Shown here: positions 1 to 64,000 of the stretch, in pieces
Layout of the letters: each line of letters starts with the position of its first letter
How positions within the stretch are numbered: the first letter of the stretch is position 1
Source of the DNA: Blasia pusilla
Taxonomy: Eukaryota
Length of the DNA: 64,000 bases
Assembly (NCBI GenBank): GCA_050084515.1
Contig: CM114271.1
Location: 7,068,001 to 7,132,000, forward strand
Direction: 5' to 3'
The notes under the pieces: model-generated
What the model was told of the DNA's origin: nothing
Databases searched by the model: none
The model's input: only the letters and a program-made list of their open reading frames with translations
Program-made: the position numbers and the translations under genes

Positions 1-420
1 CAAATGCCTTCTTATGCCAGTCCTCCAATTTGATAGGCAACTGATGGTATATGGCTCGTAAATCCAATGAATTGAAGACCTTTGCATGTCCAATCGCATC
101 AAAGCTCTCCTCACAGGTGGGCATGGCATACCTATCAGATTTCGTCTCCCGATTGATACGTTGGTAATCTCCACACATCCACCTATCAGTCCTGTTGCCA
201 TGCACATCCTTCTTGGTAGGCATGACAGTGGCAGATGCATATTCTCCATGCCACATCTCCACTAGTCTTGCTCCAACCAAGTCCTCGTTCCTACTCTAAA
301 TCATAGCTCTCTCCATGTCACTAAACGTGTAGGGTCGTCGGAAGATCAGCGTGTCACTTGAAAACTCAATGCGGACCCTTCAACTTACCCAAATCATGCA
401 TACTAAATGCAAAACATCTT

Positions 421-788
421 TGTCATGACCATACGAATTATGTCGTAGAGTATAGTGTGCTAGTAGAGGCCATACCTTATGTAGGGCCGTAGTGTCTAGG
501 TAGAGATGCGATTTCATATATAGGCTTGGGGGTTACTCAGTTGAGGGTGACTTTTCTAATAGGGCCCGCTCTTAGGTTGGAGGATATAAGGTGGAGTGCA
601 CTCAAAGAACAGTTAGTTCTTTCAGTTGAGCCTGTTGCGTTGGGAGTTAGCCTTGGTAGTAAGTAGAGCTCTTGGCTATGGTGTTTCCCGCAAGCTTCGA
701 CCTATATTCTCCCATCGTCGAGTGGGTTTGGCTCGATTGTATGTGATTCTATATGTGTTTTATGACAATAGGCCTTTCACGGATTTCA
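421..788 (+). repeat. Repeat A1 of element A (promoter/R/U5 part of the LTR)
   Basis: Colinear without indels with 5447-5814 (constant offset 5026, about 95% identical by eye). TATAA at 585-589; ends in TCA. Confidence 0.93.
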
Positions 789-799
789 CTCAAAGAATT
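789..799 (+). promoter_or_regulatory. Putative self-priming primer-binding site of element A
   Basis: CTCAAAGAATT lies directly after the CA end of A1. It is complementary (one G:U) to AGTTCTTTGAG, 30 nt downstream of the TATA box (5641-5651 in A2; 615-625 in A1, with one mutation). Confidence 0.65.
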
Positions 800-2278
800 G
801 ACGTAGATCCATGGTAGCTTCGATTGTGGATCAGTAGGATATGGTTAGGGCTGATTGTGTACTCAGACGTGGATGTTTGTGGCTTGTGGCCTATGTTGGA
901 GGTGTGAATCTGGTGCGTGGTTGGCTGGAAAAGAAGCGCCTTGCTGAGAGCTTTCCAACGTGCTTTAGATCGCCGGATTTCGTCAAGGGAGTTGGAAGTT
1001 ATCAAGGATTGAAGATTCTAGTTCGTGTTCGACGGTTTTCTGATGTGGAGAGCTTGGAGTGCGGAAGCTCTGTTGAAGTTCATCCAGATTGGGTGAGAGG
1101 TTCCTGTTGCTACTTGTATTGTGATCTCATGTGAAGCTATCTGCTCGAGTGTGTGGAGCGTTGCGAATTTCTGCGTGCATGGCGGGAAGCGGCATTTGTT
1201 GGATTTGCGATTCTTGAGGTGTATGGACAGTAAGTTTGTCTGATTTTTAGCCCGGAGTGCAGAGCTTGGTTGTAGCTGATTTTTTGTGTAGAGATAGCTA
1301 TAGTGATTAATTGAATTCTGGTTGAAAGAGATTCAATTTTCGTTAAGGATTTGTGAAGTAATTGTTGATCGAAATTTTGCGGACTAGTTGAAGGTCTGGC
1401 TATGGTGGATAGCGGATCGGAGGGGCTGGTTGGTTGGTGACTCGTTCATTGTTGGAGACACCTATCCTGTTGGGGGAGCCTTGGTTGGGCCTCACTCCAT
1501 AGCGAAGCATGGCGAAGCGTACCGAAGTGTGGCGATAAGGGCGATAGGGGCATGTCTCCGCGTTTTGAAGCTTCGAGGCAACTTGTGGTAGCTCGGGGCG
1601 AGTGGGCGTGAGAGGCGGAGTAAGGAGCAAGGAGCAAGGAGAAAGCTTGCTTGCTTGGGCGTGAGGCAGTTTTTGCAGGATTTGTGATTTGAGTGTTGCA
1701 TAACTGGTCACCCATCTTTGGGCTATTTTGCCTGGAAGACGCTTAACTGCTGAGTTCTTAACTATGTCAGTGTACACACTGTTGTAGCTCATTTGGTGCT
1801 GTTCGGAGAGGTGTTAGGTGCTTTATGCATCTCAGGTTTTTGGTTGATGGACCTCTAGCGCATTGTACGGTGTAGCCTCTCCATGCATGTGATATTTTCA
1901 GGTGCTGCGAGTTCGACTAGCACGTCATCGACCTGCGACGGAGTAGCTATTGCGTTAGAATTGTGTGGTGGGTTTTGTGGATTCAGGGGGCGCCACGTTT
2001 GGTGGATTGTGTTACCTTGATTTCCATTTGCGATTGGAGGATTGTCGTTGGACTTCATGTGTTTGGATCCCCTCCACGTTGCTTCTTACTTGCGCGCCCA
2101 TTGTTAGGGTTGACGGTGATTTCCAGAGTAGTGTTACTCCTGTGTGCTACCGGTAGTGAGGCTGGAGTGATGACGAGTAGACCGTGGGAGGCTTCTTGTG
2201 GTGATGACAGGTTAGGTTGCCTACACCCATAGCTAGTAGAGCTAGAATAGTATAGCGACATCGACGTCACTTGGTTAC

Positions 2279-3200
2279 TTAGTGGTGGTAATTTGGTGGT
2301 GGTGCGGCATCGGCGTTGGTCATCACGTAACTATCAGGTGGTCTGGTTGGATACCGTGGTGCGGATAGTGGTGGTTTCACACGGAGTGGATTTAGGTATC
2401 GGCTACCTTTTCCACTCCCTACGGTTGATGAAGAGGAGGACGAGAGTGTTCCAAACACCGAGTCTTCTACGTTGTTATCGAGTGTTGCAGCTCCATTGGT
2501 TTGGGACATGGACGGGATATATGGGGCCATGAAGGGCCCACCACGATACTCGCGTGCAGTGGGCACCATTGAGTTTGAGGACTTCATGCAAGAGTTTGAT
2601 ACGTGGTGTGATATGCAGATGTTGCGGAATGCCATGTTGTTTACACCCTTCTTGGCTTGGAAGGGGTTGTTTCAGCACTTGGAGGGACCACCCATGGATG
2701 ATTACCATGAGTGTAGGAAGGACCATGTTGTTGAGATTGAGGCGTGGAGACAATATTGGTGTCCAGGCTATGTGTCTATCACCCATGGTGGTATTGGTAA
2801 TCTTGCTCCTACTATGCCCCCCCGACGTTGACGTTGGTGAATGAGTACGAGCCGGAGTGGGGGTACCGAGTGGAGGTATCGGTGGGGTACAAGTGCCCCA
2901 CAATCGTTCAAATTGTTTGAGAGTTCTTCAAGAGGTTGAAGAAGAACTATCAGGAGTGAAAGAAGAGAAGTTGAGGAATCTTCAAGACTTTGAGCGAAAG
3001 ACTGGTGAGAGTCTTCGTGAGGCAAACACTCGTATGCGACGCTTGATTTCAGTTACCCAAGGTGTGACTGAGGCTCGGGAAATCCAGACAATTTTGGTAT
3101 GGGATCTTGGACAGAGAGTTGCGCCGCAGGGTACATGATGCTACTCTTATGAGTGATGATTCACCTACATTGACCCATGTGTTTGCTCTATCTGAGAGCA
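2279..3200 (+). pseudogene. gag remnant of element A
   Basis: Motifs AVGTIEFEDFMQEFDTWCD, AWKGLFQHLEGPPMDDYHE and LQDFERKTGESLREAN are shared with the gag of elements B, C, D and E. Contains frameshifts and stops. Confidence 0.8.
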
Positions 3201-3465
3201 AACACATGGTATGGCCGAGCAGCGTCGACTTCGGACTATGTCTGTGGGTCTTCACCCCTTGTAATGAGCTCGATGGCTACCGAGATGGTAGAGGCATCGG
3301 CTGGGGGCGAGGAAAGTAGTATTTTGCATCCTTGGAGTAAATGGGATGTAATGGTTGGGCATGTGGAGTTAATTGCTCATGCTGGTAGAGGAGTTATTTG
3401 CTCAGATGATGGTGTAGCTAAGGGTGTACCATCTTGTGGGGGGGTTGCGTAGCAGCCAATGGCAT

Positions 3466-5166
3466 CCGGTGGTACATAGACTTGGAGTTGCCAACCTTGA
3501 TGCTGATGGGTTGAGTAGGAACCCATGTACTAGCCAAGAGGATACAACTGGGGCTGGATGGCATGGCGAGGTTGATGAGGAGATGGTGCCAGGTTGGCAT
3601 GCATCCGCCTTTTTATGTTGGTTAGGGATGGACTCTAGTATGGAGGACCACATGATATCTTACTCTAGTTAGAGGGTAGACGGCCAGCCTTCAGATCCTA
3701 AGGTTGGAGATGGTGGTACGGATCAGCGTGATATTCATGATGATGCATTGGTGTTGGAGTTCCTACGGATCAGTAGGGTGCCAGGCATAGTGAGTGCCAA
3801 GGAGCAAGACCGTGTTCTTCAACGTGCTAAGAGGTATCGATTGGAGGGAATACCTATTCTCCGTGTGTGGGAGGATGGTAGAGTACGAGTAGTGCCGCAT
3901 TTGGCTCAGAGAGAGCGCATTGTGCGACATGCCCATGAGGAGTTGGGACATTTTGGGGTAAAGCGTACGTATAGATTGCTCCTTGGTCAATATTGGTGGC
4001 GTGGCATGCATACTCAGGTGCAACAGTTGGTGTCATGTTGTATGGTTTGTGACCGGGTGAGGGCATCATTCAATGCCTTTACACCACAGTTACACCCCTT
4101 GCCTATTATGGGGTTGGGTTACCGTTGGAGTGTGGACTTTGCGGGACCGTTACCGTTGACTGTATGACATCATCGATATGTGTTGGTGATGGTGGAGCAC
4201 TTCTCCAAGTGGATTGAGTTGGTGGCATTACCTGACAAGGCAAGTGAGGGAACGGCGGATGCGTTTCTTAATAGAGTGCTTAGTCATTTTGGTGCACCAA
4301 CTGAAGTGATGACCGACGAGTGCATGAGTTTGAGGTGAGTTTGGTCTTGTGTGACAAGGCGTTGATTGATCATCGGACCACGTCTCCAGATCATCCAGAG
4401 GCGGATGGTTTGGCTGAGCGTGTGGTTCAGATGGTGAAGAGGGCATTGCGCAAGTATGGCCTACAGAAGGGGCATCTTGGAGACTGGGATATTCAATTGC
4501 CATGGTTAGCCATGGAGTATAGATTCAATCGCCAAGCATCCTTGGCTTCCTTCTCACCTTATTTTTTGTTATACGGCCGAGATCCAGACTTGCCAGCTGC
4601 AATTCCTCGGGATTCTAGTGAGGTGGTGAACCTTGATGACCCAAAGATGTGGATGAGAGTGTGTTTAGAGCGGCGAGCTCTTTCGGAGAGTTCTGCCAAT
4701 AGCCTTTGAGAATCTTGCCATTGCTCAACACAGGGATACGTTGCGGTATGCAACCATTCGGGATGGTGGTTATCGACCATCGATTGGTAGGTTCCATGTG
4801 GGGGACTATGTCTATTTGCAGCAGATTGCACCGACAAGGTTGGATGTGACGGCAGGCCACACTTTTTTACGAGTGCGCGAGGTGTTAGCTTCTGGAGTTC
4901 TCATGTTGGAGGGTCGTGATGGAGTTGTTTGGAAGGACCTTGTGCGTAATTGTGCACCATGTCATTTTCCAAATGTGGATGGTACTGTTGACCCAAGCTT
5001 AGCCATGATACGTGCTAGCTTGAGGTGCATGTTGTGTGGGTCTGTTGGTAACGCAGCCTGTATGTTGGTGTATGATCGGTGTTCTAGGGGTTGGCACATG
5101 ATGTGTTTGACTCCACGTGTGGATGTTGTTCCTACTGGAAGGTGGGTTTGTCCTCGATGTACTTAG
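3466..5166 (+). pseudogene. pol remnant of element A: RNase H C-terminus, integrase (HHCC + DDE core) and C-terminal PHD finger
   Basis: VVHRLGVANLDADGLSR; AHEELGHFG...YWW...CMVC; RWSVDFAGPLP; HPEADGLAERVVQMVKRAL; SPYFLLYGR; PHD CMLC...DRC...WHMMCL...W-CPRC at 5026-5160. Confidence 0.9.
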
Positions 5167-5329
5167 GAGAGGTAGATGACTTGATCTTTGCATGATATGG
5201 ATTACAGATGTGCGACTAACGATGGGGCAACCTAGCACCCGGCCTTCTTATTCGTGCATCGAAGAAGGTGTATAGCATGTAGTAGATGTATAGGGCTACC
5301 TGGGAGTTAGAGGGACCTAACACTTGATT

Positions 5330-5340
5330 AGGGGGCGAGT
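5330..5340 (+). promoter_or_regulatory. Polypurine tract upstream of B1 (element A)
   Basis: AGGGGGCGAG-T lies immediately before TGTGG, the start of repeat B1. Confidence 0.55.
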
Positions 5341-5444
5341 TGTGGTACACTTGTGTTTGTGGATGCTCTCGTCTATGTTATGTATGTATGTGAGTATGGT
5401 ATTTCGGCGATGTATGTTGTATGACGATGTGGATTCGCACGACA
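5341..5444 (+). repeat. Repeat B1 of element A
   Basis: Near-identical to 5817-5924; ends GATTCGCACGACA. Confidence 0.9.
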
Positions 5445-5446
5445 AT

Positions 5447-5814
5447 TGTCATAACCATACGGATTATGTCGTAGAATATAGTGTGCTAGTAGAGGCCATA
5501 CCTTATGTAGGGCCGTAGTGTCTAGGTAGAGATGCGATTTCATACATAGGGTTGGGGGTTACTCAGTTGAGGGTGACTTTTCCAGTAGGTCCCGCTCTTA
5601 GGTTGGAGGATATAAGGTGGAGTGCACTCAAAAAACAGTTAGTTCTTTGAGTTGAGCTTGTTGCGTTGGGAGTTAGCCTTGGTAGTGAGTAGAGCTCTTG
5701 GCTATGGTGTTTCCCGCAAGCTTCGACCTAGATTCTCCCATCGTGGAGTGGGTTTGGCTCGATTGTATGTGATTCTATACGTGTTTTATGATAGTAGGTA
5801 TTTCACGGATATCA
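5447..5814 (+). repeat. Repeat A2 of element A
   Basis: Direct repeat of 421-788. Confidence 0.93.
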
Positions 5815-5816
5815 GT

Positions 5817-5924
5817 TGTGTTACACTTGTGTTTGTGGATGCTCTCGTCTATGTTATGTATGTATGTATGTGAGTATGGCATGTCAGCGATGTATGTTGT
5901 ATGACGATGTGGATTCGCACGACA
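5817..5924 (+). repeat. Repeat B2 (terminal) of element A
   Basis: Direct repeat of 5341-5444, followed by the TSD. Confidence 0.9.
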
Positions 5925-6322
5925 TCTCCTATAACTCCTAAGGAACTAGTGTATCACACGCCGCTATCCTCCTTTCAACTTAGGACCCATATCTGGCTCC
6001 CAAGTCTCCATCGTGACTACGGTAGGACTCTCCGACGCTCATGTCGGTGGTTGCTATGGTGCAACCCCGTCTCGGAAAATAGAATTCTTATCTCCACGTG
6101 TAGTACTCGGAACCACGCTCGATGTTGTGGCTATCATCTCATTGTTTACGTGCAAAACATCCCAAGAAGTCCAAGGGTGTCTCTCCCGATCACCCCTGGT
6201 GTGTCAATCTCCTCAGGTATCGCCATTGCCTCAAACCTTTCAGTAGGCATGGGGCTCACCAACATAACAATTGTGATGTAGTGTATCCTCAAATGACGTT
6301 GCTCAACTACTCCTAAGCTGAA

Positions 6323-7265
6323 AATCCATGTCAAGCAGTTTAGGTCCATCGCCTGACCCAAGACATGATGTCATGATGCCTCTGATAGTGACGGTACTCC
6401 CGTCACTCCTATGGGGAATCCCATGGCTCGCTCTCGCTCATCGGCGTTGGGCTCCACCAACCTCTATACTTGGTCATCCCAAACCAAGCCAAGTCCGGCC
6501 TCCTTGAATGCATAGGAAGCGGGAAAACTCATGATTGTGGGAAAGGCTGCCCGTGGCATACCAATTCGATTGACCACAGTCAACGGCGCTCGATCATTGT
6601 GCCTCATTACCTGTGATTGACGACATGGATCCATAATAGAATCCACCAACCAATCGGAGGGGCGCTCCACTCTCGCATATGCCCTCCACAACACCTCGTT
6701 TGGTACCAAGTTGGTCCACCAAAGATGCAGGCGATGTGCTCGTGAACCCACACTCGCCGCATCCAACCAAATTTCCGGGCCTATCCATAATCGCACTTGA
6801 TGTGCAATTGTCATCACACGGGACCTCAAATCGCCCAAGATCGGTACATTCTCTAGAATGTATGCTGGAGGACAAGACTGATGGCCCTGCAAGTGTCGCA
6901 AGATCCGAATCATCTCCCAAAACAACATGGACCGAGAATTAGCTAATCCGCTATCTTGTCCTGCACTCGACAATCCCTGACATGGCCAACCAGCAATGAC
7001 CAAGTCTATGGTCCCTATCCACTCCAAGTCCTGCGCCCGAACAATGAAATCTCCCTCGGTAGGGAACTCTGGTAACCCTAAATGGCAGACGTAAAAAACA
7101 AGTCGGGAAAACCGAGGCATAATTGCGCCATCAGGTGAAGTGAAGCGTGCCTCGCAATATCGTCAATCTCCACATACAAGTACTGTTGCACGCGCACTCT
7201 AGGCTGCATAACAGCAGTTTACCTAGTGTTGATCCCTCCAAAGAGATCCAACACCCGAATACCCT
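6323..7265 (-). pseudogene. DNMT3-like cytosine-5 DNA methyltransferase domain in pol of element D
   Basis: Motif I VLDLFGGINT; IV DLVIAGWPCQGLS; VI YILENVP; VIII SRAHRLHLWWTN; IX ERERAMGFP; X LGQAMD (ORFs 6464..7120 and 6146..6361). Confidence 0.9.
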
Positions 7266-7599
7266 TCTCCAGGATGCACCACACAATCGGGGTGGTGTCC
7301 AAAGGGGTCAGAGAAGCACTCCTGGCTACATGGGGTTCCTCAGACCCGTCATACTCTAGTGCAAACGTCTTGCTCCATGCGGTTCACACATGCTTAGTGG
7401 CTAAGCATCGAAGCACCTCAATCGAGCCCCAAAGGGGCATCTCTCCCCTGATGCGGCTTCCATGGCACTCCTTTCCATAGAAATGTCAGGAATGGGAGTA
7501 TCCTCTGCATGGACATGTCCCTCGATCAAATCACTAGGCAAAGTGATGGCACTACGAAATGCTCCTAAGGTCGCCATCTCTCCTGACCGTCACTCGATC

Positions 7600-10200
7600 A
7601 CTATACCTGTGAATCGAGCGGGTAATGAGCTAAGGCGCCCATCACATAACTGCCATCTTGGTCTGTAGGACGCTAACTCCTCCCAATAATCCAAGGAAAA
7701 CCCCATCGGGAATAACACTACTTCACCAGCCAAGACGTCGTAGGACTCTACATCAGTCACTATCGCCTTGGCTCGCACCATAGACTCATCTGTAGGATGT
7801 CCTCAGCGAATCCTCATCACGACCTCATGTCGGCTGATATACTGTGTGATACTCGTTCCACCCAAGGATGTCTATATCCGAAATGGAAAACGCTCCACAT
7901 CGGTTCTTATCAAGCCCAATCCTCTGAATGACGCTTTCCCCAAAATCAGGGGTTGCGGCTCCTGAATCCAAGAAGAGGCGTTGCGGACTAAAAGCTCTAC
8001 CTCCAAGACTCACCAACTGGAAGACTTCTCTTTGGTTATCCATCAACACAACACTAGGAGAAGCCAAGGCACGCTCTATCGCACGTGTAGCCGGCATCTC
8101 CGCCATCCTAGCAGCCGAAGTCTGCCATGAATCTGACGTGGACGGCATGAGCATTCGTTCCAAGGGTAGGCCCATCACCTCCTCTGCAATCATCTCTAAA
8201 CATGATGCAGGAACTCCAACTCCACGCTCACATAGAGTAGCGGCCAGTCGAAAAAACCTCGGCGGGCGTACCTCCCAACGTCATAACATTGGAGGCAGAA
8301 AATAAAGGAGCGCGGTACACAAGGGTGGCCGCTCCCAACAACGTGCTTGACACATGCCCCTCCTAAGCATCAGCAATAGGAGTCCTCACACTCGCTTCTC
8401 CCATCGCCCTCCGTGCCTGCACACCAAGAACGTCACCAACTCTCCAAGAACTCAGATCATGACTCATCGATGGGGCCCTCATCCCCTTGGACAACGTGAA
8501 AGACTAAGGAAGCCTGGTGTCTTTCGTGGCTTTCCCTCAATGTGGATCCAACTCTGCGGTTACTCCTCACATCATTTCTACGGCGGCCTCCATCTGGGCA
8601 ACCCCGCACATCAACCAGGATCCTCCATATCTCTCGTTGCTCCATATGATGTCGATGCCACGGATCCGGCATCGAGTAACCTCAATGCCATAGCGGCAAT
8701 CTACTCTTGTATTTTTTGTATCTGAGTAGTCATCCCAGCCTCAAGCTTGGCGTCTCCCTCGAGGCGTCTAGGTGGTGGGACTCTACCTCCTCCACGGGCA
8801 GCTCCACTACCCTGTCGGGAAATTCTAGCTCCTCGTCCCCCAACAGAACCACCTGGTGCACGATCTCTAGACCACACGGACCTGCTACTCGCTCAGGTGC
8901 CCTCTCTAGGCCTCGGACCGAACGTAACTCATGGTATAAATTGAAACATCCGGTGCGTATGTGACCATGCCTCTGACAATAGTCATAGTGATAACCTCTT
9001 GGTGTAGCACCATCTCCTCCGCTATGCTGAGGCACACGTCCATGACCCTGACGAGTGCAATCGCGCTGATGATGGGCTCCACCACATGACCAACAAGTAA
9101 TCATAGGCGGCTGCTGCTGATCCGTATATGAAGGCACAGCTCTCTGTGGCATGGCCTCCCAATATCCTCCCTGAGCTCATGGTGCCACAATCAACCTATC
9201 TCGGAGTCCACGTTGTTGCACAAGTGGTGTAGATAATCGTGATTTCTCTAGCCTTGAACCCACGGTGGCTACGTTCTCCTCCTCCGTGTTGCTCTCAATA
9301 TTCTCGACGGTCCTAAAAACATCTCTCAATGTAGGGGAGGTGTTCATAAGAAGCACCTCCTTCCGCACTCGTGTCCGTAGGGTCCGGTCTAGTATCTCGT
9401 ACCATGACTAGATAGCCAGAGCCTCTATCAACCCCTAAGTGACATTGATCAACCAGCACAAGTGAATGTAAGCCTCACGCAAACTCTCACCCGGGTGCCT
9501 TTGGAAGTCTTGGATGCTCTGTAACTTCTCCATCCGTACCCTTGGTAGCTCGCCCTCAACTCAGCGAAGAACTCAACCATGGGGTTGAACTTGGGACGAA
9601 CCCGACTAGAAGGTGCAACTGCTCCAATGCGAGTGACCCCTCCTAAAACATCACTAGTGGAAGAGGAAGTAGCCTCTCCTGACACCTCCTCCTCATCTGA
9701 GAATGGCTCCGTCCATGACACATAGTGTGGATCATAGTAGAGTCGCCATGCCTCAATCTCTTGGGCATATCTATGCGAGAACTCATGGTAATTGTTCATG
9801 GGCGCCCCCTCTAAATGTTGGAACGTACTGTTCCATGCTTTAAACGAGTTGAACTCTCTAGAGTTCCTAGCCCGTTGTGAGTCACACCAACTCCTAAACT
9901 CCGCAATGAAGTCATGTAGGTCTATAGTGCTTACATCACCCGAAAACCTACGCGGTCCTCTACCCGGTCGTCCATCTCATACGCCCAACTAGTAGGACCA
10001 CTCAATGTGTACAGTGGACCACTAACACCCTCCTCTACACGCTCCCCCTTGTCTAAAGATGACACAGAAGGCGATCGAGGTGATCTCTCAAGTGGAGATC
10101 CTTGAAACATCGCACCACTCCGTGTAAACCCTCCAGAGCTACTCTCTGGTCCACTACCTCGCCTCTTAAAATCCCAAAAGGACGTCGTGATGGCCCTCGT
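7600..10200 (-). pseudogene. gag (two Zn knuckles) and aspartic protease remnants of element D
   Basis: Knuckles CWSCGGAHHQRDC and YCQRHGHIRTGC; protease RLFLDSG and ESYDVLAG. Homologous to 25888-28083. Confidence 0.85.
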
Positions 10201-11806
10201 GCCCCTCTCACATGGTCACTCCCAATCTCGCAAGTCATACCTTAATCATCCAAACTAAACATGCAGCACTCCATCTACACTCTCTCACTAAGACGTGTGT
10301 TGTACATCAACAAGCAACGTGGTGCGGAAAATCAACTAATCTATCGTCTCATCGACAAACCATCCTCGACTCTCGACATCCCACACAGATCTATGTCCCT
10401 AAACCCATACATCATCGATGTTCTCAACATTAGCATGAAACCCAATATCCCAAATAACTTCCCAATACCCGTAAATCCCTCATACGTGTAGGGTAAGAGA
10501 CCAAAATGGATAACCTGACAATAATGTCGATGTCGCTCCTCAGCAATTGCAAATCTCGACCCAACTCCGTCGTGAAGATAAGTCCTCCCATCAGCAAGTC
10601 CTACTCCTCTCATTCTCACGTTGCTCAAACCTCCTTGATGTGTGGTGCAGGTCTAGTGGTCCGGTGTGGTACTGGCAGCACTGAACGACTACAAACGGCA
10701 CGACACTCGAGAATGGGATGCGGCACTCGACGACATACCCTCCTCAAATCAGAAATTCACACACTCTGCTCCTTAGTGAAGGAGCGGCTCCACGATCGAG
10801 ACATTGCGGTGCAGCCACCAGTAGCACGGCATGGCAATCGGTGGCGCGTTGCGGCTACAGGCGTCACGGCACAGTACTTGATCGTCATCCAGCGGCTACC
10901 AATCACAACATAACAGCATGAAATGAAAACTCAAACACCATAACCCGAGGTCACCTGCCATCATTGGTTGATGATGAAACTATGATGACGTTGGCGACCA
11001 AATCAAAGTACGTGGTGGCGGCGCAAGTTAGAGAATCAATGGTGATCGTGGAAGACCCTCCACACTGTAATGGTCTCAATTGCAACCAAAGGGTGGAGAA
11101 CGATCGAACGCAGCTCTAACCAGCGCTAGACGGCGGCAGCGGCCGACGTTGGACGATGGATAGTTGACCATTGATGATGCGGTGGACCATCAACGATGAG
11201 GATTGACCATTGACAGTGACTATGATGGCAACGGCCGCCGCAGGAATGGCGGCTGGCTTAGGGTTTGAACAATTTAACCCTACAAATTGCCTAGCAATGG
11301 AAATTTTTCAATATTGACCATAACTTTTTGCTCGCAACTGCAAATTGCGCACCGTTTATTGCACAGCCTCCACAACTTTGCAATCTATGACAAAATTAAA
11401 AATATTTTCAATCAGACATTCCAGTAAAATTTGACAAAGAATGTCGTAAAGCCCAATGTCTCTATCTCGTACACAAAATTTGGCAGTGCTTCCACACTAA
11501 TTTCTCCCAACAAAAATGTAAAAATTTGTGAGATACAAATCAGCAAGCTACATGGTGCTCCCAAGAGCATTAGCATGGAGTAATTCGCCCCTATACTCAA
11601 TTCCTATAAAAAATTGGGCAACGCTTCCGCGTGCCACTCTCCCGTACAAAAAATCAACAAAGCAAAACAGCAGACTCGCATGGCTCTTGCTCTGATGAGC
11701 ACTCCCATGAGCCATGAAGCGGGAAACATGATCCCCCAAACTGCACCAAATATCGAGCAATGAGTGAGCTTCCCCATGAAGCTTTCTCACTCACTCATTC
11801 TCTCTT

Positions 11807-12299
11807 TGTTAAATTAGACACAATCTCTCTCTCAACACCATAGTTCTCGCATGTGTGCACTCTCACATGTCTCTCTCCATGTCAAACCAAACCCACTCTC
11901 CTGTTGAGACGTTTGGATTACACACACAAGGCAAGCAAGATCATAGCTCCGCCGCCTCATGCTAAGAGGTTCAACAAAGATAGAATGAGCTCTCAAGCTC
12001 TCTCTCTCCTTGAGGTATACCCCTCCCCTCTTCCAAGCTGTCTCTATGGTAACCTATGCTTCCAAGTCACCTCCTTGGCTCTTGACCTGATGTAGGAGGT
12101 GAAGGGACACTTACCAAAAATACAAAATTGACAATATACTCAAAATGGCACATATCTAAAATAGTAAGTTCCTCAATATGGCTCCAAATGAGCCGAAACA
12201 AAGGCCTCGGTAGGTCATCCTTAACCTCATGAGTTTGTCCTCCACTACTCGCAAAGGCGTTCTATTAGATCTCACCGATCTATCTTAAAAGACGTGATA
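11807..12299 (-). repeat. Repeat A1 of element D
   Basis: Reverse-complement homolog of 23833-24338. On the minus strand it is followed by the PBS AAGAGAGAATG (11796-11806). Confidence 0.85.
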
Positions 12300-15200
12300 A
12301 CTTACGTATGGTATGTAGTTGTAGATTTCATAGGCGACTTGAGGATGCCACTTGCACTTGCAATGCCACATTAGGATGTAGCATTACAAGCTACCACGCC
12401 CCTGTAACTCATAACGAATAAGGTAGTTGTGCACACCACCCATAATTTTGTGGCTAGCAAAAATATTGTCATTAAGAAAGGACTTTAGCCAAGTGTGGAA
12501 AAGAACAACATAGTCAGAAAATGCATCTCTGCATGTGAAAATAAGATTAAGTTTATGAACTACTAACTATATATGTATTACCTTACGCTACTTTGTATTT
12601 GATCCTTCGTCTAATGTAAGTGTCAAGGAAAAGTGTGGCATCCCCCATTTCCATACACTTGCCTTTGAATCCTTTAAATGAAGTCAATGCCATGATGGAC
12701 TACAAGGTATCTAAGAACTAACAAAGTACTTGGACAAATGCTCATGAAGTTCCTCGTTGTGCACAGGTGGGTGCCTTATAAGGGAATAGGGCTTATGTAG
12801 CCTAAATAAATAAATAAAGTCGTCTGGAACAATTTTGGATGTAATATGAAAATGAGCAATACGGAAGTACAAATGGAAGTATACTTGTCTCAATGGTCAA
12901 CTTACTATCTACTAACAGTCTAGCTAATCTTGTCACTTAGGAACTACTCCATGTAGTGGCTTTGTTATCTAATAAATCTACTACCACTTTGGTATATATC
13001 ATACAATTTCCTTCTCTTAACTCATAAACAATATTGCATGTCCTGAAGCACATTCAACTTTGTGCGGTATAGATCATACGCTATGCTATATGTTAGCAGA
13101 CCTTTCTCATGGGAATCTCTTAGGATTGCTGCATCAGAAGGCGAAGATAGAACTATAAAGCGGGAAATGGGACTAGGTAACTTGATTAAGTGTGTGTAGA
13201 AATATTATAAGTCATTCATCCTTAAGTTGATTAAAAGTACTCTTCAAACGTATTTACATATACAAATAATTCATATATAGAGAAAGGGTATCTTACAAGT
13301 TTCACCGAAGAGGTGGACAACCCAGAAGGGAGCTAAAGTCAAAAACCTTTACGAAACCCATTATACTTTGTCTCTATACTGAGTTTAAAATCGAGTATTG
13401 ATAGAAATTGTAAGTATAGTGGATTAATAGCTAATATGTCACACATGTACGTTGATGTACATATCATGTATAGATTGTGTCATGTATAAGGCCCATTGCT
13501 TACACACTACATACAAGTATAAAATGCTCCATATGATGGTATTGTTTTGGGCCTCATGTAACCATTGCATGAAGCGTATTGTGGCTCCGCTCTTGAAAAT
13601 GTTACTTTCATTATCGAGTGCGCACTACGATATGAAGTTGACCCAAAATATCCACAACACTTCATTTATTTTAGAAATATTGCACATTGCAAGCTCCAAC
13701 TATGGTAAGGTAAATCTATGGTAGGTCATACTCGACTCACGGGTTTCCTTAACATCCTATTTGCATGGGATGTTCTTGATCTTGGATCATCCCTACATTG
13801 TCTCAACCTCGATCTATTCAAAAGTATTGATGGTCTACTTCTCTTTGATATCCCAATTCGGGTCATGAGGCTTTTTGATACTTAAGTCAACTAAAAAGTT
13901 GAGGTGGGAAAGTTGGGAAGGTGATAGGTATACGCGATTGTAACTGGTTACAAGTGTTTGGCTGCTGGGGTAGTTTTTCACCATGAAGTGTGTTAGAAGC
14001 TTATGAAAATGTACAGGAATATTCTAAAAATTCTAAAGGCTTGTGTGAAGCATTGGTTGAAGCAAGATATTTGCATATAGCAACAGTAATTGGGAACGCA
14101 AGAGTAGTACGACGCACTACCACAAATTTTAATAGAATAACCATGTAGAAAATGAATGGGATAGTGGGTAATACTGTTCACACTACCTAACGATAGTTAT
14201 GAAAAAATGTTTCGATAGTTACATGATAACGGAAACACGGTTAACCAAGTTAATGAAGTGGACAGAAGACTATAGTTTAACGTGTACTTGATATATACGT
14301 ATCATATGTAGAATTTCTATGCTAAGATTTTGTGAGCTACATCCAAGTACATGTTACACAAGCTCTAACAAAAAGCTCATTGACATAAGTTAATACACAC
14401 ATATAGCATACGCGAAAGGAAGATTCATAGCATTATTGAGTAATATATAAGATGAGTAGAACAACCCACTCATTCATAGGATCATACAAGTGTCCAAATG
14501 TTGCAATGAGAAACTAAACTGAAAATTTAGAAATGCCTATGGATATATTGTTTTCGAACTACAATGGTTTATTCATTGCTAACAAAACATACTACTCATC
14601 AAAGCAAGTGTCTCAATAAAGGTTGCAATAATCTACCAAGTGTTATGACCACCATAAGTGTAGACTAGTCACAAGTTTCCATGTAAAAAAAATGTAGTCT
14701 CAATAGATTGTAGAAATTATCTACTTTATGTTGATTAACAAATGTTGGCCAATAGCGGAGGACAAGTTGCCGATGGTCAAGAAACGTTGTGCAGTAATAA
14801 AAACCTTGTTCACAAACCTACTTATAGTGCAATAAGGGCGTGGGCAAGTAAGGAACAATCCCGTAATGATGGAACTAAAATGCGCGAATAACTCATAGAC
14901 GGCCGGGGGCGGAAAGATAGGTCTGAAAAAACACTAGAAAAAATCTTGTGCAACTTATTAGGCGATCAGAATGGAGAAGTTTGAATCTCACACATGTGGA
15001 AAAAAATCCAACTTATACATAGAAACCTACACTACTATTTATTGTGGCAAGGAAAATATAGAAGAGAGAAACCTGGTCGATATTGAACACGAGATATATA
15101 AAGCACAAAAGCATTAACCACATTGAGCACAAAATTTCTTACCCAGTCTGCAACGATATGTAGCCTTATGTATGCAGATAAAATGTGCTTGGATGTGATG

Positions 15201-17717
15201 AAAATGTGACGCGGAAATTGCTTTGGTTACTTGTCAACACTACCAGCACAAATCTAAATGCTTGGCTACCTAGCTTGGGCAAGGCAATTTGATGGTAGGT
15301 ACAGTAGAGAAGAGAAATTGATGCACTTTGTAAGGTGCACAAAATAGAAGATGCACTATAGGCGGGCGTATCTACTGGCGCTCATGAAAGAAAATAATCC
15401 TCTACAATCTTCCAATGAGGAGGATTACTCAACTTGGTCAAATTTGGTGAAGTGGAAATGGACCACGTGACAAGAGGAACACCTACGCAACAACATCCGA
15501 CTAATGTATGGGTGCGCAAACAAAAATGAAATATGAAATAAAGAAAGAAAGAGAATAGGGAGGCGCAAGATTGCAATTGAGACCTCCATAGGTCATTCAT
15601 GTGCATAAACTATATATCCCCCTTCAAGAAATCGATAATAAATGTTGACTCGATAGGCAAGTAGGTACGTATTCACAGTGGTGTTGAGTATGGGATAAAT
15701 TTGTGATAGAAATTTAGCCGCCAAGCCTACTTGGCAACACGTGCCAAGTAGTTGCAAATCTCTTCAGATCACCCAAATTGATGCAAAGTTGAAGACAAAC
15801 TTCTATCAAACATGAAAGATGAAGTAGGCATGGCACACACCTCGCTATTGTTGAGGGAATATTGATGCAATAAATACCATGAACAAGCAAGAGCAAGGGA
15901 TGAACCTAGGTAGAATGGAATACTACCCAGTAGGAGCTATGAATTTTCAGAGTCGACATAGGGACGAATATCTCGGTTGTTCATTCAAGTGGCGCAAAGC
16001 TTTAGGTTGCAGCAACAAATAGGCTATTCTTGTGGTTAGTGCAGATTGCTCCAACCTTTGTTAGACATGGCGGCCAACATGTACATTAGTTTTTACAAAA
16101 TGTTGGGCAGAGCGCACAAACAAGCCACGAAAGTTATCTTTTGCACTACACAATTCAAAATCAATGAGCCAATGAGATATACAAACAATGAATCACCCCT
16201 TAAAGTGTTGAGGTGGTGGCACAAACCTGAATTGCCACGGCGTGAAAGATGAGACCAAAGAGTTAAGAATGAAAAAGAAAATGCAAGGGAAAATTCCCCT
16301 TTTGGAATGCAACAACAATCGGACTTGCTGTGGAAGGCATCCTTGGTCCTCCAATCTGCGCACTTGGGGGATACTTGCCTCATCAAAATCCTAAATTCAA
16401 CACAATCAACACTATCATTGAGTCTATGATCACACGAGCAACACTAGGCCATCCTCGATTAAAAAAATCTTTGTTTTGTTTTCTCATTGGAAAAAATTGT
16501 TCATACTAAAGATGTAACGATTGGGTTGGCACACATTAAGCCAAAACAATAATGATATAGGAAACCAAGTGTAACGAGGAATTCCTCCTACGGAGAGCAG
16601 TGGAAGTCTACTCAGGGATCTTCATAAACCCTCCCTAATTCACACGTTGACAATGCACATCTCTAAGTGTAGTCTCTACATCGGCGAAAATCCAATGGCC
16701 AAGTAAGCGATACGTATGCCCACTCACGATATGGATCTCCTACTTTGCCTCTACAACTAGCAACAACGTAGAAATGTAGGGGCCATAACAATTAATAGAA
16801 ATGTTTATCAAGGTATTATGTAGAGAAAAGTTCAGTTTATTTACATTCCATTTAGGTATTGGAGAGATAAGGTTGAGGCCAAGGGAATTATTGATATATG
16901 ACCAAGCTCAAGATAACTAATCGTAGTTCATGAATTTAAAAGTTAAACTATAGGTGAAGAAGTTATATATGTTGGTTCATGTGTTGTGTGTGTATGTGTC
17001 ATCAACTAGGGTAAGTCTATAAGCCATAGTCTTGTCATTTGTGATAGTTGAGAGTTGTAAATTTTGTTTCTATTCCTAAGAGCATACAAGGAGGAAAGGA
17101 AACTGGTTAAATCCATGTATAGACATGAGAACAAGGATAAACTAGCTTATCATGTGATATATACTTATCCACCTTGAGATTAAAAAATGGGCATTAATAG
17201 CGAAAATAGGCATTTTATTATGAAGGACATATATTAAGTTGTACCCATGATGACACCATTTTCATCAAGCCAAGTAAGATAAACAATCCAAACTATTTAG
17301 AAATCAAAACATGAATCTATGGATTTAAATTTTGGAAGGGAAGTTAGTGAAATAAGATATTAACACATAAGATGTGTAAGATTATTTCATACTAGGAGAC
17401 ACATATCGATCCATAAAATATGTCAAGAGGGAGATATGGAGAAGGATTTCAAGTGAGCACATATTCTTCCACCAAGAGCGTTCGCTAGAAAACGAGGTAC
17501 GAAGAATGATCTTAGATGTGAAATGAATATATACAATCAAGGGATGTATACTAAAATGTGGTGTGTAAAATGATTTCAAGTTTGACCAACATAAAGGGCG
17601 TGTTTCCAAACAGGATATGCCACAAAATGGGGATGTGGAGAATGATGTCAATACAAAAATATTTCCATGAGGTGTGAAGGAGGATTTCAAGTTGGTCACA
17701 TCTCTTCCCATAGAACG

Positions 17718-18200
17718 TGTCAAATATGAGTAGCCGATTGGTCGAGATCTATTGTGGATAGGGCATAGGAGCCAATGGACTATCTTGAGTGTAACGTTGT
17801 CCCACGGGGTCGGATGAGGTTGAGGATAGGTCCATTGTGTCAGGAACGTTGTTTCTGACAACTTTCCTGTTGAGGTCTTTCACAATTGGGTGACTTGTTG
17901 ACCAAGTCACCCGCCCTTGGTAACCTGTACGTGCAAGTTACCAAGAGGATAGCGATTTTTAGGGGAAGAGCCTTTTGGCTCTTCCTAACCCTATATAAGG
18001 GAGAAAGATGGCTTTCCCAATCCATCTTTCTCATGTTGGGCCGTTGGAGCACCTCTCTTGTATGTGGGTGAGATAAGACTAGGGTGCTAGCGTTTGGATT
18101 CCTTGATAGCATAGGGTGGACGAGGCTCGATATGCCGATGTAGATTGAGGAGTGGAGTTTTAGGTCGGGTGTGCCGTTTTTACTACTCTTTATTTTTACA
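17718..18200 (+). repeat. Repeat A1 of element B
   Basis: Starts TGTCA, has TATATAA at 17992 and ends TTTACA. It is followed by TGAGAAAGATG (18201-18211), the exact complement of 18023-18033. Confidence 0.75.
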
Positions 18201-19409
18201 TGAGAAAGATGTCGGGGGGCTAGTGGTAATTGGTTGTTTGTAGGTAGGAAAGCAAGTTGCCACGAGTGGGAGGCCCCTGGAGACGCTGGTTGGCATTTTG
18301 TTGGTCATTTTTATGTTCGGAAGACCGTGCGTGGAAGCGCTGTCCGTTTTCTCAGGTTTTTGCTAGTGCACAAGGATTGGGGATAGTGGTAGAGTGTAGT
18401 ACAAAGAGGGGTAGTGAGTGTGGTGTCAACGGATGAGCGGCGCATGGTGAGAACGTTGGTATTCGAGAGGGGAAGAGCATCTTTAGGGCTTGCAGCCGCT
18501 GGGGGGCTGTCAAGTAAAGGTGGCTAGAGTTAGGTCATAGCTCACTAGAGTCGGACGAAACCAAGGCGTGGACGTGGACGGAGCTAGGAGGCGGACTAAG
18601 CCGGGGGCGCAGAGGCGTTTACAAGGCCACGGACCCATCACAATTTAGGGCGGCCTCATAGGGCCACGGGCCCCGCATTTAGGCCCCCCCCCCCCCCCCC
18701 GCCGCGCCCTCTAGGCCATTAGGGCCCTCCAGGCCATTATGGCCCAAAGGGACGCGAGCCATACCTTGGCCCTTTTGTTTTTCCCCCTTACGTAGTTGAG
18801 AGCGCCGTGGTGAGCGCCTCCTCGACGTGGTGGAGTGCGGACGGGATTGAGTTTAGGTTGCGAGGTGCGTTTGGGGCTGGGCGGAGAGATTTTTCATGAC
18901 GTGATATTTTTCAAGCGTGGTTGGGGTTTGTGAGGATTCCGATGGAGGCATATACGCCGATGCTGACAGGAAGTTCGATGTGTTGGTTGAGGAGAGTTTC
19001 GTGTTGCGGAGGTTGTCATATCACGTGGAGGAGTGGATGTTGACGATGTAGTAGGTTCGTGGGCGTGATCAGTTTATCCATTTGAGTCCCTTTTCTTGCA
19101 CTTATCTTATGTGATTGAGAGTGCTTGGTATTGAGTAGCAGCAGGTGCTAGGTGGATGCAGTGATGGTGACAAGTGTAGACTCTTTTCATGTGTAGCATG
19201 TTGGTGGATATACGGCGGTTTCGAGTAGGGGTCGCATGTATGACCCGAGAGTGTTAGTAGGTTAGGTGAGTCAGTTAGGAGGCTCATGGTGAGCCCGAGT
19301 GTTGAGTGCGCGTGAGGCCGAGTGTGTCGTTAGGGGATTATTATTAGCATCGGTGAGCTAGTGAGGAGTGTGGGAGACTCTTGGTGAGTTTGAGTGCTTG
19401 AGCGGGTGA

Positions 19410-21955
19410 GACAGGGTTGTCATCACGGCATTCTTCCAGGGTTTGGAAGAACGGGGTCGTGCGAGCAGTAGTAGTGGTGTGACACGGAGTGGACTGAGAT
19501 ACGAAGGGGTTACGAATGAGGAGCTACCTCGACATCCATCCGTGGCTAGATTTTCATCACTAGACACTGGGTCTGGTGACGAGATCGCAGACGGAGGCAA
19601 TATCACTTGGCGGGAGATGGACAAAATGGGCCATCGAGGAATGCGTCGTTTCTCGAGTGCAGTGGGCACCATCGACTTAGATGATTTTATCCAGGAGTTT
19701 GACACGTGGTGCGACTTGCAAGAGATACAGACTGCGACACGGTTTAACCCTTTCATGGCATGGAAGGGGTTGTTCCAGCACTTGGAGGGTCCTCCGATGG
19801 ATGACTACATGGAGTTTTGATCACTACATTCAGTAGAGATTGATGCGTGGAGGATGTATTGGGCTCCAAGGTATGTGTTCACTAGTGGTCGCGAGGCATA
19901 TGATGAGAACGTGAGAGGAGAGAGACCCACACCATCAGCCCGGAGACTAGATGGAGAGGAGGGCAGTGAGACAGGCGATGTGGTAGAGACCTCTAGTGGT
20001 AGAGGGCCACCCAGCTTCAATCCCACAGTAGTGTTCTTCCGACAGTTGGTGAAGAGCTACCAGGGCGTACGCACCGACAAGTTGAAGAGTCTACAGGATT
20101 TTCAGCGACGATCGGGTGAGAGTATGAGAGAGGTATTCACACGCATTAGGAGGCTGATCATTGGTACAGGGTTTTGGACCGAGAACTACGAAGGAGAGTC
20201 CAAGATGCGGTGGTGATTCACACAGTGAAGCCCACATTGAAGGTGATCTTTGAGTTGTCTGAGCGTATTGAGCTCAACATGAGTGAGGAGCAGGTAGTGA
20301 CCGTTGGATTTTCTCGAGAGTTGAAGGATCCACCAACAACGGTGACCCCACAGGTGTCAAAGCGAGCACAAGTACCACGAGAGCGGGCGTGTGTGCCCAT
20401 AGAGCAGGTCGGGTACCGTGAGCCTATGAGGCAACGACACGTTCCTACATATGTTGCCCAGTAAGGACCAATGTTGTCTTGTTGGATGTGTGGAGGGGCC
20501 CACAGGCATAGAGATTGCACACAGCATGGGAGAGGACCAAGAGCGCCTCCGATTGCTCAGGAGCCACAGAGGATGGCCCCACCACAATACTAGTGTGACT
20601 ATTGCCATAGATATGGTCACACTAGGGATAGATGTTTTGACCTTCTTCGAGAGGCACATCCAGAGGTAGGGCGAGGGCCTAGGGGCGATCGTCTTGGAAG
20701 AGGTCGGGGAGTTCTTCCTGGATGTGGTGGTAGAGGACCACCACCAGCTAGAGGAGATGGAGCAAGAGCACCAGAGCCGGCACTTCTCTCACGCATTGAT
20801 CAGTTGGAGTAGAGGATTGCTGCCATAAGGATGATGCAGCTCAGGGAAGGCACGGAGCCGCGAGCACCTAGTGTGGCTTCAGCTTCTAATTCTTACCCTG
20901 ACCTGGGTGAGGATCTTGCTAGTATGGGGTTTATGTGTAGTGCAGATCAGGTTGAGGCGGCTGCAGTGGTGACTCGGGGTGCTGCAAGAGGTACCGAGCC
21001 ATCGAGAGGTGGAGTTGAGATTGACTCACCAGAGGGGACCGATGGGCGGCAGGCCAGGGTTCCACAGTCATTCACATTGTTGGAGGCACTACACACACCA
21101 TTGATGATTCCTTGACGACCAACGGTGCCTACAGCTCAGGCAGGTACATTGACCTCACGAGGAGTTGGAGTGACAACTCCTATGTCAGCTCGAGTGGAGT
21201 CAGTGTCGACCATAGTGTTGGAGGTGGCCACCATAGTAAGTTAGATTCCACTATTTTCCGCCATAGAGTTGGCGATGTTTGGAGTTGGACTAGTTGAGGT
21301 GTTTTGGCTAGCTATCACGTTGTGTGAATGTGGAGAGGTGACTGCTTCTTGTTCATAGGTAGTTGATGAGGTGATGGACTTGCCCTCAAAGCTAGTGCTC
21401 GGGACATCCCCCACAGAGTCATGGCATACGACGGCGGCAAATTTGATAGATATTCTAGCTCGACCGGCCATAGAGCGAGCAGTGGTGACACATGGAATAG
21501 TGTTACTGGATAACCGAGCTGGAGTAGTTTGCTTGGTTAGTCCAACGAGGACAGTATACCACCCGCATTGCGTCCTACTTGATTCACGAGTGCAACTCTT
21601 GATGTTAGGGAAGGCCGCGTGTTTAGCATTGGGGTTACGGAAGGCCGACATTGAGACTTATCCCTTTCAGATATAAACCTCGATTGGGGGCGTATCACCC
21701 ACATAGTATATGACTCGACAGGAGATAGTTGTCAGAGTCCAGCGAGAGCATGCGACGGATAGTGCTATGGTGCGCACATGTGCGATTACGACACCAAACG
21801 AGTCGTACGATGTGTTGGTGGGGAGTACAGTGTTATATCCCCTAGGATTCATCATTGACTTCTCGGAGGAGACCGTTGCTTATCCGCCAGGGTGGTGGTC
21901 AGGTGACACATGGATGAGTCAGTTATCCATGCAGTTTTTGGGAGGAGGTGGTTGA
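19410..21955 (+). pseudogene. gag and protease remnants of element B
   Basis: AVGTIDLDDFIQEFDTWCD; AWKGLFQHLEGPPMDDY; degenerate Zn knuckles at about 20480-20650; protease VLLDSR and ESYDVLVG. Confidence 0.85.
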
Positions 21956-22302
21956 TCACGAGACGAGTCTGTGACCACGTTGGCAACTTTCACAAGGAGT
22001 GTATGTTAGCTGGTCTGGAGAGTTGTTGGAGGGAAATGCACATGCACTGGATATCACAGTAGCGGATAGTCCCACGGAGAGACATGCCATGGCAGGTGTC
22101 TCTTCCCATGTTGGCAAGACCTCTTCACCATTGTGGGGTACGACTCAAGAGCTATAGAGGAGTGCCAACGACCTCGTGAGGCAAGTGTAGAGTCATGCCT
22201 TTATCCCGGAGCAGCAAGAGTCAGGTGGCCATCGGGCCCCTAGAGTGGAGGCGTTGACCCCACTGGATATCATACCCATTGTGTGGCAGTGTCGAGAGGA
22301 CG

Positions 22303-23227
22303 GTGTTAGATCTCTTCAGACGGATTAGCACCGGATTAGCTGCAATATTGCAGGCGGGCATTGGGGTGCATCGGTACCTTTATGTGGAGAGAGATGAGTC
22401 CGCGCGACAAGTATCATTACGTCACGTAGCGAGATTGGTCCAGAGGTATCATGAGTTTTTTCCGGTATCCGTAGTACAAGGATATCAGCATACACTACCC
22501 GCCGACATATCTTTGGTGGGGGCGCAGGATCTAGATAGAGTTGGCACCATTCATTTGGTGATTGGTGGATAGCCATGTGAGGGTCATTCATCAACTGGCC
22601 AAGGGTTTGGATTGAAGGACCCAAGGGCAGGGATATTTTGGGAGATGTTGCAAGTAGTACGACACTTGCAGGAGATGTTCTCCGACATATATTTTGGAGA
22701 ACATGCCGTTGTTGGGAGATACTCGTGCATGTGTGATGACGAGTGTGCATCAGGTGAGGTCCTCGTTGAGACCTGCTGTGTTGTTAGATGCAGCAAGAGT
22801 TGGATCACGCACCCATCGTCCATGACTATGGTGGACGAACTTGATACCATCATAGGTGCTGAGTCGAGCATAGGATGGAGTCCAGAGAGCACCACATCTC
22901 CCACTAGATGCTATTTTGGGATCAGGGCGTCGATCTCAGGTGGTGACGCAGGATGATAGACCACCGTTGGCGATGGCCAATAGGGTGGGGGAGTTGAGGG
23001 CAGCCTTATCTAGGTTGGTGAGCTTCCCAGCATCCCATGCCTTTAGTTAGGGAGGGCCAGGCATGATTTGGGATGAGGTGAACTGAGCATTGGAGGAGCC
23101 TCCAACAGATTAGCGCGAGCGTGCCATGGGGTTTGCTACGGGTACTACGGCGTTGCCAGATAGGACTGAGGCATCCCGGAGACAAGTGTTGGGGCAAGCG
23201 ATGGACCTCAATTGTCTCACATGGATA
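22303..23227 (+). pseudogene. DNMT3-like methyltransferase domain of element B
   Basis: VLDLF; YLYVE; HLVIGG*PCEG; ILEN (frameshifted); SRTHRP.LWWTN; AMGF; RRQVLGQAMD. Confidence 0.85.
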
Positions 23228-23832
23228 GTCAGCCTAGGTATGGATGAGCAGAGACAGATGCGAGTGTCATCTATGCCGTCACGTCCACAAGTCGGACCAT
23301 TGCCTATAGGGTCTGTACAAGCATTGGGTTGGGGTGGGACGAGGAGACATAGGCACCCATGGATTTCCTAGGACGTCGTTCAAGCGGAGAGTGCGGAGGC
23401 GGTGAGAGTAGCACATGTTCATTTTCTGGATGTAGAGCATGGTGTAGGAGGTCAAAGTGGAGTGGTTGTTGCGGAGGTGGCTAGGGTTACTACATAGCAA
23501 CCAAAGCCGGAGGTTGCCTCCTCTCCGAGTGAGGTCAAGATGGAGACTTGGGAGCCTGTGATAGGTATGAAGTTGATAAGAGGAGAGTGACGGCGAGTTC
23601 ATAGGTTTCTGAGAGGCCATGTAAGTTGTTTTGCCTTCAGTATGAGAGATTTGGATATGCTGAAGGGTCACAAAATACGGATTGAGTGGGCTAGTGATAC
23701 GACGATCTTTTGTCGACCCTACATGTATTCTGATATACAGCGAGTCTTGATTCAGACCAGGAGTCGGGACTTGTTGGAGGTAGGACTTGTGGAGTTATCA
23801 CATGGGGAGTATGCATCTGCCATAGTCATGCC

Positions 23833-24338
23833 TGTCACGACGGTTATGATAGATCGATGGGATCTAGCAGAGCGTCTGCACAAGTAGTGGAGGATAGGCC
23901 CAGGTGGTCGAGGATCACCTCTTGAGGCCCCGAGAAAGTTGAGAGAGCAGGTTTCCCCTTCGTTCGGCTCATTTGGAGCCATATAGAGAAACTTACTATT
24001 TTTGGTAAGTTTCCATATTAGGGATAGTTGACTTTCCACTTTGGGAAGTGGCCCTTCACACGTTTTAGCAGGTCAAGAGCCAAGGTGGTGACCTCCGAGC
24101 ATAGGTTACCGTTTAGAGGGCTTGGGGTATACCTCCAAGAGAGAGAGAGAGCTTGAGAGCTCATTCTCTATTTGTTGAACATCTTGGCATAAGGCGGCGG
24201 AGCTATGGTCCCTTGCCTTGTGAGTGTAACCCAAGCCTCTCATTAGAAGAGTGGGTTTGGTTTGACATAAGAGAGAGTGCACACCTTTGAGAGCTATGGT
24301 GTGAGATGGTGTAGAGAGAGATTGGATCTTACTTTACA
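23833..24338 (+). repeat. Repeat A1 of element C
   Basis: Direct repeat of 33625-34137. Ends TTTACA and is followed by the PBS AAGAGAGAATG. Confidence 0.92.
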
Positions 24339-25887
24339 AAGAGAGAATGAGAGAGTGAGAGAGCTTCATGGGGGAGCTCGCTGGTCACTCGTTGTTTTTG
24401 CAGGTTGGGGACCATGTTTCCCATTCAGCAGCTCATGGGAGTGCTCACCGGAGCAAGGGATTCTTTGATTGTTCTTTGCATTTGCCGATTTTTTGTGTGG
24501 AAGAGTGGCGCACGGAAGCGCTACCCAATTTATGATAGGGATTGATTATATATGGGGGCGTGTTGCCCCATGCCGGAGCTCTTAAGAGCACCATGTAGCT
24601 TACTGATTTGTATTTTTACAGGTTTTACATTTGTGTTGGGATAACTCAACGCAAAAGCGTTGCCAAATTTTGTGTAGAAGAAAGAGACATTGAGCTTTAC
24701 GACAGTCCCTTTCAGTTTTTTCTCGAATGTCCGTTTCTAAATTATCTTTGACGCTCTTGTAGATTGTGAAGTTGTGCACGATATGCATCAAATAATACGC
24801 AATTTGGAGTTGTGAGCAAAACGTTATGGTCAATATTGCAAAATTGGCATTGCTAGGCGATTTTTAGGGTTAAACTGTTCAAACCCTAAACCAGCCGCCA
24901 TACCGGCGGCGGCCGTCGCCGTTGTAGTCACCATCAATGGTCTTCCGTCGATGGTCAATCGTCACCATCATCATTCAACCATCACCATCAATGGTCCACC
25001 GTCCGTTGTCCACCCTTTGGTTGCCATTGCCGCCGTTACGGAGTGGAGGGTCTCTTACGACGTTCGTTGATTCTTTGACTTGCGTCGCCACCACGTACTT
25101 TGTATTGGCCGCCATCATCATCAAATTTTTGTCATCAACCAGTGATGGCAGATGACCTCCGATTATGGTGTTTGAGTTTTGATTTCATGCTGCTATGTTG
25201 TGATTGGTAGCCGCTCGACGATGATTGATTACCGTGCCGTGACGCCCGTAGCCGCAACGCGCCGTCGATTGCCACGTCGTGTTGCTCGTGGCCGTACGGC
25301 ACCATCTCGATTGCAGAGCTGCTCTGTCATTGTGGAGCAGAGTGTGGGTTTATTGTTGATTGAGGAGGGTATGCCGCTGAGTGCCGCATCCCACCATCTA
25401 TGGCCGTGCCGTTTTGTGCCGCCTATTGCGCCGCACCGTTCTGTTGGAACCGCACTGTCTATGGAGGAGTTTTGAGCAGCGTCAGTACGGGAGGATTATG
25501 ACTTGCTGATTGGAGGAGTTGTCTCCATAATCGAGTTGGGGTCGAGATTTGCAGTTGCTGAGGAGCGACATCGACATGTGTTTAGGTTACCCATTATGGT
25601 CCTTTACCCTGCACGCGTGAGGGATTTTGGGATTTGGATAGTTTATTTGGGGATATTGGGTTGTGTGGATGCTGAGAGCATCATTTATATATGTGGTTTA
25701 GGGAACATAGACCTGTGTGGGATGTCCAAAGTTGAGGATAGGTTATCGATGAGATGATAGCCTGGTCGATTTTCCGCACCACGTCGCTTGTTGCCGCACG
25801 TTACACCTCTCGGGGAGGGAGAGTGTAGATCGAGGGCCGAATGTTTGGGATGAATGATTGAGGGATTACTCGGGAGGTTGAGAGTGA

Positions 25888-28083
25888 TTGAGTGACAGGG
25901 GCACGAGGATCATCACGGCGTCCATTCGGGACTTTGAGAGGCGAGGTGGTGAACCTGAGAGTACCTCTAGAGGTTTTACGCGGAGTGGCACGAGGTTCCG
26001 AGGGTCTCCACGTGAGGGACCACCTCGACCTCCTTCTGTGTCATCGTCAGAAAAGGGGGAGGGTGTAGAGGAGTTTGTGAGCACATCACCACACATTGTG
26101 AGTGGTCCTACCAGTTGGGCGTACGGGATGGACGACCGGAGTAGAGGACCGCATAGGTTTTCAGATGCAGTAGGTACGATTGAGTTGCATGATTTCATAG
26201 CAGAGTTTAAGAGTTGGTGCGACTCCCAGCGGGCCAGGAAATCTAGAGAGTTCAACCCGTTTACAACATGGAACGGTATGTTCTAGCATTTAGAGGGGGC
26301 ACCCATGGACGATTACCATGAGTTCTCTCAGAGATATGCATGTGAGATCGAGGCGTGGATGCTCTACTATGACCCACATTATGTGTCATGGACGAAACCG
26401 TTCCCAGATGAGGAGGAGGAGTCAGGAGTGGCTACTTCCTCTTCCACTAGTGACGTTTTAGGAGGGATCACTCGCACAAGAGCAATTGCATCCTCTAGTC
26501 GGGTTTGTCCCAGGTTCAACCCTGTGGTTGAGTTCTTTGCTGAGTTGAGGGCATGTGCGGCTCAACAGCAACCGCCTACTATTATTTTTTGGTCATGTGG
26601 TGGAGCCCATCATCAACGCAATTGCACTCGTCAGGGTCATGGATGTGTGCCTCAGCATGGAGGAGGAGATGGTGCTGCACCAAGAGGTTATCAGTGTGAC
26701 TATTGTAAGAGGTATGGTCATACACGCGCCAGTTGTTTCAGTTTACATGCTAAGTTACGTCTGGATCGAGGGCCAGAGAGGGCACCAGAGCGAGTAGCCA
26801 GTCCGGTTGGGCCTAGAGATCGTGCACTAGGTAGTCCCATTGAGGGACGAGGAGCTGGAGTTGCCCAACACGGTGGTGGAGCTACCCGTGGAGGAGGTAG
26901 AGTCCTACCACCTAGACACGTTGAGGGGGATGCCGGGCGTGAGGCTAGGATGGCTGCTCAGATACATCAGCTACAGGAGCAGATTGCTGCTATGGCATTG
27001 AGATCACCCGATGCCGGATCTGTGGCATCGACATCATATGGAGCAACCATAGATATGGAGGATCCTAGTTGGATGTGCGGGGTTGCCTAGATGGAGACAG
27101 CCGCAGTTGTGACGCGTGGAGCAGCCTCAGAGTTGGATCCACAGCGAGGGGAAGCCACAAAGAAGACTAGGCTTCCTCAGTCTTTTAGTTTGTCCAAGAC
27201 GATGAGGACTCCATCGATGGGTCATGATCTGAGTTCCTGGAGAGTTGGTGATGTTGTTGGTGTGCAGGCACAGAGGGCGATGGGAGAAGCGAGTGCGACG
27301 AATCCTATTGTTGATGCTCAAGAGGGGCATGTGTCGAGCACGTTGTTGGGGGTTGCCCCCATTGTGTACCGCGCTCCTTTATTTTTTGCTTCCGATGTTA
27401 TGACGTTGGGGGATACGCCCGCCGAGGCTTTTTGGCTGGCCGCTACGCTATGTGAGCGTGGAGTTGGAGTTCCCGCATCACATTCAGACGTGATTGCGGA
27501 GGAGGTGATGGACCTGCCCTTGGAGCAGATGCTCGAGCCGTCCACGTGAGATTCATGGCAGGCTGCGGCTGCTAGGATGGCGGAGATGCCCGCTAGACCC
27601 ACGATAGAGCGTGCCATGGCTTCTCCTGGTGTTGTGTTTCTGGATAATCGTGGAGAGGTCTTCCAGTTGGTGAGTCTCGGAGGTAGAGCTTTTAGTTCGC
27701 AACGAGTCTTGTTGGATTCAGGAGCGCAATCCCTGATGTTGGGGAAAGCCTCACTTAGAGAACTGGGCTTGACGAGAGCCGATGTGGAGCATTTTCTATT
27801 CCAGATACAGACATCCTTGGGTGGATCAAGAACCACACAATATATCACCCAACAAGAGGTCGTGGTGAGGATTCACCCGGGACATCTTATAGATGAGTCC
27901 GTGGTGCGAGCCAAGGCGATAGTGACTCATGTAGAGTCCTACGATGTCTTGGTTGGTGGAGCAATGTTATACTCGATGGGGTTTTCCCTGGATTATTGGA
28001 GGAGTCAGCGTCCTAGAGACCAATATGGCAATCAAGTGATGGGTACCTTTGCTCATTACCCGTTCGATTCACAGGTACAGTGA
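25888..28083 (+). pseudogene. gag (Zn knuckles) and aspartic protease of element C
   Basis: AVGTIELHDFIAEFKSWCD; CDYCKRYGHTRASC (CX2CX4HX4C); RVLLDSGAQSLMLG; ESYDVLVGG. Confidence 0.88.
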
Positions 28084-28433
28084 TCGAGCGACGGCCACGA
28101 GAGGTGGCAACCTTAGCAACATTTAGCAGTGCCATCACTTGGCCTAGTGATTTGATTGAGGGACATATCCATGCAGAGGATACTCCTGTTCTTGACATTT
28201 CTATGGAGAGGAGTGTTATGGTAGCCGCATCATTCCATGGAGGAGAGGTGCCGTTATGGGGCTTGACTGAGGAGCTTCGACGATTGGCAAATGAGCACGT
28301 GCAAACCGCATGGAGCCAGGCGTTTGCACCAGAGCGTGACAGGTCTGGGGAACCCGAGGTAGCAGGGAGTGCTACAATAACATCCTTGGATACCATACCC
28401 ATTGTGTGGTGTATCCCGGAGGAGGGTATTCGA

Positions 28434-31020
28434 GTGTTAGATGTCTTTGGAGGGATTAGCACAAGTTTAGCTGCTGTTTTGTAGGCAGGAGTGCGAGTGC
28501 AGCAATACCTGTATGTGGAGAGTGATGATGTTGCGAGTGCGTCTCACCACAAAATATGGCACAATTATGCCTACATTTTCCCGACTTATTGTCTACGTCC
28601 CCAATACATGGGTATCAGAGTTCCCTACCGAGGGATATTTTGTTGTTGGGGGCGCATGACTTAGAGCAGGTAGGGACCATTGATTTGGTCATTGTCGGTT
28701 GGCCATGTCAGGGCCAATCGAGTGTTGGACGAGGCAGCGGGTTGGCTGACACTCGGTTCAAGTTGTTTTGGGAGATGTTGTGGGTCTTACAGCAATTGCA
28801 AGAGCACCAGTCGCGTTCTCGAGCCTACATTCTGGAGAATATGCCGATCTTAGGAGACTCCAAGTCACGGGTGGTGACGAGTGCTCACCAGATGCGTGCC
28901 ACGATCGGCCCAGTTGTGTTCTTGGATGCGGCGAGTGTAGGTTCTAGAGCCCATCATCCGCGTCTATGGTGGACCAACTTGGTAGAGCGCCCCTCCCATT
29001 TGTTAGGGGATTCCATTTTGGATCCAGGTGGTCGATCATAGGCAGTGAGGCACGATGATCGACCACCGTTGTCGTGTCGAGAGCCTTTCTTTGAGTAAGG
29101 GCATGCCTTCTAGCTACGACATACGTGGTCGATGCAAGGAGAACTCTCTAAGAAGTTCTCCTTTTTCAATAAAAAATTATTATGTATGCTCTCAATTATC
29201 TCACGACATGTATCAAAAATGAAATTGTCGAGCACTTTTTCGTAACATCGGACCCCAAAATTCCTAACTATAAAATCCATATAAACAACCTTGGTAAGGA
29301 GCAAGTAGATTCATGAATATGAGTTTCAGGAGATTGCATTCTAGACGATAATGATGACCTTGGTAAGGAGCAAGTAGATGGCTCAACGTGGCTGACTTGC
29401 ATTTTGGGAACTTCTACATCTTCTTCTATCGTAGTTTATATCGTTACTTCTGCACTTTACTGTACTTTTTTTCTTGGCGGAGCACTTCCTTGCTTGCCAC
29501 GCACTATAACTCTTTCTTTGTCAGAAGGCTGCAACAGTTACTATGGTCACTCACAACAAATTAGCTTTGTAGTTTGTTTGTCTAGATCTTCGCTGGAAAC
29601 ATTTATTAGACCATGGCCATGATGAAGTGTACATATCAAAGGATTGAGTCATTATCTAAAGTTGGGTGTGTTACATTTTTCATTCAGGAATGTCATTGGA
29701 ATACTTTACGCTTGTACATGAGGAAGATAACACAACTAGTGTTAAATCCTACTTTAGCAGGCCTATTGACGTCCATGGATTGCTATATAAGGACATACAA
29801 AATACAATCCCATGTCCTTCCATATGTGACAATAGGAAGGATCACCGTAGTTGGAGATTGAATGACCTGGTTCATGAACGCCTCCCCAAAGTGATAAACT
29901 AAATAGAGAGTGAATCAATATCTATCTACAAAGAGTACCTTGATATGGTATGGATTGAGGAAAGGAAATTTGGGCACAACTCGTGCTTCACCCCTGTCCA
30001 TGTTTGACAGAAATTTTTATTCTCCTCAAGAATGGGTTTTGGCAAAATTATTCTCCCAAGAGGGGTAATCCACTCTAATTGGGAAAGTAACAAACCTAAA
30101 CATTCACTATTTTAGTATGACTAAACTCCTCTAAGGTGACAAACCTCTCATCTCCACATACACACACTGCACTGTAGAAACCTCTCGAAGAATAGACCAT
30201 GGTGAAGTTACTGTCCCAAGAGGGGTGATCCATTCTCATTGGAAGAGCAAACAATCCCAAAGCCATACATTGAAGAGTGATACGAGAGACTCAAGATGTG
30301 GAATAAAAGGTGATGAACCCTTGAAGGTCCCTCCTCTTTATAAACTCACAAGTGATCCACAATAGTAGAAAATAAAGCTAATCTTATCTTGTGCCACATG
30401 GCTTCCTCTCAAGGTTTAGCCAATCACATTTTGACACAAGTAGATTTCCTCTTATCTCTTCCAAAATATCCTCTTTTACCCACTTGATATTTTCCAAATT
30501 ACCCCAACTAACCTAACCACCAACAAAGACTACTTTTGTTTTTCATTAAAGCATCAACCTCACTACTTTACTTTTAAAAAATCATATTTTATTTATTACC
30601 TCTTTTTTTAAAATTGGGCCCGCATAAAAGAGGCACAATAAAGAGGTTTAAACATGAGAATTTTCTTTTCCTAAGCTAATTTACTTAATACCAATAAAAC
30701 TCTATCTAACACTTAACGAGGAAGGAGTTTACATATTGAGTGATTTTACTATACGACACCGTTGAGTGTGGTCAACAGGGTAGGGAAGCCGCGGGCAGCC
30801 TTGCCCACGTTTGTGAGTTTTCCCGCTTCCTATGCATACAAGGAGGCCGGTCCTTGCTTGGCTTGGGATGACCAAGTTCAACGGTTGGTGGAGCCTAACG
30901 CCGACGAGAGAGCGAGCGATGGGATTTCCCACAGGAGTGACGACAGTATCGTCAATGTCAGAGGCATCACGACGCCATGTCTTGGGTCAGGTGATGGACC
31001 TGAACTGCTTGACATGGATC
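28434..31020 (+). pseudogene. DNMT3-like methyltransferase domain of element C, split by the insertion at 29070-30758
   Basis: Before the insert: VLDVFGGIST, YLYVE, DLVIVGWPCQGQS, YILENMP, SRAHHPRLWWTN. After it: EPNADER, ERAMGFP, RRHVLGQVMD. Confidence 0.9.
29070..30758 (-). mobile_element. 1.69-kb non-coding insertion with the family's termini (solo A+B unit or non-autonomous element)
   Basis: Termini TGTCGT...ACGACA with a perfect 4-bp TSD CCGT (29066-29069 / 30759-30762); removal restores RPPLSVVNR. Orientation is inferred from a minus-strand TATAAA near 30340 and the CACGACA end. Confidence 0.85.
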
Positions 31021-31370
31021 CTCAGTTTGGGAATGGTTGAGCAATGTCGTTTGAGATCGCGATAGATCACAGCGGTTGCGTTGGTGAGCCCCGTGCCTAC
31101 CGAGACAGTGGAGGCAGAAGTTGGGCCGAGACCCGAGGAGATCTACACACCAGGGGAGATCGGGAGAGACACCCTTGGACTTCTTGGGATGTTTGGCAAG
31201 TACGCTAGGAGATGATAGCCAGAGCATCAAGCGTGGTTCCGGGCACTGCATGTGTAGGAGATCAGAGTATGCAGTTGGTAGTAGGAGAGCGGTCGAGTGT
31301 TGTTGTTTGAGACGGGGTTGCACCATAGCAACCACTAATACCTGCGCCAGAGAGTCCTACCGTAGTCACA

Positions 31371-33573
31371 ATGGAAACTTGGGAGCCAGATATGGGCCCT
31401 AAGTTGAGAGGAAGAGAGCGGCGCCGAATACATCAGTTCCTCATGAGTTATAGGAGCTGCTTTGCGTTTAGCATGGAAGATTTGGGTACGTTGAAGGGAC
31501 TAGGGATCCACATTGAGGTGTCAAGTGATACGCCGATCTTCGGACGACCCTATAGGTACAGTGATATGGAGAGGGCTCTGATTCAGAGTAGGATCCAGGA
31601 CTTGGTCGGAGCAGGACTAGTGGAGATGTCGCATGGGGAGTATGTATCTGCCACTATCATGCCCGCCAATAAGGATGTGCATGGCAATTGGACGGATAGG
31701 CGGATGTGTAGGGATTACGGACCTATCAATCGGCAGACGAAGTTCGATAGGTATGCCATGTCCATCCTCTAGGAGATCTTTGATGCGATTTGTTACGCAA
31801 AGGTCTTCTGTTCATTGGATTTACAAGCCGGATACCATCAACTGCCTATCAGATTGGAGGACAGGGAGAAGACGTTTTTTTTGGGCATCGATCCTCACTG
31901 GAAGGATTGTTTGTACCAGTGGCGGTTCTTACCATTTGGGTTAAAGAACGCCCTGACTGAGTTTCAGAGGGTCATGGATAGGATCTTGGTTGGTCAAGAT
32001 TTTGCTAGATGTTATATTGATGATATCCTAGTCTTTAGCGCCACGGTTGAGGAGTATGAGCGACATCTAGAGGAGGTGTTTCGACCATTGCAATTACATG
32101 GGCTGAAGCTACATTCAAGCAAATGCAAGTTCTTCTACGACCAGATTGAGTACTTGGGTCATAAGATATACCCATGGGGCCTTGGTGTTCAACAAACGAA
32201 GGTAGAGGCTATCTCATGCATTCCACGCCCTACAGATATGAGCGGTGTTCGCGCATTCATGGGATTGGCAAACTTCTATCGGCGTTACGTCAAGGGATTC
32301 AGTTCGATTGCGAAGCTGCTGATCTTGCTGACCAAGGTGGATCACGAGTGGCACTGGAAGGATGAGCAGGAGCGAGCATTTTAGTTGCTCAAGGACAGGT
32401 TGACGTCCGCGCCCATCTTGAGAAGATCGATCAGGGGGCGTCCTTTCCAATTGCACACAGATTGGAGCATGTTGGGGCTTGGAGCGATGCTCACTCAACA
32501 TGATGATGAGGGTAGAGAGTTCGTGGTGGCTTACACTAGCCGCTCGAACAACGCTGCAGAGGCAAAGTATAGTTCATATGAGAGTGAGTGCTTGGCTGCG
32601 GCGTGAGCTATCGCGCATTTTAGGTGTTACTTATTCGGAAACCCCTTTACCATCATCAGTGATCATCAACCACTGAAGCCGTCGATGGAGTCCGACAAGC
32701 TTACAGGAAAGCTTGCGAGATGGGCTGTGTTGTTGCAGACCACAGATGCTCAACCAAGATGCATAGGTTGAGTCGTAACCCATGCTTGAGTAAACGAGAT
32801 GCGATTGGAGCTCGATGGCATGGAGAGAATGATGAAGAGTCAGTGCTAGGATGGCACGCGTCAGCCTATTTAGGCATGTTGGCTATGGAGAGCCAGAGTG
32901 TGGAGACTTCGATGGCGAGGTCTAGTGGAGAATCCTTGGACCTTGAGGCCAGTGAGGAGATGACAAGTGGCCGAGATATTCATGATGATGGAGTAGTCTT
33001 GGAGTACCTTCGTACTGGCAGCGTTGCGAGCACCGTGGGTGCTAGAGAGCGGGATCGGATCCTACAACGGGCCAGACGGTTTCGTTGGGAGGGGACACAT
33101 GTTTTGAGGGTTTGGGAGGATGGTAGAGTACGCGTAGTGCCGCATTCTTTGCAGAGAGCATGACTAGTGCAACATGTCCACGAGGAGTTGGATCACTTTG
33201 GGATGAAGCGGACGTACAACTTGCTCCAGATTCAGTATTGGGCATAACCAACATCGGGATACATTGAGGTATGCGACTATTTCGGGTGGTGGTTATCGAC
33301 CAACTATTTGGAGGTTTCATCAGGGAGATTATGTCTACTTGCAGCAGACGACATCGACGACGTTGGATGTGACTGCAGGGTGCACTATCATGAGAGTGCG
33401 TAACGTTTAGCCATGTGATGTTCTCTTGCTGGAGGGGCACGATGGTATGGTATGGAAGGACCATGTGCGTAATTGTGCGCCATGTCACCGTCCTAACATT
33501 GATGGTACAGTAGATCCGAGCTCAGCAGTAGTTCCTGCAGGCTTGCGTTGTATGTTGTGTGGTTCTGCTCGTG
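31371..33573 (+). pseudogene. RT, RNase H and partly deleted integrase with the start of the PHD finger, element C
   Basis: LDLQAGYHQL; FLPFGLKNA; CYIDDILVFS; FQLHTDWS; YSSYESECLA. The integrase core is deleted near 33240, and CMLCGS at about 33550 is joined to B1. Confidence 0.92.
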
Positions 33574-33622
33574 GTTCGATGACAACGATGTACGTTGTGT
33601 AGCGATGTGTATGCACACGACA
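33574..33622 (+). repeat. Repeat B1 of element C (5'-truncated by deletion)
   Basis: Matches 34206-34254. Ends CACGACA, followed by AC and the start of A2 (TATCACG). Confidence 0.85.
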
Positions 33623-33624
33623 AC

Positions 33625-34137
33625 TATCACGAGTGTTAGGATAGATCGGTGGGATCTTGTAGAGCGTCTGCACGAGTAGTGGAGGATAGGCCCAAGAGGT
33701 CGAGGATGTCCTGTTGAGGCCCCGGGAAACCTGAGAGAGCAGGTTTCCCCTTCGTTTCGGCTCATTTGGAGCCATATAGAGAAACTTACTATTTTGGGTA
33801 AGTTTCTATATTGGGGATAGTTGACTTTATACTTTGGGAAGTGGCCCTTGACATGCTACAGCAGGTCAAGAGCCAAGGAGGTGACCTCCGAGCATAGGTT
33901 ACTGTTGAGAGGGCTTGGGAGAGGGAAGGGGGTATACCTCCAAGAGAGAGAGCTTGAGAGCTCATTCTCTCTTTGTTGAACCTCTTGGCATAAGGCGGCG
34001 GAGCTATGGTCCCTTGCCTTGTGAGTGTAACCCAAACCTCTCATTAGGAGAGTGGGTTTGGTTTGACATGAGAGAGATTGCACATCTTTGAGAGCTATAG
34101 TGTGAGATGGTGTAGAGAGAGATTGGATCTTACTTTA
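33625..34137 (+). repeat. Repeat A2 of element C
   Basis: Direct repeat of 23833-24336. Confidence 0.92.
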
Positions 34138-34254
34138 TTGGAGATATTTTGGTACTTCTCGCCTCTGTGTATGGATGCCATGAGTTAGCATGGGATCGTG
34201 TGTGTGTTCGATGACAACAATGTATGTTTTGTAGCGATATGTATGCGCACGAAA
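34138..34254 (+). repeat. Repeat B2 (terminal) of element C
   Basis: Homologous to 33574-33622 and to the reverse complement of 63112-63238. Confidence 0.88.
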
Positions 34255-34258
34255 TGCT

Positions 34259-36890
34259 GGCAAAGAAGGATATGTATGGCAATTGGACGCATAGGCGGAT
34301 GTGTGGAGATTACCGTCCTATCAACTAACAGATGAGGTCAGATCGATATGCCATGCCTACTCGTGAGGAGATCTTTGATGCGGTAGGGCATGCAAATATT
34401 TTCAGTACTTTAGATCTCCGTGCTGGCTATCATTGGCTTCCTATCAGGTTGGAGGACATAGAGAAGATAACATTATGGGGGATAGGTCGATTTGGGAGAG
34501 ATTGCTTGTATCAGTGGCGGTTCCTAGCATTTGGGTTGAAGAATGCGCCTGTAGAGTTTCAGAGAGTGATGGATAGGATTGTGGCTCGCTTGGATTTTTT
34601 ATTATGTTACATAGATGATATTGTTATCTTCAATTCCACGGTTGAGGAGCATGAGCAACACCTGGAGGAGGTGTTTCGGTGATTGGAGTTACATGGACTG
34701 AAGTTACATCCATGCAAGTGCAGATTCTTTTAGGAGCAGATTGAGTACTTGGGACACACCATATACTCGAGTGAGTTAGATGTTCAACAAACAACGATGG
34801 AGGCTATTGCGCAGATTCCACGCCCTACAGATGTGAGTCAAGTCTGAGCCTTTCTTGGACTGGCAAACTTCTATTGACGGGATGTCAAGGGTTTAGTGCT
34901 ATTGCAAAGTCTTTGAACTTGTTGATGAGACTTAATCAGGTTTGGTTGTGGGGAAATGATTAGGAGCGAGCATTTCAAGAGCTCAAGGAAAGGTTGATGT
35001 CCTCACTCATTTTACAGAGATCGATTAGGGGTTGCCCATTCCAGTTACATACGGATTGGAGCATGTTGGGTCTAGGAGCAGTGCTTACTCAGAGAGACGA
35101 TGAGGAAATGGAGTTTGTTGTGGCTTATGCGAGCCGATCGAACAACATTGCAGAGGCAAAGTATAGCTCTTACGAGGGAGAGTGCTTGGCTGCAATGTGG
35201 GGCGAGGCACATTTCAGGTGCTATTTATTCGGCAACCCTTTCACACTTATCACTAATCATCAGCTGTTGAGGTGGTTGATGGCGTTCGACAAGCTTACAA
35301 GAAAGCTTGCCAGGTAGGCTCTATTACTACAAGAGTATGAGTTTGAGGTGGTTCATAGGCCAGGTCGGTTGAACCAGGATGCGGATGGGTTGAGTCGTAA
35401 CCCATGTCCGAGTCAGAGAGACGACATAGGAGCTCGATGGCACGGAGAGAGTGATGAGGAGATGGTGCCCAGGTGGCATGCATCTACCTATCTTTGTTGG
35501 TTGACTATGTTAGGTCAGTCGTAGGTGATAACTCCAATGGTGGGGTTGGATGACGAGTCTTTGGATCTAGAGGTCAGTGAGGAGGCGACAGGTGGTGGTG
35601 ATATCCATGACGACGTGGAGGTTGTGGAGTTCTTGCGCACTGACGTCATAGCGAGCACAGTGAATGCTAGGGAGCGGGATCAGATCCTACTGCGAGCCAG
35701 GAGGTGTAGGTGGAAGGGGACTCACATTTTGCGTGTATGGGGAGATGGTAGGATACGAGTGATACCTCATCCTTCCCAGCGAGCACGTGTGGTGCGACAT
35801 GCCCATGAGGAGTTGGGGCATTTTGGAGTAAAGCGTACTTACAACTTACCTGTGTTCAAGATTGGTGGAAAAGATGCATCCGGGGGGTACAGCTTGATTT
35901 GTGGCCAGATGTATGGTATGTGATAGAATGCGATCATCCTTCAATGCTCCCACTCCGCAGTTACATCCTTTGCCAATTATGGGATTGGGTTATCGATGGA
36001 GTTTAGACTTTGCGGGATCTTTGCCATTGACGGGGCGTCATCACAGATATGTGTTGGTCATGGTGGAGCATTTCTCCAAGTGGATAGAGTTGGGGGCAAT
36101 ACCGGACAAGGCGAGCGAGGGAACAGCTTATGCGTTTCTAGATCGTGTGCTTAGTCATTTTGGTGCACCAGCGGAGGTGTCGACTAAATAGGGTACCGAT
36201 TTCAGGTGAGAGTTTCAGGCCTTGTGTGATTAGGCGCTGATAAATCATTGCACCATGTCCAAAGATCATCCAGAGGCGGATGGGTTGGCGGAGAGAGTAG
36301 TACAGACGATGAAGAGAGGATTGCACAAGTATGGCTTGCAGCGAGGATAGTTGAGGGAGTGGGACCTACAGTTGCCATGGTTGGCGATAGGTTATCGCTT
36401 TAGTCGGCAGGCATTCTTAGAATCATTTTCACCATACTTTTTGCTCTTTGGGAGAGAGCCAAATTTACCTACAGCCATTCGACGTGGCATGGGGGAGGTG
36501 TAAGATCTTGATGATCCAGATGTGTGGGTACAAGCGTGTTCTCAGAGGGCCGAGATTTTTCGTAGAGTTATGCCTATGGCCTTTGAGAACTTAGCTATTG
36601 CTCAACATAGAGATACATTGAGGTATGCGACCATTCGTGGAGGAGGTTATCATCCAGGGATTATGAGTTTTCATCATGGAGATTACGTGTATTTGCAGCA
36701 GGCGGCACCCATGACGCTAGATATCACTGCAGGGCGCATAATCCTACGTGTGCGCGAGGTATTACCGACTGGAGTCCTCATGTTGGAGGGACGGGATGGT
36801 ATGGTTTCGAAGGATCATGTGCGCAATTATGTGCCATGTCATCTTTCGAACGTAGACGAGACTGTGGATCCGAGCTTGGCTGTTATATAA
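34259..36890 (+). pseudogene. RT, RNase H and integrase of element B (continuation after element C)
   Basis: FSTLDLRAGYH; FGLKNAP; CYIDDIVIF; FQLHTDWS; HAHEELGHFG; WSLDFAG; VEHFSKW. Many in-frame stops. Confidence 0.92.
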
Positions 36891-37103
36891 GGGAGGAAGA
36901 TGGCTTTCCCAAGCCATCTTTCTCATGTTGGGCCGTTGGAGCACCTCTCTTGTATGTGTGTGAGAGTTGTGTGATCTCCATGTATGTGTATGAGTTGATT
37001 TCTCTACATGTGTGGATCTACCCGTGTGTGGGGAAGATCGGTGTTGTGTGGTGTAGATGTGACCAACGATGTATGTTGTGTAGCGATATGTATGCGCACG
37101 ACA
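36884..37103 (+). repeat. 3' terminal repeats of element B: partial A2 (36884-36965) plus terminal B (36966-37103)
   Basis: 36884-36965 matches 17992-18073. The terminal segment ends CGATGTATGTTGTGTAGCGATATGTATGCGCACGACA like the B repeats of A, C and G. PHD, B1 and the first part of A2 are deleted at a TATA microhomology. Confidence 0.85.
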
Positions 37104-38199
37104 AACGAGATGTGGGAGAAAAAGAGGAATACGGTCTACAATCCAAAATATAGATACCCCCTCATAAAATGGAGGTTCAAAGAGAGAGACTTAAACTACG
37201 CTTTTCAAGTGGTACACATACATATTCTTCCATAAAATGGACTTGTAAGAGCATCCATGCCATGCACTGGCATTAGTATGAAGGGTGATGAGAGACGAGA
37301 AAGAAATGTGCAAGCCTACTCACAAACTTGAGCAACTTCACTCTCCTTGGTTCCCTCCCGATTTGGCACCAATTTGGTGTTTTGGCTCTCCACTCCACCT
37401 TCTTAGGCTCTATTATGCTCTCCCCTTACACTTTCTCCTCCGCATTCAACCTCCACACTTTCTTCTCCAAATTAGAGAAATGGCATTGGCACGTTTATTT
37501 ACACTTAGGTTTGTAGGAATGATAACACGAATAATGAGAAAACAACTTCGAAGGTAGACAAAACATTTTTTTTGCGTGGTTTTTTCCTCGAAGAGTTACC
37601 CTAGGATTAGGCTTGTGGGAAGTGCATCAAATCACACATTTGAAGCATGATAGAACATTTTTGTGAGGAGATGATTTATCTTGGTCTTATTCCTAGAATT
37701 ACGTTTGTGGGAAGTGGCTTCACTTCTTTTTGAGGCCACTTTTCCACCATAAGTAACACCCCATCCTTTGATTATAGTATAGGTGTGCGCCATAAAAATG
37801 GGGTGTGGCAAAAGCTCACCCACCATTTCCTTGCCTTTGGCTAGCTGTCCTCCAAAAGGTCCACACCGAAGTTGCGTGCTTGGGCACCAGCAGCAGCTCA
37901 AGCGATTCTTCTCCTCCTCCTATTATTCCCACTTCTACGACTGCTACTGCGGCCTGCCTTGGATGTGGTTGTTGCTGTCGGTGGTGGTGTTGCACGAGAT
38001 GCCGAGTTCTGCTGCTACCCTTCATAGTAGGGTAGCAGCAGCAGGGAGAGACTGCCGCTACAGGGAGAGAACATTGCCTCCCCCCCCCACCCCACAGCTC
38101 TCTCGCAGCAGCTATGTTCTGCGTCGCAGAACATAGCGTCTGTCCTACCTTTCCTACCTTCATGCCTATTCCTACATTGGTGGGTTGGGTTGGGTCGAG

Positions 38200-38235
38200 T
38201 CTGGTTTAGTCTGGTCTGGTCTGGTCTGGTCTGGT
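38200..38235. repeat. (TCTGG)n microsatellite upstream of KEG
   Basis: Direct reading of the sequence. Confidence 0.8.
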
Positions 38236-39263
38236 CCTGCTTATCAGTGCCACCACCACCCACTGATCATTTTGTGTGGTTGCTTGTCTTGTCTTTGACC
38301 ACCTGTTCTGTCCTTTTCTCTTTTTTTTTTTTTTCTCTCTTCACAACACATCATCCTCCTGTTCACCATCTCCTCTCTCCCTCTCCATGTGTGAGTGCGT
38401 CGTCCGATTTTCACAATTTCCGTCACTGGGAATATCAAGGCCTCTGGGTCTCACAGGGTCGCTTGCTTGATTGGAAGCTGGCAGGCTCTAAAGGAAGGAG
38501 GGAGTCAAAAGAAGTAGTGAGTTGAGGGGGGAGGGTGGGCAATGATCCTCATCCCATCACCCCTACTGCTGCAACTTCTAACCTGTGTGCCACTATACAA
38601 CCAGACGGAAGGAGGCGTCTGTATGTCTGATGGTGGGGTTCCTATAGCCTCTTCTTGCCGGAAGGCTGCAGCAACTGCAATCCATGTGTGGTTTGTGCTG
38701 CAAATGGACGAATCAGGAAGTTTGACATTGTGGGATGGGTTTGCGCTTGGCCGCATCGGCTCAGCAGCAGCATAGATGCTGGGAATAGCTGGAAAAGCTG
38801 GGTGTGAGTCTTCTACCTTCTGGCTCACTCTCCTTAGTGGAAGGTCGTTGTTTGGATGCTTTACACCCGGGTGGGATTCTTCGGAAGTGTCTGGATGGGT
38901 GCCGCACAAGGAAATAGTGTTGTTTGATGTTTTGTGTAACTGATGGATTTGGGATGATTGTATTTCATAATGAAAACTTATGAGGAGGATAAAATCACCA
39001 GTGTAGCTGTAGAAAGCTGGAAGCGTCGACATGAGGGAAGTGGTAAGAAGAATCAGCTTCTCAGATGGCATAGCGTACGAGGTACATTTGAGGAAGCGAG
39101 GTATCGACCGAGTTTCACTTTGAGCACAGGTGCTGAGGAGAATCGCTGTACAGGTATCGGTGCGGGAAAGTTGGAAATTGTGAGAATCTTGCCACCTTCC
39201 CCTTATCTGTAAACCCAACTGGTCTGGAACTACCGCGAGCAAGAATTCGGCGCAGGAAGGAAG

Positions 39264-42200
39264 ATGAAGTTTCCGGCATGTTCGGTCTGTCAGATGACTT
39301 ACAATGAGGATGACCGAGTGCCGATGATGCTGCAGTGTGGCCACAGTTTCTGCAAAGAATGTCTTGCCCACATGTTTGCCGTTTGCACCGATCACACGCT
39401 GCTCTGTCCCCGGTGCCGACAACCATCCAAAGTGGGGAATAGTGTGGAGGCTCTGCGTAAAAACTTTGGCATGCTGTCCCTCATTCGGAGGGCGTCCTCG
39501 GATTGTGGTGCGGAGGATGACTCGGACGACGATGAAGAGCTGACGGATTGCGCTTCCAATCCGTATTCTGATCGTTCTCGAAGCAATACGCCTCAGGCTA
39601 GCCCTGGCTGGGCGCCTGTGTGTGGGGGTATTACTGTGGATCTTGGCTCTCACTGTCTCCGTTTGGTACGTCCTTTGAGCGACGGGCCACGCCAGGGCCA
39701 GGACGTCTGGGCAGGTCTTCTTACTGGAACAACTGGATGCAAGCACAAAGTGGCCGTGAAGAGGGTAGATATGCCAGAGGGAATGGAGCTGGAGTGGATT
39801 CAGAGCAAAATGGAGGGATTAAGGAGGGCTGCGATGTGGTGTCAAAACGTGTGCACACTATATGGTGCTTGCACGAAAGATGGCAAACTCTGCATTATAA
39901 TGGACAGGTACTTCAGCTCGGTGCAAGCCATGATGCAACAAAACGAAGGGCGCCTCACTTTGGAGCAGATTCTCAGGTAGCCTTAGTGTGAACCCGCAAA
40001 CCGTTTGACGCCCTACTTGAAATGGTACAGGATTAGGAAACTCGTCACGCTCAAAAGTGCGCGTATAACTTTGAAGTCCCTTTCCAACTTATTTGATCGT
40101 TTCTGCCATGTTCAACGATAGCCACCACACGCTTGCCATGATGTTTACTGGCGGGTGAACTCTAGCATTAGCGCAAGCTTCTTGCCTGTATCACGACAGC
40201 TCAGTTCGGGAATGCTGTTTACTATGGAGATGGACCCCAGACCGCTGTGCAGAAGTGGCAAGGGAAATCAAGGAAATTTAGGAGTACCGAGTTTGGTGAA
40301 GGAGTAGATTTGATTGGTTAGGGGCACTTGCTTCCTGCAGAATTTGATTCAAATAGAGGTAGCCTGGAATGCTGTCTCTGGTTGTTTCCTAGATGCTATT
40401 TGAAAACCTTGACTGTACTCTTGGCAATGAAGGATGTAGGGTCTTGCTGGTTGTGAAGTCCATAAAATGTTCTCTATGACAAAGGTATTCATCATGCAGA
40501 TATGGCGCAGACATTTCACGAGGGGTTGCTGAGTTGCATGCAGCTGGAGTTGTGTGTATGAATTTGAAACCCTCAAACCTTTTGTTGGACATCAAGGGAC
40601 GAGCTGTCGTTGGTGACTTTGGCCTTCCAGAGATTCTGAAGAAGCCACAATGCAAGAAGGCTCGGTTTTCTGCTGGTGATGAAACTGCAACACTCATGCA
40701 CTCTTGCATTGATTGCACAATGTTAAATCCCAATTACATGGCTCCTGAAGCTTGGGAGCCTCTGCGGAAGTCATCTTTGAACCTTTTCTGGGAGGACGCT
40801 GTTGGTATGTCAGCTGAATCAGATGCTTGGAGTTTCGGATGCACACTTGTGGAGATGTGCACGGGAGCAATGCCGTAAGTGAAACAGACTGAGAATTCTG
40901 GTTGAAGCTGCTCTGTTAGTCTCACTGAAGAACTTAAAGCACTGGGTCATTGTATCTCATTCAATTTCCATGATCACAGGTGGGCTGGCTCAAGTTCGGA
41001 TGAAATCTACAGATCTGTTGTTAAAGCTCGACGTCAGCCACCACAGTATGTCGGAATTGTGGGTGGTGGAATACCAAGAGATTTGTGGAAAATGATTGGA
41101 GAGTGCTTGCAGTTTAAACCATCCAAAAGACCAGCATTTCATGCCATGCTTGCGATATTTCTGCGGCATCTGCGAGAAATGCCTTTAAGTCCACCACCAA
41201 GTCCAGACAAGTATGAACCTTCTGTTGATAGCCTTTCTTCAGTTCGTTTTACATTTTGTTATGTTCTGTTTGATGTCATCTGTTTTAAGGATTTGCATAT
41301 TAGAATCCTGTAACCCTCGAAAGATCAGATTTGTTGTAGGTTCGACACCTAGGGTTGATGGTTATCTTTAAATGGAGGTTTTGGAGTAGGAGGTCGGTTA
41401 AGGTGCTCCTGGCTTTCAAGCAATTCTTTTGATGAAAATGGCTGTATTTTTGTCGCTTGTACTTGGAAGTTTACATGGTTGTCCGGTTGGTTTATTTGAG
41501 GACTGCACAATTAACGATTTTACTTCACATGTTCACAGTGATCCAGTTAAGGAGGCGGAAGTAAGTGGTACAGAACCATCTCCATCGTCTCCTCTTGAAT
41601 TTGGGCAAATCACAGAGTCTTCTCTTCATCGCCTCGTAGGTGAAGGTGATACAGATGGGGTTAGGTGAGAACATCCATAGTCATGTTTCATTTTGATTTC
41701 AACAATTGTGTTTTGACTGTTTCAGAAGGTTTTGGAATGTCCGTGTTCATTCTTGAATTGTGGATGTGGTTGAGTTTAGGGATCTGCTTGGGAGAGCTGC
41801 AGCAGGGAAGACGGGAGCTTCTGTGGGTGATCTTCTGGAAAGTCGGAATGTGGAGGGCCAAACAGCATTACACATGGCAGCTATGAGAGGATACTCAGAG
41901 ATTGTCGAGGTTATACTTGAGTATCCGGAGGCTGATGTTGAGGTGCTGGACAAAGACGGGGACACTCCAATTGTCTTCGCTGTGGCATCTGGTACACCTG
42001 AATGTCTTAAAGCTCTAATTAAGAAGGGTGCAGATGTTAATGCAAGGTTGAAAGATGGGCTGGGACCTGCTGTTGCACATGTTTGTGCATTTCATGGGCA
42101 ACCTGATTGCATGCGGGTATGTATACGGTAACTCTCTGTTGGATCTAATGTGGATTACTAATTGTTGCAATTTGGGAGGCCGTATGGGTTGAATCTTGCT

Positions 42201-45200
42201 TTTAGGTACAATTGTTCAGGTAAACTGGCAAGCACCATCAGTGAAGCTTATAAATAACTGGACAGCCATTCCTGAAGTCTTGCCGATATGGTGTCAAATT
42301 GCAGGAGCTGCTTCTGGCTGGGGCTAATCCCAATAGTGTCGACGATGAGGGAGAAACAGTTCTTCACCGGGCAGTTACAAAAAGGCATACAGAATGTGCA
42401 ATTGTTATTTTGGAGAACGGAGGATGTGTTTCCATGGGTGTACAAAATGCAAAAGAACTCACGTAGGTGCCATCATCTTGGAGCACTTATCAACCACACC
42501 CTGACACCTCTTGAGAGCAGAGTAGCATGTTATTTTGTTTGCAGGTTTGATTAGGTGAATCCATCCTCCAACGATATTTTATGTGAAGTTGAAGAATCGT
42601 AGGTTTAAAGTGGAGGAGAAACAAAGTTCGTTTTATAGTGGGGTAATTGATGGTGACTTTTTTTGTTGGTCAGATGGAAGTTCTGACAAGTGATTGCATC
42701 TGCTCATCATTCCAGACCACTTCATTTGTGCACAGCGACAGCTAATGTGGCAGTTGTAAGAAAGTGGGTGGAAATAGCATCAAAGGAGCAGATAGAGGCT
42801 GCGATTGAGGTGCCCAGTTCTGTGAGTACTGCATTGTGTATGGCGGCAGCACTGAAAAAGGCCAATGAACAAGGTGGGTGGTTTCACTTGATTCCTTGGA
42901 TTGTAGCCAAATGGTCTGTGATTTAAACTCATGGTCCTTCCGTAAATTTCAAATGGGATAAGCTTACTACAGTCATAATTAGGTAGTGAAGGATTTCTCA
43001 AAAAGCGTTTTGTGAGTGGGAGTCCATGTTCAGCCTATGTGAGCAGCTTCTTCTACCTTTTCGTGTTATCTTGCAACTTGGTGTCGGCTTTAATGTGGAA
43101 AACCACACTGACCCTGCTTTGACCAGATCAATCTCAGTTTGAGGATTTTTGATATAGTCAGATTGCCACACTAACAGATTGAGTTAAAAAAACTTATTAT
43201 CTCTTACTGGGTGCAGAAGCACGTGAACTTGTCAAAATATTGCTGGCAGCTGGGGCCAATCCGAATTCGATGGATACACAACGTGGCCAAACAGCCTTGC
43301 ATGCAGCTGCTATTGCTAATGATGTTGAGATGGTAAAGGTAAGTAGAATTTAGAAGATGATGTAGTTTCCATCCTGTTCATAGTCTGTATATGGGTTTTA
43401 GGCAATGATGCTTATAAATATTTGACTTCAAAGTGGGCCAACTGATCTTTCTGTGTAGTGAGAATTTGCAGGCTATGGGGAGATCGTAAGCCTGTGTGTT
43501 CTGTTCCTGAAATGGGTGCAGATAATTCTGGAGGCAGGTGTTGATGTGGATGTGCGTGATATTCACACTACCACACCACTGCATGTGGCATTAGCAAGGG
43601 GATCTAAAGCATGTGTTGGACTTCTTCTACAACGTGGTGCAAATTGCAATTTGCAGGTATTTGTGGTAGAATATTAAAGAAAGTGGAATCTACTGTTCTT
43701 TCAGCTAAGTGTGAACCAGGATTGAGCAGAAATGTTGGAACTTGAGGGTTCTTGGAATGCAATGTCTGTATTATTGTCTGTATTGTTGATTTGATCATGT
43801 GGTGTACATTTGTTAGGATGATGAAGGTGACAATGCCTTCCATATTGCTGCGGATATGGCAAAGATGGTGAGAGAGAACTTAGATTGGATTGTAGTTATG
43901 TTGCAGCAAGCGGATGCAGCAATTGAAGTCAAGAATCACAGGTTTATGTCATGACTTGTACCTCCGGGATTCCACTTTGTCTTGGTGCTGCATGCCAATG
44001 ATAGGAATGGGAGTAGTGACTGCTTTATGTCTGTTTCTCAATTTTATTGTGAGGTTTCTGTTGGATAGACCCACATACCACAGGAGAAGGTCGGGAAACA
44101 GGGAAGAACTCACCGTTCTCACTTTTTTGACAGAATGTCATAGCCTTGATTTTTCCTTCACTTGAATTGCTGATCACTAGCTATCAGATAAAATTTTACA
44201 TCGTAAGTCAGGGTTTAAGCAAGGAGCTTATGAATTTTATCAGGACAGTTTTTGGAGTACTGTTGAGTTAAGAGCACTGCTTTTGTCTGCTTAGTGGTGG
44301 AAATTTGGAAGAGTATGCTTGATGTTGTCCGCTATGCAATTTTTGTTTGAAATTCCAAAAGAAATCTGCTAACCTTTGGTTCATGATCTTGACTTGGGAA
44401 TTTGAGTGCAGTGGGAAAACATTAAGAGATCTGCTGGAGGCTTTGCCTAGGGAGTGGATTTCAGAAGACTTGATGGATGCACTTTCAGTGAAAGGAATCC
44501 AGCTATCACCAACTATGTATGTCGATTATCATTCTCTATTTCAAGGTTTGACTTTTCTTGGAGAAAGTGCTGTGATGTGAGTACAGAAAAGTGTAAATTA
44601 ACATCTGAAGATATTTCTGTTTGGTTTTCCTGTTTCTGTTTATGTGTTTGAATTTGATATCAGGAACGGAGTGCTTAGTCTTTCAAAGATAAGCTTTTCG
44701 ATCTGTGAAGGAAAAGAAATTACCAGAAATTTCTCATATTATTCCATTTGTGCAGTTTTGATCCAGGAGACTGGGTAAAGTTCAAGAGAAGTATAATAAC
44801 ACCTACCTTTGGCTGGCAAGAAGCCAGGCCAAGAAGTGTGGGTTTCGTTCAGACTGTGGTGGATAAGGGAGATCTCATCATTGCGTTTTGTACGGGAGAA
44901 GCGCGGGTTACAGTTGATGAGATAGTGAAAGTTGTTCCCCTTGACAGAGGCCAACACGTCAGGCTCAAATCTGATGCTAAGGAGCCCAGGTACTTTGTCT
45001 GCAAATTTGAAGCTTCATTATACTTGCTAAAGGCTGTAAAGATTCCAAATAAGAGACGATGAGACTTTCATAAGGTTTCCTCATAATGCACCTTGACTTG
45101 ATCTACTCTACTCCAACAATGCTGATGGGGATTCATGGAAGTCTTTTAACACCAGATATGTAGTGCACATTTCAAGTTGTGGTGTTCATTGAAAGAGTGG

Positions 45201-48200
45201 GTTTGAACTGAAGGCTTCACTGGATGTTGAACGTTTCAACACCGGGATTGCCGCAGGTATGGATGGCGTGGACAATGCCGGGATAGCATTGGAACAGTCC
45301 TGTGTATTGATGATGACGGAATCTTAAGAGTAGGTTTCCCAGGAGCATCAAGGGGTTGGAAGGCTGATCCTGCAGAGATGGAGCGAGTAGAAGTATTTGA
45401 AGTGGGAGATTGGGTCCGAATTCGCCCATCCCTAACTGCTGCAAAACATGGACTTGGTCCAGTGACCCCTGGGAGTATTGGAGTGGTGTATAGTAAGAGA
45501 CCAGATAACAGTTTACTGCTTGATTTAAGTTATCTTCAAGGGCCATGGCATTGTGAGCCTGAAGAGGTGGAACGAGTAGAACCTTTCAAGGTCAGTTCCT
45601 CAATCAAATCAACAATATGCTGGTCATGTCAGTGGGTGAAAATGATTTTAAAGAGAGATTGAAGAAGTGAGGGGTACTTGCATAGAAACAGCACTTCTTT
45701 CTTATTTCACTTGGTTTCATGTCTCTGTATGCCATTTAGGTGGGAGATCGGGTTTGTGTGAAGAGATCTGTTGCTGAGCCAAGATATGCATGGGGTGGAG
45801 AAACACATCATAGTGTGGGAAAAATAAGTGAAGTCAGTAGTGATGGCTTGCTTATGATTGATATCACGGGCCGACCAATTCTTTGGCAAGCAGATCCAGC
45901 TGACATGGAAAAGGTGGAAGATTTTAAGGTAATGTACCACTGCACTCTGAAGAAGTGTTGCCCAATCAGCTGGAAGGCTTGTGAGGAATATGTTTTCAGG
46001 AGCTTTTTGTGAACTTTGAGATATTATGAAGGTACAAGAGCTGTACTTCTGTGTGGGAATAATTATTTCTGAAGTTTGAGTGGGAGTTGTGCTTGATCTC
46101 GCAGAGATGGAGAGTGTTTATCATCCCTCTTGCTAGATGGGGAGTCATTATCTTCTCTTGGACATACCAGTCAGAGTCAAGAAAACTAAGACTTCCTTCC
46201 TCCAGTTTTCGTCTGTCCTATAATAGCAATCTTCATAATGTGAATCAGGGTGTTTTTCATCTTCTTTTCAAATGGGCTGACAATGCATTGTCCCTGTCAT
46301 GTCAGTATGGCTGAGTGCTTCTACTCTTAGAGCATTGCTTTAAATTCCCATGTGTCTAGTTTGGTCTATGGCTTTATTTGTAGTCTCAATTCTTTGATCT
46401 ATGTGGTCTATCTCTCATGGTGCGGTGAGTAAGATAACGAGATGAGTTTTTCTCAATTATTCCTTTAGTATTAGAACGCATTAGAATTCTTTGGTTCCAT
46501 ATGGAACATGGAAAAGTTCAAATTCACACAATGTAGGTCTTGCTTAAAATAAAGGTCCAGTGTATTGTTTCTATGGTTTGTATGTTTCTGAGTCAAATTG
46601 ACCAAGGAAAGAAGGGAATGGAGAAAAAGGAGTAGATGAATGAAGGAACGAATGAATGAAGTGGTGATTTGTTGTGGACGGGAAAGCAAAGATGACAGGG
46701 CCTCAAGGTCCTATCAGCATTTCTTCCTAATCTCAGTGGAGATATATCAAGTTAAAAAAATTTGGGAAAAGAAGTCTTTTAGGATGAAGAGTGTTGGACC
46801 CGTTTTTTATCTTTCTGACCCTAAATGCCTGCACTATATAACTTTCAGGATTTTAGGATGGAAATTCAGACCTGGTGTTCACAGTTCTCACTATAACTGT
46901 ACCTTGTTAGGTTGGAGATTGGGTCCGAGTGAAACCATCTGTTCCATCCCCAAAATATGGTTGGGAGGATGTTACAAGAGGCAGCATTGGTGTGGTCTAC
47001 AGTCTTGATGAGGATGGTGATGTTGGTGTTGGTTTCTGCTTCCGAAGCAAACCATTTTCCTGCTCTATTACTGATATGGAGAAGGTGAATCCTTTTGAAG
47101 TTGGCCAAGAAGTACATATAACATCAACTGTGACTGAACCACGCTTAGGTTGGTCTGGTGAGACTTCCGCAACAACAGGGAAGATTGCTAGGATTGACAT
47201 GGATGGCACTCTTAATGTAAGTACAAAAGATACTATTGGATGTTTACCAGCTCAACTTGTAACTGCTCTATGTTTGGTAAATGCGGAAACACATTAGTAT
47301 TTTTAGTGACTTCCAGCCACAGAAATACACATCTGTACTGGACAATGGTTGCAATGGGATGCTCATTGGTGGAGGAAACAATTCAAGAGGAACGAAGACA
47401 AATGTCAGTATTTGCCCTCGATTCTCCTTAAATATTGACTCACTTGCGATGAGAAGTTACCAATGTCAGAAGTGTCTCTGTGTTTTTCTGTACAAGTTCC
47501 TTCGAGGGTTGCCCTAAGAGTAGATGGTAAAATGATTCTGAGAATCAGATCTGGTTTGGTGTGGTGGGATGGTTTGTGCTGGCCTGATATATCAGCTCTC
47601 CTTTTCTGGTTTTTGTTTGTACCTGGTCTGTGGAAATGAGACTTAATTCTAGTAGTCTGTCTGTCTGTTTGTTAGGGTTTCTTCATGCTCAAGAGCCTGG
47701 ATTTGTTTCACTAGTCAAAGTCATCAAGATTTTTTTTGTGGGATGTTAACAGGCTTTTCGTCTTGATGTGAATTGCCCAGGTGCGAGTGGCTGGGCGGAT
47801 TACCATGTGGAGGATCGCCCCTGGTGATGCAGAGCGGCTTTCGGGATTTGAAGTTGGAGATTGGGTGCGACTAAAGAGCTCTTCAGGCCTGAAACCCAGC
47901 TATGACTGGCATGGTGCAGGAAAGGAAAGTGTGGCTGTGGTTCACAGTATTTCTGATACTGGTTATCTGGAGCTGGCTGGTTGTTTCAGATCCGGCCGAT
48001 GGATGACCCATTATTCAGAGGTAGAAAAGTTCGTGCCTCTCAGGGTGGGTCAGCATGTCAAATTTAGAGTAGGAATAACTGAACCCCGGTGGGGTTGGAG
48101 AGGAGCTTCACCGGATTGTAAGGGAGTCATTATTGGTGTCCACGCCGATGGGGAAATAAGGGTTGCTTTTGCTGGACTCACTGGCCCTTGGCGGGGTGAT

Positions 48201-49052
48201 CCAGCTGATCTGGAGAAAGAAGAGATGTTTGATGTAGGGGATTGGGTTAAGGTGCGCGAAGATTTAGTCGAGCCTAGGTATGGTTGGAAAGGTATGAGGC
48301 CAGGTAGTGTTGGAGTGGTACAGGGGATATCTTATGAAACTGAAGGAGAGGGAGAGGGACGGCCTATTCTCGTTGGCTTCTGTGGAGAACAAGAAAGATG
48401 GTTGGGTTTACAGTCAGAAGTAGTGAGAGTGGAACAGATTCGAGTTGGCCAGCAAGTCCAAGTCAAGGCCTCGGTAAAACAACCAAGATTCGGTTGGTCT
48501 GGACATACCCATGGTAGTTTAGGTACTGTTACATTAATTGATGCAGATGGAAGGCTTAGATTGCACTCGTCAATTGGCTCGCAAAAGACATGGATGCTGG
48601 ATCCAGCAGAGGTGGAAATCGTAGAGGAACAGCCGATCTGTATAGGGGATTGGATAAGAGTGAAGAAGTCGGTTCCCACACCAGTCCACCAATGGGGAGA
48701 AGTCACACACAAGAGCATTGGCGTAGTGCACAGAATTGATGATGACGGGGATTTATGGGCAGCTTTTTGTTTCTTGGAAAGACTCTGGGTGTGTAAGCCA
48801 GCAGAGATGGAGAGGGTAGGTGCATTCAAGATTGAGGACGTGGTGAGGGTGAAGAGGACAGTCATTACTCCAAGATGGGGCTGGGGTATTGAGACATATG
48901 CTAGCAGGGGAGTTGTTACTGGTGTGGATGCAGATGGAAAATTGAGAATACGATTTGCACGACGAGAGGGCCGACTGTGGGTTGGTGATCCCGCTGATGT
49001 GGAACTGGATTGTGACACCTGCAGTGAGAACCAATCCCCAACACTGGAATAG
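39264..49052 (+). CDS. KEG: E3 ubiquitin-protein ligase KEEP ON GOING (RING-HC, kinase, ankyrin repeats, HERC2-like repeats), 16 exons, about 1639 aa
   Basis: GT-AG exons with consistent phase: 39264-39976, 40500-40874, 40980-41210, 41539-41664, 41780-42116, 42305-42462, 42716-42873, 43217-43338, 43522-43656, 43817-43941, 44412-44516, 44756-44989, 45257-45590, 45740-45928, 46911-47216, 47781-49052 (sum 4920 nt). Motifs: RING CSVC..CGHSFCKEC..CPRC; kinase VAVK, CMNLKPSN, GDFG, YMAPE; ankyrin GQTALH; repeated F-VGDWVR...P-YGW. Confidence 0.96.
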
Positions 49053-49446
49053 GACCACAACTCTTCAAGAGTTTGGATTGCATGGCATAGAGATTATGCA
49101 AGTGTACTTGATTTCGTGAATAGGTGGTGGATTGTTGTTTCTGGTTGGCCTGCGATTTTTACCTCTCCTTTATAGTATCGATCAGCTCCTCGTCCCAAGA
49201 GATTTTAATCGCATTCCTACCAGGTCCATTTCCTACTTGGGAAATCTCATAAATTAGAATCTGGTGATTCCAGGATCACCGCCTGTACAGTTTCAGTGGT
49301 TACACTTGGATATTTCTCCCTATGTTGGCGGCTTCATATTGATGTGTATTTAACAGACAGAGAGATAGAGTAGGTTTACGATTGGTACGAGTTGCAGATT
49401 CAAGAATTTATATGAAAGAGAGACCATGGTGGTCCAGTGCTATTGT

Positions 49447-49490
49447 ACAAATTACTAGCCTGAGATCTAGCACTCAGGCTAGTAATTTGT
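49447..49490. repeat. Perfect 18-bp inverted repeat (8-nt loop) downstream of the KEG stop codon
   Basis: ACAAATTACTAGCCTGAG-atctagca-CTCAGGCTAGTAATTTGT. Confidence 0.9.
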
Positions 49491-49599
49491 GTAGCTATGC
49501 CCCCTTTAAATCGTGTAGATAGTGGATATATGGTGGAAATCTGACCCGGAAATCTGAACTAATTCTCATTCGGCCATTTGAAGAAAAAGAATGAGAAGT

Positions 49600-51300
49600 C
49601 CAACTTGGTCAAATTCGATACAAATCCTAATCTCTCTTTTAACTTCAATTTTGTGTATACATGCCTTGAAAAAAGGTGTAACACATACACCAATTTCATC
49701 CCCTCTTTAGTAGGGAGTACATGGTAGTAGATGATGTGGAAGTGATTCGGATGGCAAACAAGCATTCCAAAAGTCTGCCACAAAAGTATGATTCGAGTAT
49801 GTGTGCCCACGGATTTTCAAGGAGAGAAGTAAATGGGGTATTTCTCACTTAGGAGGTCTATACTCACAATTCAAGAACATTTTAATGGCTCTACTGATTG
49901 TGGTCACATGATTTCGACATTGATTTTGTCTTCATCTTTGTCCTTTGGAGTCAATAATGCAATATCCCTAGAAATAAGAGAATATTATGAAATCCTAGAG
50001 AATTGGCGAGATATATCTCTCCTCTTCTTCACTTATAGATCATATTGGATGGTACTTTGGTGAAGTTTTCTTGTTAGTCAAGTTGAACATGTTCATGATC
50101 TCCCACGAATAACCAATTCGCAAACTTTGACGCCCATTAAATTTTGAATTTCATATTCATCTCAAGCTTTATGACATTGGCATGAATCCACAAGGCAATC
50201 TCTTAATGGTGGCTGCCTGAATTTATGGTAGTTCTCAACAATGGAGCATAAGAAGCACTCGGCAAGAACCAATAGAGAAAGGTAAAAGCCTGAAATCCAC
50301 AAAGATAATTACGTTTCATTCAAAATCTCGATTGGTAGAGTATTTCTCCTTGCCTCACGACCTCGCTTGTTGGACTTCAATTAAAATGATGCGCTAATCA
50401 TACCTAGGTATAATATTTATTCATGTTGATTCATTTGAAAATTGTCAAAACCTTCAAAAGTATGGAATAATACTCTAGATTGTATGGAATATGGAATATA
50501 GTCTTCACAACAAATATAGAATTTGTTGAAGACCTTCCAAGATCCCGAACCTCAATTCATGACTTCTAGCCCTCCATTTATTCTTGATCTCATGATCACT
50601 ATGATGAATAAAAATTTGGAAATGAGGAAGTCTCACCATATAATGGATAACGTGACCAGATGGAGTAATAGATTCCATCTTGAATCCTAAAATTTTGAGT
50701 ACCATTATTTCACTCTACAACATATGCTCCAATACATGCGAATTGAAATGTTGAATTGTAAGCCTAGGAATTTCTTTAAAAGTAAACACTTTTTGTTCCA
50801 ACACTTGTTATTAACTTTGATAAGAAATTAGGACACGACTTCCAAAAAGGCATGGCCAGGCTTACAACACATTTGAAAAAGTGAGTTTCTAAACCTTGTA
50901 TTCTTAATCTTCTCACTTCTTATTAATCATGTAGAAAGAATAATAAATATCTATCATTATACCAAAACTATGATGGCTACTTTTGGGATTTATGGTCTTC
51001 ATACACCTTAATTGAAGATATCAATCTCTTTGAAAGGTCAATTTTGTGCAATTTTCAAACATTTACCATCCCTTGGCATCCTCAAACCATAATCATGTGT
51101 GTCCTACACATCCTCTTTTATATGATTGGTATCATAGCAATTGAGAGGTTTGCACAACATGGTACTTTTTAGAATGTTATTACGGTGAACCTTGCTCCAA
51201 AGGTTCATGGGAACCACCTATTCTTTCTTCAACAAGATTGGAAAGGCAAGAGGGTGAATTGGGGTTAATATATCCATTAATAGGAACAAGTAATCATAGG
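49600..51300 (-). pseudogene. Possible highly decayed CACTA (En/Spm)-like transposase remnant
   Basis: Only weak fragments in a plausible order on the minus strand (DVC.., LG..DGI..YSIW..LP, KSCDH, HPNHFHIIYYH). No termini found. Confidence 0.25.
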
Positions 51301-51378
51301 TTGCGATGGAGAAATTGGATGTTGATTGAATGAAGTATTGATGAAAATTGAATACAAGTATATATTCAAACCCAGGGG

Positions 51379-51707
51379 CATGGTTGCACAAAAACAGACA
51401 AGTCCATCCCTAGGGCGGACATGGACGGACAAATGTGGTCACTTCCACAGACATGGATTGCAAGAGTTGGGGCCTACTCTTACAGCACGTGGTGGAAGTC
51501 AAGGAAGGGGCGGGCGGGGAAATAAGGGGGGAGGGAGTGGAGGTAGAGGAAGGAAGAAACGGGAATATACGGGACATGGAGGCAAGTAGGGGGGATGAGA
51601 AAGAAGGAAAGGTGGGTCCAATATGGATAAGTCCTTCCATAGGATGGAGATAACTCCACAAATATGGACATATTTGCGAACACGGATTTTGTCCACATGC
51701 AATCTTG
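51379..51707 (+). mobile_element. hAT-type MITE, copy 1
   Basis: TIR CATGGTTGCA...TGCAATCTTG; 8-bp TSD CCCAGGGG/CCCAAGGG. Confidence 0.88.
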
Positions 51708-51929
51708 CCCAAGGGAAAATCAAAATATTTTCTCTAACTTTGTGTGCAACGGAGCCTCATAACTTCAACGCTTCACAAAGAGGATCCAAAATTCATGCTA
51801 AGTGACAAAGAGGAGATGAGCTTTGCTAACATTATGGTTGATCACATCCAAAGAGAACTAACTTTCTACAAGATATATTTCTATTAGCTATGAGAAGTTT
51901 TTGTTTCAAATCGCAAGAAGGTATAACAA

Positions 51930-52111
51930 TATGTTCATATCTTAAAACATAGATTCCTCAATATGGTTCCAAATGAGTCCAAAACAGGGGAAACCCGGCT
52001 ATCTCAAGTTACTCTAGTTCTCAACAAGTCATCCTTGATCTCATGGGGTTGTTCTTTGACATCATTGAAGGCACCCTTTGGATATTCATTGATCCACTAT
52101 AAAAGACGTGA
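51930..52111 (-). repeat. Partial, diverged copy of repeat A (C/D/E type)
   Basis: Homologous to 12130-12297 and 55590-55778 (ATATGGTTCCAAATGAG...AAAAGACGTGA). Confidence 0.7.
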
Positions 52112-55100
52112 GGTTGCAGAGGAGGTGGTGGACCTATCCTCTGGTAACCGCAATGCCATCGCGACAATCTGATGCTGCAACTCCTCTATCTAAGCATCTA
52201 TCCCAACCTCACGACCTACGTCTCCCTCGACGCGTATAGGTGACGGACCTCTACCCTCGCCTCTACCTCCTCCATGGGCGTATCCACCACCCCCTTGGGA
52301 AAATCCAACTCCTTGTCCCCCAACGGGACCACCTGGTGCACGATCTCTAGGCCCATTTGGACTGCCAACTCGCTTTGGTACCCTCTCTAGCCCTCGGTTC
52401 AGATGTAACTTTGGGTGTAGGCTAAAACACCTGACGCATGTATGACCATACAATTGATAATCGTCACACTGGTAGACGTCTGGTATAGACCTATCTCCTC
52501 CTCCAAGATGAGGCACGCGTCCACTACCTTGACGTGTGCAATCCTGCTAGCGATGGGATCCGCCATATGCCCAAAAAATAACCCCTTGCGTAGGTCTTTG
52601 TGGCACATGCTCACGATTATCCCCTTGAGCTTGTGGAACCACACTCTTATCTTGGAATCCACTTTGCTGCATTGATGGTGCAGAAAATTGTGATTGCTTG
52701 CACGTGTGACTCATGGTTGGTACACTCTTTTGAGCCATGTTACCCTCAATGCACTCCGCCATCTCGAACACATCTCTCAACGTAGGTGAGGTGTATATCA
52801 ATAGTACCACATCCCTCACCCGTCTTTGCTGGTCTCGTTCTAGCATCGGGTACCATGCGTGGACAACTTGGGCCTATGTCATCCCCTGAGTGACACTAAT
52901 AAACCAATGCAGACAAGTAAATGCCTCATGAAAGCTCTCTCCCATGCGTCTATGGAAGTTGGGGATGCTTCGAAACTTCTCAGTCCTCATCTCCTGGTAC
53001 TCCCTCTACAACTTCGCAAAGAACTCAACCACGGGGCTGAACCTAGGACAAACCCGGATGGATGATGCAACTGCCCTAGTCCAACTCATCCCTCCTAGTG
53101 CATCACTAGTAGCAGAAGAAGTAGACTCTCCTAGCTCCTCTTTCTGATCTAGAAATGGCTCAGTCCATGACACATAATGCGGGTTATAGTAGAGTCTCCG
53201 GGCCTCAATCTCAAGTGCGTACCTTTGGGAAAAATGATGGTAATTGTCCATGGGTGCCCCCTCTAGATGTTGGAACACGCTGTTCCATGCTGTGAACGGG
53301 TTAAGCTCTCTAGAGTTCCTAGCCCTCTGCAAATCGCATCAGCTCCTAAACTCGTCTATGAAGTTGTGCAATTCTAGAGTACCCACAACTCTCGAAAACC
53401 TACGCGTTCTACCCTGGTCGTCCATCCCGTATGCCCAAGCGGTAATGCACCAAGAAAACTCCTCTACACCCTCCCCCTCGTCTGAGGATGAAATAGAGGG
53501 AGGTCGAGGGAGTCACTCATATGGAGATCCTTGAAACCTCGTGCCACTCCGTGTAAAACCTCTAGAGCCACTCTGAGGTCCACCACCTCGCCTCTCAAAT
53601 TCCCGAAAGGACGCCACGATGACCCATATGCCCCTCTCACACGATCACTCTCAATCTCTAGAGTAATCCCCCAATTACTCACTCTTAACATGTAGCACTA
53701 AACATGTAGCACTCAATCTACACTTCCTCTCACCGAGACATGTACTATGCGGCAACAAGCGGTGTGGTGCAGTAAGATACTCGTCTATTGTCATATCGTC
53801 TCATCAACAGAACATACCCTCAACTTTGGACATTCCACATATGTCTATGTCCTCTAAAAAATACATCAATGATGCTCTCAATAGTAGCACAAAACCCTGA
53901 TAACTACCCAATACTTAGAATTCCTTCACGTATGCAAGGCAAAACGCTAGAATGGGTAACTTGAACAAATGTCGGTGTCGCTCCTCCAAAAAGGCACACT
54001 CTACCCTGACTCGATCGTGAGGAAAAATCCTAAAATTAGCAATAAGTACACCTCTTGTACTGACTATACTCAAACCCCCTTGATGTGCGGTGCAGGTCCA
54101 ACGATATAGTGGGGCACGAAACGATTACAAACAACACGACGATTGGGAATAGGATGCGAAACTCATTGGAATATCCTCCTCGATCAGAAAAACATGATTT
54201 TCTCCTTATTGCTTGTGCGGCTCCGCAATCAAGATGGTGCAGTGCGGCTACAGGTATCACGACACGATATTCGATTATTGTTGGGCGGCTACCAATCATA
54301 GAGCATAGAAAAGTGGGGCAAAAACTCTGACCCCATCAATTACAAGATCACCTCCTATCATTAGACCATTCTCGTAAATAGTCAATGCGTGATGGTCGAA
54401 GACGCCACAACTGCACTGGTCTTGTAGTGGTCTAACCGTCATTACTAGGACTCAATAATTGCTAGTGGTCATATAGAAGACAAGGGCGACTCTAGGTCAC
54501 AAAAATCGATGGTGCTCAGTGCATACCGTCCAATCAACAATGGTGAAGAAACTCCCCACGAACGGTCATTGACATCGTCAACTGTGGCCAATAGATGGAA
54601 CAGGGGCGGCCTGGACGATGACAATCAATGGTAATTATGATATCTCACATATGGATAAACATGGATCTATTTTAGCCTTATTCAAAATTCAATGTCTTTT
54701 GTTTTTTCCCACTCCACTAACCCCTTAAACCGAGGGTCAACTCACTAAAATTATCTCACATTTGGCTTATATTCCTTCCTTCACAAGTTGGCTATGATAG
54801 TCCATGGAAATCGTCATAACTTCGTGGTTAGATTTCTAAATTTCGCACCAATTCTTTGACAGCATGCAAAACTTCTTGATCTATGACTTCATGAAATTTT
54901 CATTAACTTAACGGTTTTTTCATTCGACCTTCCATAAAAATTTGGCAGGGATTTGCATGCAACCCACAACCTCTTCTCCTACAAAAATTTTGGCAATGCT
55001 TCCACGATGATTTCTCTAACAAAAATTTGCAAAAATATCACAACAGCGAGCTATGAGATGCCATCGAGAGCACTAGCATGGAGCAACCCGCCCCCATACT

Positions 55101-55780
55101 CAATTTCTAATTGGATAGTGCTTCTACATCATTTTTTCGTTTGAAAAAATTGCAAAGGAACAACAAAACTGAGCGGCTCTTGCTTTAGTGAGCACTCCCA
55201 TGAGCCATTGAAATAGGGAACACTGTTCCCAATTTGTACAATATCGAGACACTAGCAAACTTTTGTATTGTAGAGCTTTAAATCTCTCAATCTCTCTTTG
55301 TAAATCAAGTATCATTCTCAACACAATATCTCTCCATGATGCACACAAATCTATCCCTCTCTTATGTCAAACCAAATCCACTCTCCCACTCAGAGGCTTT
55401 AGTTACACATACAAGGCAAGGAGGACCATAGCTTGCTTGCCTCATGCTAAGATGTTCAACAAAGAGAGAATGAGCTCCAAAGCTCTTTCTCCTAGGGTAT
55501 ACCCCCTTCCCTCTCCCAAACTCTCTCCTTGGCTCTTGACCTGATGTAGGAGGTCAAAGGCCAATTCCCAAATTGGAAATTCAACTATATTCAAAACAAT
55601 AATTTATCCAAAATAGTAAGTTTCTCCATAGGGCTCCAAATGAGCCGAAAAGAAGGGGAAACCTGATCTCTCAAGTTACCTGTGGCCTCAAAAGGTCCTC
55701 CTCCACCTCCTAAGGTTGTCCTCCACTATCCTCAAAAGTTCTTTACTAGATCTCTTTGATCTATTCTAAAAGACGTGACA
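52112..55780 (-). mobile_element. Truncated element 'E' of the same family: repeat A1 (55299-55780), leader and gag; pol absent
   Basis: 5' end TGTCACG at 55780; PBS at 55288-55298; gag motifs FTAWNSVFQHLEGAPMDNYH and YQCDDYQLYGHTCVRC at 52112-53650. Confidence 0.88.
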
Positions 55781-56020
55781 TAATCCCTTACACTCTAAGT
55801 GCCGTATTCCTCTCTCGGACTATACATGAATATATTTGTGGTGTGGGCACACCTCCAGGTACCTTGATGGAATAACTCAAAGTTTCCATACTCTTCTCTA
55901 CCTTGTTGTGCTCAATACATTCAACAAACTCAAACACATCTCTCAACGTAGGTGAGCCTATGTGTGATGCGGAAGTATTGTATCCCTTACTTGTCTTTGA
56001 CGGTTCCGTTCCAACATCTT

Positions 56021-56357
56021 CAAGGTTGCATTTAGACAAAGTCCGTGTCTGCAGATATATCCATGTCTGAGGACTTACGTCCGTTCTTTGGAAGGACTTA
56101 CGTATCTAGGCTCCACTAGGCCAGCTTCCCCTTCATTCTCATCCCCCTACTTGCCTCCATGTTCCGCACTTTCCTATTTCTTCCTTCCTCCACCTTCACT
56201 CTCTCCACCCTTATTGCCGTGCCTATCTCTGCGTTGCCTTCCACCACGAGCTATAAGTGTGGGCTCCAACTCTTGCAATCCATGTCGGTGGACATTTCCA
56301 CATTTTTCCGTCCATGTTCACCCTAGGGACAAACTTGTCTATTTTTGTGCAACCATG
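56021..56357 (-). mobile_element. hAT-type MITE, copy 2
   Basis: CAAGGTTGCA...TGCAACCATG; decayed 8-bp TSD AACATCTT/AGCATCCC. Confidence 0.85.
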
Positions 56358-56526
56358 AGCATCCCATACCATGCATGAACAATCTGGGCATTTGTCATCC
56401 TATGAGTGACAATAATCAATCAATATAGGCAATTAAATGTCTCTAAAAAAACTCTTCCCTATTTTCCTATGGAAGTCGTGGATCTTACGCAACTTCTTAG
56501 TCTGTACCCATTGATAGTTTCTTCGC

Positions 56527-56846
56527 CAAGATTGCATGTGGACAAAGTCCGTATCCATGGACATATCCATATTGGTGGACTAACGTCCGTGCTATGGAAG
56601 GACTTGTCTATATGGGCCCCATCTTCCCCTTCTTCTTGATTCCCTCCATTTTCCTCAATGTTCCACACTTTCACGTTTCTTCCTTCCCCCAACTCCACTC
56701 CATTCCCCCTTATTCCCCAACCTGCCTTTGCCTTGCCTTCCACCATGAGCTAAAAGTGTGGGTTCCACCTCTTCCAATCCATATCCGTGGACATGTCCAG
56801 ACTTGTCCGTCCATGGAACGAACTTGTTTGTTTTTGTGCAACCATG
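56527..56846 (-). mobile_element. hAT-type MITE, copy 3
   Basis: CAAGATTGCA...TGCAACCATG; TSD TTCTTCGC/TTCTCCCC. Confidence 0.85.
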
Positions 56847-57286
56847 TTCTCCCCAACTTTGCAAAGACTTGAACCATAGGGTTGAACCTAAGATGAAGTT
56901 GATTGGACAATGTCAGTTGTATGAGTCCAAGTCATCGTTGTATGACTATCACCAATGTTGGAAGAAGTAGCCTCTCCTAACTCCTATTCATCATCTAGAA
57001 ATAACTCAGTCCATGATATGTAATGTGGGCCATAGTAGAGTGTGAAAACCTTAATTGCGCATGCAAACTTGAAGGAAAGCTTGTGATAATCATCCATAGG
57101 AGCCTCCTCTATGTGTTGAAATATACCATTCCATGTCTTGCAAGGGTTAAACTCTCTAGATTTCTTCGCCCTTTGAGAATCACTCCAACTTCTAAACTCC
57201 GATATGAAGTTGTATAACTCAATGAAAAAAATAGCCCCTTAAAACCTATGTGGTCCTCTACCTTGGTCTTCCATCTCAACCCAAGA

Positions 57287-57512
57287 CATGGTTGCACAAA
57301 AATCGACAAGTCTGTCCCTTAAACGGATATGGACGGATAGGTTTGGACATGTCAAAAAATATGGATTGCAAAAGGTAGGGCCCATACTTATAGTTCATGG
57401 TGGAAGGCAGGGCAAGGACAAGCAAGCAATAAGGGGGGAGGGAGTGGAGGTGGGAGGAAGGAGGAGGAAGAAACGAGAAAATGGATCACGAAGGCAAGTT
57501 TTGGGGGGGGTT
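57287..57512 (+). mobile_element. hAT-type MITE, copy 4 (3'-truncated)
   Basis: Starts CATGGTTGCACAAAA and is colinear with copy 1 until it abuts the inversion. Confidence 0.8.
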
Positions 57513-58544
57513 TAGGGAGTAAGAGTAACTTGTGGGTTTGAGAGTGATCGTGCGAGGGGGACTTAAGAGTCATCACAACATTCTTTCAGTATTTTTAGAG
57601 GAAAGGTGGTACATCAAAGAGTAGTACCAAAAGTTTTACGCAAAGAGTCTTCACCTAAGGTTCTCAAACCCACAAGTTACTCTCAATCACTCGGAACTAA
57701 ACACATATGGCACTCACCTACACTTTATCACATAGAGAAGTGTACAATGCAACAACAAGCACTGTGGTGAGGCAAACTCTATGCTGATCTATCCTCTCAC
57801 CAGAATAGAAAATCTATTCCCTTGGACATCCCACACAGGTCTATATCTCTTCTCTTCATATATGAATGATACTCCCAACATCTTTACAAAATCAAATACT
57901 ACAAAAACAACATAACACTAAAAAAATACCTTAGAAGTATAGGTAAAAAGGCCGAAAGAAGTAACGTGAAATAAAATATTGGTGGTGCTCTTGTAGAACT
58001 ACAAGTCGATCCCAAGTTAGTCGTGAAGAAAAAAAATCCTCCTATCATCAATCAATCAAACTTCTCGATGCTAACGTGACCCACTCTCCCTTGATGGTGT
58101 GGTACGGTCTTAGATGGTACGATGCGGAAATGGTGGCATGGTATGGCTACCAGTGTAACAACACATCACTCAATGAGATGGTGGGATGCGGCACGGCCCA
58201 ACAATCGGTAGAGCGTTGCGACTAAGGGCATTATGACACGAAACTTGATCTATGTCAAGCGGCTACCACTTATGTGGCATAACACAACGGAACACCAAAC
58301 TGACACCCTATCAATCAAAAATCATATTACATCATTGTACAACCACCAAACATCTCAAAGTCAGTTGGGTCATTACAGTTGATGATGAGACAATTGCATT
58401 CGTCTTGATGATATTGACTGTAAGGAATGATTTTTGATACTCAACATTGAAAATTAATCGTTGGTGTTGAAAGTCAATAACTAACAAAAATTGAAAATAT
58501 AAGCAAAAAAATCACAAGTCGAAGAGTTAATGGCAGATAGATGG

Positions 58545-58855
58545 CATGGTTGCAGAGAAATAAACAAGCCCGTCCCTTGAATGGACATGGAAGAACAAGT
58601 TTGGACATGTCCACAAACATGGATTGCAAAATTTGGGGCCACACTTATAATTCATGGTGAAAGGCAGGGCAAGGGGAGCCAGGGAAATAAGGGGGGAGAG
58701 AGTGGAGGTGGGAGGAGTAAAAAATGAGAATTTGAGGATTAAGAAGGCATACGGAGGGGATGAGAAAGAAGGGGGATATGGAGCCCATATGGACAAGTTC
58801 TACTACAGGACAAAAGTAAGTCCGCAGACACAAACTTTGTCCATATGCAACCTTG
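58545..58855 (+). mobile_element. hAT-type MITE, copy 5
   Basis: CATGGTTGCA...TGCAACCTTG; 8-bp TSD ATAGATGG/ATAGACGG. Confidence 0.9.
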
Positions 58856-60446
58856 ATAGACGGCCTTTGGTTTGTTGGATGGAGAACAATTGGTGGATGG
58901 TGAATGGATGGTGGCATGTCACACATGAGTTCTATTTGAACCTAACTCAAAAGTCAACCTTTTGGTTTTGTTTTAAACTCCAGTGGTTCCTTAAAAAGAG
59001 AGTCAACTCACTAATCTTACATAACTTGGACGAGTTTCTCCAAAAAGAAGTTGACTCTCTAATGAAGATTCTTCTACTCACTTCACCCTAAATAAAATTT
59101 TTCACTTGCCTTTTCACTAAAAATAGTCCAATTTTCTTTTCACCTCCAAATAAGAAATCACCCCAAAAATCTGAATTTTCTTTTACACGGTGGCTATGAC
59201 AACCTTCCTAGAATGGCCATAACTTTGCAGTTGGGCGTTGAAACAATGAACGATTTTTTTGATTGCATGGCTAACTTCTCCGTCAATAATGTCATTTTCA
59301 TATCTTTTTTATTGAAAGTTTGGTCTACAATTGGCAGAGTTTGTCAAACAACGTGTGTACTCAACACTTAAGAAATAATTGACAACGCTTCCACGTTGAT
59401 CTCTTCCACATAAATATTACACTTGTAAAACAAGTTCTAGAGAAATAAAGGGTGCTCTCGATAGTCTAAGCATGGTGGATTGGGTCCCATACTCAACTCC
59501 TATTCAAAATTGGGCAGCACTTCCGCTTGCCTCTCTCTTGTACCAAAAATTGACTCTACAAAAATTACAAAGAAATGTCTTTTGCTCCGGTGAGCACTCC
59601 CATAAGCTGTTGAATGGGGAATACGGTCTCCAACCTGAAAAACACAACGACCAACAGACATTCGCTCCAAAATTCCCACATTGTAGAGTCCTTGCACTTT
59701 GATTCTCGCTTTGTCAGTTATGTCACAACACAACTCTGGCCCTTGCCTGGCCTTCCCTAAGCCCGCACATGGCCCATATTGGGTTGACCTTGTAGGCCTT
59801 GCGCGAGCTTGATGTGGGTGGAAAGAACAAACGGCGGGTTGCTCGACTGGATGCAGGTTGGCCGAGACCACATCTACGTTGCGGGGCGGGCCTTGGGAAG
59901 TGGGAACATGAGCCCACATAGACATGTATGTCCAAAGGTTGGACATAAGTTTGCGGACACAAACTTTGTTTGTGTGGAACCTTATAAACAACTACACATC
60001 TCTCACTTCTCACATATAGCTAATCAGAGTTCTCCACATTGCAACCTGCGATGACCTTAAAATTGTACCATGCATCTCTATAAAATAGGACATGGTGGGA
60101 AGACACTTTGGTCAAATTTTTGGAGAATTTTTAAATGGTTACCGAACATTGAATTTTAATGTTTAGAGGTTCCTTGGGTGGAAATGCCCTCCCATAAAAA
60201 AGTGAATTTATTCCTTCCATTCAAATTTGAAGGCCCATATACTCAATCACAATTTGACTATACCCGACACCAATCTTTTGGCCACTTCATTAAAAATATT
60301 GAAGTGTGGATGCTGCCAAACTTCTTGAATATCACTAGAAAAAAAATTAAATGTGGATGCCAAATATTTTTGTTTAGATATCATCATACTATTAAGAGCG
60401 TTAGCTCCGATTTAGAGGCTCCCAATCATCGTTACCATGTGAAGTC

Positions 60447-60472
60447 TTAATTAATTAATTAATTAATTAATT
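60447..60472. repeat. (TTAA)n microsatellite
   Basis: Direct reading of the sequence. Confidence 0.85.
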
Positions 60473-61909
60473 ATAATTTGGCCTATACTAAGCAAAAATA
60501 TTAATAGAAAATGGTTTTAAGAATTATATCATTTTTTAAAAAATATTTCAAAGGAATGATTTTGTTTTATAAATTGAAGGATAGCGGTTAAAAAATAATG
60601 ATAAATATTTATCAATAAATAAAATAAATAAATAAATAAAATTTGGAAAATTTAAAACCTCATAATTATTCATATATTGAAGCGAAAATTTACTTTTATT
60701 TATCAACTCTATAATTCCAACGCAGCGCTTCATGATAGTCTCCATTTATGAAATATTTTCATCCGATTGAATGCATGGTACAGGCAAAAATTTACTAGCA
60801 TGTAAAGTCGCGAAACCCAAACAGACATTACAATAGAGGAAAGTTGAAGTAAACAGTGATCTAAGATCTTTTGTGAATCGAAGGAAATTAACTACTTAAA
60901 TCACGGAACGTTTGGGGGGAATTAGTTGAGAGGATTACTCTGCGCTGCTAATCCTCCACGTGGATACACATGACTAGTAGGCTAGGAGACCAGTACAACA
61001 ATTTCCTCACGAGCGCATCGCCTATTGGTTGCAAGCTTGCGTCTTGGTTGGGATTAAAAACCGGGGATAGAGTCGGCGGGGAATCTTTCCCAAATGGGTT
61101 CAATGTCCGGGGAGAACCAGGGTTACGTGTTGATCTAGCCGGTAGAAATTTAGAATTTCCGATTCACTTTGCAAATCAACGGCCAAAAACTGGCAGAATA
61201 GAAGGGTCCTCCTTTGTATTTGTATCTCTTTAGCCGGCCGGATTCAAGAAAATATCAAAAATTACGGTTCTCGTCCATAAAGACCGGAAATGTACTGATT
61301 TTCACCAAAAAACTACGTGGACCCTGGATGGGTTCCCCGTTCCCCATGTGCAGGCATATTGTTAGGAGTACTAACCTACGAAGTTACGCAATGATTAGAA
61401 TTAACTCTTCAAACTACGTCACGGAAGCATAATCGAACATCAGTCTTAAGAAAAAAACAAAGATGCACTTCGATAAAAACGAGTGATGGAAAACCCATCG
61501 GAAGTACAAAAGAGGGGGACTCAAAGAGTCAAAACCTGAAGGCCACAACAAGACCAGAAAAGGAAGAAGGGGGCATTCCCCCTAACGACATTTAAACTCA
61601 CCAACAAAGACAATATCAGCAACAACAAGAGAGCTATGACTACTACTAAGTGGGCCTCTAGCGCGGCGTCTCCCACACTGAGCCCGCCGCCAAAATCCCA
61701 TTAGCCTCGGGCACGCTGCAATGCTATGGAGACCCGGCGCCTTACAATCTGAATCGCAGTAGCTAAGGACAACCCATTTCTCGAGTGGAGATGATGGGCG
61801 CGATCCGTAAATGAACGCAGTCGAACCTCTCCCCATAGCCCCATACATCTCTATGGCGAGGGGATGAAGATGTGTCCTCGTGTAGTCGATTGTAGATATG
61901 TGTCTTCTT

Positions 61910-61933
61910 CGCCGCCGCCGCCGCCGCCGCCGC
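61910..61933. repeat. (GCC)n microsatellite
   Basis: Direct reading of the sequence. Confidence 0.85.
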
Positions 61934-63111
61934 TCCTTGTAGCATTCGCCCTTGGGCCACCACTTGGGCTCGCACTGCCTCCCGCGTAGGATCTGTGACT
62001 ACCACGTCACATCAGTCTTAAGCATCCCTTGAATCCTTGATTCACCGTTCACTGGTAATCTAGATTTTGATGTTCAGAACCGGTTTAATGACCCGTGCAG
62101 GGGTTTAGAGGGGGCCTTGATTACTTACTAATTAAGTAAGTACATCTTGTGGGTAAGGATATTTTCCTTTCTGATTCACTCATAGGCTCGTACATTCTAA
62201 GAGTGCATAATGTAAAGTGCACTTATCGTAAAGTCGGCGTAAACAATGATTAGAATTTGGCTTTACACGTCATCGTATTTTTTTAATATGATAGTTTTGG
62301 GAAATAATTTATATATATAAGTAAAAAAGGATGGGATTTAAAGAAACCTCACCTTTTATAGTCTTTAAAGGGTTTTATTATGTTGACACATGTTTCATTT
62401 TGAGAGAGGGAATTGAATTAAGGAGATATAATAAATAATTTTTTTAAATATATTTTGTGCACAATACGGGCATCAGCTAGTTATTTAATACTACGCAGAT
62501 GTCCCCTTAGGTTTATCCTCCCGTCCTTATTTATAACTATCCACGCATTTCAAACTAAAATGCAATATTCTCATCAATTGTTCTTAGATCCTATGATAAC
62601 CATGATATAGTGCCAACGCCAATATATTGATGGTATGCTATACCGCAACCCAATTATATGAAGCCTATTCTTACACTGAATTTGGGGGCATGGGATATGC
62701 ATTTTAGTATGTGGAATGCAAGAATTTAATCTATATTTTTAGCACTATATCACATAAGTTTGGAGAATTGGAAAATTATACATGGAACCTATGGAACCTT
62801 AAAGGGGGTGAGAGGGAGGGGCAAGATTGCATAATGACAAAATGAGTGTGAATTTGATTCTTCTATATGGGTGAATAATTTTCTTTCAATAACTAAAATC
62901 CTTTAAATCCATAACAAAGAAAATTCCAAGGGGGTGGGAAAGGGAATGAAAAATTACGGGAAAATTTTCAATAGATGCAAGTTCTTCATTTCTATTGACA
63001 TAAGTCAACGGTCTTTGACAAATCCCCATGGAACCCTATGAAATGCTTTGGTGCACCTCTTCCGAAAGAATCGCTTGAAGTTGATAAGAGTTTATCAACG
63101 TTGGTCAAATG

Positions 63112-64000
63112 TGTCGTGCGCATATACATCGCTACACAACATACATCGCTGTCACCGAACACACACACAAACACGCACGATCCCATGCTAACTCATGGCA
63201 TCCAAACACAAACGTGAGAAGTACCAAAATATGTCCAATCACCCGCGACTTGCCTACCCTGTTGACCACAGTCAACGGTGGTCGATCATCGTGCCTCACT
63301 GCCTGTGAGCGACACCCTGGATCTAGAATGGAATCCACTAACAAATGGGAGGGGCGCTCCACTCTCGCATACGCCCCCCGTAACACCGTATGGGGCACCA
63401 AGTTGGTCCACCATAGACGCGGGCGATGGGCTCTAGAACCTACACTCGCCGCATCCAAGAACTCTGCTGGGCCCATCCAGGCACGCACCTGATGAGCGCT
63501 CGTCACCACCCGTGACCTGGAGTCTCCTAAGATCGGCACATTCTCTAGAATGTAGGCTGGAGAATGAGACTGGTGCTCCTATAACTGCCGTAAGACCCTC
63601 AACATCTCCCAGAACAGCTTGGAACGAGTCTCAGCAAACCCGCTGCCTTGTCTAGCACTCGATTGGCCTTGATATGGCCAACCGACAATAACCAAATCAA
63701 TGGTGCCTAACCGGTCTAAGTGATGCGCCCCCAACAATGAAATATCCCTCGGTAGGGAACTCTGGTACCAAGTACCATGGACGTAGACAATAAGTCGAGA
63801 AAACATAGGCGTAACTATGCCACATGTCTTAGTGAGACGCGCCTCGCAACATCATCACTCTCCACATACAATTACTGCTGCACTCGCATTCCTACATGCA
63901 AAACAACAGCTAACCCGATGCTAATCCCTCCAAAGAGATCTAACACTCAAATACCCTCCTCCAGGATACACCACACAATGGGTGTGGTATCCAAGGGTGT
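63112..64000 (-). mobile_element. 3' end of element 'G': methyltransferase domain joined directly to a terminal B repeat (63112-63238); continues beyond the window
   Basis: The B repeat matches 34138-34254 and ends CACGACA at 63112. RT and integrase are deleted. Confidence 0.88.
63241..63946 (-). pseudogene. DNMT3-like methyltransferase domain of element G
   Basis: VLDLFGGISIG; DLVIVGWPYQG (catalytic C mutated to Y); YILENVP; SRAHRPRLWWTN. Confidence 0.88.

Follow-up and report, generated by a model that had tools for sequence, protein, structure and literature searches.

Permuted long terminal repeats in Ty3/gypsy-type retrotransposons of Blasia pusilla

A 64,000-nucleotide stretch of the Blasia pusilla genome (GenBank assembly GCA_050084515.1, contig CM114271.1, positions 7,068,001 to 7,132,000; hereafter, the window) carries Ty3/gypsy-type LTR retrotransposons of a bryophyte/charophyte clade in which the integrase acts on ends that are offset from those made by reverse transcription. 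Two repeats, A and B, are arranged as A-internal-B-A-B. We consider it very likely that the LTR is B followed by A, that integrated copies open with the start of A and close with the end of B, next to a target-site duplication (TSD), that these ends stand back to back at a B|A junction (J1), and that the A|B junction (J2) is built like an LTR-LTR junction. The route we propose to this product, in which the cDNA ends are joined and J1 is cut, has in our estimate an even chance of being correct, and the explanation as a whole, observed and inferred parts together, is moderately probable.

Element A (421-5924, plus strand) consists of A1, an internal region, a polypurine tract, B1, two nucleotides, A2, two nucleotides and B2. 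The first-pass annotation of this DNA had claimed this order, and repeats, junctions and an empty site all bear it out. A1 (421-788) starts with TG, ends with CA and would represent the 3' part of U3 plus R-U5 of the functional LTR; it is 94.6% identical to A2 (5447-5814) across 369 bp (420/421-788 against 5446/5447-5814). B1 (5341-5444), which ends in CACGACA and would supply the 5' part of U3, matches B2 (5817-5924), the right terminus of the insertion, at 92.8% identity over 111 alignment columns (5338-5444 against 5814-5924). Ungapped B1-B2 identity is 96.2%, and identity to other copies is at most 89%; the two B repeats of element A are each other's closest match, as expected if one template per cycle is copied into both. 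The polypurine tract TTAGGGGGCGAG (5328-5339) abuts B1, where it had been reported, and the junctions read as first written, B1-AT-A2 and A2-GT-B2. The former lies within J1, a near-palindrome of B end, 2-nt spacer and A start (5438-5453) that we propose as the integrase site; the latter is J2, comprising A end, GT and B start (5813-5818).

The extent of the insertion is indicated by related copies that lack it. A paralogous copy (31872-31455 and 31459-30759) with a single copy of the target sequence has the two flanks of element A (10-419 and 5923-6586) directly joined, and the flanks of a second element, C (23534-23832 and 34254-35847), match a related copy at 31365-31663 and 31659-33222. 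From these two paralogous empty sites, we conclude that the entire block from A1 to B2 is the inserted unit. A 4-bp target duplication lies beside the TG...CA ends in all five elements that retain both ends, and its placement outside A1 and the terminal B is as predicted. Three of the five duplications are perfect (AACG on both sides of element D; CATA on both sides of the copy in metagenome contig L020; TACA on both sides of L004), and two differ by one C/T change (TCTT at 417-420 and TCTC at 5925-5928 in element A; TGCC on the left and TGCT on the right of element C).

These observations bear on a simpler possibility, that A alone is the LTR and B is a 3' untranslated segment duplicated behind A2 through a secondary event, nested insertion or misassembly. 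In its favour, the A repeat of family A does itself begin with TG and end with CA. We nonetheless find the idea very hard to credit: the duplication follows B2, not A2; the polypurine tract precedes B1, and A2 has no purine run in front of it; B ends and A starts form conserved inverted repeats; J2 is present in approximately 350 raw DNA reads; and the repeat order recurs in three families of the window and at least six independent metagenome contigs. The contigs with A-internal-B-A-B order include L020, L014, L006, L013 and L070, and J1 is also found in L001. The J1 palindrome is kept across families whose A repeats no longer align, and a polypurine G-run precedes B1 in eight copies (element A, L020, L014, L006, L013, L004, L011 and L001).

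The window holds several further elements. Element C (23833-34254, plus strand), of a second family, was said to have the same order as element A; its order and TSD are indeed as described (A1 23833-24338, A2 33625-34137, B2 to 34254), but half of B1 is deleted, leaving its final ~52 nt as a remnant that ends at 33622. Its coding content comprises a Dnmt3-like domain, a reverse transcriptase (RT) and a partial integrase, and a foreign 1.7-kb insertion lies inside it at 29072-30758. Element D (17718-37103, plus strand), with a third A family, is interrupted within its RT by element C. The earlier statement that it ends in A and then B holds, but B1 and most of A2 are lost, so that its 3' end consists of the last 82 nt of A2 followed by J2 and B2. 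Three copies lie on the minus strand: a relative of element C (1-12299) that extends past the start of the window, has its A start, the 5' end, at 12299 and carries element A within its RT; the 5' part of a C-family copy (52140-55780), with its A start at 55780 and no B upstream; and a C-family copy (63112-64000) in which a deletion has brought the Dnmt region against a single B, with flank immediately after it.

Other predicted products of permutation fared unevenly. All five 5' ends named by the first-pass annotation (421, 12299, 17718, 23833 and 55780) begin with A and have no B upstream. With L020, L014, L070 and L004 added, this is true of nine out of nine scored 5' ends, so that the anticipated A-B-A-internal-B product did not appear; nor was a solo A-B seen among the copies examined. 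The A-internal-B by-product was found, with TSD intact, in L004. Ends of this type account for one to three of 12 3' ends, the candidates being L004, L011 and the window copy at 63112.

Across the elements, we detected H2C2, rve, PHD, RVT_1, RNase H and DNA_methylase domains, in the pol order gag, protease, often a Dnmt3-like domain, RT, RNase H, DDE integrase and C-terminal PHD finger. The domain set with Dnmt3 occurs in element C, its minus-strand relative at 1-12299, element D and L020; the Dnmt domain is absent from element A and L014. The assignment of element A to Ty3/gypsy with a DDE integrase holds for its H2C2 and rve domains, but the element itself has no RT: its decayed pol remnant (3469-5163, plus strand; tblastn with P0005 residues 523-1081; Pfam PF17921, PF00665 and PF00628) shows homology limited to the RNase H end, H2C2 zinc domain, rve integrase core and PHD finger. 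The D,D35E residues D735, D795 and E830 are invariant across 14 relatives. The best protein matches are from liverworts (Calypogeia fissa, 73%; Marchantia, 67%).

This protein content, together with the TSDs, decides against membership in the DIRS/PAT/Ngaro group, whose elements integrate via a tyrosine recombinase. The A1-internal-B1A2-B2 arrangement is the very repeat order given for PAT, Toc, Kangaroo and Ngaro elements (PMC4157794). However, integration of those elements depends on a tyrosine recombinase of their own and is not known to leave a TSD, whereas the Blasia elements have a conserved DDE integrase and a 4-bp TSD in five of five cases. As had been foreseen, no tyrosine recombinase (Phage_integrase or other) was found in the three sense frames of element A, in all six frames of L020, a relative of intact length, or among the precomputed Pfam entries for 120 homologues. 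To our knowledge, tyrosine recombinases produce no target duplication, and we judge such a mode of integration extremely improbable here.

Raw DNA (X14) and RNA (X17 and X18) reads under the same species label allowed a census of junctions, with counts that pool all copies at 85% likeness or above, including other families sharing the B end. Diverse sequence lies beyond the B end in 865 + 371 DNA reads and ahead of the A start in 402. The A end runs into one conserved sequence, the putative primer site, in 596 DNA reads and is joined to the B start in the J2 reads noted above. The DNA reads cover B and A 1.5 to 2.2 times as deeply as the internal part. The loose-end classes considered are those of at least about 356 reads, and a minority of canonical BA-internal-BA copies may exist. 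The J1 spacer, AT in element A, is GC in 66-71% of ~1062 genomic reads. RNA reads pass through J1 (144 in X17 and 184 in X18) and from the A end into the primer site (21 in X17); none in either set contains J2, versus ~11 predicted from the DNA ratio. The claim that the true LTR is B+A is thus upheld on three counts, in that the polypurine tract abuts B, the primer site abuts the A end, and RNA crosses B|A but never A|B. The RNA starts inside A1 and ends inside A2, with exact ends that are predicted; RNA depth declines along A, and the sole start flagged by RNA, 5608 (X17), differs from the predicted 5641.

With integrase ends that lie inside the LTR, the product requires both a join between the cDNA ends (A|B) and an opening of the DNA at B|A. 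We propose that plus-strand priming at the polypurine tract adjoining the B start, and minus-strand priming adjoining the A end, would yield a linear BA-internal-BA cDNA. Its two ends would then be joined at J2, most simply in a 2-LTR circle, although end-joining once the integrase has cut would be equivalent. At one J1, the integrase would cut each strand 3' of CA; the two resulting ends, with a recessed CA-OH and a 5' overhang of 2 nt, would be inserted with a 4-bp stagger. A symmetric 2-LTR circle, with two equal J1 sites, predicts A-B-A-internal-B as often as A-internal-B-A-B; the lack of any B upstream of the nine 5' ends implies that the route is asymmetric or that the former product collapses rapidly to A-internal-B. 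J2 is also uniform, one class holding 280 of ~362 joints, and this counts against the circle, since cellular end-joining need not be so precise.

A route with no closed circle would accommodate both features. RT might jump from the A end to the B start, so that the cDNA becomes longer, linear or concatemeric, and the integrase then excises A..B at two J1 sites; or the integrase might cut the left J1 of the linear cDNA and insert both ends, with the host joining the remaining ends into J2. The uniform J2, with A sharing one nucleotide with the base before GT-B, fits a templated or very precise join, and a linear substrate, being asymmetric, accounts for the bias toward one product more readily than a circle does. 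Excision from concatemers, on the other hand, should yield many A-internal-B copies, which are few among the 3' ends, and end-to-end jumps are rare for retroviral-type RTs. We regard these circle-free variants as unlikely.

Joining and cutting at J1 has parallels elsewhere. In bacterial insertion sequences of the IS3/IS911 type, a DDE enzyme acts on abutted ends a few bp apart at circle junctions; these are DNA transposons, with neither reverse transcription nor an LTR. Retroviral integrases (foamy virus and HIV-1) are described as cutting palindromic LTR-LTR junctions of 2-LTR circles (PMC1180852, PMC1905944), and the geometry, a DDE integrase cutting an internal palindrome of abutted ends, resembles J1. 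The retroviral junction is present only in circles and its cleavage is a side route, whereas here the palindrome is part of every LTR, and cutting at J1 appears to be the normal route.

We know the layout itself from one other record. Contrary to the suggestion that it was undescribed for Ty3/gypsy, the legend to Fig. 4c of de Mendoza et al. 2018 (PMC5890265) presents KnitGypsy-Dnmt3 of Klebsormidium nitens as having repeats in a DIRS arrangement and Gypsy-like domains. Elements of this kind are known but barely studied. As described there, that element shares with ours a Gypsy-type pol with an internal Dnmt3-like domain and the order A-coding-B-A-B; it differs in host (the charophyte Klebsormidium rather than Blasia), and some Blasia copies are without Dnmt. 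The section concerned is silent on target duplication, junction anatomy, primer sites and mechanism.

The minus strand is probably primed in a Tf1-like manner, by the transcript itself, judging from complementarity at a putative binding site directly after A1 (789-799). These 11 nt are the complement of an 11-mer (5641-5651 in A2; 615-625 in A1, where it would form the first 11 nt of the transcript) that follows a TATA box of A by ~30 nt. In A1, the TATAAG motif is at 585-590, and the primer-site sequence recurs at 601-610. In Tf1/sushi and plant Tcn1 elements, the primer site after the LTR likewise complements the first 11 nt predicted for the transcript. Unlike the elements found here, with their permuted LTR and PHD-finger integrase, they carry a chromodomain and have a pair of ordinary LTRs. 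Self-priming is predicted for the plant Tcn1 clade by Neumann et al. 2019 (PMC6317226). No primer-site complement was found for element D. When RNAs were folded, nt 1-12 of L070 paired with the primer site and the 5' end of L002 did not, and neither fold was better than its shuffles (z = -1.2 and -0.1). The arrangement of TATA, box and 11-mer is present in nine of 13 family-A copies of A and lies 169-174 nt before the A end in the eight that retain this end. Family C, which has no sequence kinship to family A, has a 12-of-13 complement in the same relative place.

Self-comparison of the window bore out the repeat coordinates that a first-pass annotation had given for element A (421-5924) and confirmed its observation of a permuted A-internal-B-A-B order, A and B being the two parts of a split long terminal repeat (LTR). 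The A copies (A1, 420/421-788; A2, 5446/5447-5814) are 94.6% identical over 369 bp and the B copies (B1, 5338-5444; B2, 5814-5924) 92.8% identical; at the 3′ end, a polypurine tract (5328-5339) is followed by B1, AT, A2, GT and B2. Element C (23833-34254), from a second family, shares this order; its A repeats cannot be aligned to those of element A, and a deletion that took the end of the PHD-finger coding sequence has also left only the final ~52 nt of its B1. Element D (17718-37103), from a third, is interrupted by element C and at its 3′ end retains only the final 82 nt of A2, with B2 after them. Rather than two complete, identical terminal LTRs, we found A alone at the 5′ end and B-A-B at the 3′ end, which amounts to the split direct repeats (A1-B1A2-B2) of PAT/Ngaro-type DIRS elements.

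The block running from A1 to B2 is the inserted unit. Element A is nested in a minus-strand relative of C, and its flanks (10-419 and 5923-6586) are contiguous in a paralog (31872-31455 and 31459-30759). Element C is nested in D, with flanks matching 31365-31663 and 31659-33222 of a related copy. Two unrelated copies, at window position 36884 and at 3321 of metagenome locus L007, each carry a deletion that runs from the PHD coding end into the 3′ part of A2 and eliminates B1 together with the joint between B1 and A2 (J1, 5438-5453); that of L007 stops beside the putative transcript start, and the deletion in element C is a third in the PHD-end/B1 region.

The target duplication claimed in the first-pass annotation also holds, with 4 bp at the TG...CA ends of five out of five elements: AACG/AACG (element D), CATA/CATA (metagenome locus L020), TACA/TACA (metagenome locus L004), TCTT/TCTC (element A) and TGCC/TGCT (element C). 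The mismatches in A and C reflect a C-to-T change in one copy, since the paralogous site carries C in both. Ends derived from raw DNA reads coincide with the bases set by these duplications, ...CA and TG...: randomness begins after ...GACA (865 reads, plus 371 with a chance match of the next base), and sequence upstream of TGTC... is random in 402 reads.

Across this clade the permuted layout is general. Scanning metagenomes with a 14-protein alignment returned 80 loci, of which 15, selected at 44-67% identity to the query, entered the repeat analysis; the other 65 are more distant Ty3/gypsy elements, covered for repeats by motif scan and BLAST only. L020 has the full A-I-B-A-B order, I being the internal region (A1, 4652-4990; B1, 13295-13407; A2, 13410-13746; B2, 13749-13861), and L014, whose B2 is truncated, is another full copy. 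Two loci (L006 and L013) carry one and the same insertion, with B1-A2-B2; L070 shows A1 and then B1-A2, running to the contig end, and L001, from a different family, shows B1 and the start of A2. Other arrangements are A-I-B in L004, I-B followed by flank at the end of L011, and a D-like deletion in L007. Among the distant loci, permuted structure was considered and rejected for L032, which has AT-rich simple repeats only, and for L018, with a lone 7-of-8 palindrome that lacks surrounding repeats. A preference for insertion into the reverse transcriptase (RT) of relatives was likewise set aside; elements A and C both lie in an RT, and flanks of the metagenome copies follow no clear pattern.

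The encoded proteins are those of Ty3/gypsy elements. The pol order is RT, RNase H, integrase, as seen by tblastn along C, D and the metagenome loci and by Pfam along L020. H2C2 (PF17921) and rve (PF00665) integrase domains are present in element A and L020, and residues D735, D795 and E830, invariant in 14 homologues, form a D,D35E triad, so the earlier assignment to the DDE integrases stands. The proposed HMM check for a tyrosine recombinase returned no such family: none in element A (three sense frames), none in the 8.3-kb internal region of L020 (six frames), and none in the Pfam lists of 120 homologues. In element A the coding remnant comprises the RNase H end, H2C2, rve and a PHD finger, with RT absent; the combination of RT, RNase H, integrase and PHD is common to many unnamed homologues. 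For a gag zinc knuckle and an aspartic protease, the candidates are CCHC-like and DSG-like stretches legible by eye in the L020 translation, where Pfam gives no match at E <= 0.01; protease families are listed for one homologous protein (P0035).

Two further domains bear on chromatin. A Dnmt3-like C5-methyltransferase domain (PF00145) lies upstream of RT in C (28550-31029, +), D (22303-23794, +), the minus-strand copy (6314-7162, -) and a copy at 63112-64000 (63315-63755, -), and in L020 at ~8800-9320. The PF00145 match itself is in the open reading frame (ORF) at 6464-7162 (-) and in L020, and tblastn with the Dnmt part of a homologous protein (P0026) matches C, D and the copy at 63315-63755. 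Best matches to this domain are liverwort proteins, including Marchantia Mp_2g26090; the RT ORF of element C shares 73% identity with a protein of Calypogeia fissa and 67% with one of Marchantia that has both RT and methylase domains. At the C-terminal end of the integrase is a PHD finger (PF00628; 5026-5160, and ~12980-13115 in L020), in the position where chromoviruses carry a chromodomain. The PHD finger may be a chromatin reader guiding insertion; together with the Dnmt3-like domain it suggests chromatin-guided targeting and self-methylation, an idea already raised for Klebsormidium elements.

Signals for reverse transcription place the functional LTR across the B-A joint. A G-rich polypurine tract lies directly 5′ of GT and the B start in all eight copies with a whole B1, and the sequence following the A end is conserved (596 DNA reads, agreement 0.93). 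An 11-mer within A (intact at 5641-5651) is exactly complementary to the first 11 nt of that sequence; it lies 30 nt downstream of TATAAG and, in copies that retain the A end, 169-174 nt upstream of that end. Of 13 family-A copies of A, 9 show this arrangement. In family C, whose sequence is unrelated, a 12-of-13 complement occupies the same relative place (24339-24351 versus 24160-24172); a complement to the putative primer site was looked for in element D and none was found. A tRNA-type primer site was rejected, as a TGG start adjoins the A end in no family. The complementarity in two families resembles a self-priming design of the Tf1 type, putative here; among plants, such priming is a prediction made for the Tcn1 clade (PMC6317226). 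One of the RNA folds pairs the 5′ end with the putative primer site and the other does not; the sole transcript start flagged in RNA reads is 5608, versus the predicted 5641. A copy of the primer-site sequence lies 2-4 nt 5′ of the putative 11-nt self-primer (601-625; 5627-5651), and the two make up a 10-bp hairpin at the U3/R border.

We aligned two RNA-seq runs bearing the same species label (X17 and X18) to 4600-5830. Sense-strand cover spans the internal region, polypurine tract, B1 and J1, with 144 and 184 reads crossing 5445; along A it drops from ~154 and ~220 to 34 and 23, and 21 reads in X17 continue from the A end into the putative primer site. The A|B joint is absent from the RNA reads, while DNA reads contain ~350 such joints versus 596 running from A to the primer site. 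This pattern implies a transcript composed of R-U5, primer site, internal region, polypurine tract, B, J1, the rest of U3 and R, and such read-through makes B+A the functional LTR and leaves B2 untranscribed. Some RNA reads (10 in X17, 7 in X18) skip 96 nt (5290-5387) across the polypurine tract and B start. The skip, absent from DNA reads, could represent a spliced or variant transcript or a copy missed by DNA sampling.

The A start and B end are imperfect inverted repeats, and at the internal B1|A2 joint they create the 7+2+7 near-palindrome of J1. Between families with non-alignable A repeats, conservation is retained over the final ~40 nt of B and the initial ~9 nt of A. Spacers in seven copies read AT, AC, TC, AC, GC, GC and GT, which might suggest a hypervariable spacer remade each cycle; this is ruled out by ~1062 genomic reads, 66-71% of which have GC. 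The variants AT, AC and GT are C-to-T decay products of a CAGCTG core. Differences between read-aligned copies are dominated by G>A and C>T. GC skew tracks element orientation (~+0.2 on the sense strand, negative at minus-strand elements), and both features fit methylation-driven decay.

On the accepted view, LTR retrotransposons and retroviruses use the ends of a linear cDNA for integration, and the LTR-LTR junctions of circles are dead ends. From the signals described here, reverse transcription should yield a linear BA-I-BA, and the inserted form would require the A end to be joined to GT and the B start (J2, 5813-5818) and a break at one J1. As the first-pass annotation proposed, a 2-LTR circle cut at J1 of the 5′ LTR would give exactly A-I-B-A-B, and such a putative circular intermediate is plausible. 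Cleavage of J1 3′ of CA on both strands would leave two recessed CA-OH ends with 2-nt 5′ overhangs, the form that an integrase requires; retroviral integrases are reported to cut LTR-LTR junction palindromes (PMC1180852, PMC1905944). The B1 and B2 of element A, 96.2% identical in this comparison, are mutual nearest relatives and at most 89% identical to other copies, which fits both having been copied from one template in the same cycle; separate inheritance was rejected, with no grouping into B1-type and B2-type across copies. J2 is nearly uniform, with 280 of ~362 joints in DNA reads falling into one class.

Alternative products had been predicted from the circle. Of these, A-I-B is seen in L004, with an intact 4-bp duplication, and accounts for 1 to 3 of 12 3′ ends, whereas A-B-A-I-B did not appear, B being upstream in none of nine 5′ ends. 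A simple circle sits badly with this count, because the other J1 should be cut equally often, and also with the near uniformity of J2. The route may therefore be asymmetric, as it would be if cleavage at the left J1 of the linear cDNA came before the joining of the free ends. Another possibility is that the A-B-A-I-B form collapses to A-I-B. Putting the chance at somewhat below even, we propose that joined rather than linear cDNA (a 2-LTR circle or its equivalent) is the obligatory integration substrate across a whole Ty3/gypsy clade of streptophyte algae and bryophytes, and that a DDE integrase opens a palindrome built into the LTR.

With the integrase sites lying inside the LTR, J1 is a ready-made junction palindrome, and the inserted copies are explicable only by joining of cDNA ends and opening elsewhere. 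These elements thus offer a natural system for asking whether a DDE integrase can use a junction as substrate. The split-repeat layout is thought to mark tyrosine-recombinase retroelements. Our elements have the repeat order of DIRS (PAT/Ngaro) but differ in encoding a DDE integrase instead of a tyrosine recombinase and in making a 4-bp target duplication, where DIRS elements make none. With Ty3/gypsy they share the RT-RNase H-integrase order, a DDE integrase with H2C2, a short target duplication (4 bp, within the 4-5 bp typical of that group) and TG...CA ends, but not the terminal LTR pair. The question bears on how DIRS, PAT and Ngaro gained split repeats: if the proposal is true, such repeats would be a general signature of joined-intermediate integration, whatever the enzyme, and these elements might stand as a living link that connects LTR retrotransposons with those of the DIRS type.

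The earlier statement that no such layout had been described for Ty3/gypsy was too strong. De Mendoza et al. (2018) note a DIRS-like repeat arrangement with typical Gypsy domains in KnitGypsy-Dnmt3 of Klebsormidium nitens (PMC5890265), so the permuted layout is already in print, briefly. By its published description, that element shares with ours a Dnmt3-like domain inside a Gypsy pol and the DIRS-like order. In a search of literature other than subscription journals and Repbase reports, this was the only published DDE element with split repeats that we found, its notice carrying no analysis of mechanism, and the name KnitGypsy occurred in PMC5890265 alone. New here are the presence of such elements in the Blasia pusilla genome and related metagenome contigs; at least three families, with some copies lacking the Dnmt domain; the 4-bp duplication, junction palindrome and putative self-primer design; and transcript evidence that the LTR is B+A.

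LTR finders that need two terminal LTRs would misplace boundaries by one B, call B1+A2 or A1/A2 the LTR, misplace the target duplication, and misdate these families or overlook them in the genomes of bryophytes and charophytes. The window holds other features as well. An AT-rich 1.7-kb insertion in the Dnmt region of element C (29072-30758) has a 7-8 bp duplication (ACCGTTG), and the paralogous copy lacks it at 6581-6586; it does not resemble gypsy elements and could be a DNA transposon of the non-autonomous type. The stretches at 39213-39980 (+), 47772-49052 (+) and 38505-39818 (-), between the elements, are likely host coding sequence; they comprise a RING finger with a kinase start after it, four Mind-bomb SH3 repeats, and an antisense ORF of 437 aa that matches no family. 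Finally, a ~330-bp unit unrelated to the A or B repeats is present in six or more copies (72-82% identity), with both orientations represented, at 51369-51713 and 56021-58830.

Follow-up and report, generated by a model that had tools for sequence, protein, structure and literature searches.

KnitGypsy-Dnmt3 of Klebsormidium nitens was described by de Mendoza et al. (2018, PMC5890265) as an element with Gypsy domains and a Dnmt3-like methylase in Pol, and the legends to Fig. 4c and Fig. 1 of that report give its repeats as arranged as in DIRS, in the order A-coding-B-A-B. The portions of its text available to us make no mention of the repeat junction, a spacer, target duplications, priming or a route of integration, and a 2026 preprint (10.64898/2026.05.21.726589) mentions Gypsy-DNMT3, in its accessible part, only in passing. 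The other systems that invite comparison are summarized here from the accessible portions of the respective articles. Tf1, Tj1 and Tcn1 carry a primer site after the upstream LTR that complements the RNA 5′ end, together with a tract and the domain order PR-RT-RH-IN (PMC4600332, PMC6317226). In vitro, HIV-1 integrase cleaves both strands of the 2-LTR junction after CA (PMC1905944), and cleavage of the 2-LTR circle junction has been described for foamy virus (PMC1180852). Such circles were claimed as integration precursors in 1984 and later set aside for retroviruses (PMC11054761), where most of them are dead ends and integration proceeds from linear DNA (PMC11054761, PMC3766001); the question is back in work on escape from integrase inhibitors. 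In IS30 and IS3, a DDE enzyme cuts both strands of a circle beside the joined tips and inserts it with target duplication (PMC9333248). Ginger1 has a Gypsy-like integrase, TG...CA ends and a 4-bp target duplication, with no reverse transcriptase (RT) and no LTRs (PMC6839031).

Here we analyse a 64,000-nt stretch of Blasia pusilla contig CM114271.1 (the window), from the 390-Mb genome of a land plant. A palindromic site lies within it, and the carrier of this site is an abundant Ty3/Gypsy-type element with the layout A1-internal-B1-A2-B2. Two families with this layout, A and C, occur in the window, with the following features.

417–420, plus strand: left copy of the 4-bp target duplication (right copy 5925–5928, one mismatch).
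421–5924, plus: family-A element, internally deleted, 5.5 kb (against 9.1–9.8 kb for most full-length copies).
421–787, plus: A1, the downstream part of the upstream LTR (promoter, R, U5), beginning at the integrated left end.
585–589, plus: TATA-like box, presumed functional, ~30 nt before the putative RNA start.
614–626, plus: putative 5′ end of the RNA, which would act as self-primer through its complementarity to the segment that follows A1.
788–800, plus: primer-binding site of the self-priming type, adjoining the A1 end.
2331–2831, plus: probable gag-like frame fragment, judged by position and by likeness to frames before the CCHC knuckle in other copies; no Pfam match.
3673–4709, plus: integrase zinc finger and core, with stops and frameshifts.
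4669–5166, plus: C-terminal part of the integrase, with PHD finger.
5306–5321, plus: short inverted repeat upstream of the polypurine tract, common to families A and C.
5330–5337, plus: polypurine tract directly 5′ of B1.
5338–5444, plus: B1, first part of the intact downstream LTR.
5438–5453, plus: internal attachment site (B1/A2), made of the B end, a 2-bp spacer (5445–5446) and the A start; palindromic core 5441–5450.
5447–5813, plus: A2, second part of the intact downstream LTR.
5813–5814, plus: seam between LTR end and LTR start, the putative 2-LTR circle joint.
5814–5924, plus: B2, the initial part of the upstream LTR, presumably brought round by way of the circle; its end is the integrated right end.
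17718–37103, plus: related element split by the family-C element, with an exact 4-bp target duplication and its internal attachment site deleted.
23833–34254, plus: family-C element of the same layout, B1 partly deleted, target duplication with one mismatch.
24336–24351, 33616–33631 and 34136/34137, plus: primer site, attachment site and seam of the family-C element.

In the window copy of family A the self-primer complement has decayed, and A2 retains a 10-nt match at 5643–5652. The inverted repeat at 5306–5321 has been kept although the LTRs of families A and C are otherwise unrelated, and it might pause plus-strand synthesis. Over positions 1–37103, elements are nested several layers deep in one another's coding regions. 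A domain search of ~39200–49100 (plus strand) found a host gene with a RING finger, a kinase, ankyrin-like repeats and repeated Mind-bomb SH3 domains, which we take to resemble the plant E3 ligase KEEP ON GOING.

The gene content comprises gag, protease, a Dnmt3-like methylase, RT, RNase H, a DDE integrase and a PHD finger. Pfam searches of the frames of full-length copies gave the order cytosine methylase (PF00145), RT, RNase H, integrase zinc finger and core, and PHD, with the methylase between protease and RT and the integrase matching rve and H2C2; the protease match, in one window frame, was weak (E 0.008). The best solved-structure matches of the methylase are DNMT3B/3A. Among 30 relatives, integrase residues D721 and D781 are invariant and E816 is present in at least 90%. 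Pfam found no tyrosine recombinase in 32 frames of five full-length copies, in 16 window frames or in the match lists of 120 relatives. Canonical Ty3/Gypsy elements are flanked by two whole LTRs whose outer ends are integrated; here the upstream LTR is divided, and the integrated ends lie within it. The proteins of the element place it in Gypsy, while its layout departs from the canonical one.

Forty family-A junction loci were fetched at 10 kb, and both ends were scorable in 24, most of which span 9.1–9.8 kb and have the A1-internal-B1-A2-B2 layout. A 4-bp target duplication was exact in 19 of these 24, had one mismatch in three and was missing in two, against a 4-bp match in 1 of 552 cross-element control pairs; in family C it was exact in 10 of 11 and had one mismatch in the other. 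These figures leave aside 16 of the 40 family-A and nine of 20 long family-C loci with no locatable end, from which one locus (L141), scored later, proved to have an exact duplication. Single duplications bracket the entire A1...B2 layout, and the target sequences bear no relation to the junction, as expected of a DDE integrase.

A preliminary description of this DNA had drawn attention to the B1/A2 junction as a palindrome (GACA-AT-TGTC) inside the LTR whose halves form the integrated ends. On re-reading the window, the letters at 5438–5453 are as it gave them and the 10-nt core at 5441–5450 is a perfect palindrome; the family-C junction at 33616–33631 likewise agrees, and the eleven termini that it had cited as half-sites were all found, those at 12299, 30758, 55780, 29070 and 63112 on the minus strand. 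One pair of these termini belongs to a 1.7-kb AT-rich element on the minus strand at 29070–30758. The terminal motif and an exact 4-bp target duplication are present there, but A/B repeats are absent and it is not a copy of the layout; it may be a non-autonomous element mobilized by this integrase, or be Ginger-like.

Genome-wide, a pattern allowing a spacer of 0–8 nt returned 586 family-A and 726 family-C junctions, with 0 matches to the reversed control of either, so the junction occurs far beyond chance. The constant 2-bp spacer and conserved halves that the preliminary description had expected were both borne out in families A and C. By eye, the spacer is 2 nt in 95 of 100 family-A and 99 of 100 family-C junctions among the matches listed (194 of 200 together). 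In family A the centres of these 100 are GC (42), AC (22), GT (20), AT (6), another 2-nt sequence (5) or of another length (5); in family C they are AC (41), GT (20), GC (16), AT (12), another 2-nt sequence (10) or 3 nt long (1). The founder centre was most likely GC, decayed by C-to-T change on either strand: independent decay predicts ~8 AT centres in family A, where 6 were counted, whereas AC centres in family C exceed the prediction and the model fits less well there. The AT centre of the palindrome in the window would therefore be a double decay of a GC-centred one that was already perfect. AC had been considered as the founder spacer from 60 similarity-ranked loci, which were biased by the query; the unbiased patterns put GC commonest in family A, and that candidate was rejected. 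After removal of 4 duplicate loci, the junction lies in the context tract-B-A-B in 118 of 134 junction loci of both families, the remainder being disrupted or odd.

By the anatomy around this context, the true LTR is B plus 2 bp plus A, preceded by a tract and followed by a self-priming site of the Tf1 type. In families A and C alike, a G-rich tract lies directly 5′ of B1, and the segment adjoining the A1 end is complementary to a stretch of A ~30 nt downstream of the TATA-like box. This self-complement is 13 nt long in the family-A and 16 nt in the family-C test copies, with different sequences, against longest self-complements of 10 and 12 nt, respectively, in 300 shuffles. It reaches at least 10 nt in 23 of 24 family-A copies; in family C it is 16 nt in five of eight copies and 8–10 nt in three. 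Because the complement holds in two families of different sequence, we favour self-priming over priming of the tRNA type. With a tract and a self-primer flanking B+A, ordinary reverse transcription would give BA-internal-BA. The repeats behave as LTRs that are re-copied in each cycle, to judge from 15 elements in which A1/A2 identity is 97.2% within and 94.7% between elements and B1/B2 identity 98.0% and 95.8%; A1 and A2 share lineage variants along the whole of A. A re-copied region confined to the first 180 nt of A was also considered (Fisher p 4e-9, in a test that treated as independent copies that are not) and discarded, as the alignment has shared variants up to the A end and a cluster of single changes at A ~190–200.

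RNA depth in three runs, which come from one study, were matched by species label and were mapped to a multi-copy repeat, was 86–143 in one bin and 2–6 in the next, which holds the A2 end, the seam and B2; a few reads cover the B2 bin. From this drop before the seam, B2 is probably outside the RNA and the seam made anew. The family is transcribed in the sense direction over its whole length (L096 locus, the same three runs), and loose read ends that match family C show this family to be expressed as well. We place the RNA start ~194 nt into A1, from the TATA-like box, and the RNA 3′ end in A2, where reads support it. Read 3′ ends pile up at locus place 429 (~A position 162), upstream of the putative start. 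At A ~190–200 (window 610–620 and 5636–5646), multi-base changes are clustered and differ between A1 and A2 of one copy; the cluster sits at the putative RNA start, inside a hairpin.

The A2/B2 seam resembles joined cDNA ends, or a 2-LTR circle joint. By eye, among the matches listed, 91 of 100 family-A seams (752 in all) are blunt, 4 carry primer-site bases, 1 carries two polypurine-tract bases and 4 show other changes. In the corresponding 100 of 858 in family C, 66 seams are blunt, 22 carry the first base of the primer site and 4 carry 2, 4, 11 or 24 bases of it; 3 have the final base of the polypurine tract, 2 are mixed (one includes the tract) and 3 show other changes. These patterns are blind to deletions of more than ~1 nt, and some copies carry larger ones. 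One seam (L141) contains 160 nt of leader, enclosed by the exact target duplication. The one-base state requires 17 changes on a tree of 49 copies, a number not exceeded in 435 of 500 shuffles; with 28 of 46 inner branches open and 6 of 55 seam loci left off for rare seam lengths, this hints only weakly at a seam without lineage signal.

We think it probable that these copies arise from a closed 2-LTR circle, reopened by integrase at the palindrome inside the upstream LTR. The attachment site of a Ty3/Gypsy integrase would then have moved from the LTR ends to the LTR interior. The RNA would start ~194 nt into A1 and end inside A2. Its 5′ end would prime after A1 and the tract before B would prime the second strand, through an anatomy visible in the copies and a chemistry modelled on Tf1, to yield a normal linear cDNA with B+2 bp+A at each end. 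The ends of this cDNA, which lack the attachment motif, would be joined blunt into a 2-LTR circle, presumably by host repair. Integrase would nick 3′ of CA on both strands of the upstream-LTR palindrome, leaving 2-nt 5′ overhangs, and would insert these ends with a 4-bp stagger and loss of the spacer, giving A1-internal-B1-A2-seam-B2. The upstream site would be used in ~99% of cases, most likely as the first to become double-stranded after second strand transfer, the downstream LTR being completed last. The genomic seam would be the same whether joining preceded or followed the cut.

A 2-LTR circle holds two palindromes, and cutting the other one would give A-seam-B-A-internal-B. In family A the context of the ordinary layout had 457 matches and the verified alternative 1. 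Patterns for the alternative permutation returned six family-A matches (two plus four), one of them of the predicted form: L297/L300 reads A-seam-B-A-primer site-internal-tract-B with an exact 4-bp target duplication. Recombination between ordinary copies would have to occur about four times to produce it, which makes one insertion the simpler account. The other candidates were rejected. Two seam-B-junction matches proved to be a chance flank and a tandem B-A-B-A-B, and three of the four junction-A-primer-site matches were of other kinds, two having a leader of 101–160 nt before the seam or its repeat and one running into an inverted A. No A lies upstream of B among the 134 junction loci (57 of them family C), and no junction follows B among 20 family-C seam loci.

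Two equal sites should be used about equally, so the 457:1 bias is the main point that a plain closed circle leaves unexplained. The preliminary description had proposed that a circle is linearised by cutting after CA on both strands of the palindrome; the unrelated 4-bp target duplications, the cDNA-like seam and the alternative permutation support that opening, while the preference for one site falls outside its model. The most likely cause of the bias would be timing, the upstream LTR being double-stranded once the second strand transfer is done, with ~9 kb still to be synthesized before the downstream LTR is complete. Marking of the site by the element's own methylase is a speculative possibility.

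Other arrangements were met in the course of this search. L296 and L022 are tandem B-A-B-A-B copies, as unequal crossing-over between B repeats would give. In family C, L056 (with L171, L172 and L174) starts exactly at the B start, without a tract, and continues as B-A-primer site-leader; this start resembles an unpermuted upstream LTR, and no far end could be located. Solo A-seam-B units that carry 4-bp duplications are frequent (L066, L195, L198, L199, L200, L202, L207, L209, L211, L213, L295), and account for 9 of the 20 family-C seam loci picked for having no exact junction match; they may derive from A-by-A recombination or from cutting at both sites. Endings of the form tract-B-flank, without A2-B2, occur in this genome in 2 of 20 sampled loci (L176, L190) and in 13 metagenome loci (L224, L232, L244, L250, L255, L259, L262, L264, L271, L279, L283, L286, L287), and could reflect integrated 1-LTR circles, B-by-B recombination or short-read collapse. 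L201 (G000:C1:7357400-7360600) consists of three head-to-tail 1,036-bp units, each with an A end, a seam and B.

As an alternative to a closed circle, integrase could make the same cut on linear cDNA, holding both halves of the upstream site and inserting them, and host repair could join the free outer ends while insertion proceeds or once it is complete. The genomic products, seam remnants and alternative copy among them, are all accounted for just as well, and the 457:1 bias follows more simply if integrase binds early to whichever site is double-stranded first. It would also break the chromosome at each insertion, yet the listed seams are blunt at the frequencies given above (91/100 and 66/100, a count that misses larger deletions), and we regard this route as unlikely.

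Copying in the manner of PAT and Ngaro, in which the RNA extends into B2, the seam is inherited and B1/A2 is a mere template for rebuilding the ends or a circle joint, is improbable. The order A1-B1-A2-B2 is indeed shared with PAT/Ngaro/VIPER (PMC6681497, as accessible to us), family-A seams are 91% uniform among the matches listed, and the few reads in the B2 bin would fit. Yet RNA depth drops ~15- to 50-fold before the seam, and the seam extras are nested pieces of primer site or tract scattered on the tree; moreover, the primer site and tract bound B+A as in an ordinary LTR, no recombinase was found and targets are duplicated.

It is highly doubtful that a host nuclease or a reverse-transcription stop makes the ends at the palindrome, leaving integrase just to trim and insert them. 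The link between integrase and the cut does come from the products, and a 2-nt overhang per half would also result if two ends overlapping in the spacer underwent ordinary 3′ processing. The palindrome has neither a primer site nor a tract that could set such ends, however, and a motif kept at 43–65% RT likeness in different hosts points to a reader encoded by the element. An accident of tandem insertion, recombination or assembly carries negligible probability, since tandem B-A-B-A-B copies do exist (L022, L296) but 118 of 134 junction loci share the tract-B-A-B context, more than 1,300 exact junction matches stand against 0 in controls, and one target duplication encloses the whole layout.

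The internal site is not confined to this genome. Relatives of the element were found in Marchantia, Calypogeia, Closterium, Klebsormidium, Chara and Haematococcus, the nearest named RT relatives being Marchantia proteins. In a FastTree phylogeny of 114 search matches, rooted at the midpoint, most relatives, including the Klebsormidium proteins, fall in a 97-row group with local support of 99; two Chara matches were too short for this tree, and the sequence of KnitGypsy-Dnmt3 itself was not matched to a protein id. B1/B2 pairs with the same junction occur in 21 of 80 metagenome loci, many of them redundant, and include a third family, 45–49% alike in RT. Of seven distant metagenome loci with at least 600 nt downstream, five have a tract and a palindrome with a 2-nt centre, the G-rich tract lying 110–190 nt before the palindrome, where an exact 10-mer is expected by chance in 600 nt ~1 time in 1,000; the other two (L228, L293) have no palindrome in the sequenced downstream DNA. 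In L222 both palindrome halves have changed and palindromy is kept, a compensatory change, and four of the seven loci have a self-complement of 14–20 nt. These distant contigs look collapsed, and the genomic layout is not visible in them. The motif is kept across elements only 43–65% alike in RT, in different hosts.

Whether the route extends to the wider group is, in our estimate, evenly balanced: in a clade of Gypsy elements bearing PHD and Dnmt3 domains, from green algae and non-seed plants, the 2-LTR circle may be an obligatory precursor, integration by cDNA ends having been abandoned for an inherited internal site, with the twin to be cut chosen by the order of reverse transcription. The literature searched, which lay within open sources rather than subscription journals, Repbase Reports and bioRxiv supplements, held no account of this junction or integration route. 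Thousands of natural insertions look like circle-route products, in a transcribed family with a 10-bp site. If the closed-circle reading is correct, it would connect the integrases of retroelements with the way in which bacterial insertion sequences cut circles; the A-B-A-B layout, that of PAT and Ngaro included, would be a permuted 2-LTR circle, which offers a simple origin for split direct repeats; and a widespread green-lineage clade is likely to be overlooked or misclassified by LTR-finding programs because its elements are not flanked by their two LTRs.

Set against the systems described at the outset, the element is very probably of the same kind as KnitGypsy-Dnmt3, with which it shares, as far as the accessible description goes, a methylase between protease and RT and A-coding-B-A-B repeats combined with Gypsy domains. 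Like Tf1, Tj1 and Tcn1 it has a self-complementary primer site, a polypurine tract and the order PR-RT-RH-IN. Tf1-type elements integrate by linear cDNA ends and keep two whole LTRs; here, by contrast, the cDNA ends would be joined and an internal site used. No chromodomain was found after the integrase, and a PHD finger stands where chromoviruses have a chromodomain. Ginger1 differs in that RT and RNase H are present here, and it is a possible home only for the element at 29070–30758. To our knowledge, the PAT/Ngaro/VIPER group is without target duplications. Its members share the identical repeat order A1...B1 A2 B2 and, as described in the portions available, encode a tyrosine recombinase (PMC6681497), whereas a DDE integrase and 4-bp duplications are found here; this is not a PAT/Ngaro element.

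The comparison with retroviral 2-LTR junctions is closer in chemistry, both having a palindrome in continuous DNA that a DDE integrase cuts, or here would cut, after CA on both strands. The retroviral site is the joint itself, with 4 bp between the CAs, and its use is a minor or disputed route; the site described here is genome-encoded within the LTR, spaces the CAs by 2 bp and lies apart from the joint, and every copy examined appears to be its product. Unlike that of the HIV-1 joint, this spacing would let one cut yield the usual 2-nt overhangs. IS30 and IS3, according to the accessible portion of their description, are bacterial DNA elements whose junction is rebuilt by transposase in each cycle, with no RNA step. 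The junction described here would instead be inherited through RNA, and the element, while not a member of that group, would work in a like manner.

Follow-up and report, generated by a model that had tools for sequence, protein, structure and literature searches.

Why would a retrotransposon carry its own cytosine methyltransferase, and what would such an enzyme do for it in a liverwort? Cytosine methylation is the chief route by which plants silence transposons, so an element with a de novo methyltransferase of its own reverses the usual picture. The question is raised by a 64,000-nucleotide stretch of Blasia pusilla DNA (the window), in which an earlier note, made from the sequence, placed a DNMT3-like domain inside the pol gene of several element copies. 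To our knowledge, the sole described streptophyte case is that of an alga, whose enzyme has never been demonstrated to be active, and we know of no enzymatic activity reported for elements of the Gypsy-DNMT3 kind. The view that they are uncharacterised in land plants agrees with our full-text literature search, which returned no description of such elements there, though figures and supplements could hold more. We consider it very likely that the window holds nested, dead Ty3/gypsy-type copies that are land-plant members of Gypsy-DNMT3, first described in the charophyte Klebsormidium, with the methyltransferase (DNMT) domain on the protease side of RT. With these liverwort copies, the range of an element type so far known from a freshwater alga alone would reach into the land plants.

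Nested element copies in the window

Element C is complete but degenerate (23832..34262, + strand, delimited by self-BLAST and flank alignment) and lies inside the RT of element B; 58 DNA reads connect 23832 with 34259/34263, the empty site of paralogous copies. Reading along the + strand, it opens with the 5' long repeat A1 (23832..24336, 89.6% identical to 33624-34137), followed by a gag region with a CCHC-type knuckle (25888..27090; ORFs and tblastn with P0002), whose zinc finger is a weak match under the Pfam cut-off, and an aspartic protease region (27325..28032; tblastn with P0001/P0002), whose gag-asp_proteas match is also weak (E 0.0078, under the cut-off). The DNMT3-like domain comes in two parts, an N-terminal one with motifs I-VIII (28275..29063; PF00145, tblastn and motifs) and a C-terminal one with the end of the TRD and motifs IX and X (30757..31125; tblastn and the two motifs themselves). 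Downstream lie RT and RNase H (31464..32747; PF00078 E 3.7e-25, PF17919 E 8e-20, tblastn with P0004), an integrase remnant with an internal deletion (32849..33572; tblastn with P0004), the conserved core of repeat B1 (33574..33620, 89% identical to 34206-34252), repeat A2 (33624..34137, the self-BLAST pair of A1) and the conserved core of repeat B2 (34206..34252), with the element ending at ~34258-34262. The DNMT domain is split by an AT-rich, unstranded insertion of 1.69 kb (29064..30756) with the 8-bp repeat CACCGTTG on both sides. Ten DNA reads and one RNA read jump from 29063 to 30757, with 8 shared letters, and the insertion is therefore absent from other copies.

Element B consists of a 5' part (17992..23831, +; tblastn) with gag, protease (21206-21943), DNMT (22005-23362) and the start of RT (23534-23831), and a 3' part (34263..37104, +; tblastn and Pfam) with the remainder of RT, RNase H (RT_RNaseH E 1.7e-25) and integrase (rve E 4.4e-7, 30.5 bits, slightly below the cut-off). 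It ends in an 82-bp A-repeat remnant (36884-36965, 96% identical to 17992-18073) and a B-type repeat (37064-37104), and its 5' boundary is at 17992 or earlier. On the minus strand, the 5' part of element D (5925..12299; Pfam, tblastn and self-BLAST) comprises A1 (~11800-12299), gag (8730-10215), protease (7491-8359), DNMT (6206-7443, containing a 232-aa ORF at 6464-7162) and the start of RT, which continues to the window start (1..419, -; 10-419 match C 31872-31455 at 82%). Inside this RT sits element A (420..5924, +; self-BLAST and Pfam), an internally deleted relative with gag, the tail of the DNMT region, and an integrase with a PHD finger (Integrase_H2C2 E 1.6e-16; PHD E 7.7e-7), but without protease, DNMT core and RT. 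The remnant of element G (63112..64000, -) has DNMT motifs I-VIII from 64000 to ~63243, and a terminal repeat of the B type (63238-63112) follows immediately. The host gene KEG, a multi-exon E3 ubiquitin ligase gene (39213..49052, +), was assigned by homology and by spliced RNA reads with GT..AG joints; its last exon is 88% identical to KEG of Marchantia polymorpha and 85% to that of Calypogeia fissa, which marks the host as a liverwort.

A cytosine methyltransferase domain between protease and RT

The C5-MTase domain that the earlier note had described in B, C, D and G was recovered in all four copies. The match to PF00145, which had been set beforehand as a test, is present in C, D and G: it is best for the D ORF at 6464-7162 (E 6.5e-14, 52.5 bits), followed by the C ORF at 28529-29041 (E 7.2e-8, 32.7 bits) and the G ORF at 63579-63851 (E 9.1e-6, 25.8 bits), the curated cut-off being 22 bits. 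The remaining DNMT fragments, two of three in C, one of two in G and all three in B, gave no Pfam match at E<=0.01; the B region is 63-66% identical to the Calypogeia protein P0001 in tblastn. By the same method the domain extends over 6206-7443 (-) in D, 22005-23362 (+) in B, 28275-29074 plus 30756-31125 (+) in C and 63174-64000 (-) in G, a little more broadly than first reported. An ESM Atlas search with the domain returned generic PF00145 clusters only.

Its location between protease and RT was borne out by tblastn in B, C and D, the copies with readable flanks; G is cut by the window end and truncated at ~63243. Pfam and tblastn place the domain within a Pol of the order PR-RT-RNase H-INT, in which RNase H is of the gypsy type and the integrase combines H2C2 and rve. 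The Gag-Pol of this family runs gag(CCHC)-aspartic protease-DNMT3-like C5-MTase-RT-RNase H-integrase (H2C2 + rve)-PHD finger.

All seven motifs listed in the earlier note were found. Aligned to P0001, element C reads LDVFGGISTS, YLYVESD, IVGWPCQGQS, YILENMP, GSRAHHPRLWWTNL, ERERAMGF and RRHVLGQVMDLN. Motif I (FxGxG) is intact in C, D and G. The catalytic PC/ENV residues are not lacking: PCQ of motif IV is kept in C and D (PYQ in G, a stop plus PCE in B), and ENV of motif VI in D and G, with ENM in its place in B and C. In the alignment consensus, intact relatives retain motif I, PCQ, ENV, an RxR-type motif VIII, and motifs IX and X. The motifs follow each other in the collinear order I-IV-VI-VIII-IX-X, which thus is not a DRM-like rearrangement.

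The domain is closest to DNMT3 among solved enzymes

We compared a sequence profile built from 12 family members with solved C5-MTases. It matched DNMT3A/B/C with E values of 2e-21 to 3e-18 over three collinear stretches (motif I, IV-VIII and IX-X), DRM with 6e-11 to 2e-8, HaeIII/HhaI with ~3e-8 and DNMT2 with ~1e-5; a single window DNMT ORF matched DNMT3A at E 2e-5. An AlphaFold model of the D ORF (mean pLDDT 69) gave only DNMT3A/B/C chains among the 31 Foldseek matches listed from ranks 1-49 (E 2e-8 to 2e-6, TM 0.43-0.50). By sequence profile and by fold, DNMT3A/B/C are the nearest solved proteins. PF00145, motif order, profile and fold together support the original description of a retrotransposon-encoded, DNMT3-like, non-rearranged C5-MTase in pol.

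The animal enzymes DNMT3A/3B/3C (2qrv, 6kda, 8tci), the top matches in both comparisons, share the motif order and a DNMT3-type motif VIII (SRAHRxxLWWTN in the window, SAAHRARYFWGN in 2qrv_A), but identity is only ~20%. Unlike animal DNMT3A/B, the window domain is embedded in a retrotransposon polyprotein and is without PWWP/ADD reader domains, for which there was no Pfam match in the window fragments, P0001, P0029 or P0288; the likeness to DNMT3 is confined to the catalytic domain. DRM enzymes are the de novo methyltransferases of plants and are related to DNMT3. Their motifs are circularly permuted, as de Mendoza et al. 2018 also state (PMC5890265), whereas those of the window domain are collinear, and the DRM score is ten orders of magnitude worse than that of DNMT3. 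A DRM-type enzyme was rejected on the collinear motifs.

Broken copies of a domain under purifying selection

That every copy is disrupted, as first noted, was evident from stops and frame changes in the DNMT region: seven stops and two frame changes in B, three of each plus the 1.69-kb insertion in C, and four stops and one frame change both in D and in G, which is also truncated. Two of the four no longer have an intact catalytic motif (Cys->Tyr in G; a stop and Gln->Glu in B). Since all four copies are broken, the window cannot give rise to an active enzyme. B proved to be diverged from C and D, as claimed, with ~65% nucleotide identity and dS >1; among C, D and G the identity is 78-83%.

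In all six copy pairs DNMT dN/dS was 0.13-0.54 (upper bounds of the 95% CI 0.23-0.80), values obtained from protein-guided codon maps, which are biased toward conserved stretches, and with dS saturated (>1) in every pair involving B. Between subfamilies, where a neutral ratio would have counted against the earlier note, the value was 0.13-0.29. These ratios resemble those elsewhere in the elements (RT 0.19-0.59, RNase H 0.14, integrase 0.13-0.18), and shifted-frame controls on the same codon pairs (+1, +2) gave 0.67-2.61. For C-G, the closest pair, the in-frame value of 0.51 is near the shifted-frame ones of 0.67 and 0.87. The DNMT domain was under purifying selection during the active period of the lineage. 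CpG observed/expected is 0.69-0.75 in the copies, above the 0.44 of the host gene, and thus gives no support for heavier CpG methylation decay.

Split terminal repeats and an integrase

Two simple identical LTRs are not the arrangement found in the window, where 110-125 bp extend past the 3' long repeat. Instead, elements A and C have the repeats A-coding-B-A-B; in element A these lie at 420-788 (A1), 5338-5444 (B1), 5446-5814 (A2) and 5814-5924 (B2), with identities of 94.6% for A1/A2 and 92.8% for B1/B2. Among 14 long metagenome loci, L017 has the full A-coding-B-A-B arrangement and L004 has A...A up to the contig end; within the available DNA, the other 12 had no terminal repeat pair spanning the coding region. 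No primer-binding site was recognised after repeat A1 when read by eye. Both nested insertions are flanked by possible 4-bp target duplications, ATGC for element C and ATCT for element A, with ends ambiguous by 1-2 bases. A tyrosine-recombinase DIRS element was rejected, given the rve/H2C2 integrase and these possible duplications.

The same repeat arrangement is attributed to KnitGypsy-Dnmt3 of Klebsormidium nitens, as DIRS-like A-coding-B-A-B repeats, in the Fig. 4c legend of de Mendoza et al. 2018 (PMC5890265). That element further resembles the window family in that it is of the gypsy type, bears an integrase and has a Pol ORF that includes a non-rearranged DNMT3-type domain, and in that this domain is under purifying selection. 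The hosts differ, a charophyte alga and a liverwort. In the window family DNMT lies between protease and RT; the comparison with KnitGypsy-Dnmt3 covers the features described for it. SymbioDIRS-Dnmt3 of Symbiodinium, from the same paper (PMC5890265), likewise encodes a DNMT3-type domain within Pol, is bounded by A-coding-B-A-B repeats and occurs in two coexisting domain orders; it is, however, a tyrosine recombinase element, in contrast to the H2C2 + rve integrase and possible 4-bp duplications of the window family. Finding DIRS-like repeats in one family with a DDE integrase and possible target duplications is relevant to how split-repeat elements replicate.

A conserved domain order among relatives

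Public proteins related to the family fall into 408 clusters at E<=1e-30. The order gag-PR-DNMT-RT-RH-INT recurs in relatives from Calypogeia, Marchantia, Closterium and metagenomes. Some of these are uninterrupted polyproteins, and Pfam bore out PR-DNMT-RT in two of them, P0029 (2188 aa) and, from Closterium sp. NIES-53, P0288 (1928 aa). The PR-DNMT-RT order was present in all 14 long metagenome loci inspected. None of the 53 metagenome loci had an uninterrupted gag-to-integrase ORF; their longest DNMT-matching frames were 1369 aa in L019 (PR-DNMT) and 1795 aa in L036 (a distant DNMT-RT-RH-INT). In Marchantia polymorpha, fragments of the family are carried as annotated hypothetical proteins. 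The earlier note had held the domain to be a long-standing part of the lineage, and its conserved position in the Closterium and metagenome polyproteins and the Calypogeia and Marchantia proteins supports this. A one-off capture was rejected because different subfamilies and taxa have all kept the domain.

The same observations bear on whether a host DNMT3 gene or fragment merely lies among the insertions, or was taken up once by one copy, and is no component of the element. We regard this as barely credible. All window copies are fragmented and Pfam missed several fragments, as such an account would have it, but the order and the PR/RT junctions are identical in three independently inserted copies of two diverged subfamilies, and the same order recurs in the 14 long related loci and in the uninterrupted single-ORF polyproteins. 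The absence of detectable PWWP/ADD domains also speaks against a host gene, as does DNA-read depth, which is 12-31 over the DNMT bins and ~0.45 over the adjacent single-copy gene KEG, a ratio of 25-70 times.

A larger sister group has DNMT between RNase H and integrase (93 of 112 relatives with readable context). In the DNMT tree (131 rows), all 13 protease-side relatives group with D and four context-less rows (SH-aLRT 99), and the RT-RNase H tree has a matching split, with window C and five protease-side rows on one side and 52 RNase H-side rows on the other (SH-aLRT 99). Both trees come from quick searches, are unrooted and not bootstrapped, and include neither host DNMT3 nor other gypsy outgroups. 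On this evidence the elements appear to form a distinct Gypsy-DNMT3 branch with the methyltransferase on the protease side of RT. Given these limits of the trees, we infer from similarity that the two architectures share an origin: between the window DNMT ORF and RNase H-side domains, identity is 35-41% (E 1e-17 to 1e-26), and the integrase-PHD tail is common to both.

Alternatively, the protease-side elements could have taken a host DNMT3 independently of the charophyte/green-algal RNase H-side elements, which we think improbable. The clean split in the two trees is also what one would see if sister lineages had each captured the domain, and DNMT capture by retrotransposons is known to recur (PMC5890265). 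However, the identity to RNase H-side domains stands beside a match to DNMT3A of only E 2e-5, and the shared integrase-PHD tail and the A-coding-B-A-B repeats common to the window elements and KnitGypsy-Dnmt3 argue against two acquisitions. Pursuing the common origin further, Gypsy-DNMT3 could be an ancient green-lineage clade with an integrase and DIRS-like repeats, spanning chlorophytes, Zygnematophyceae and liverworts, in which DNMT moved once from the integrase side of RT to the protease side, and some liverwort copies may be intact and transcribed; we put this forward as speculative and rather unlikely as a whole. The second conserved domain order, the liverwort copies and the Marchantia fragments together provide a much broader comparative base.

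A possible role in self-methylation

In intact copies the DNMT domain would be produced within Gag-Pol and may be an active SAM-dependent DNA 5mC methyltransferase. Its substrate, before or at integration, would be the reverse-transcribed DNA of the element itself, and a new insertion would then come in already bearing a host-like methylation pattern. The earlier note had similarly suggested release by the protease and methylation of the cDNA, the circle or the new insertion. We regard self-methylation of element cDNA before or at integration as the most plausible role, but predict it only tentatively, at less than an even chance.

The domain may instead have been kept for another role, for example on host DNA near the insertion, on element RNA, or in non-catalytic DNA binding or tethering together with the PHD finger, which we hold to be somewhat unlikely. 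Selection by itself does not tell the substrate, and a C-terminal PHD finger on the integrase suggests that the element's biology includes the reading of chromatin. The domain of the charophyte relative KnitGypsy-Dnmt3 produced no DNA methylation when expressed in yeast, a result that its authors did not take as decisive because human DNMT3B failed likewise in that assay, and RNA methylation and host-side effects are raised by the authors themselves (PMC5890265). On the other side, the full catalytic motif set is retained in intact relatives, which argues for catalysis, and the nearest solved relatives are the DNA enzymes DNMT3A/B/C (E 2e-21, against 1e-5 for the RNA enzyme DNMT2). If some liverwort copies, including those of the tractable model Marchantia, are still intact and transcribed, transposon-encoded de novo cytosine methylation of cDNA and its share in a land-plant methylome would become testable genetically for the first time. 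The family offers a possible experimental route in a land-plant model.

Copy number and transcripts

The family is multi-copy in Blasia pusilla, with tens of copies, and gives rise to low-level sense transcripts. Sense RNA covered the DNMT bin at 28469-29135 in all three RNA runs, at depths of 0.76, 0.78 and 1.39; these are raw-read runs in which reads were accepted at 95% likeness, so any paralogue may be the source. Per copy, RNA is about two orders of magnitude under that of KEG.

A DNMT3-like domain between protease and reverse transcriptase

The stretch 28434-31020 lies within a degenerate retrotransposon, element C. An earlier note had read a cytosine methyltransferase (DNMT) here, encoded within pol, and this interpretation proved right: the finding is real. 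The motifs it listed were seen in the stop-to-stop frames of 28434-31020, and searches with Pfam PF00145 (C-5 cytosine DNA methylase; cut-off 22 bits) gave matches above the cut-off in frames of C (28529-29041, E 7.2e-8), of D (a 232-aa frame on the minus strand, 6464-7162, E 6.5e-14) and of G (one frame, E 9.1e-6). The remaining DNMT fragments (2/3 in C, 1/2 in G, 3/3 in B) gave no match in the Pfam search. Using the best database relatives as tblastn queries, we mapped the domain to 6206-7443 (minus strand) in D, 22005-23362 (plus) in B, 28275-29074 and 30756-31125 (plus) in C, and 63174-64000 (minus) in G. The proposal that it occupies one position in the polyprotein held for B, C and D, with the protease directly upstream and the reverse transcriptase (RT) directly downstream; G is truncated and cut by the window end, and its DNMT flanks are unreadable there. 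Aligned to the Calypogeia protein P0001, every copy has the motif order I, IV, VI, VIII, IX, X.

The copies in the window are dead. As the earlier note had stated, all four are disrupted. There are seven stops and two frame changes in B, three and three in C together with a 1.69-kb insertion, and four and one in both D and the truncated G. The catalytic PC and ENV residues are still found among them: C and D retain an intact PCQ, where G has PYQ and B a stop plus PCE, and D and G retain an intact ENV, where B and C have ENM.

The insertion in C (29064-30756) is AT-rich (37% GC), is bounded by an 8-bp direct repeat, CACCGTTG, and holds no frame longer than 99 aa. Ten DNA reads jump from 29063 to 30757 with eight letters in common, and the insertion is therefore private to C or a few copies. 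The 8-bp duplication suggests a non-autonomous DNA transposon, presumably of hAT type. RNA reads on it, at a depth of up to 7.6, are oriented oppositely to the element around it.

The kind of methyltransferase

The best solved-protein match of the single D frame was DNMT3A (E 2.1e-5, motifs IV-VIII), in an alignment that includes the match of SRAHRxxLWWTN with SAAHRARYFWGN; HhaI aligned only around motif IV. A profile built from 12 family members matched DNMT3A/B/C over three collinear stretches (E 2e-21 to 3e-18), far ahead of DRM (6e-11 to 2e-8), HaeIII/HhaI (about 3e-8) and DNMT2 (about 1e-5). When the modelled D frame (mean pLDDT 69, pTM 0.63, residues 1-38 unreliable) was compared with solved structures, the 31 fold matches listed for ranks 1-49 were DNMT3A/B/C chains only (E 2e-8 to 2e-6, TM 0.43-0.50, ~20% identity). 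Pfam found no PWWP or ADD domain in the window fragments or the relatives checked. Since DNMT3 matched best and these domains were not found, comparison with solved proteins sets this as a DNMT3-like catalytic domain, and both a DRM and a full DNMT3 protein were rejected.

Selection among the copies

The codons of the copies were mapped onto reference proteins and compared pairwise by the Nei-Gojobori method. The expectation of non-neutral dN/dS was borne out: DNMT values were below 1 in 6/6 pairs (0.13-0.54, upper 95% confidence bounds 0.23-0.80) versus 0.67-2.61 when the same aligned codons were shifted by one or two bases, on maps that, being protein-guided, favour conserved stretches and with dS saturated in every pair with B. 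Values for the other modules were 0.19-0.59 (RT), 0.14 (RNase H), 0.13-0.18 (integrase) and 0.17-0.78 (protease). Only the closest pair, C-G, gave a weak DNMT signal (0.51 in frame versus 0.67 and 0.87 shifted); the C-G difference must be mostly decay after insertion.

Relatives and lineage

The closest relatives of the DNMT frame were unnamed Calypogeia fissa proteins with 60% identity and the protease-DNMT arrangement. When 1.84 billion representative proteins were searched with a profile, 13,667 matched at E<=1e-3, of which 1,953 reached E<=1e-10 and 408 reached E<=1e-30. Metagenomes are the source of most relatives. When 157 proteins were sorted by BLAST with domain probes, the DNMT lay on the RNase H/integrase side in 93 and on the gag/protease/RT side in 19, its context being unreadable in 45. 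Named sources on the protease side were Calypogeia fissa, Closterium strains NIES-53, -54, -65 and -68, and Marchantia polymorpha subsp. ruderalis (hypothetical proteins OAE22373.1 and OAE24016.1); on the RNase H side there was 'pol' of Scenedesmus sp. PABB004. One relative (P0029, 2188 aa) carries in a single open frame, in order, zf-CCHC, Asp protease (a match below the Pfam cut-off), DNA_methylase, RVT_1, RT_RNaseH, Integrase_H2C2 and rve, and a Closterium protein (P0288, 1928 aa) has the same set minus any protease family reported by Pfam. The order gag-protease-DNMT-RT-RNase H-integrase was present in all 14 long metagenome loci examined, mostly degraded.

A DNMT tree was built from the 131 rows in which 270 or more residues aligned, leaving out shorter matches. 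In it, all 13 protease-side rows grouped together with D and four context-less rows (SH-aLRT 99), and every RNase H-side row fell outside this group; D clustered with P0001 and the unnamed P0002 (SH-aLRT 99). An RT-RNase H tree of 58 rows separated five protease-side rows plus C from 52 RNase H-side rows (SH-aLRT 99). Both were unrooted quick searches without outgroups. The same split in both trees thus points to one change of position, or one capture, on the protease-side branch, after which the DNMT has travelled with its RT.

Precedent and proposed mechanism

The closest precedent is KnitGypsy-Dnmt3 of Klebsormidium nitens, for which passages of de Mendoza et al. 2018 (PMC5890265) describe a non-rearranged Dnmt3 domain that a gypsy element encodes in its Pol ORF, along with DIRS-like repeats and Ka/Ks <0.2. 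The window elements share the non-rearranged DNMT3 domain in gypsy Pol, and the repeats described there resemble the split direct repeats of A and C, whereas the host here is a land plant. In passages of two later papers there is reference to '(Gypsy-DNMT3)' in streptophytes, or to DNMT3 members that are embedded in retrotransposons 'as previously reported'. Full-text searches of the literature brought up no account of such elements from land plants, and passages of four papers on plant methylation gave none either, though figures and supplements may hold more. Our finding adds a land-plant variant, with the domain on the protease side, to a kind of element that is known but barely explored. 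Most likely, we infer, an active DNA 5mC methyltransferase would be produced as part of Gag-Pol and would mark the cDNA of the same element, either ahead of integration or at that step. In yeast, methylation by KnitGypsy-Dnmt3 was not detected, a result that its authors call inconclusive (PMC5890265).

Element anatomy and nesting

Self-comparison and flank alignments resolved a nest. The RT of B is interrupted by element C (23832-34262), which leaves B in two parts, one starting at or before 17992 and ending at 23831, the other spanning 34263-37104; likewise, A (420-5924), an internally deleted relative, interrupts the RT of D. In a DNA run under the same species label, 58 reads connect 23832 with 34259/34263, an empty site in paralogous copies that confirms the ends of C. 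Possible 4-bp duplications flank both nested insertions (ATGC for C, ATCT for A).

The element termini are not simple LTRs. In A, A1 (420-788) is followed by coding sequence, B1 (5338-5444), A2 (5446-5814) and B2 (5814-5924), with 94.6% identity between A1 and A2 and 92.8% between B1 and B2. The same arrangement is found in C (A1 23832-24336, B1 core 33574-33620, A2 33624-34137, B2 core 34206-34252) and in the metagenome locus L017 (A1 1676-2017, B1 10238-10350, A2 10350-10691, B2 10693-10805).

Pfam identified a gypsy-type RNase H and Integrase_H2C2 in Pol, along with an rve core that scored 30.5 bits on a fragment (cut-off 32.6) and, at the C-terminus, a PHD finger. The PHD finger follows the integrase at 4669-5166 (plus strand, E 7.7e-7) and also occurs in the relatives P0004, P0006 and P0008. 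Many plant gypsy elements have a chromodomain at this place. With the methyltransferase, the PHD finger makes two chromatin-related modules in one element.

Both ends of B share an 82-bp unit (17992-18073 and 36884-36965) with a DNA-read depth of ~250, and at 36884 and 36965 hundreds of reads have flanks unlike the window; little is therefore left of the 3' long repeat in this B copy. Repeats of ~330 bp in both orientations (51369-51713, 56021-56357, 56521-56846, 57278-57499 and 58543-58830; 72-78% identity) are interspersed with remnants of this retrotransposon family that retain gag alone (52140-55780).

Host gene, abundance, decay and transcripts

A multi-exon KEG E3-ligase gene occupies 39213-49052 (plus strand). 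Its last exon is nearest to Marchantia polymorpha (88% identity) and Calypogeia fissa (85%), followed by other land plants, and the host is therefore a liverwort. The gene looks intact, with RING, kinase, ankyrin and HERC2-like repeats, and is spliced and expressed in 3/3 RNA runs.

Genomic reads under the same species label had a depth of 12-31 on DNMT bins versus ~0.45 on KEG, which suggests that copies at >=95% likeness number in the tens. Window and reads differed at 535 sites; the window had A/T where the reads had G/C at 275 (A>G 146, T>C 129) and the reverse at 99, and this A/T excess therefore indicates decay mainly by C-to-T and G-to-A transitions. Element RNA reads shared the mate orientation of KEG (sense) in 3/3 runs, with depths of 0.76, 0.78 and 1.39 on the DNMT bin 28469-29135 versus 1-8 on KEG; per-copy element RNA is very low, and any paralogue may be the source of the reads.

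Strand asymmetry is strong along the elements (1-12000 and 18000-37000), the sense strand being G- and T-rich: plus-strand copies have a GC skew of +0.18 to +0.31 and a negative AT skew, and the minus-strand copy D shows the reverse. A strand-specific bias towards C-to-T changes, acting either during the element life cycle or after insertion, could be the cause. CpG observed/expected is 0.69-0.75 in the retrotransposon copies versus 0.44 in KEG and 0.56 in the 12.3-18.0 kb spacer, which would not be expected had CG methylation long been heavier in the elements than elsewhere.
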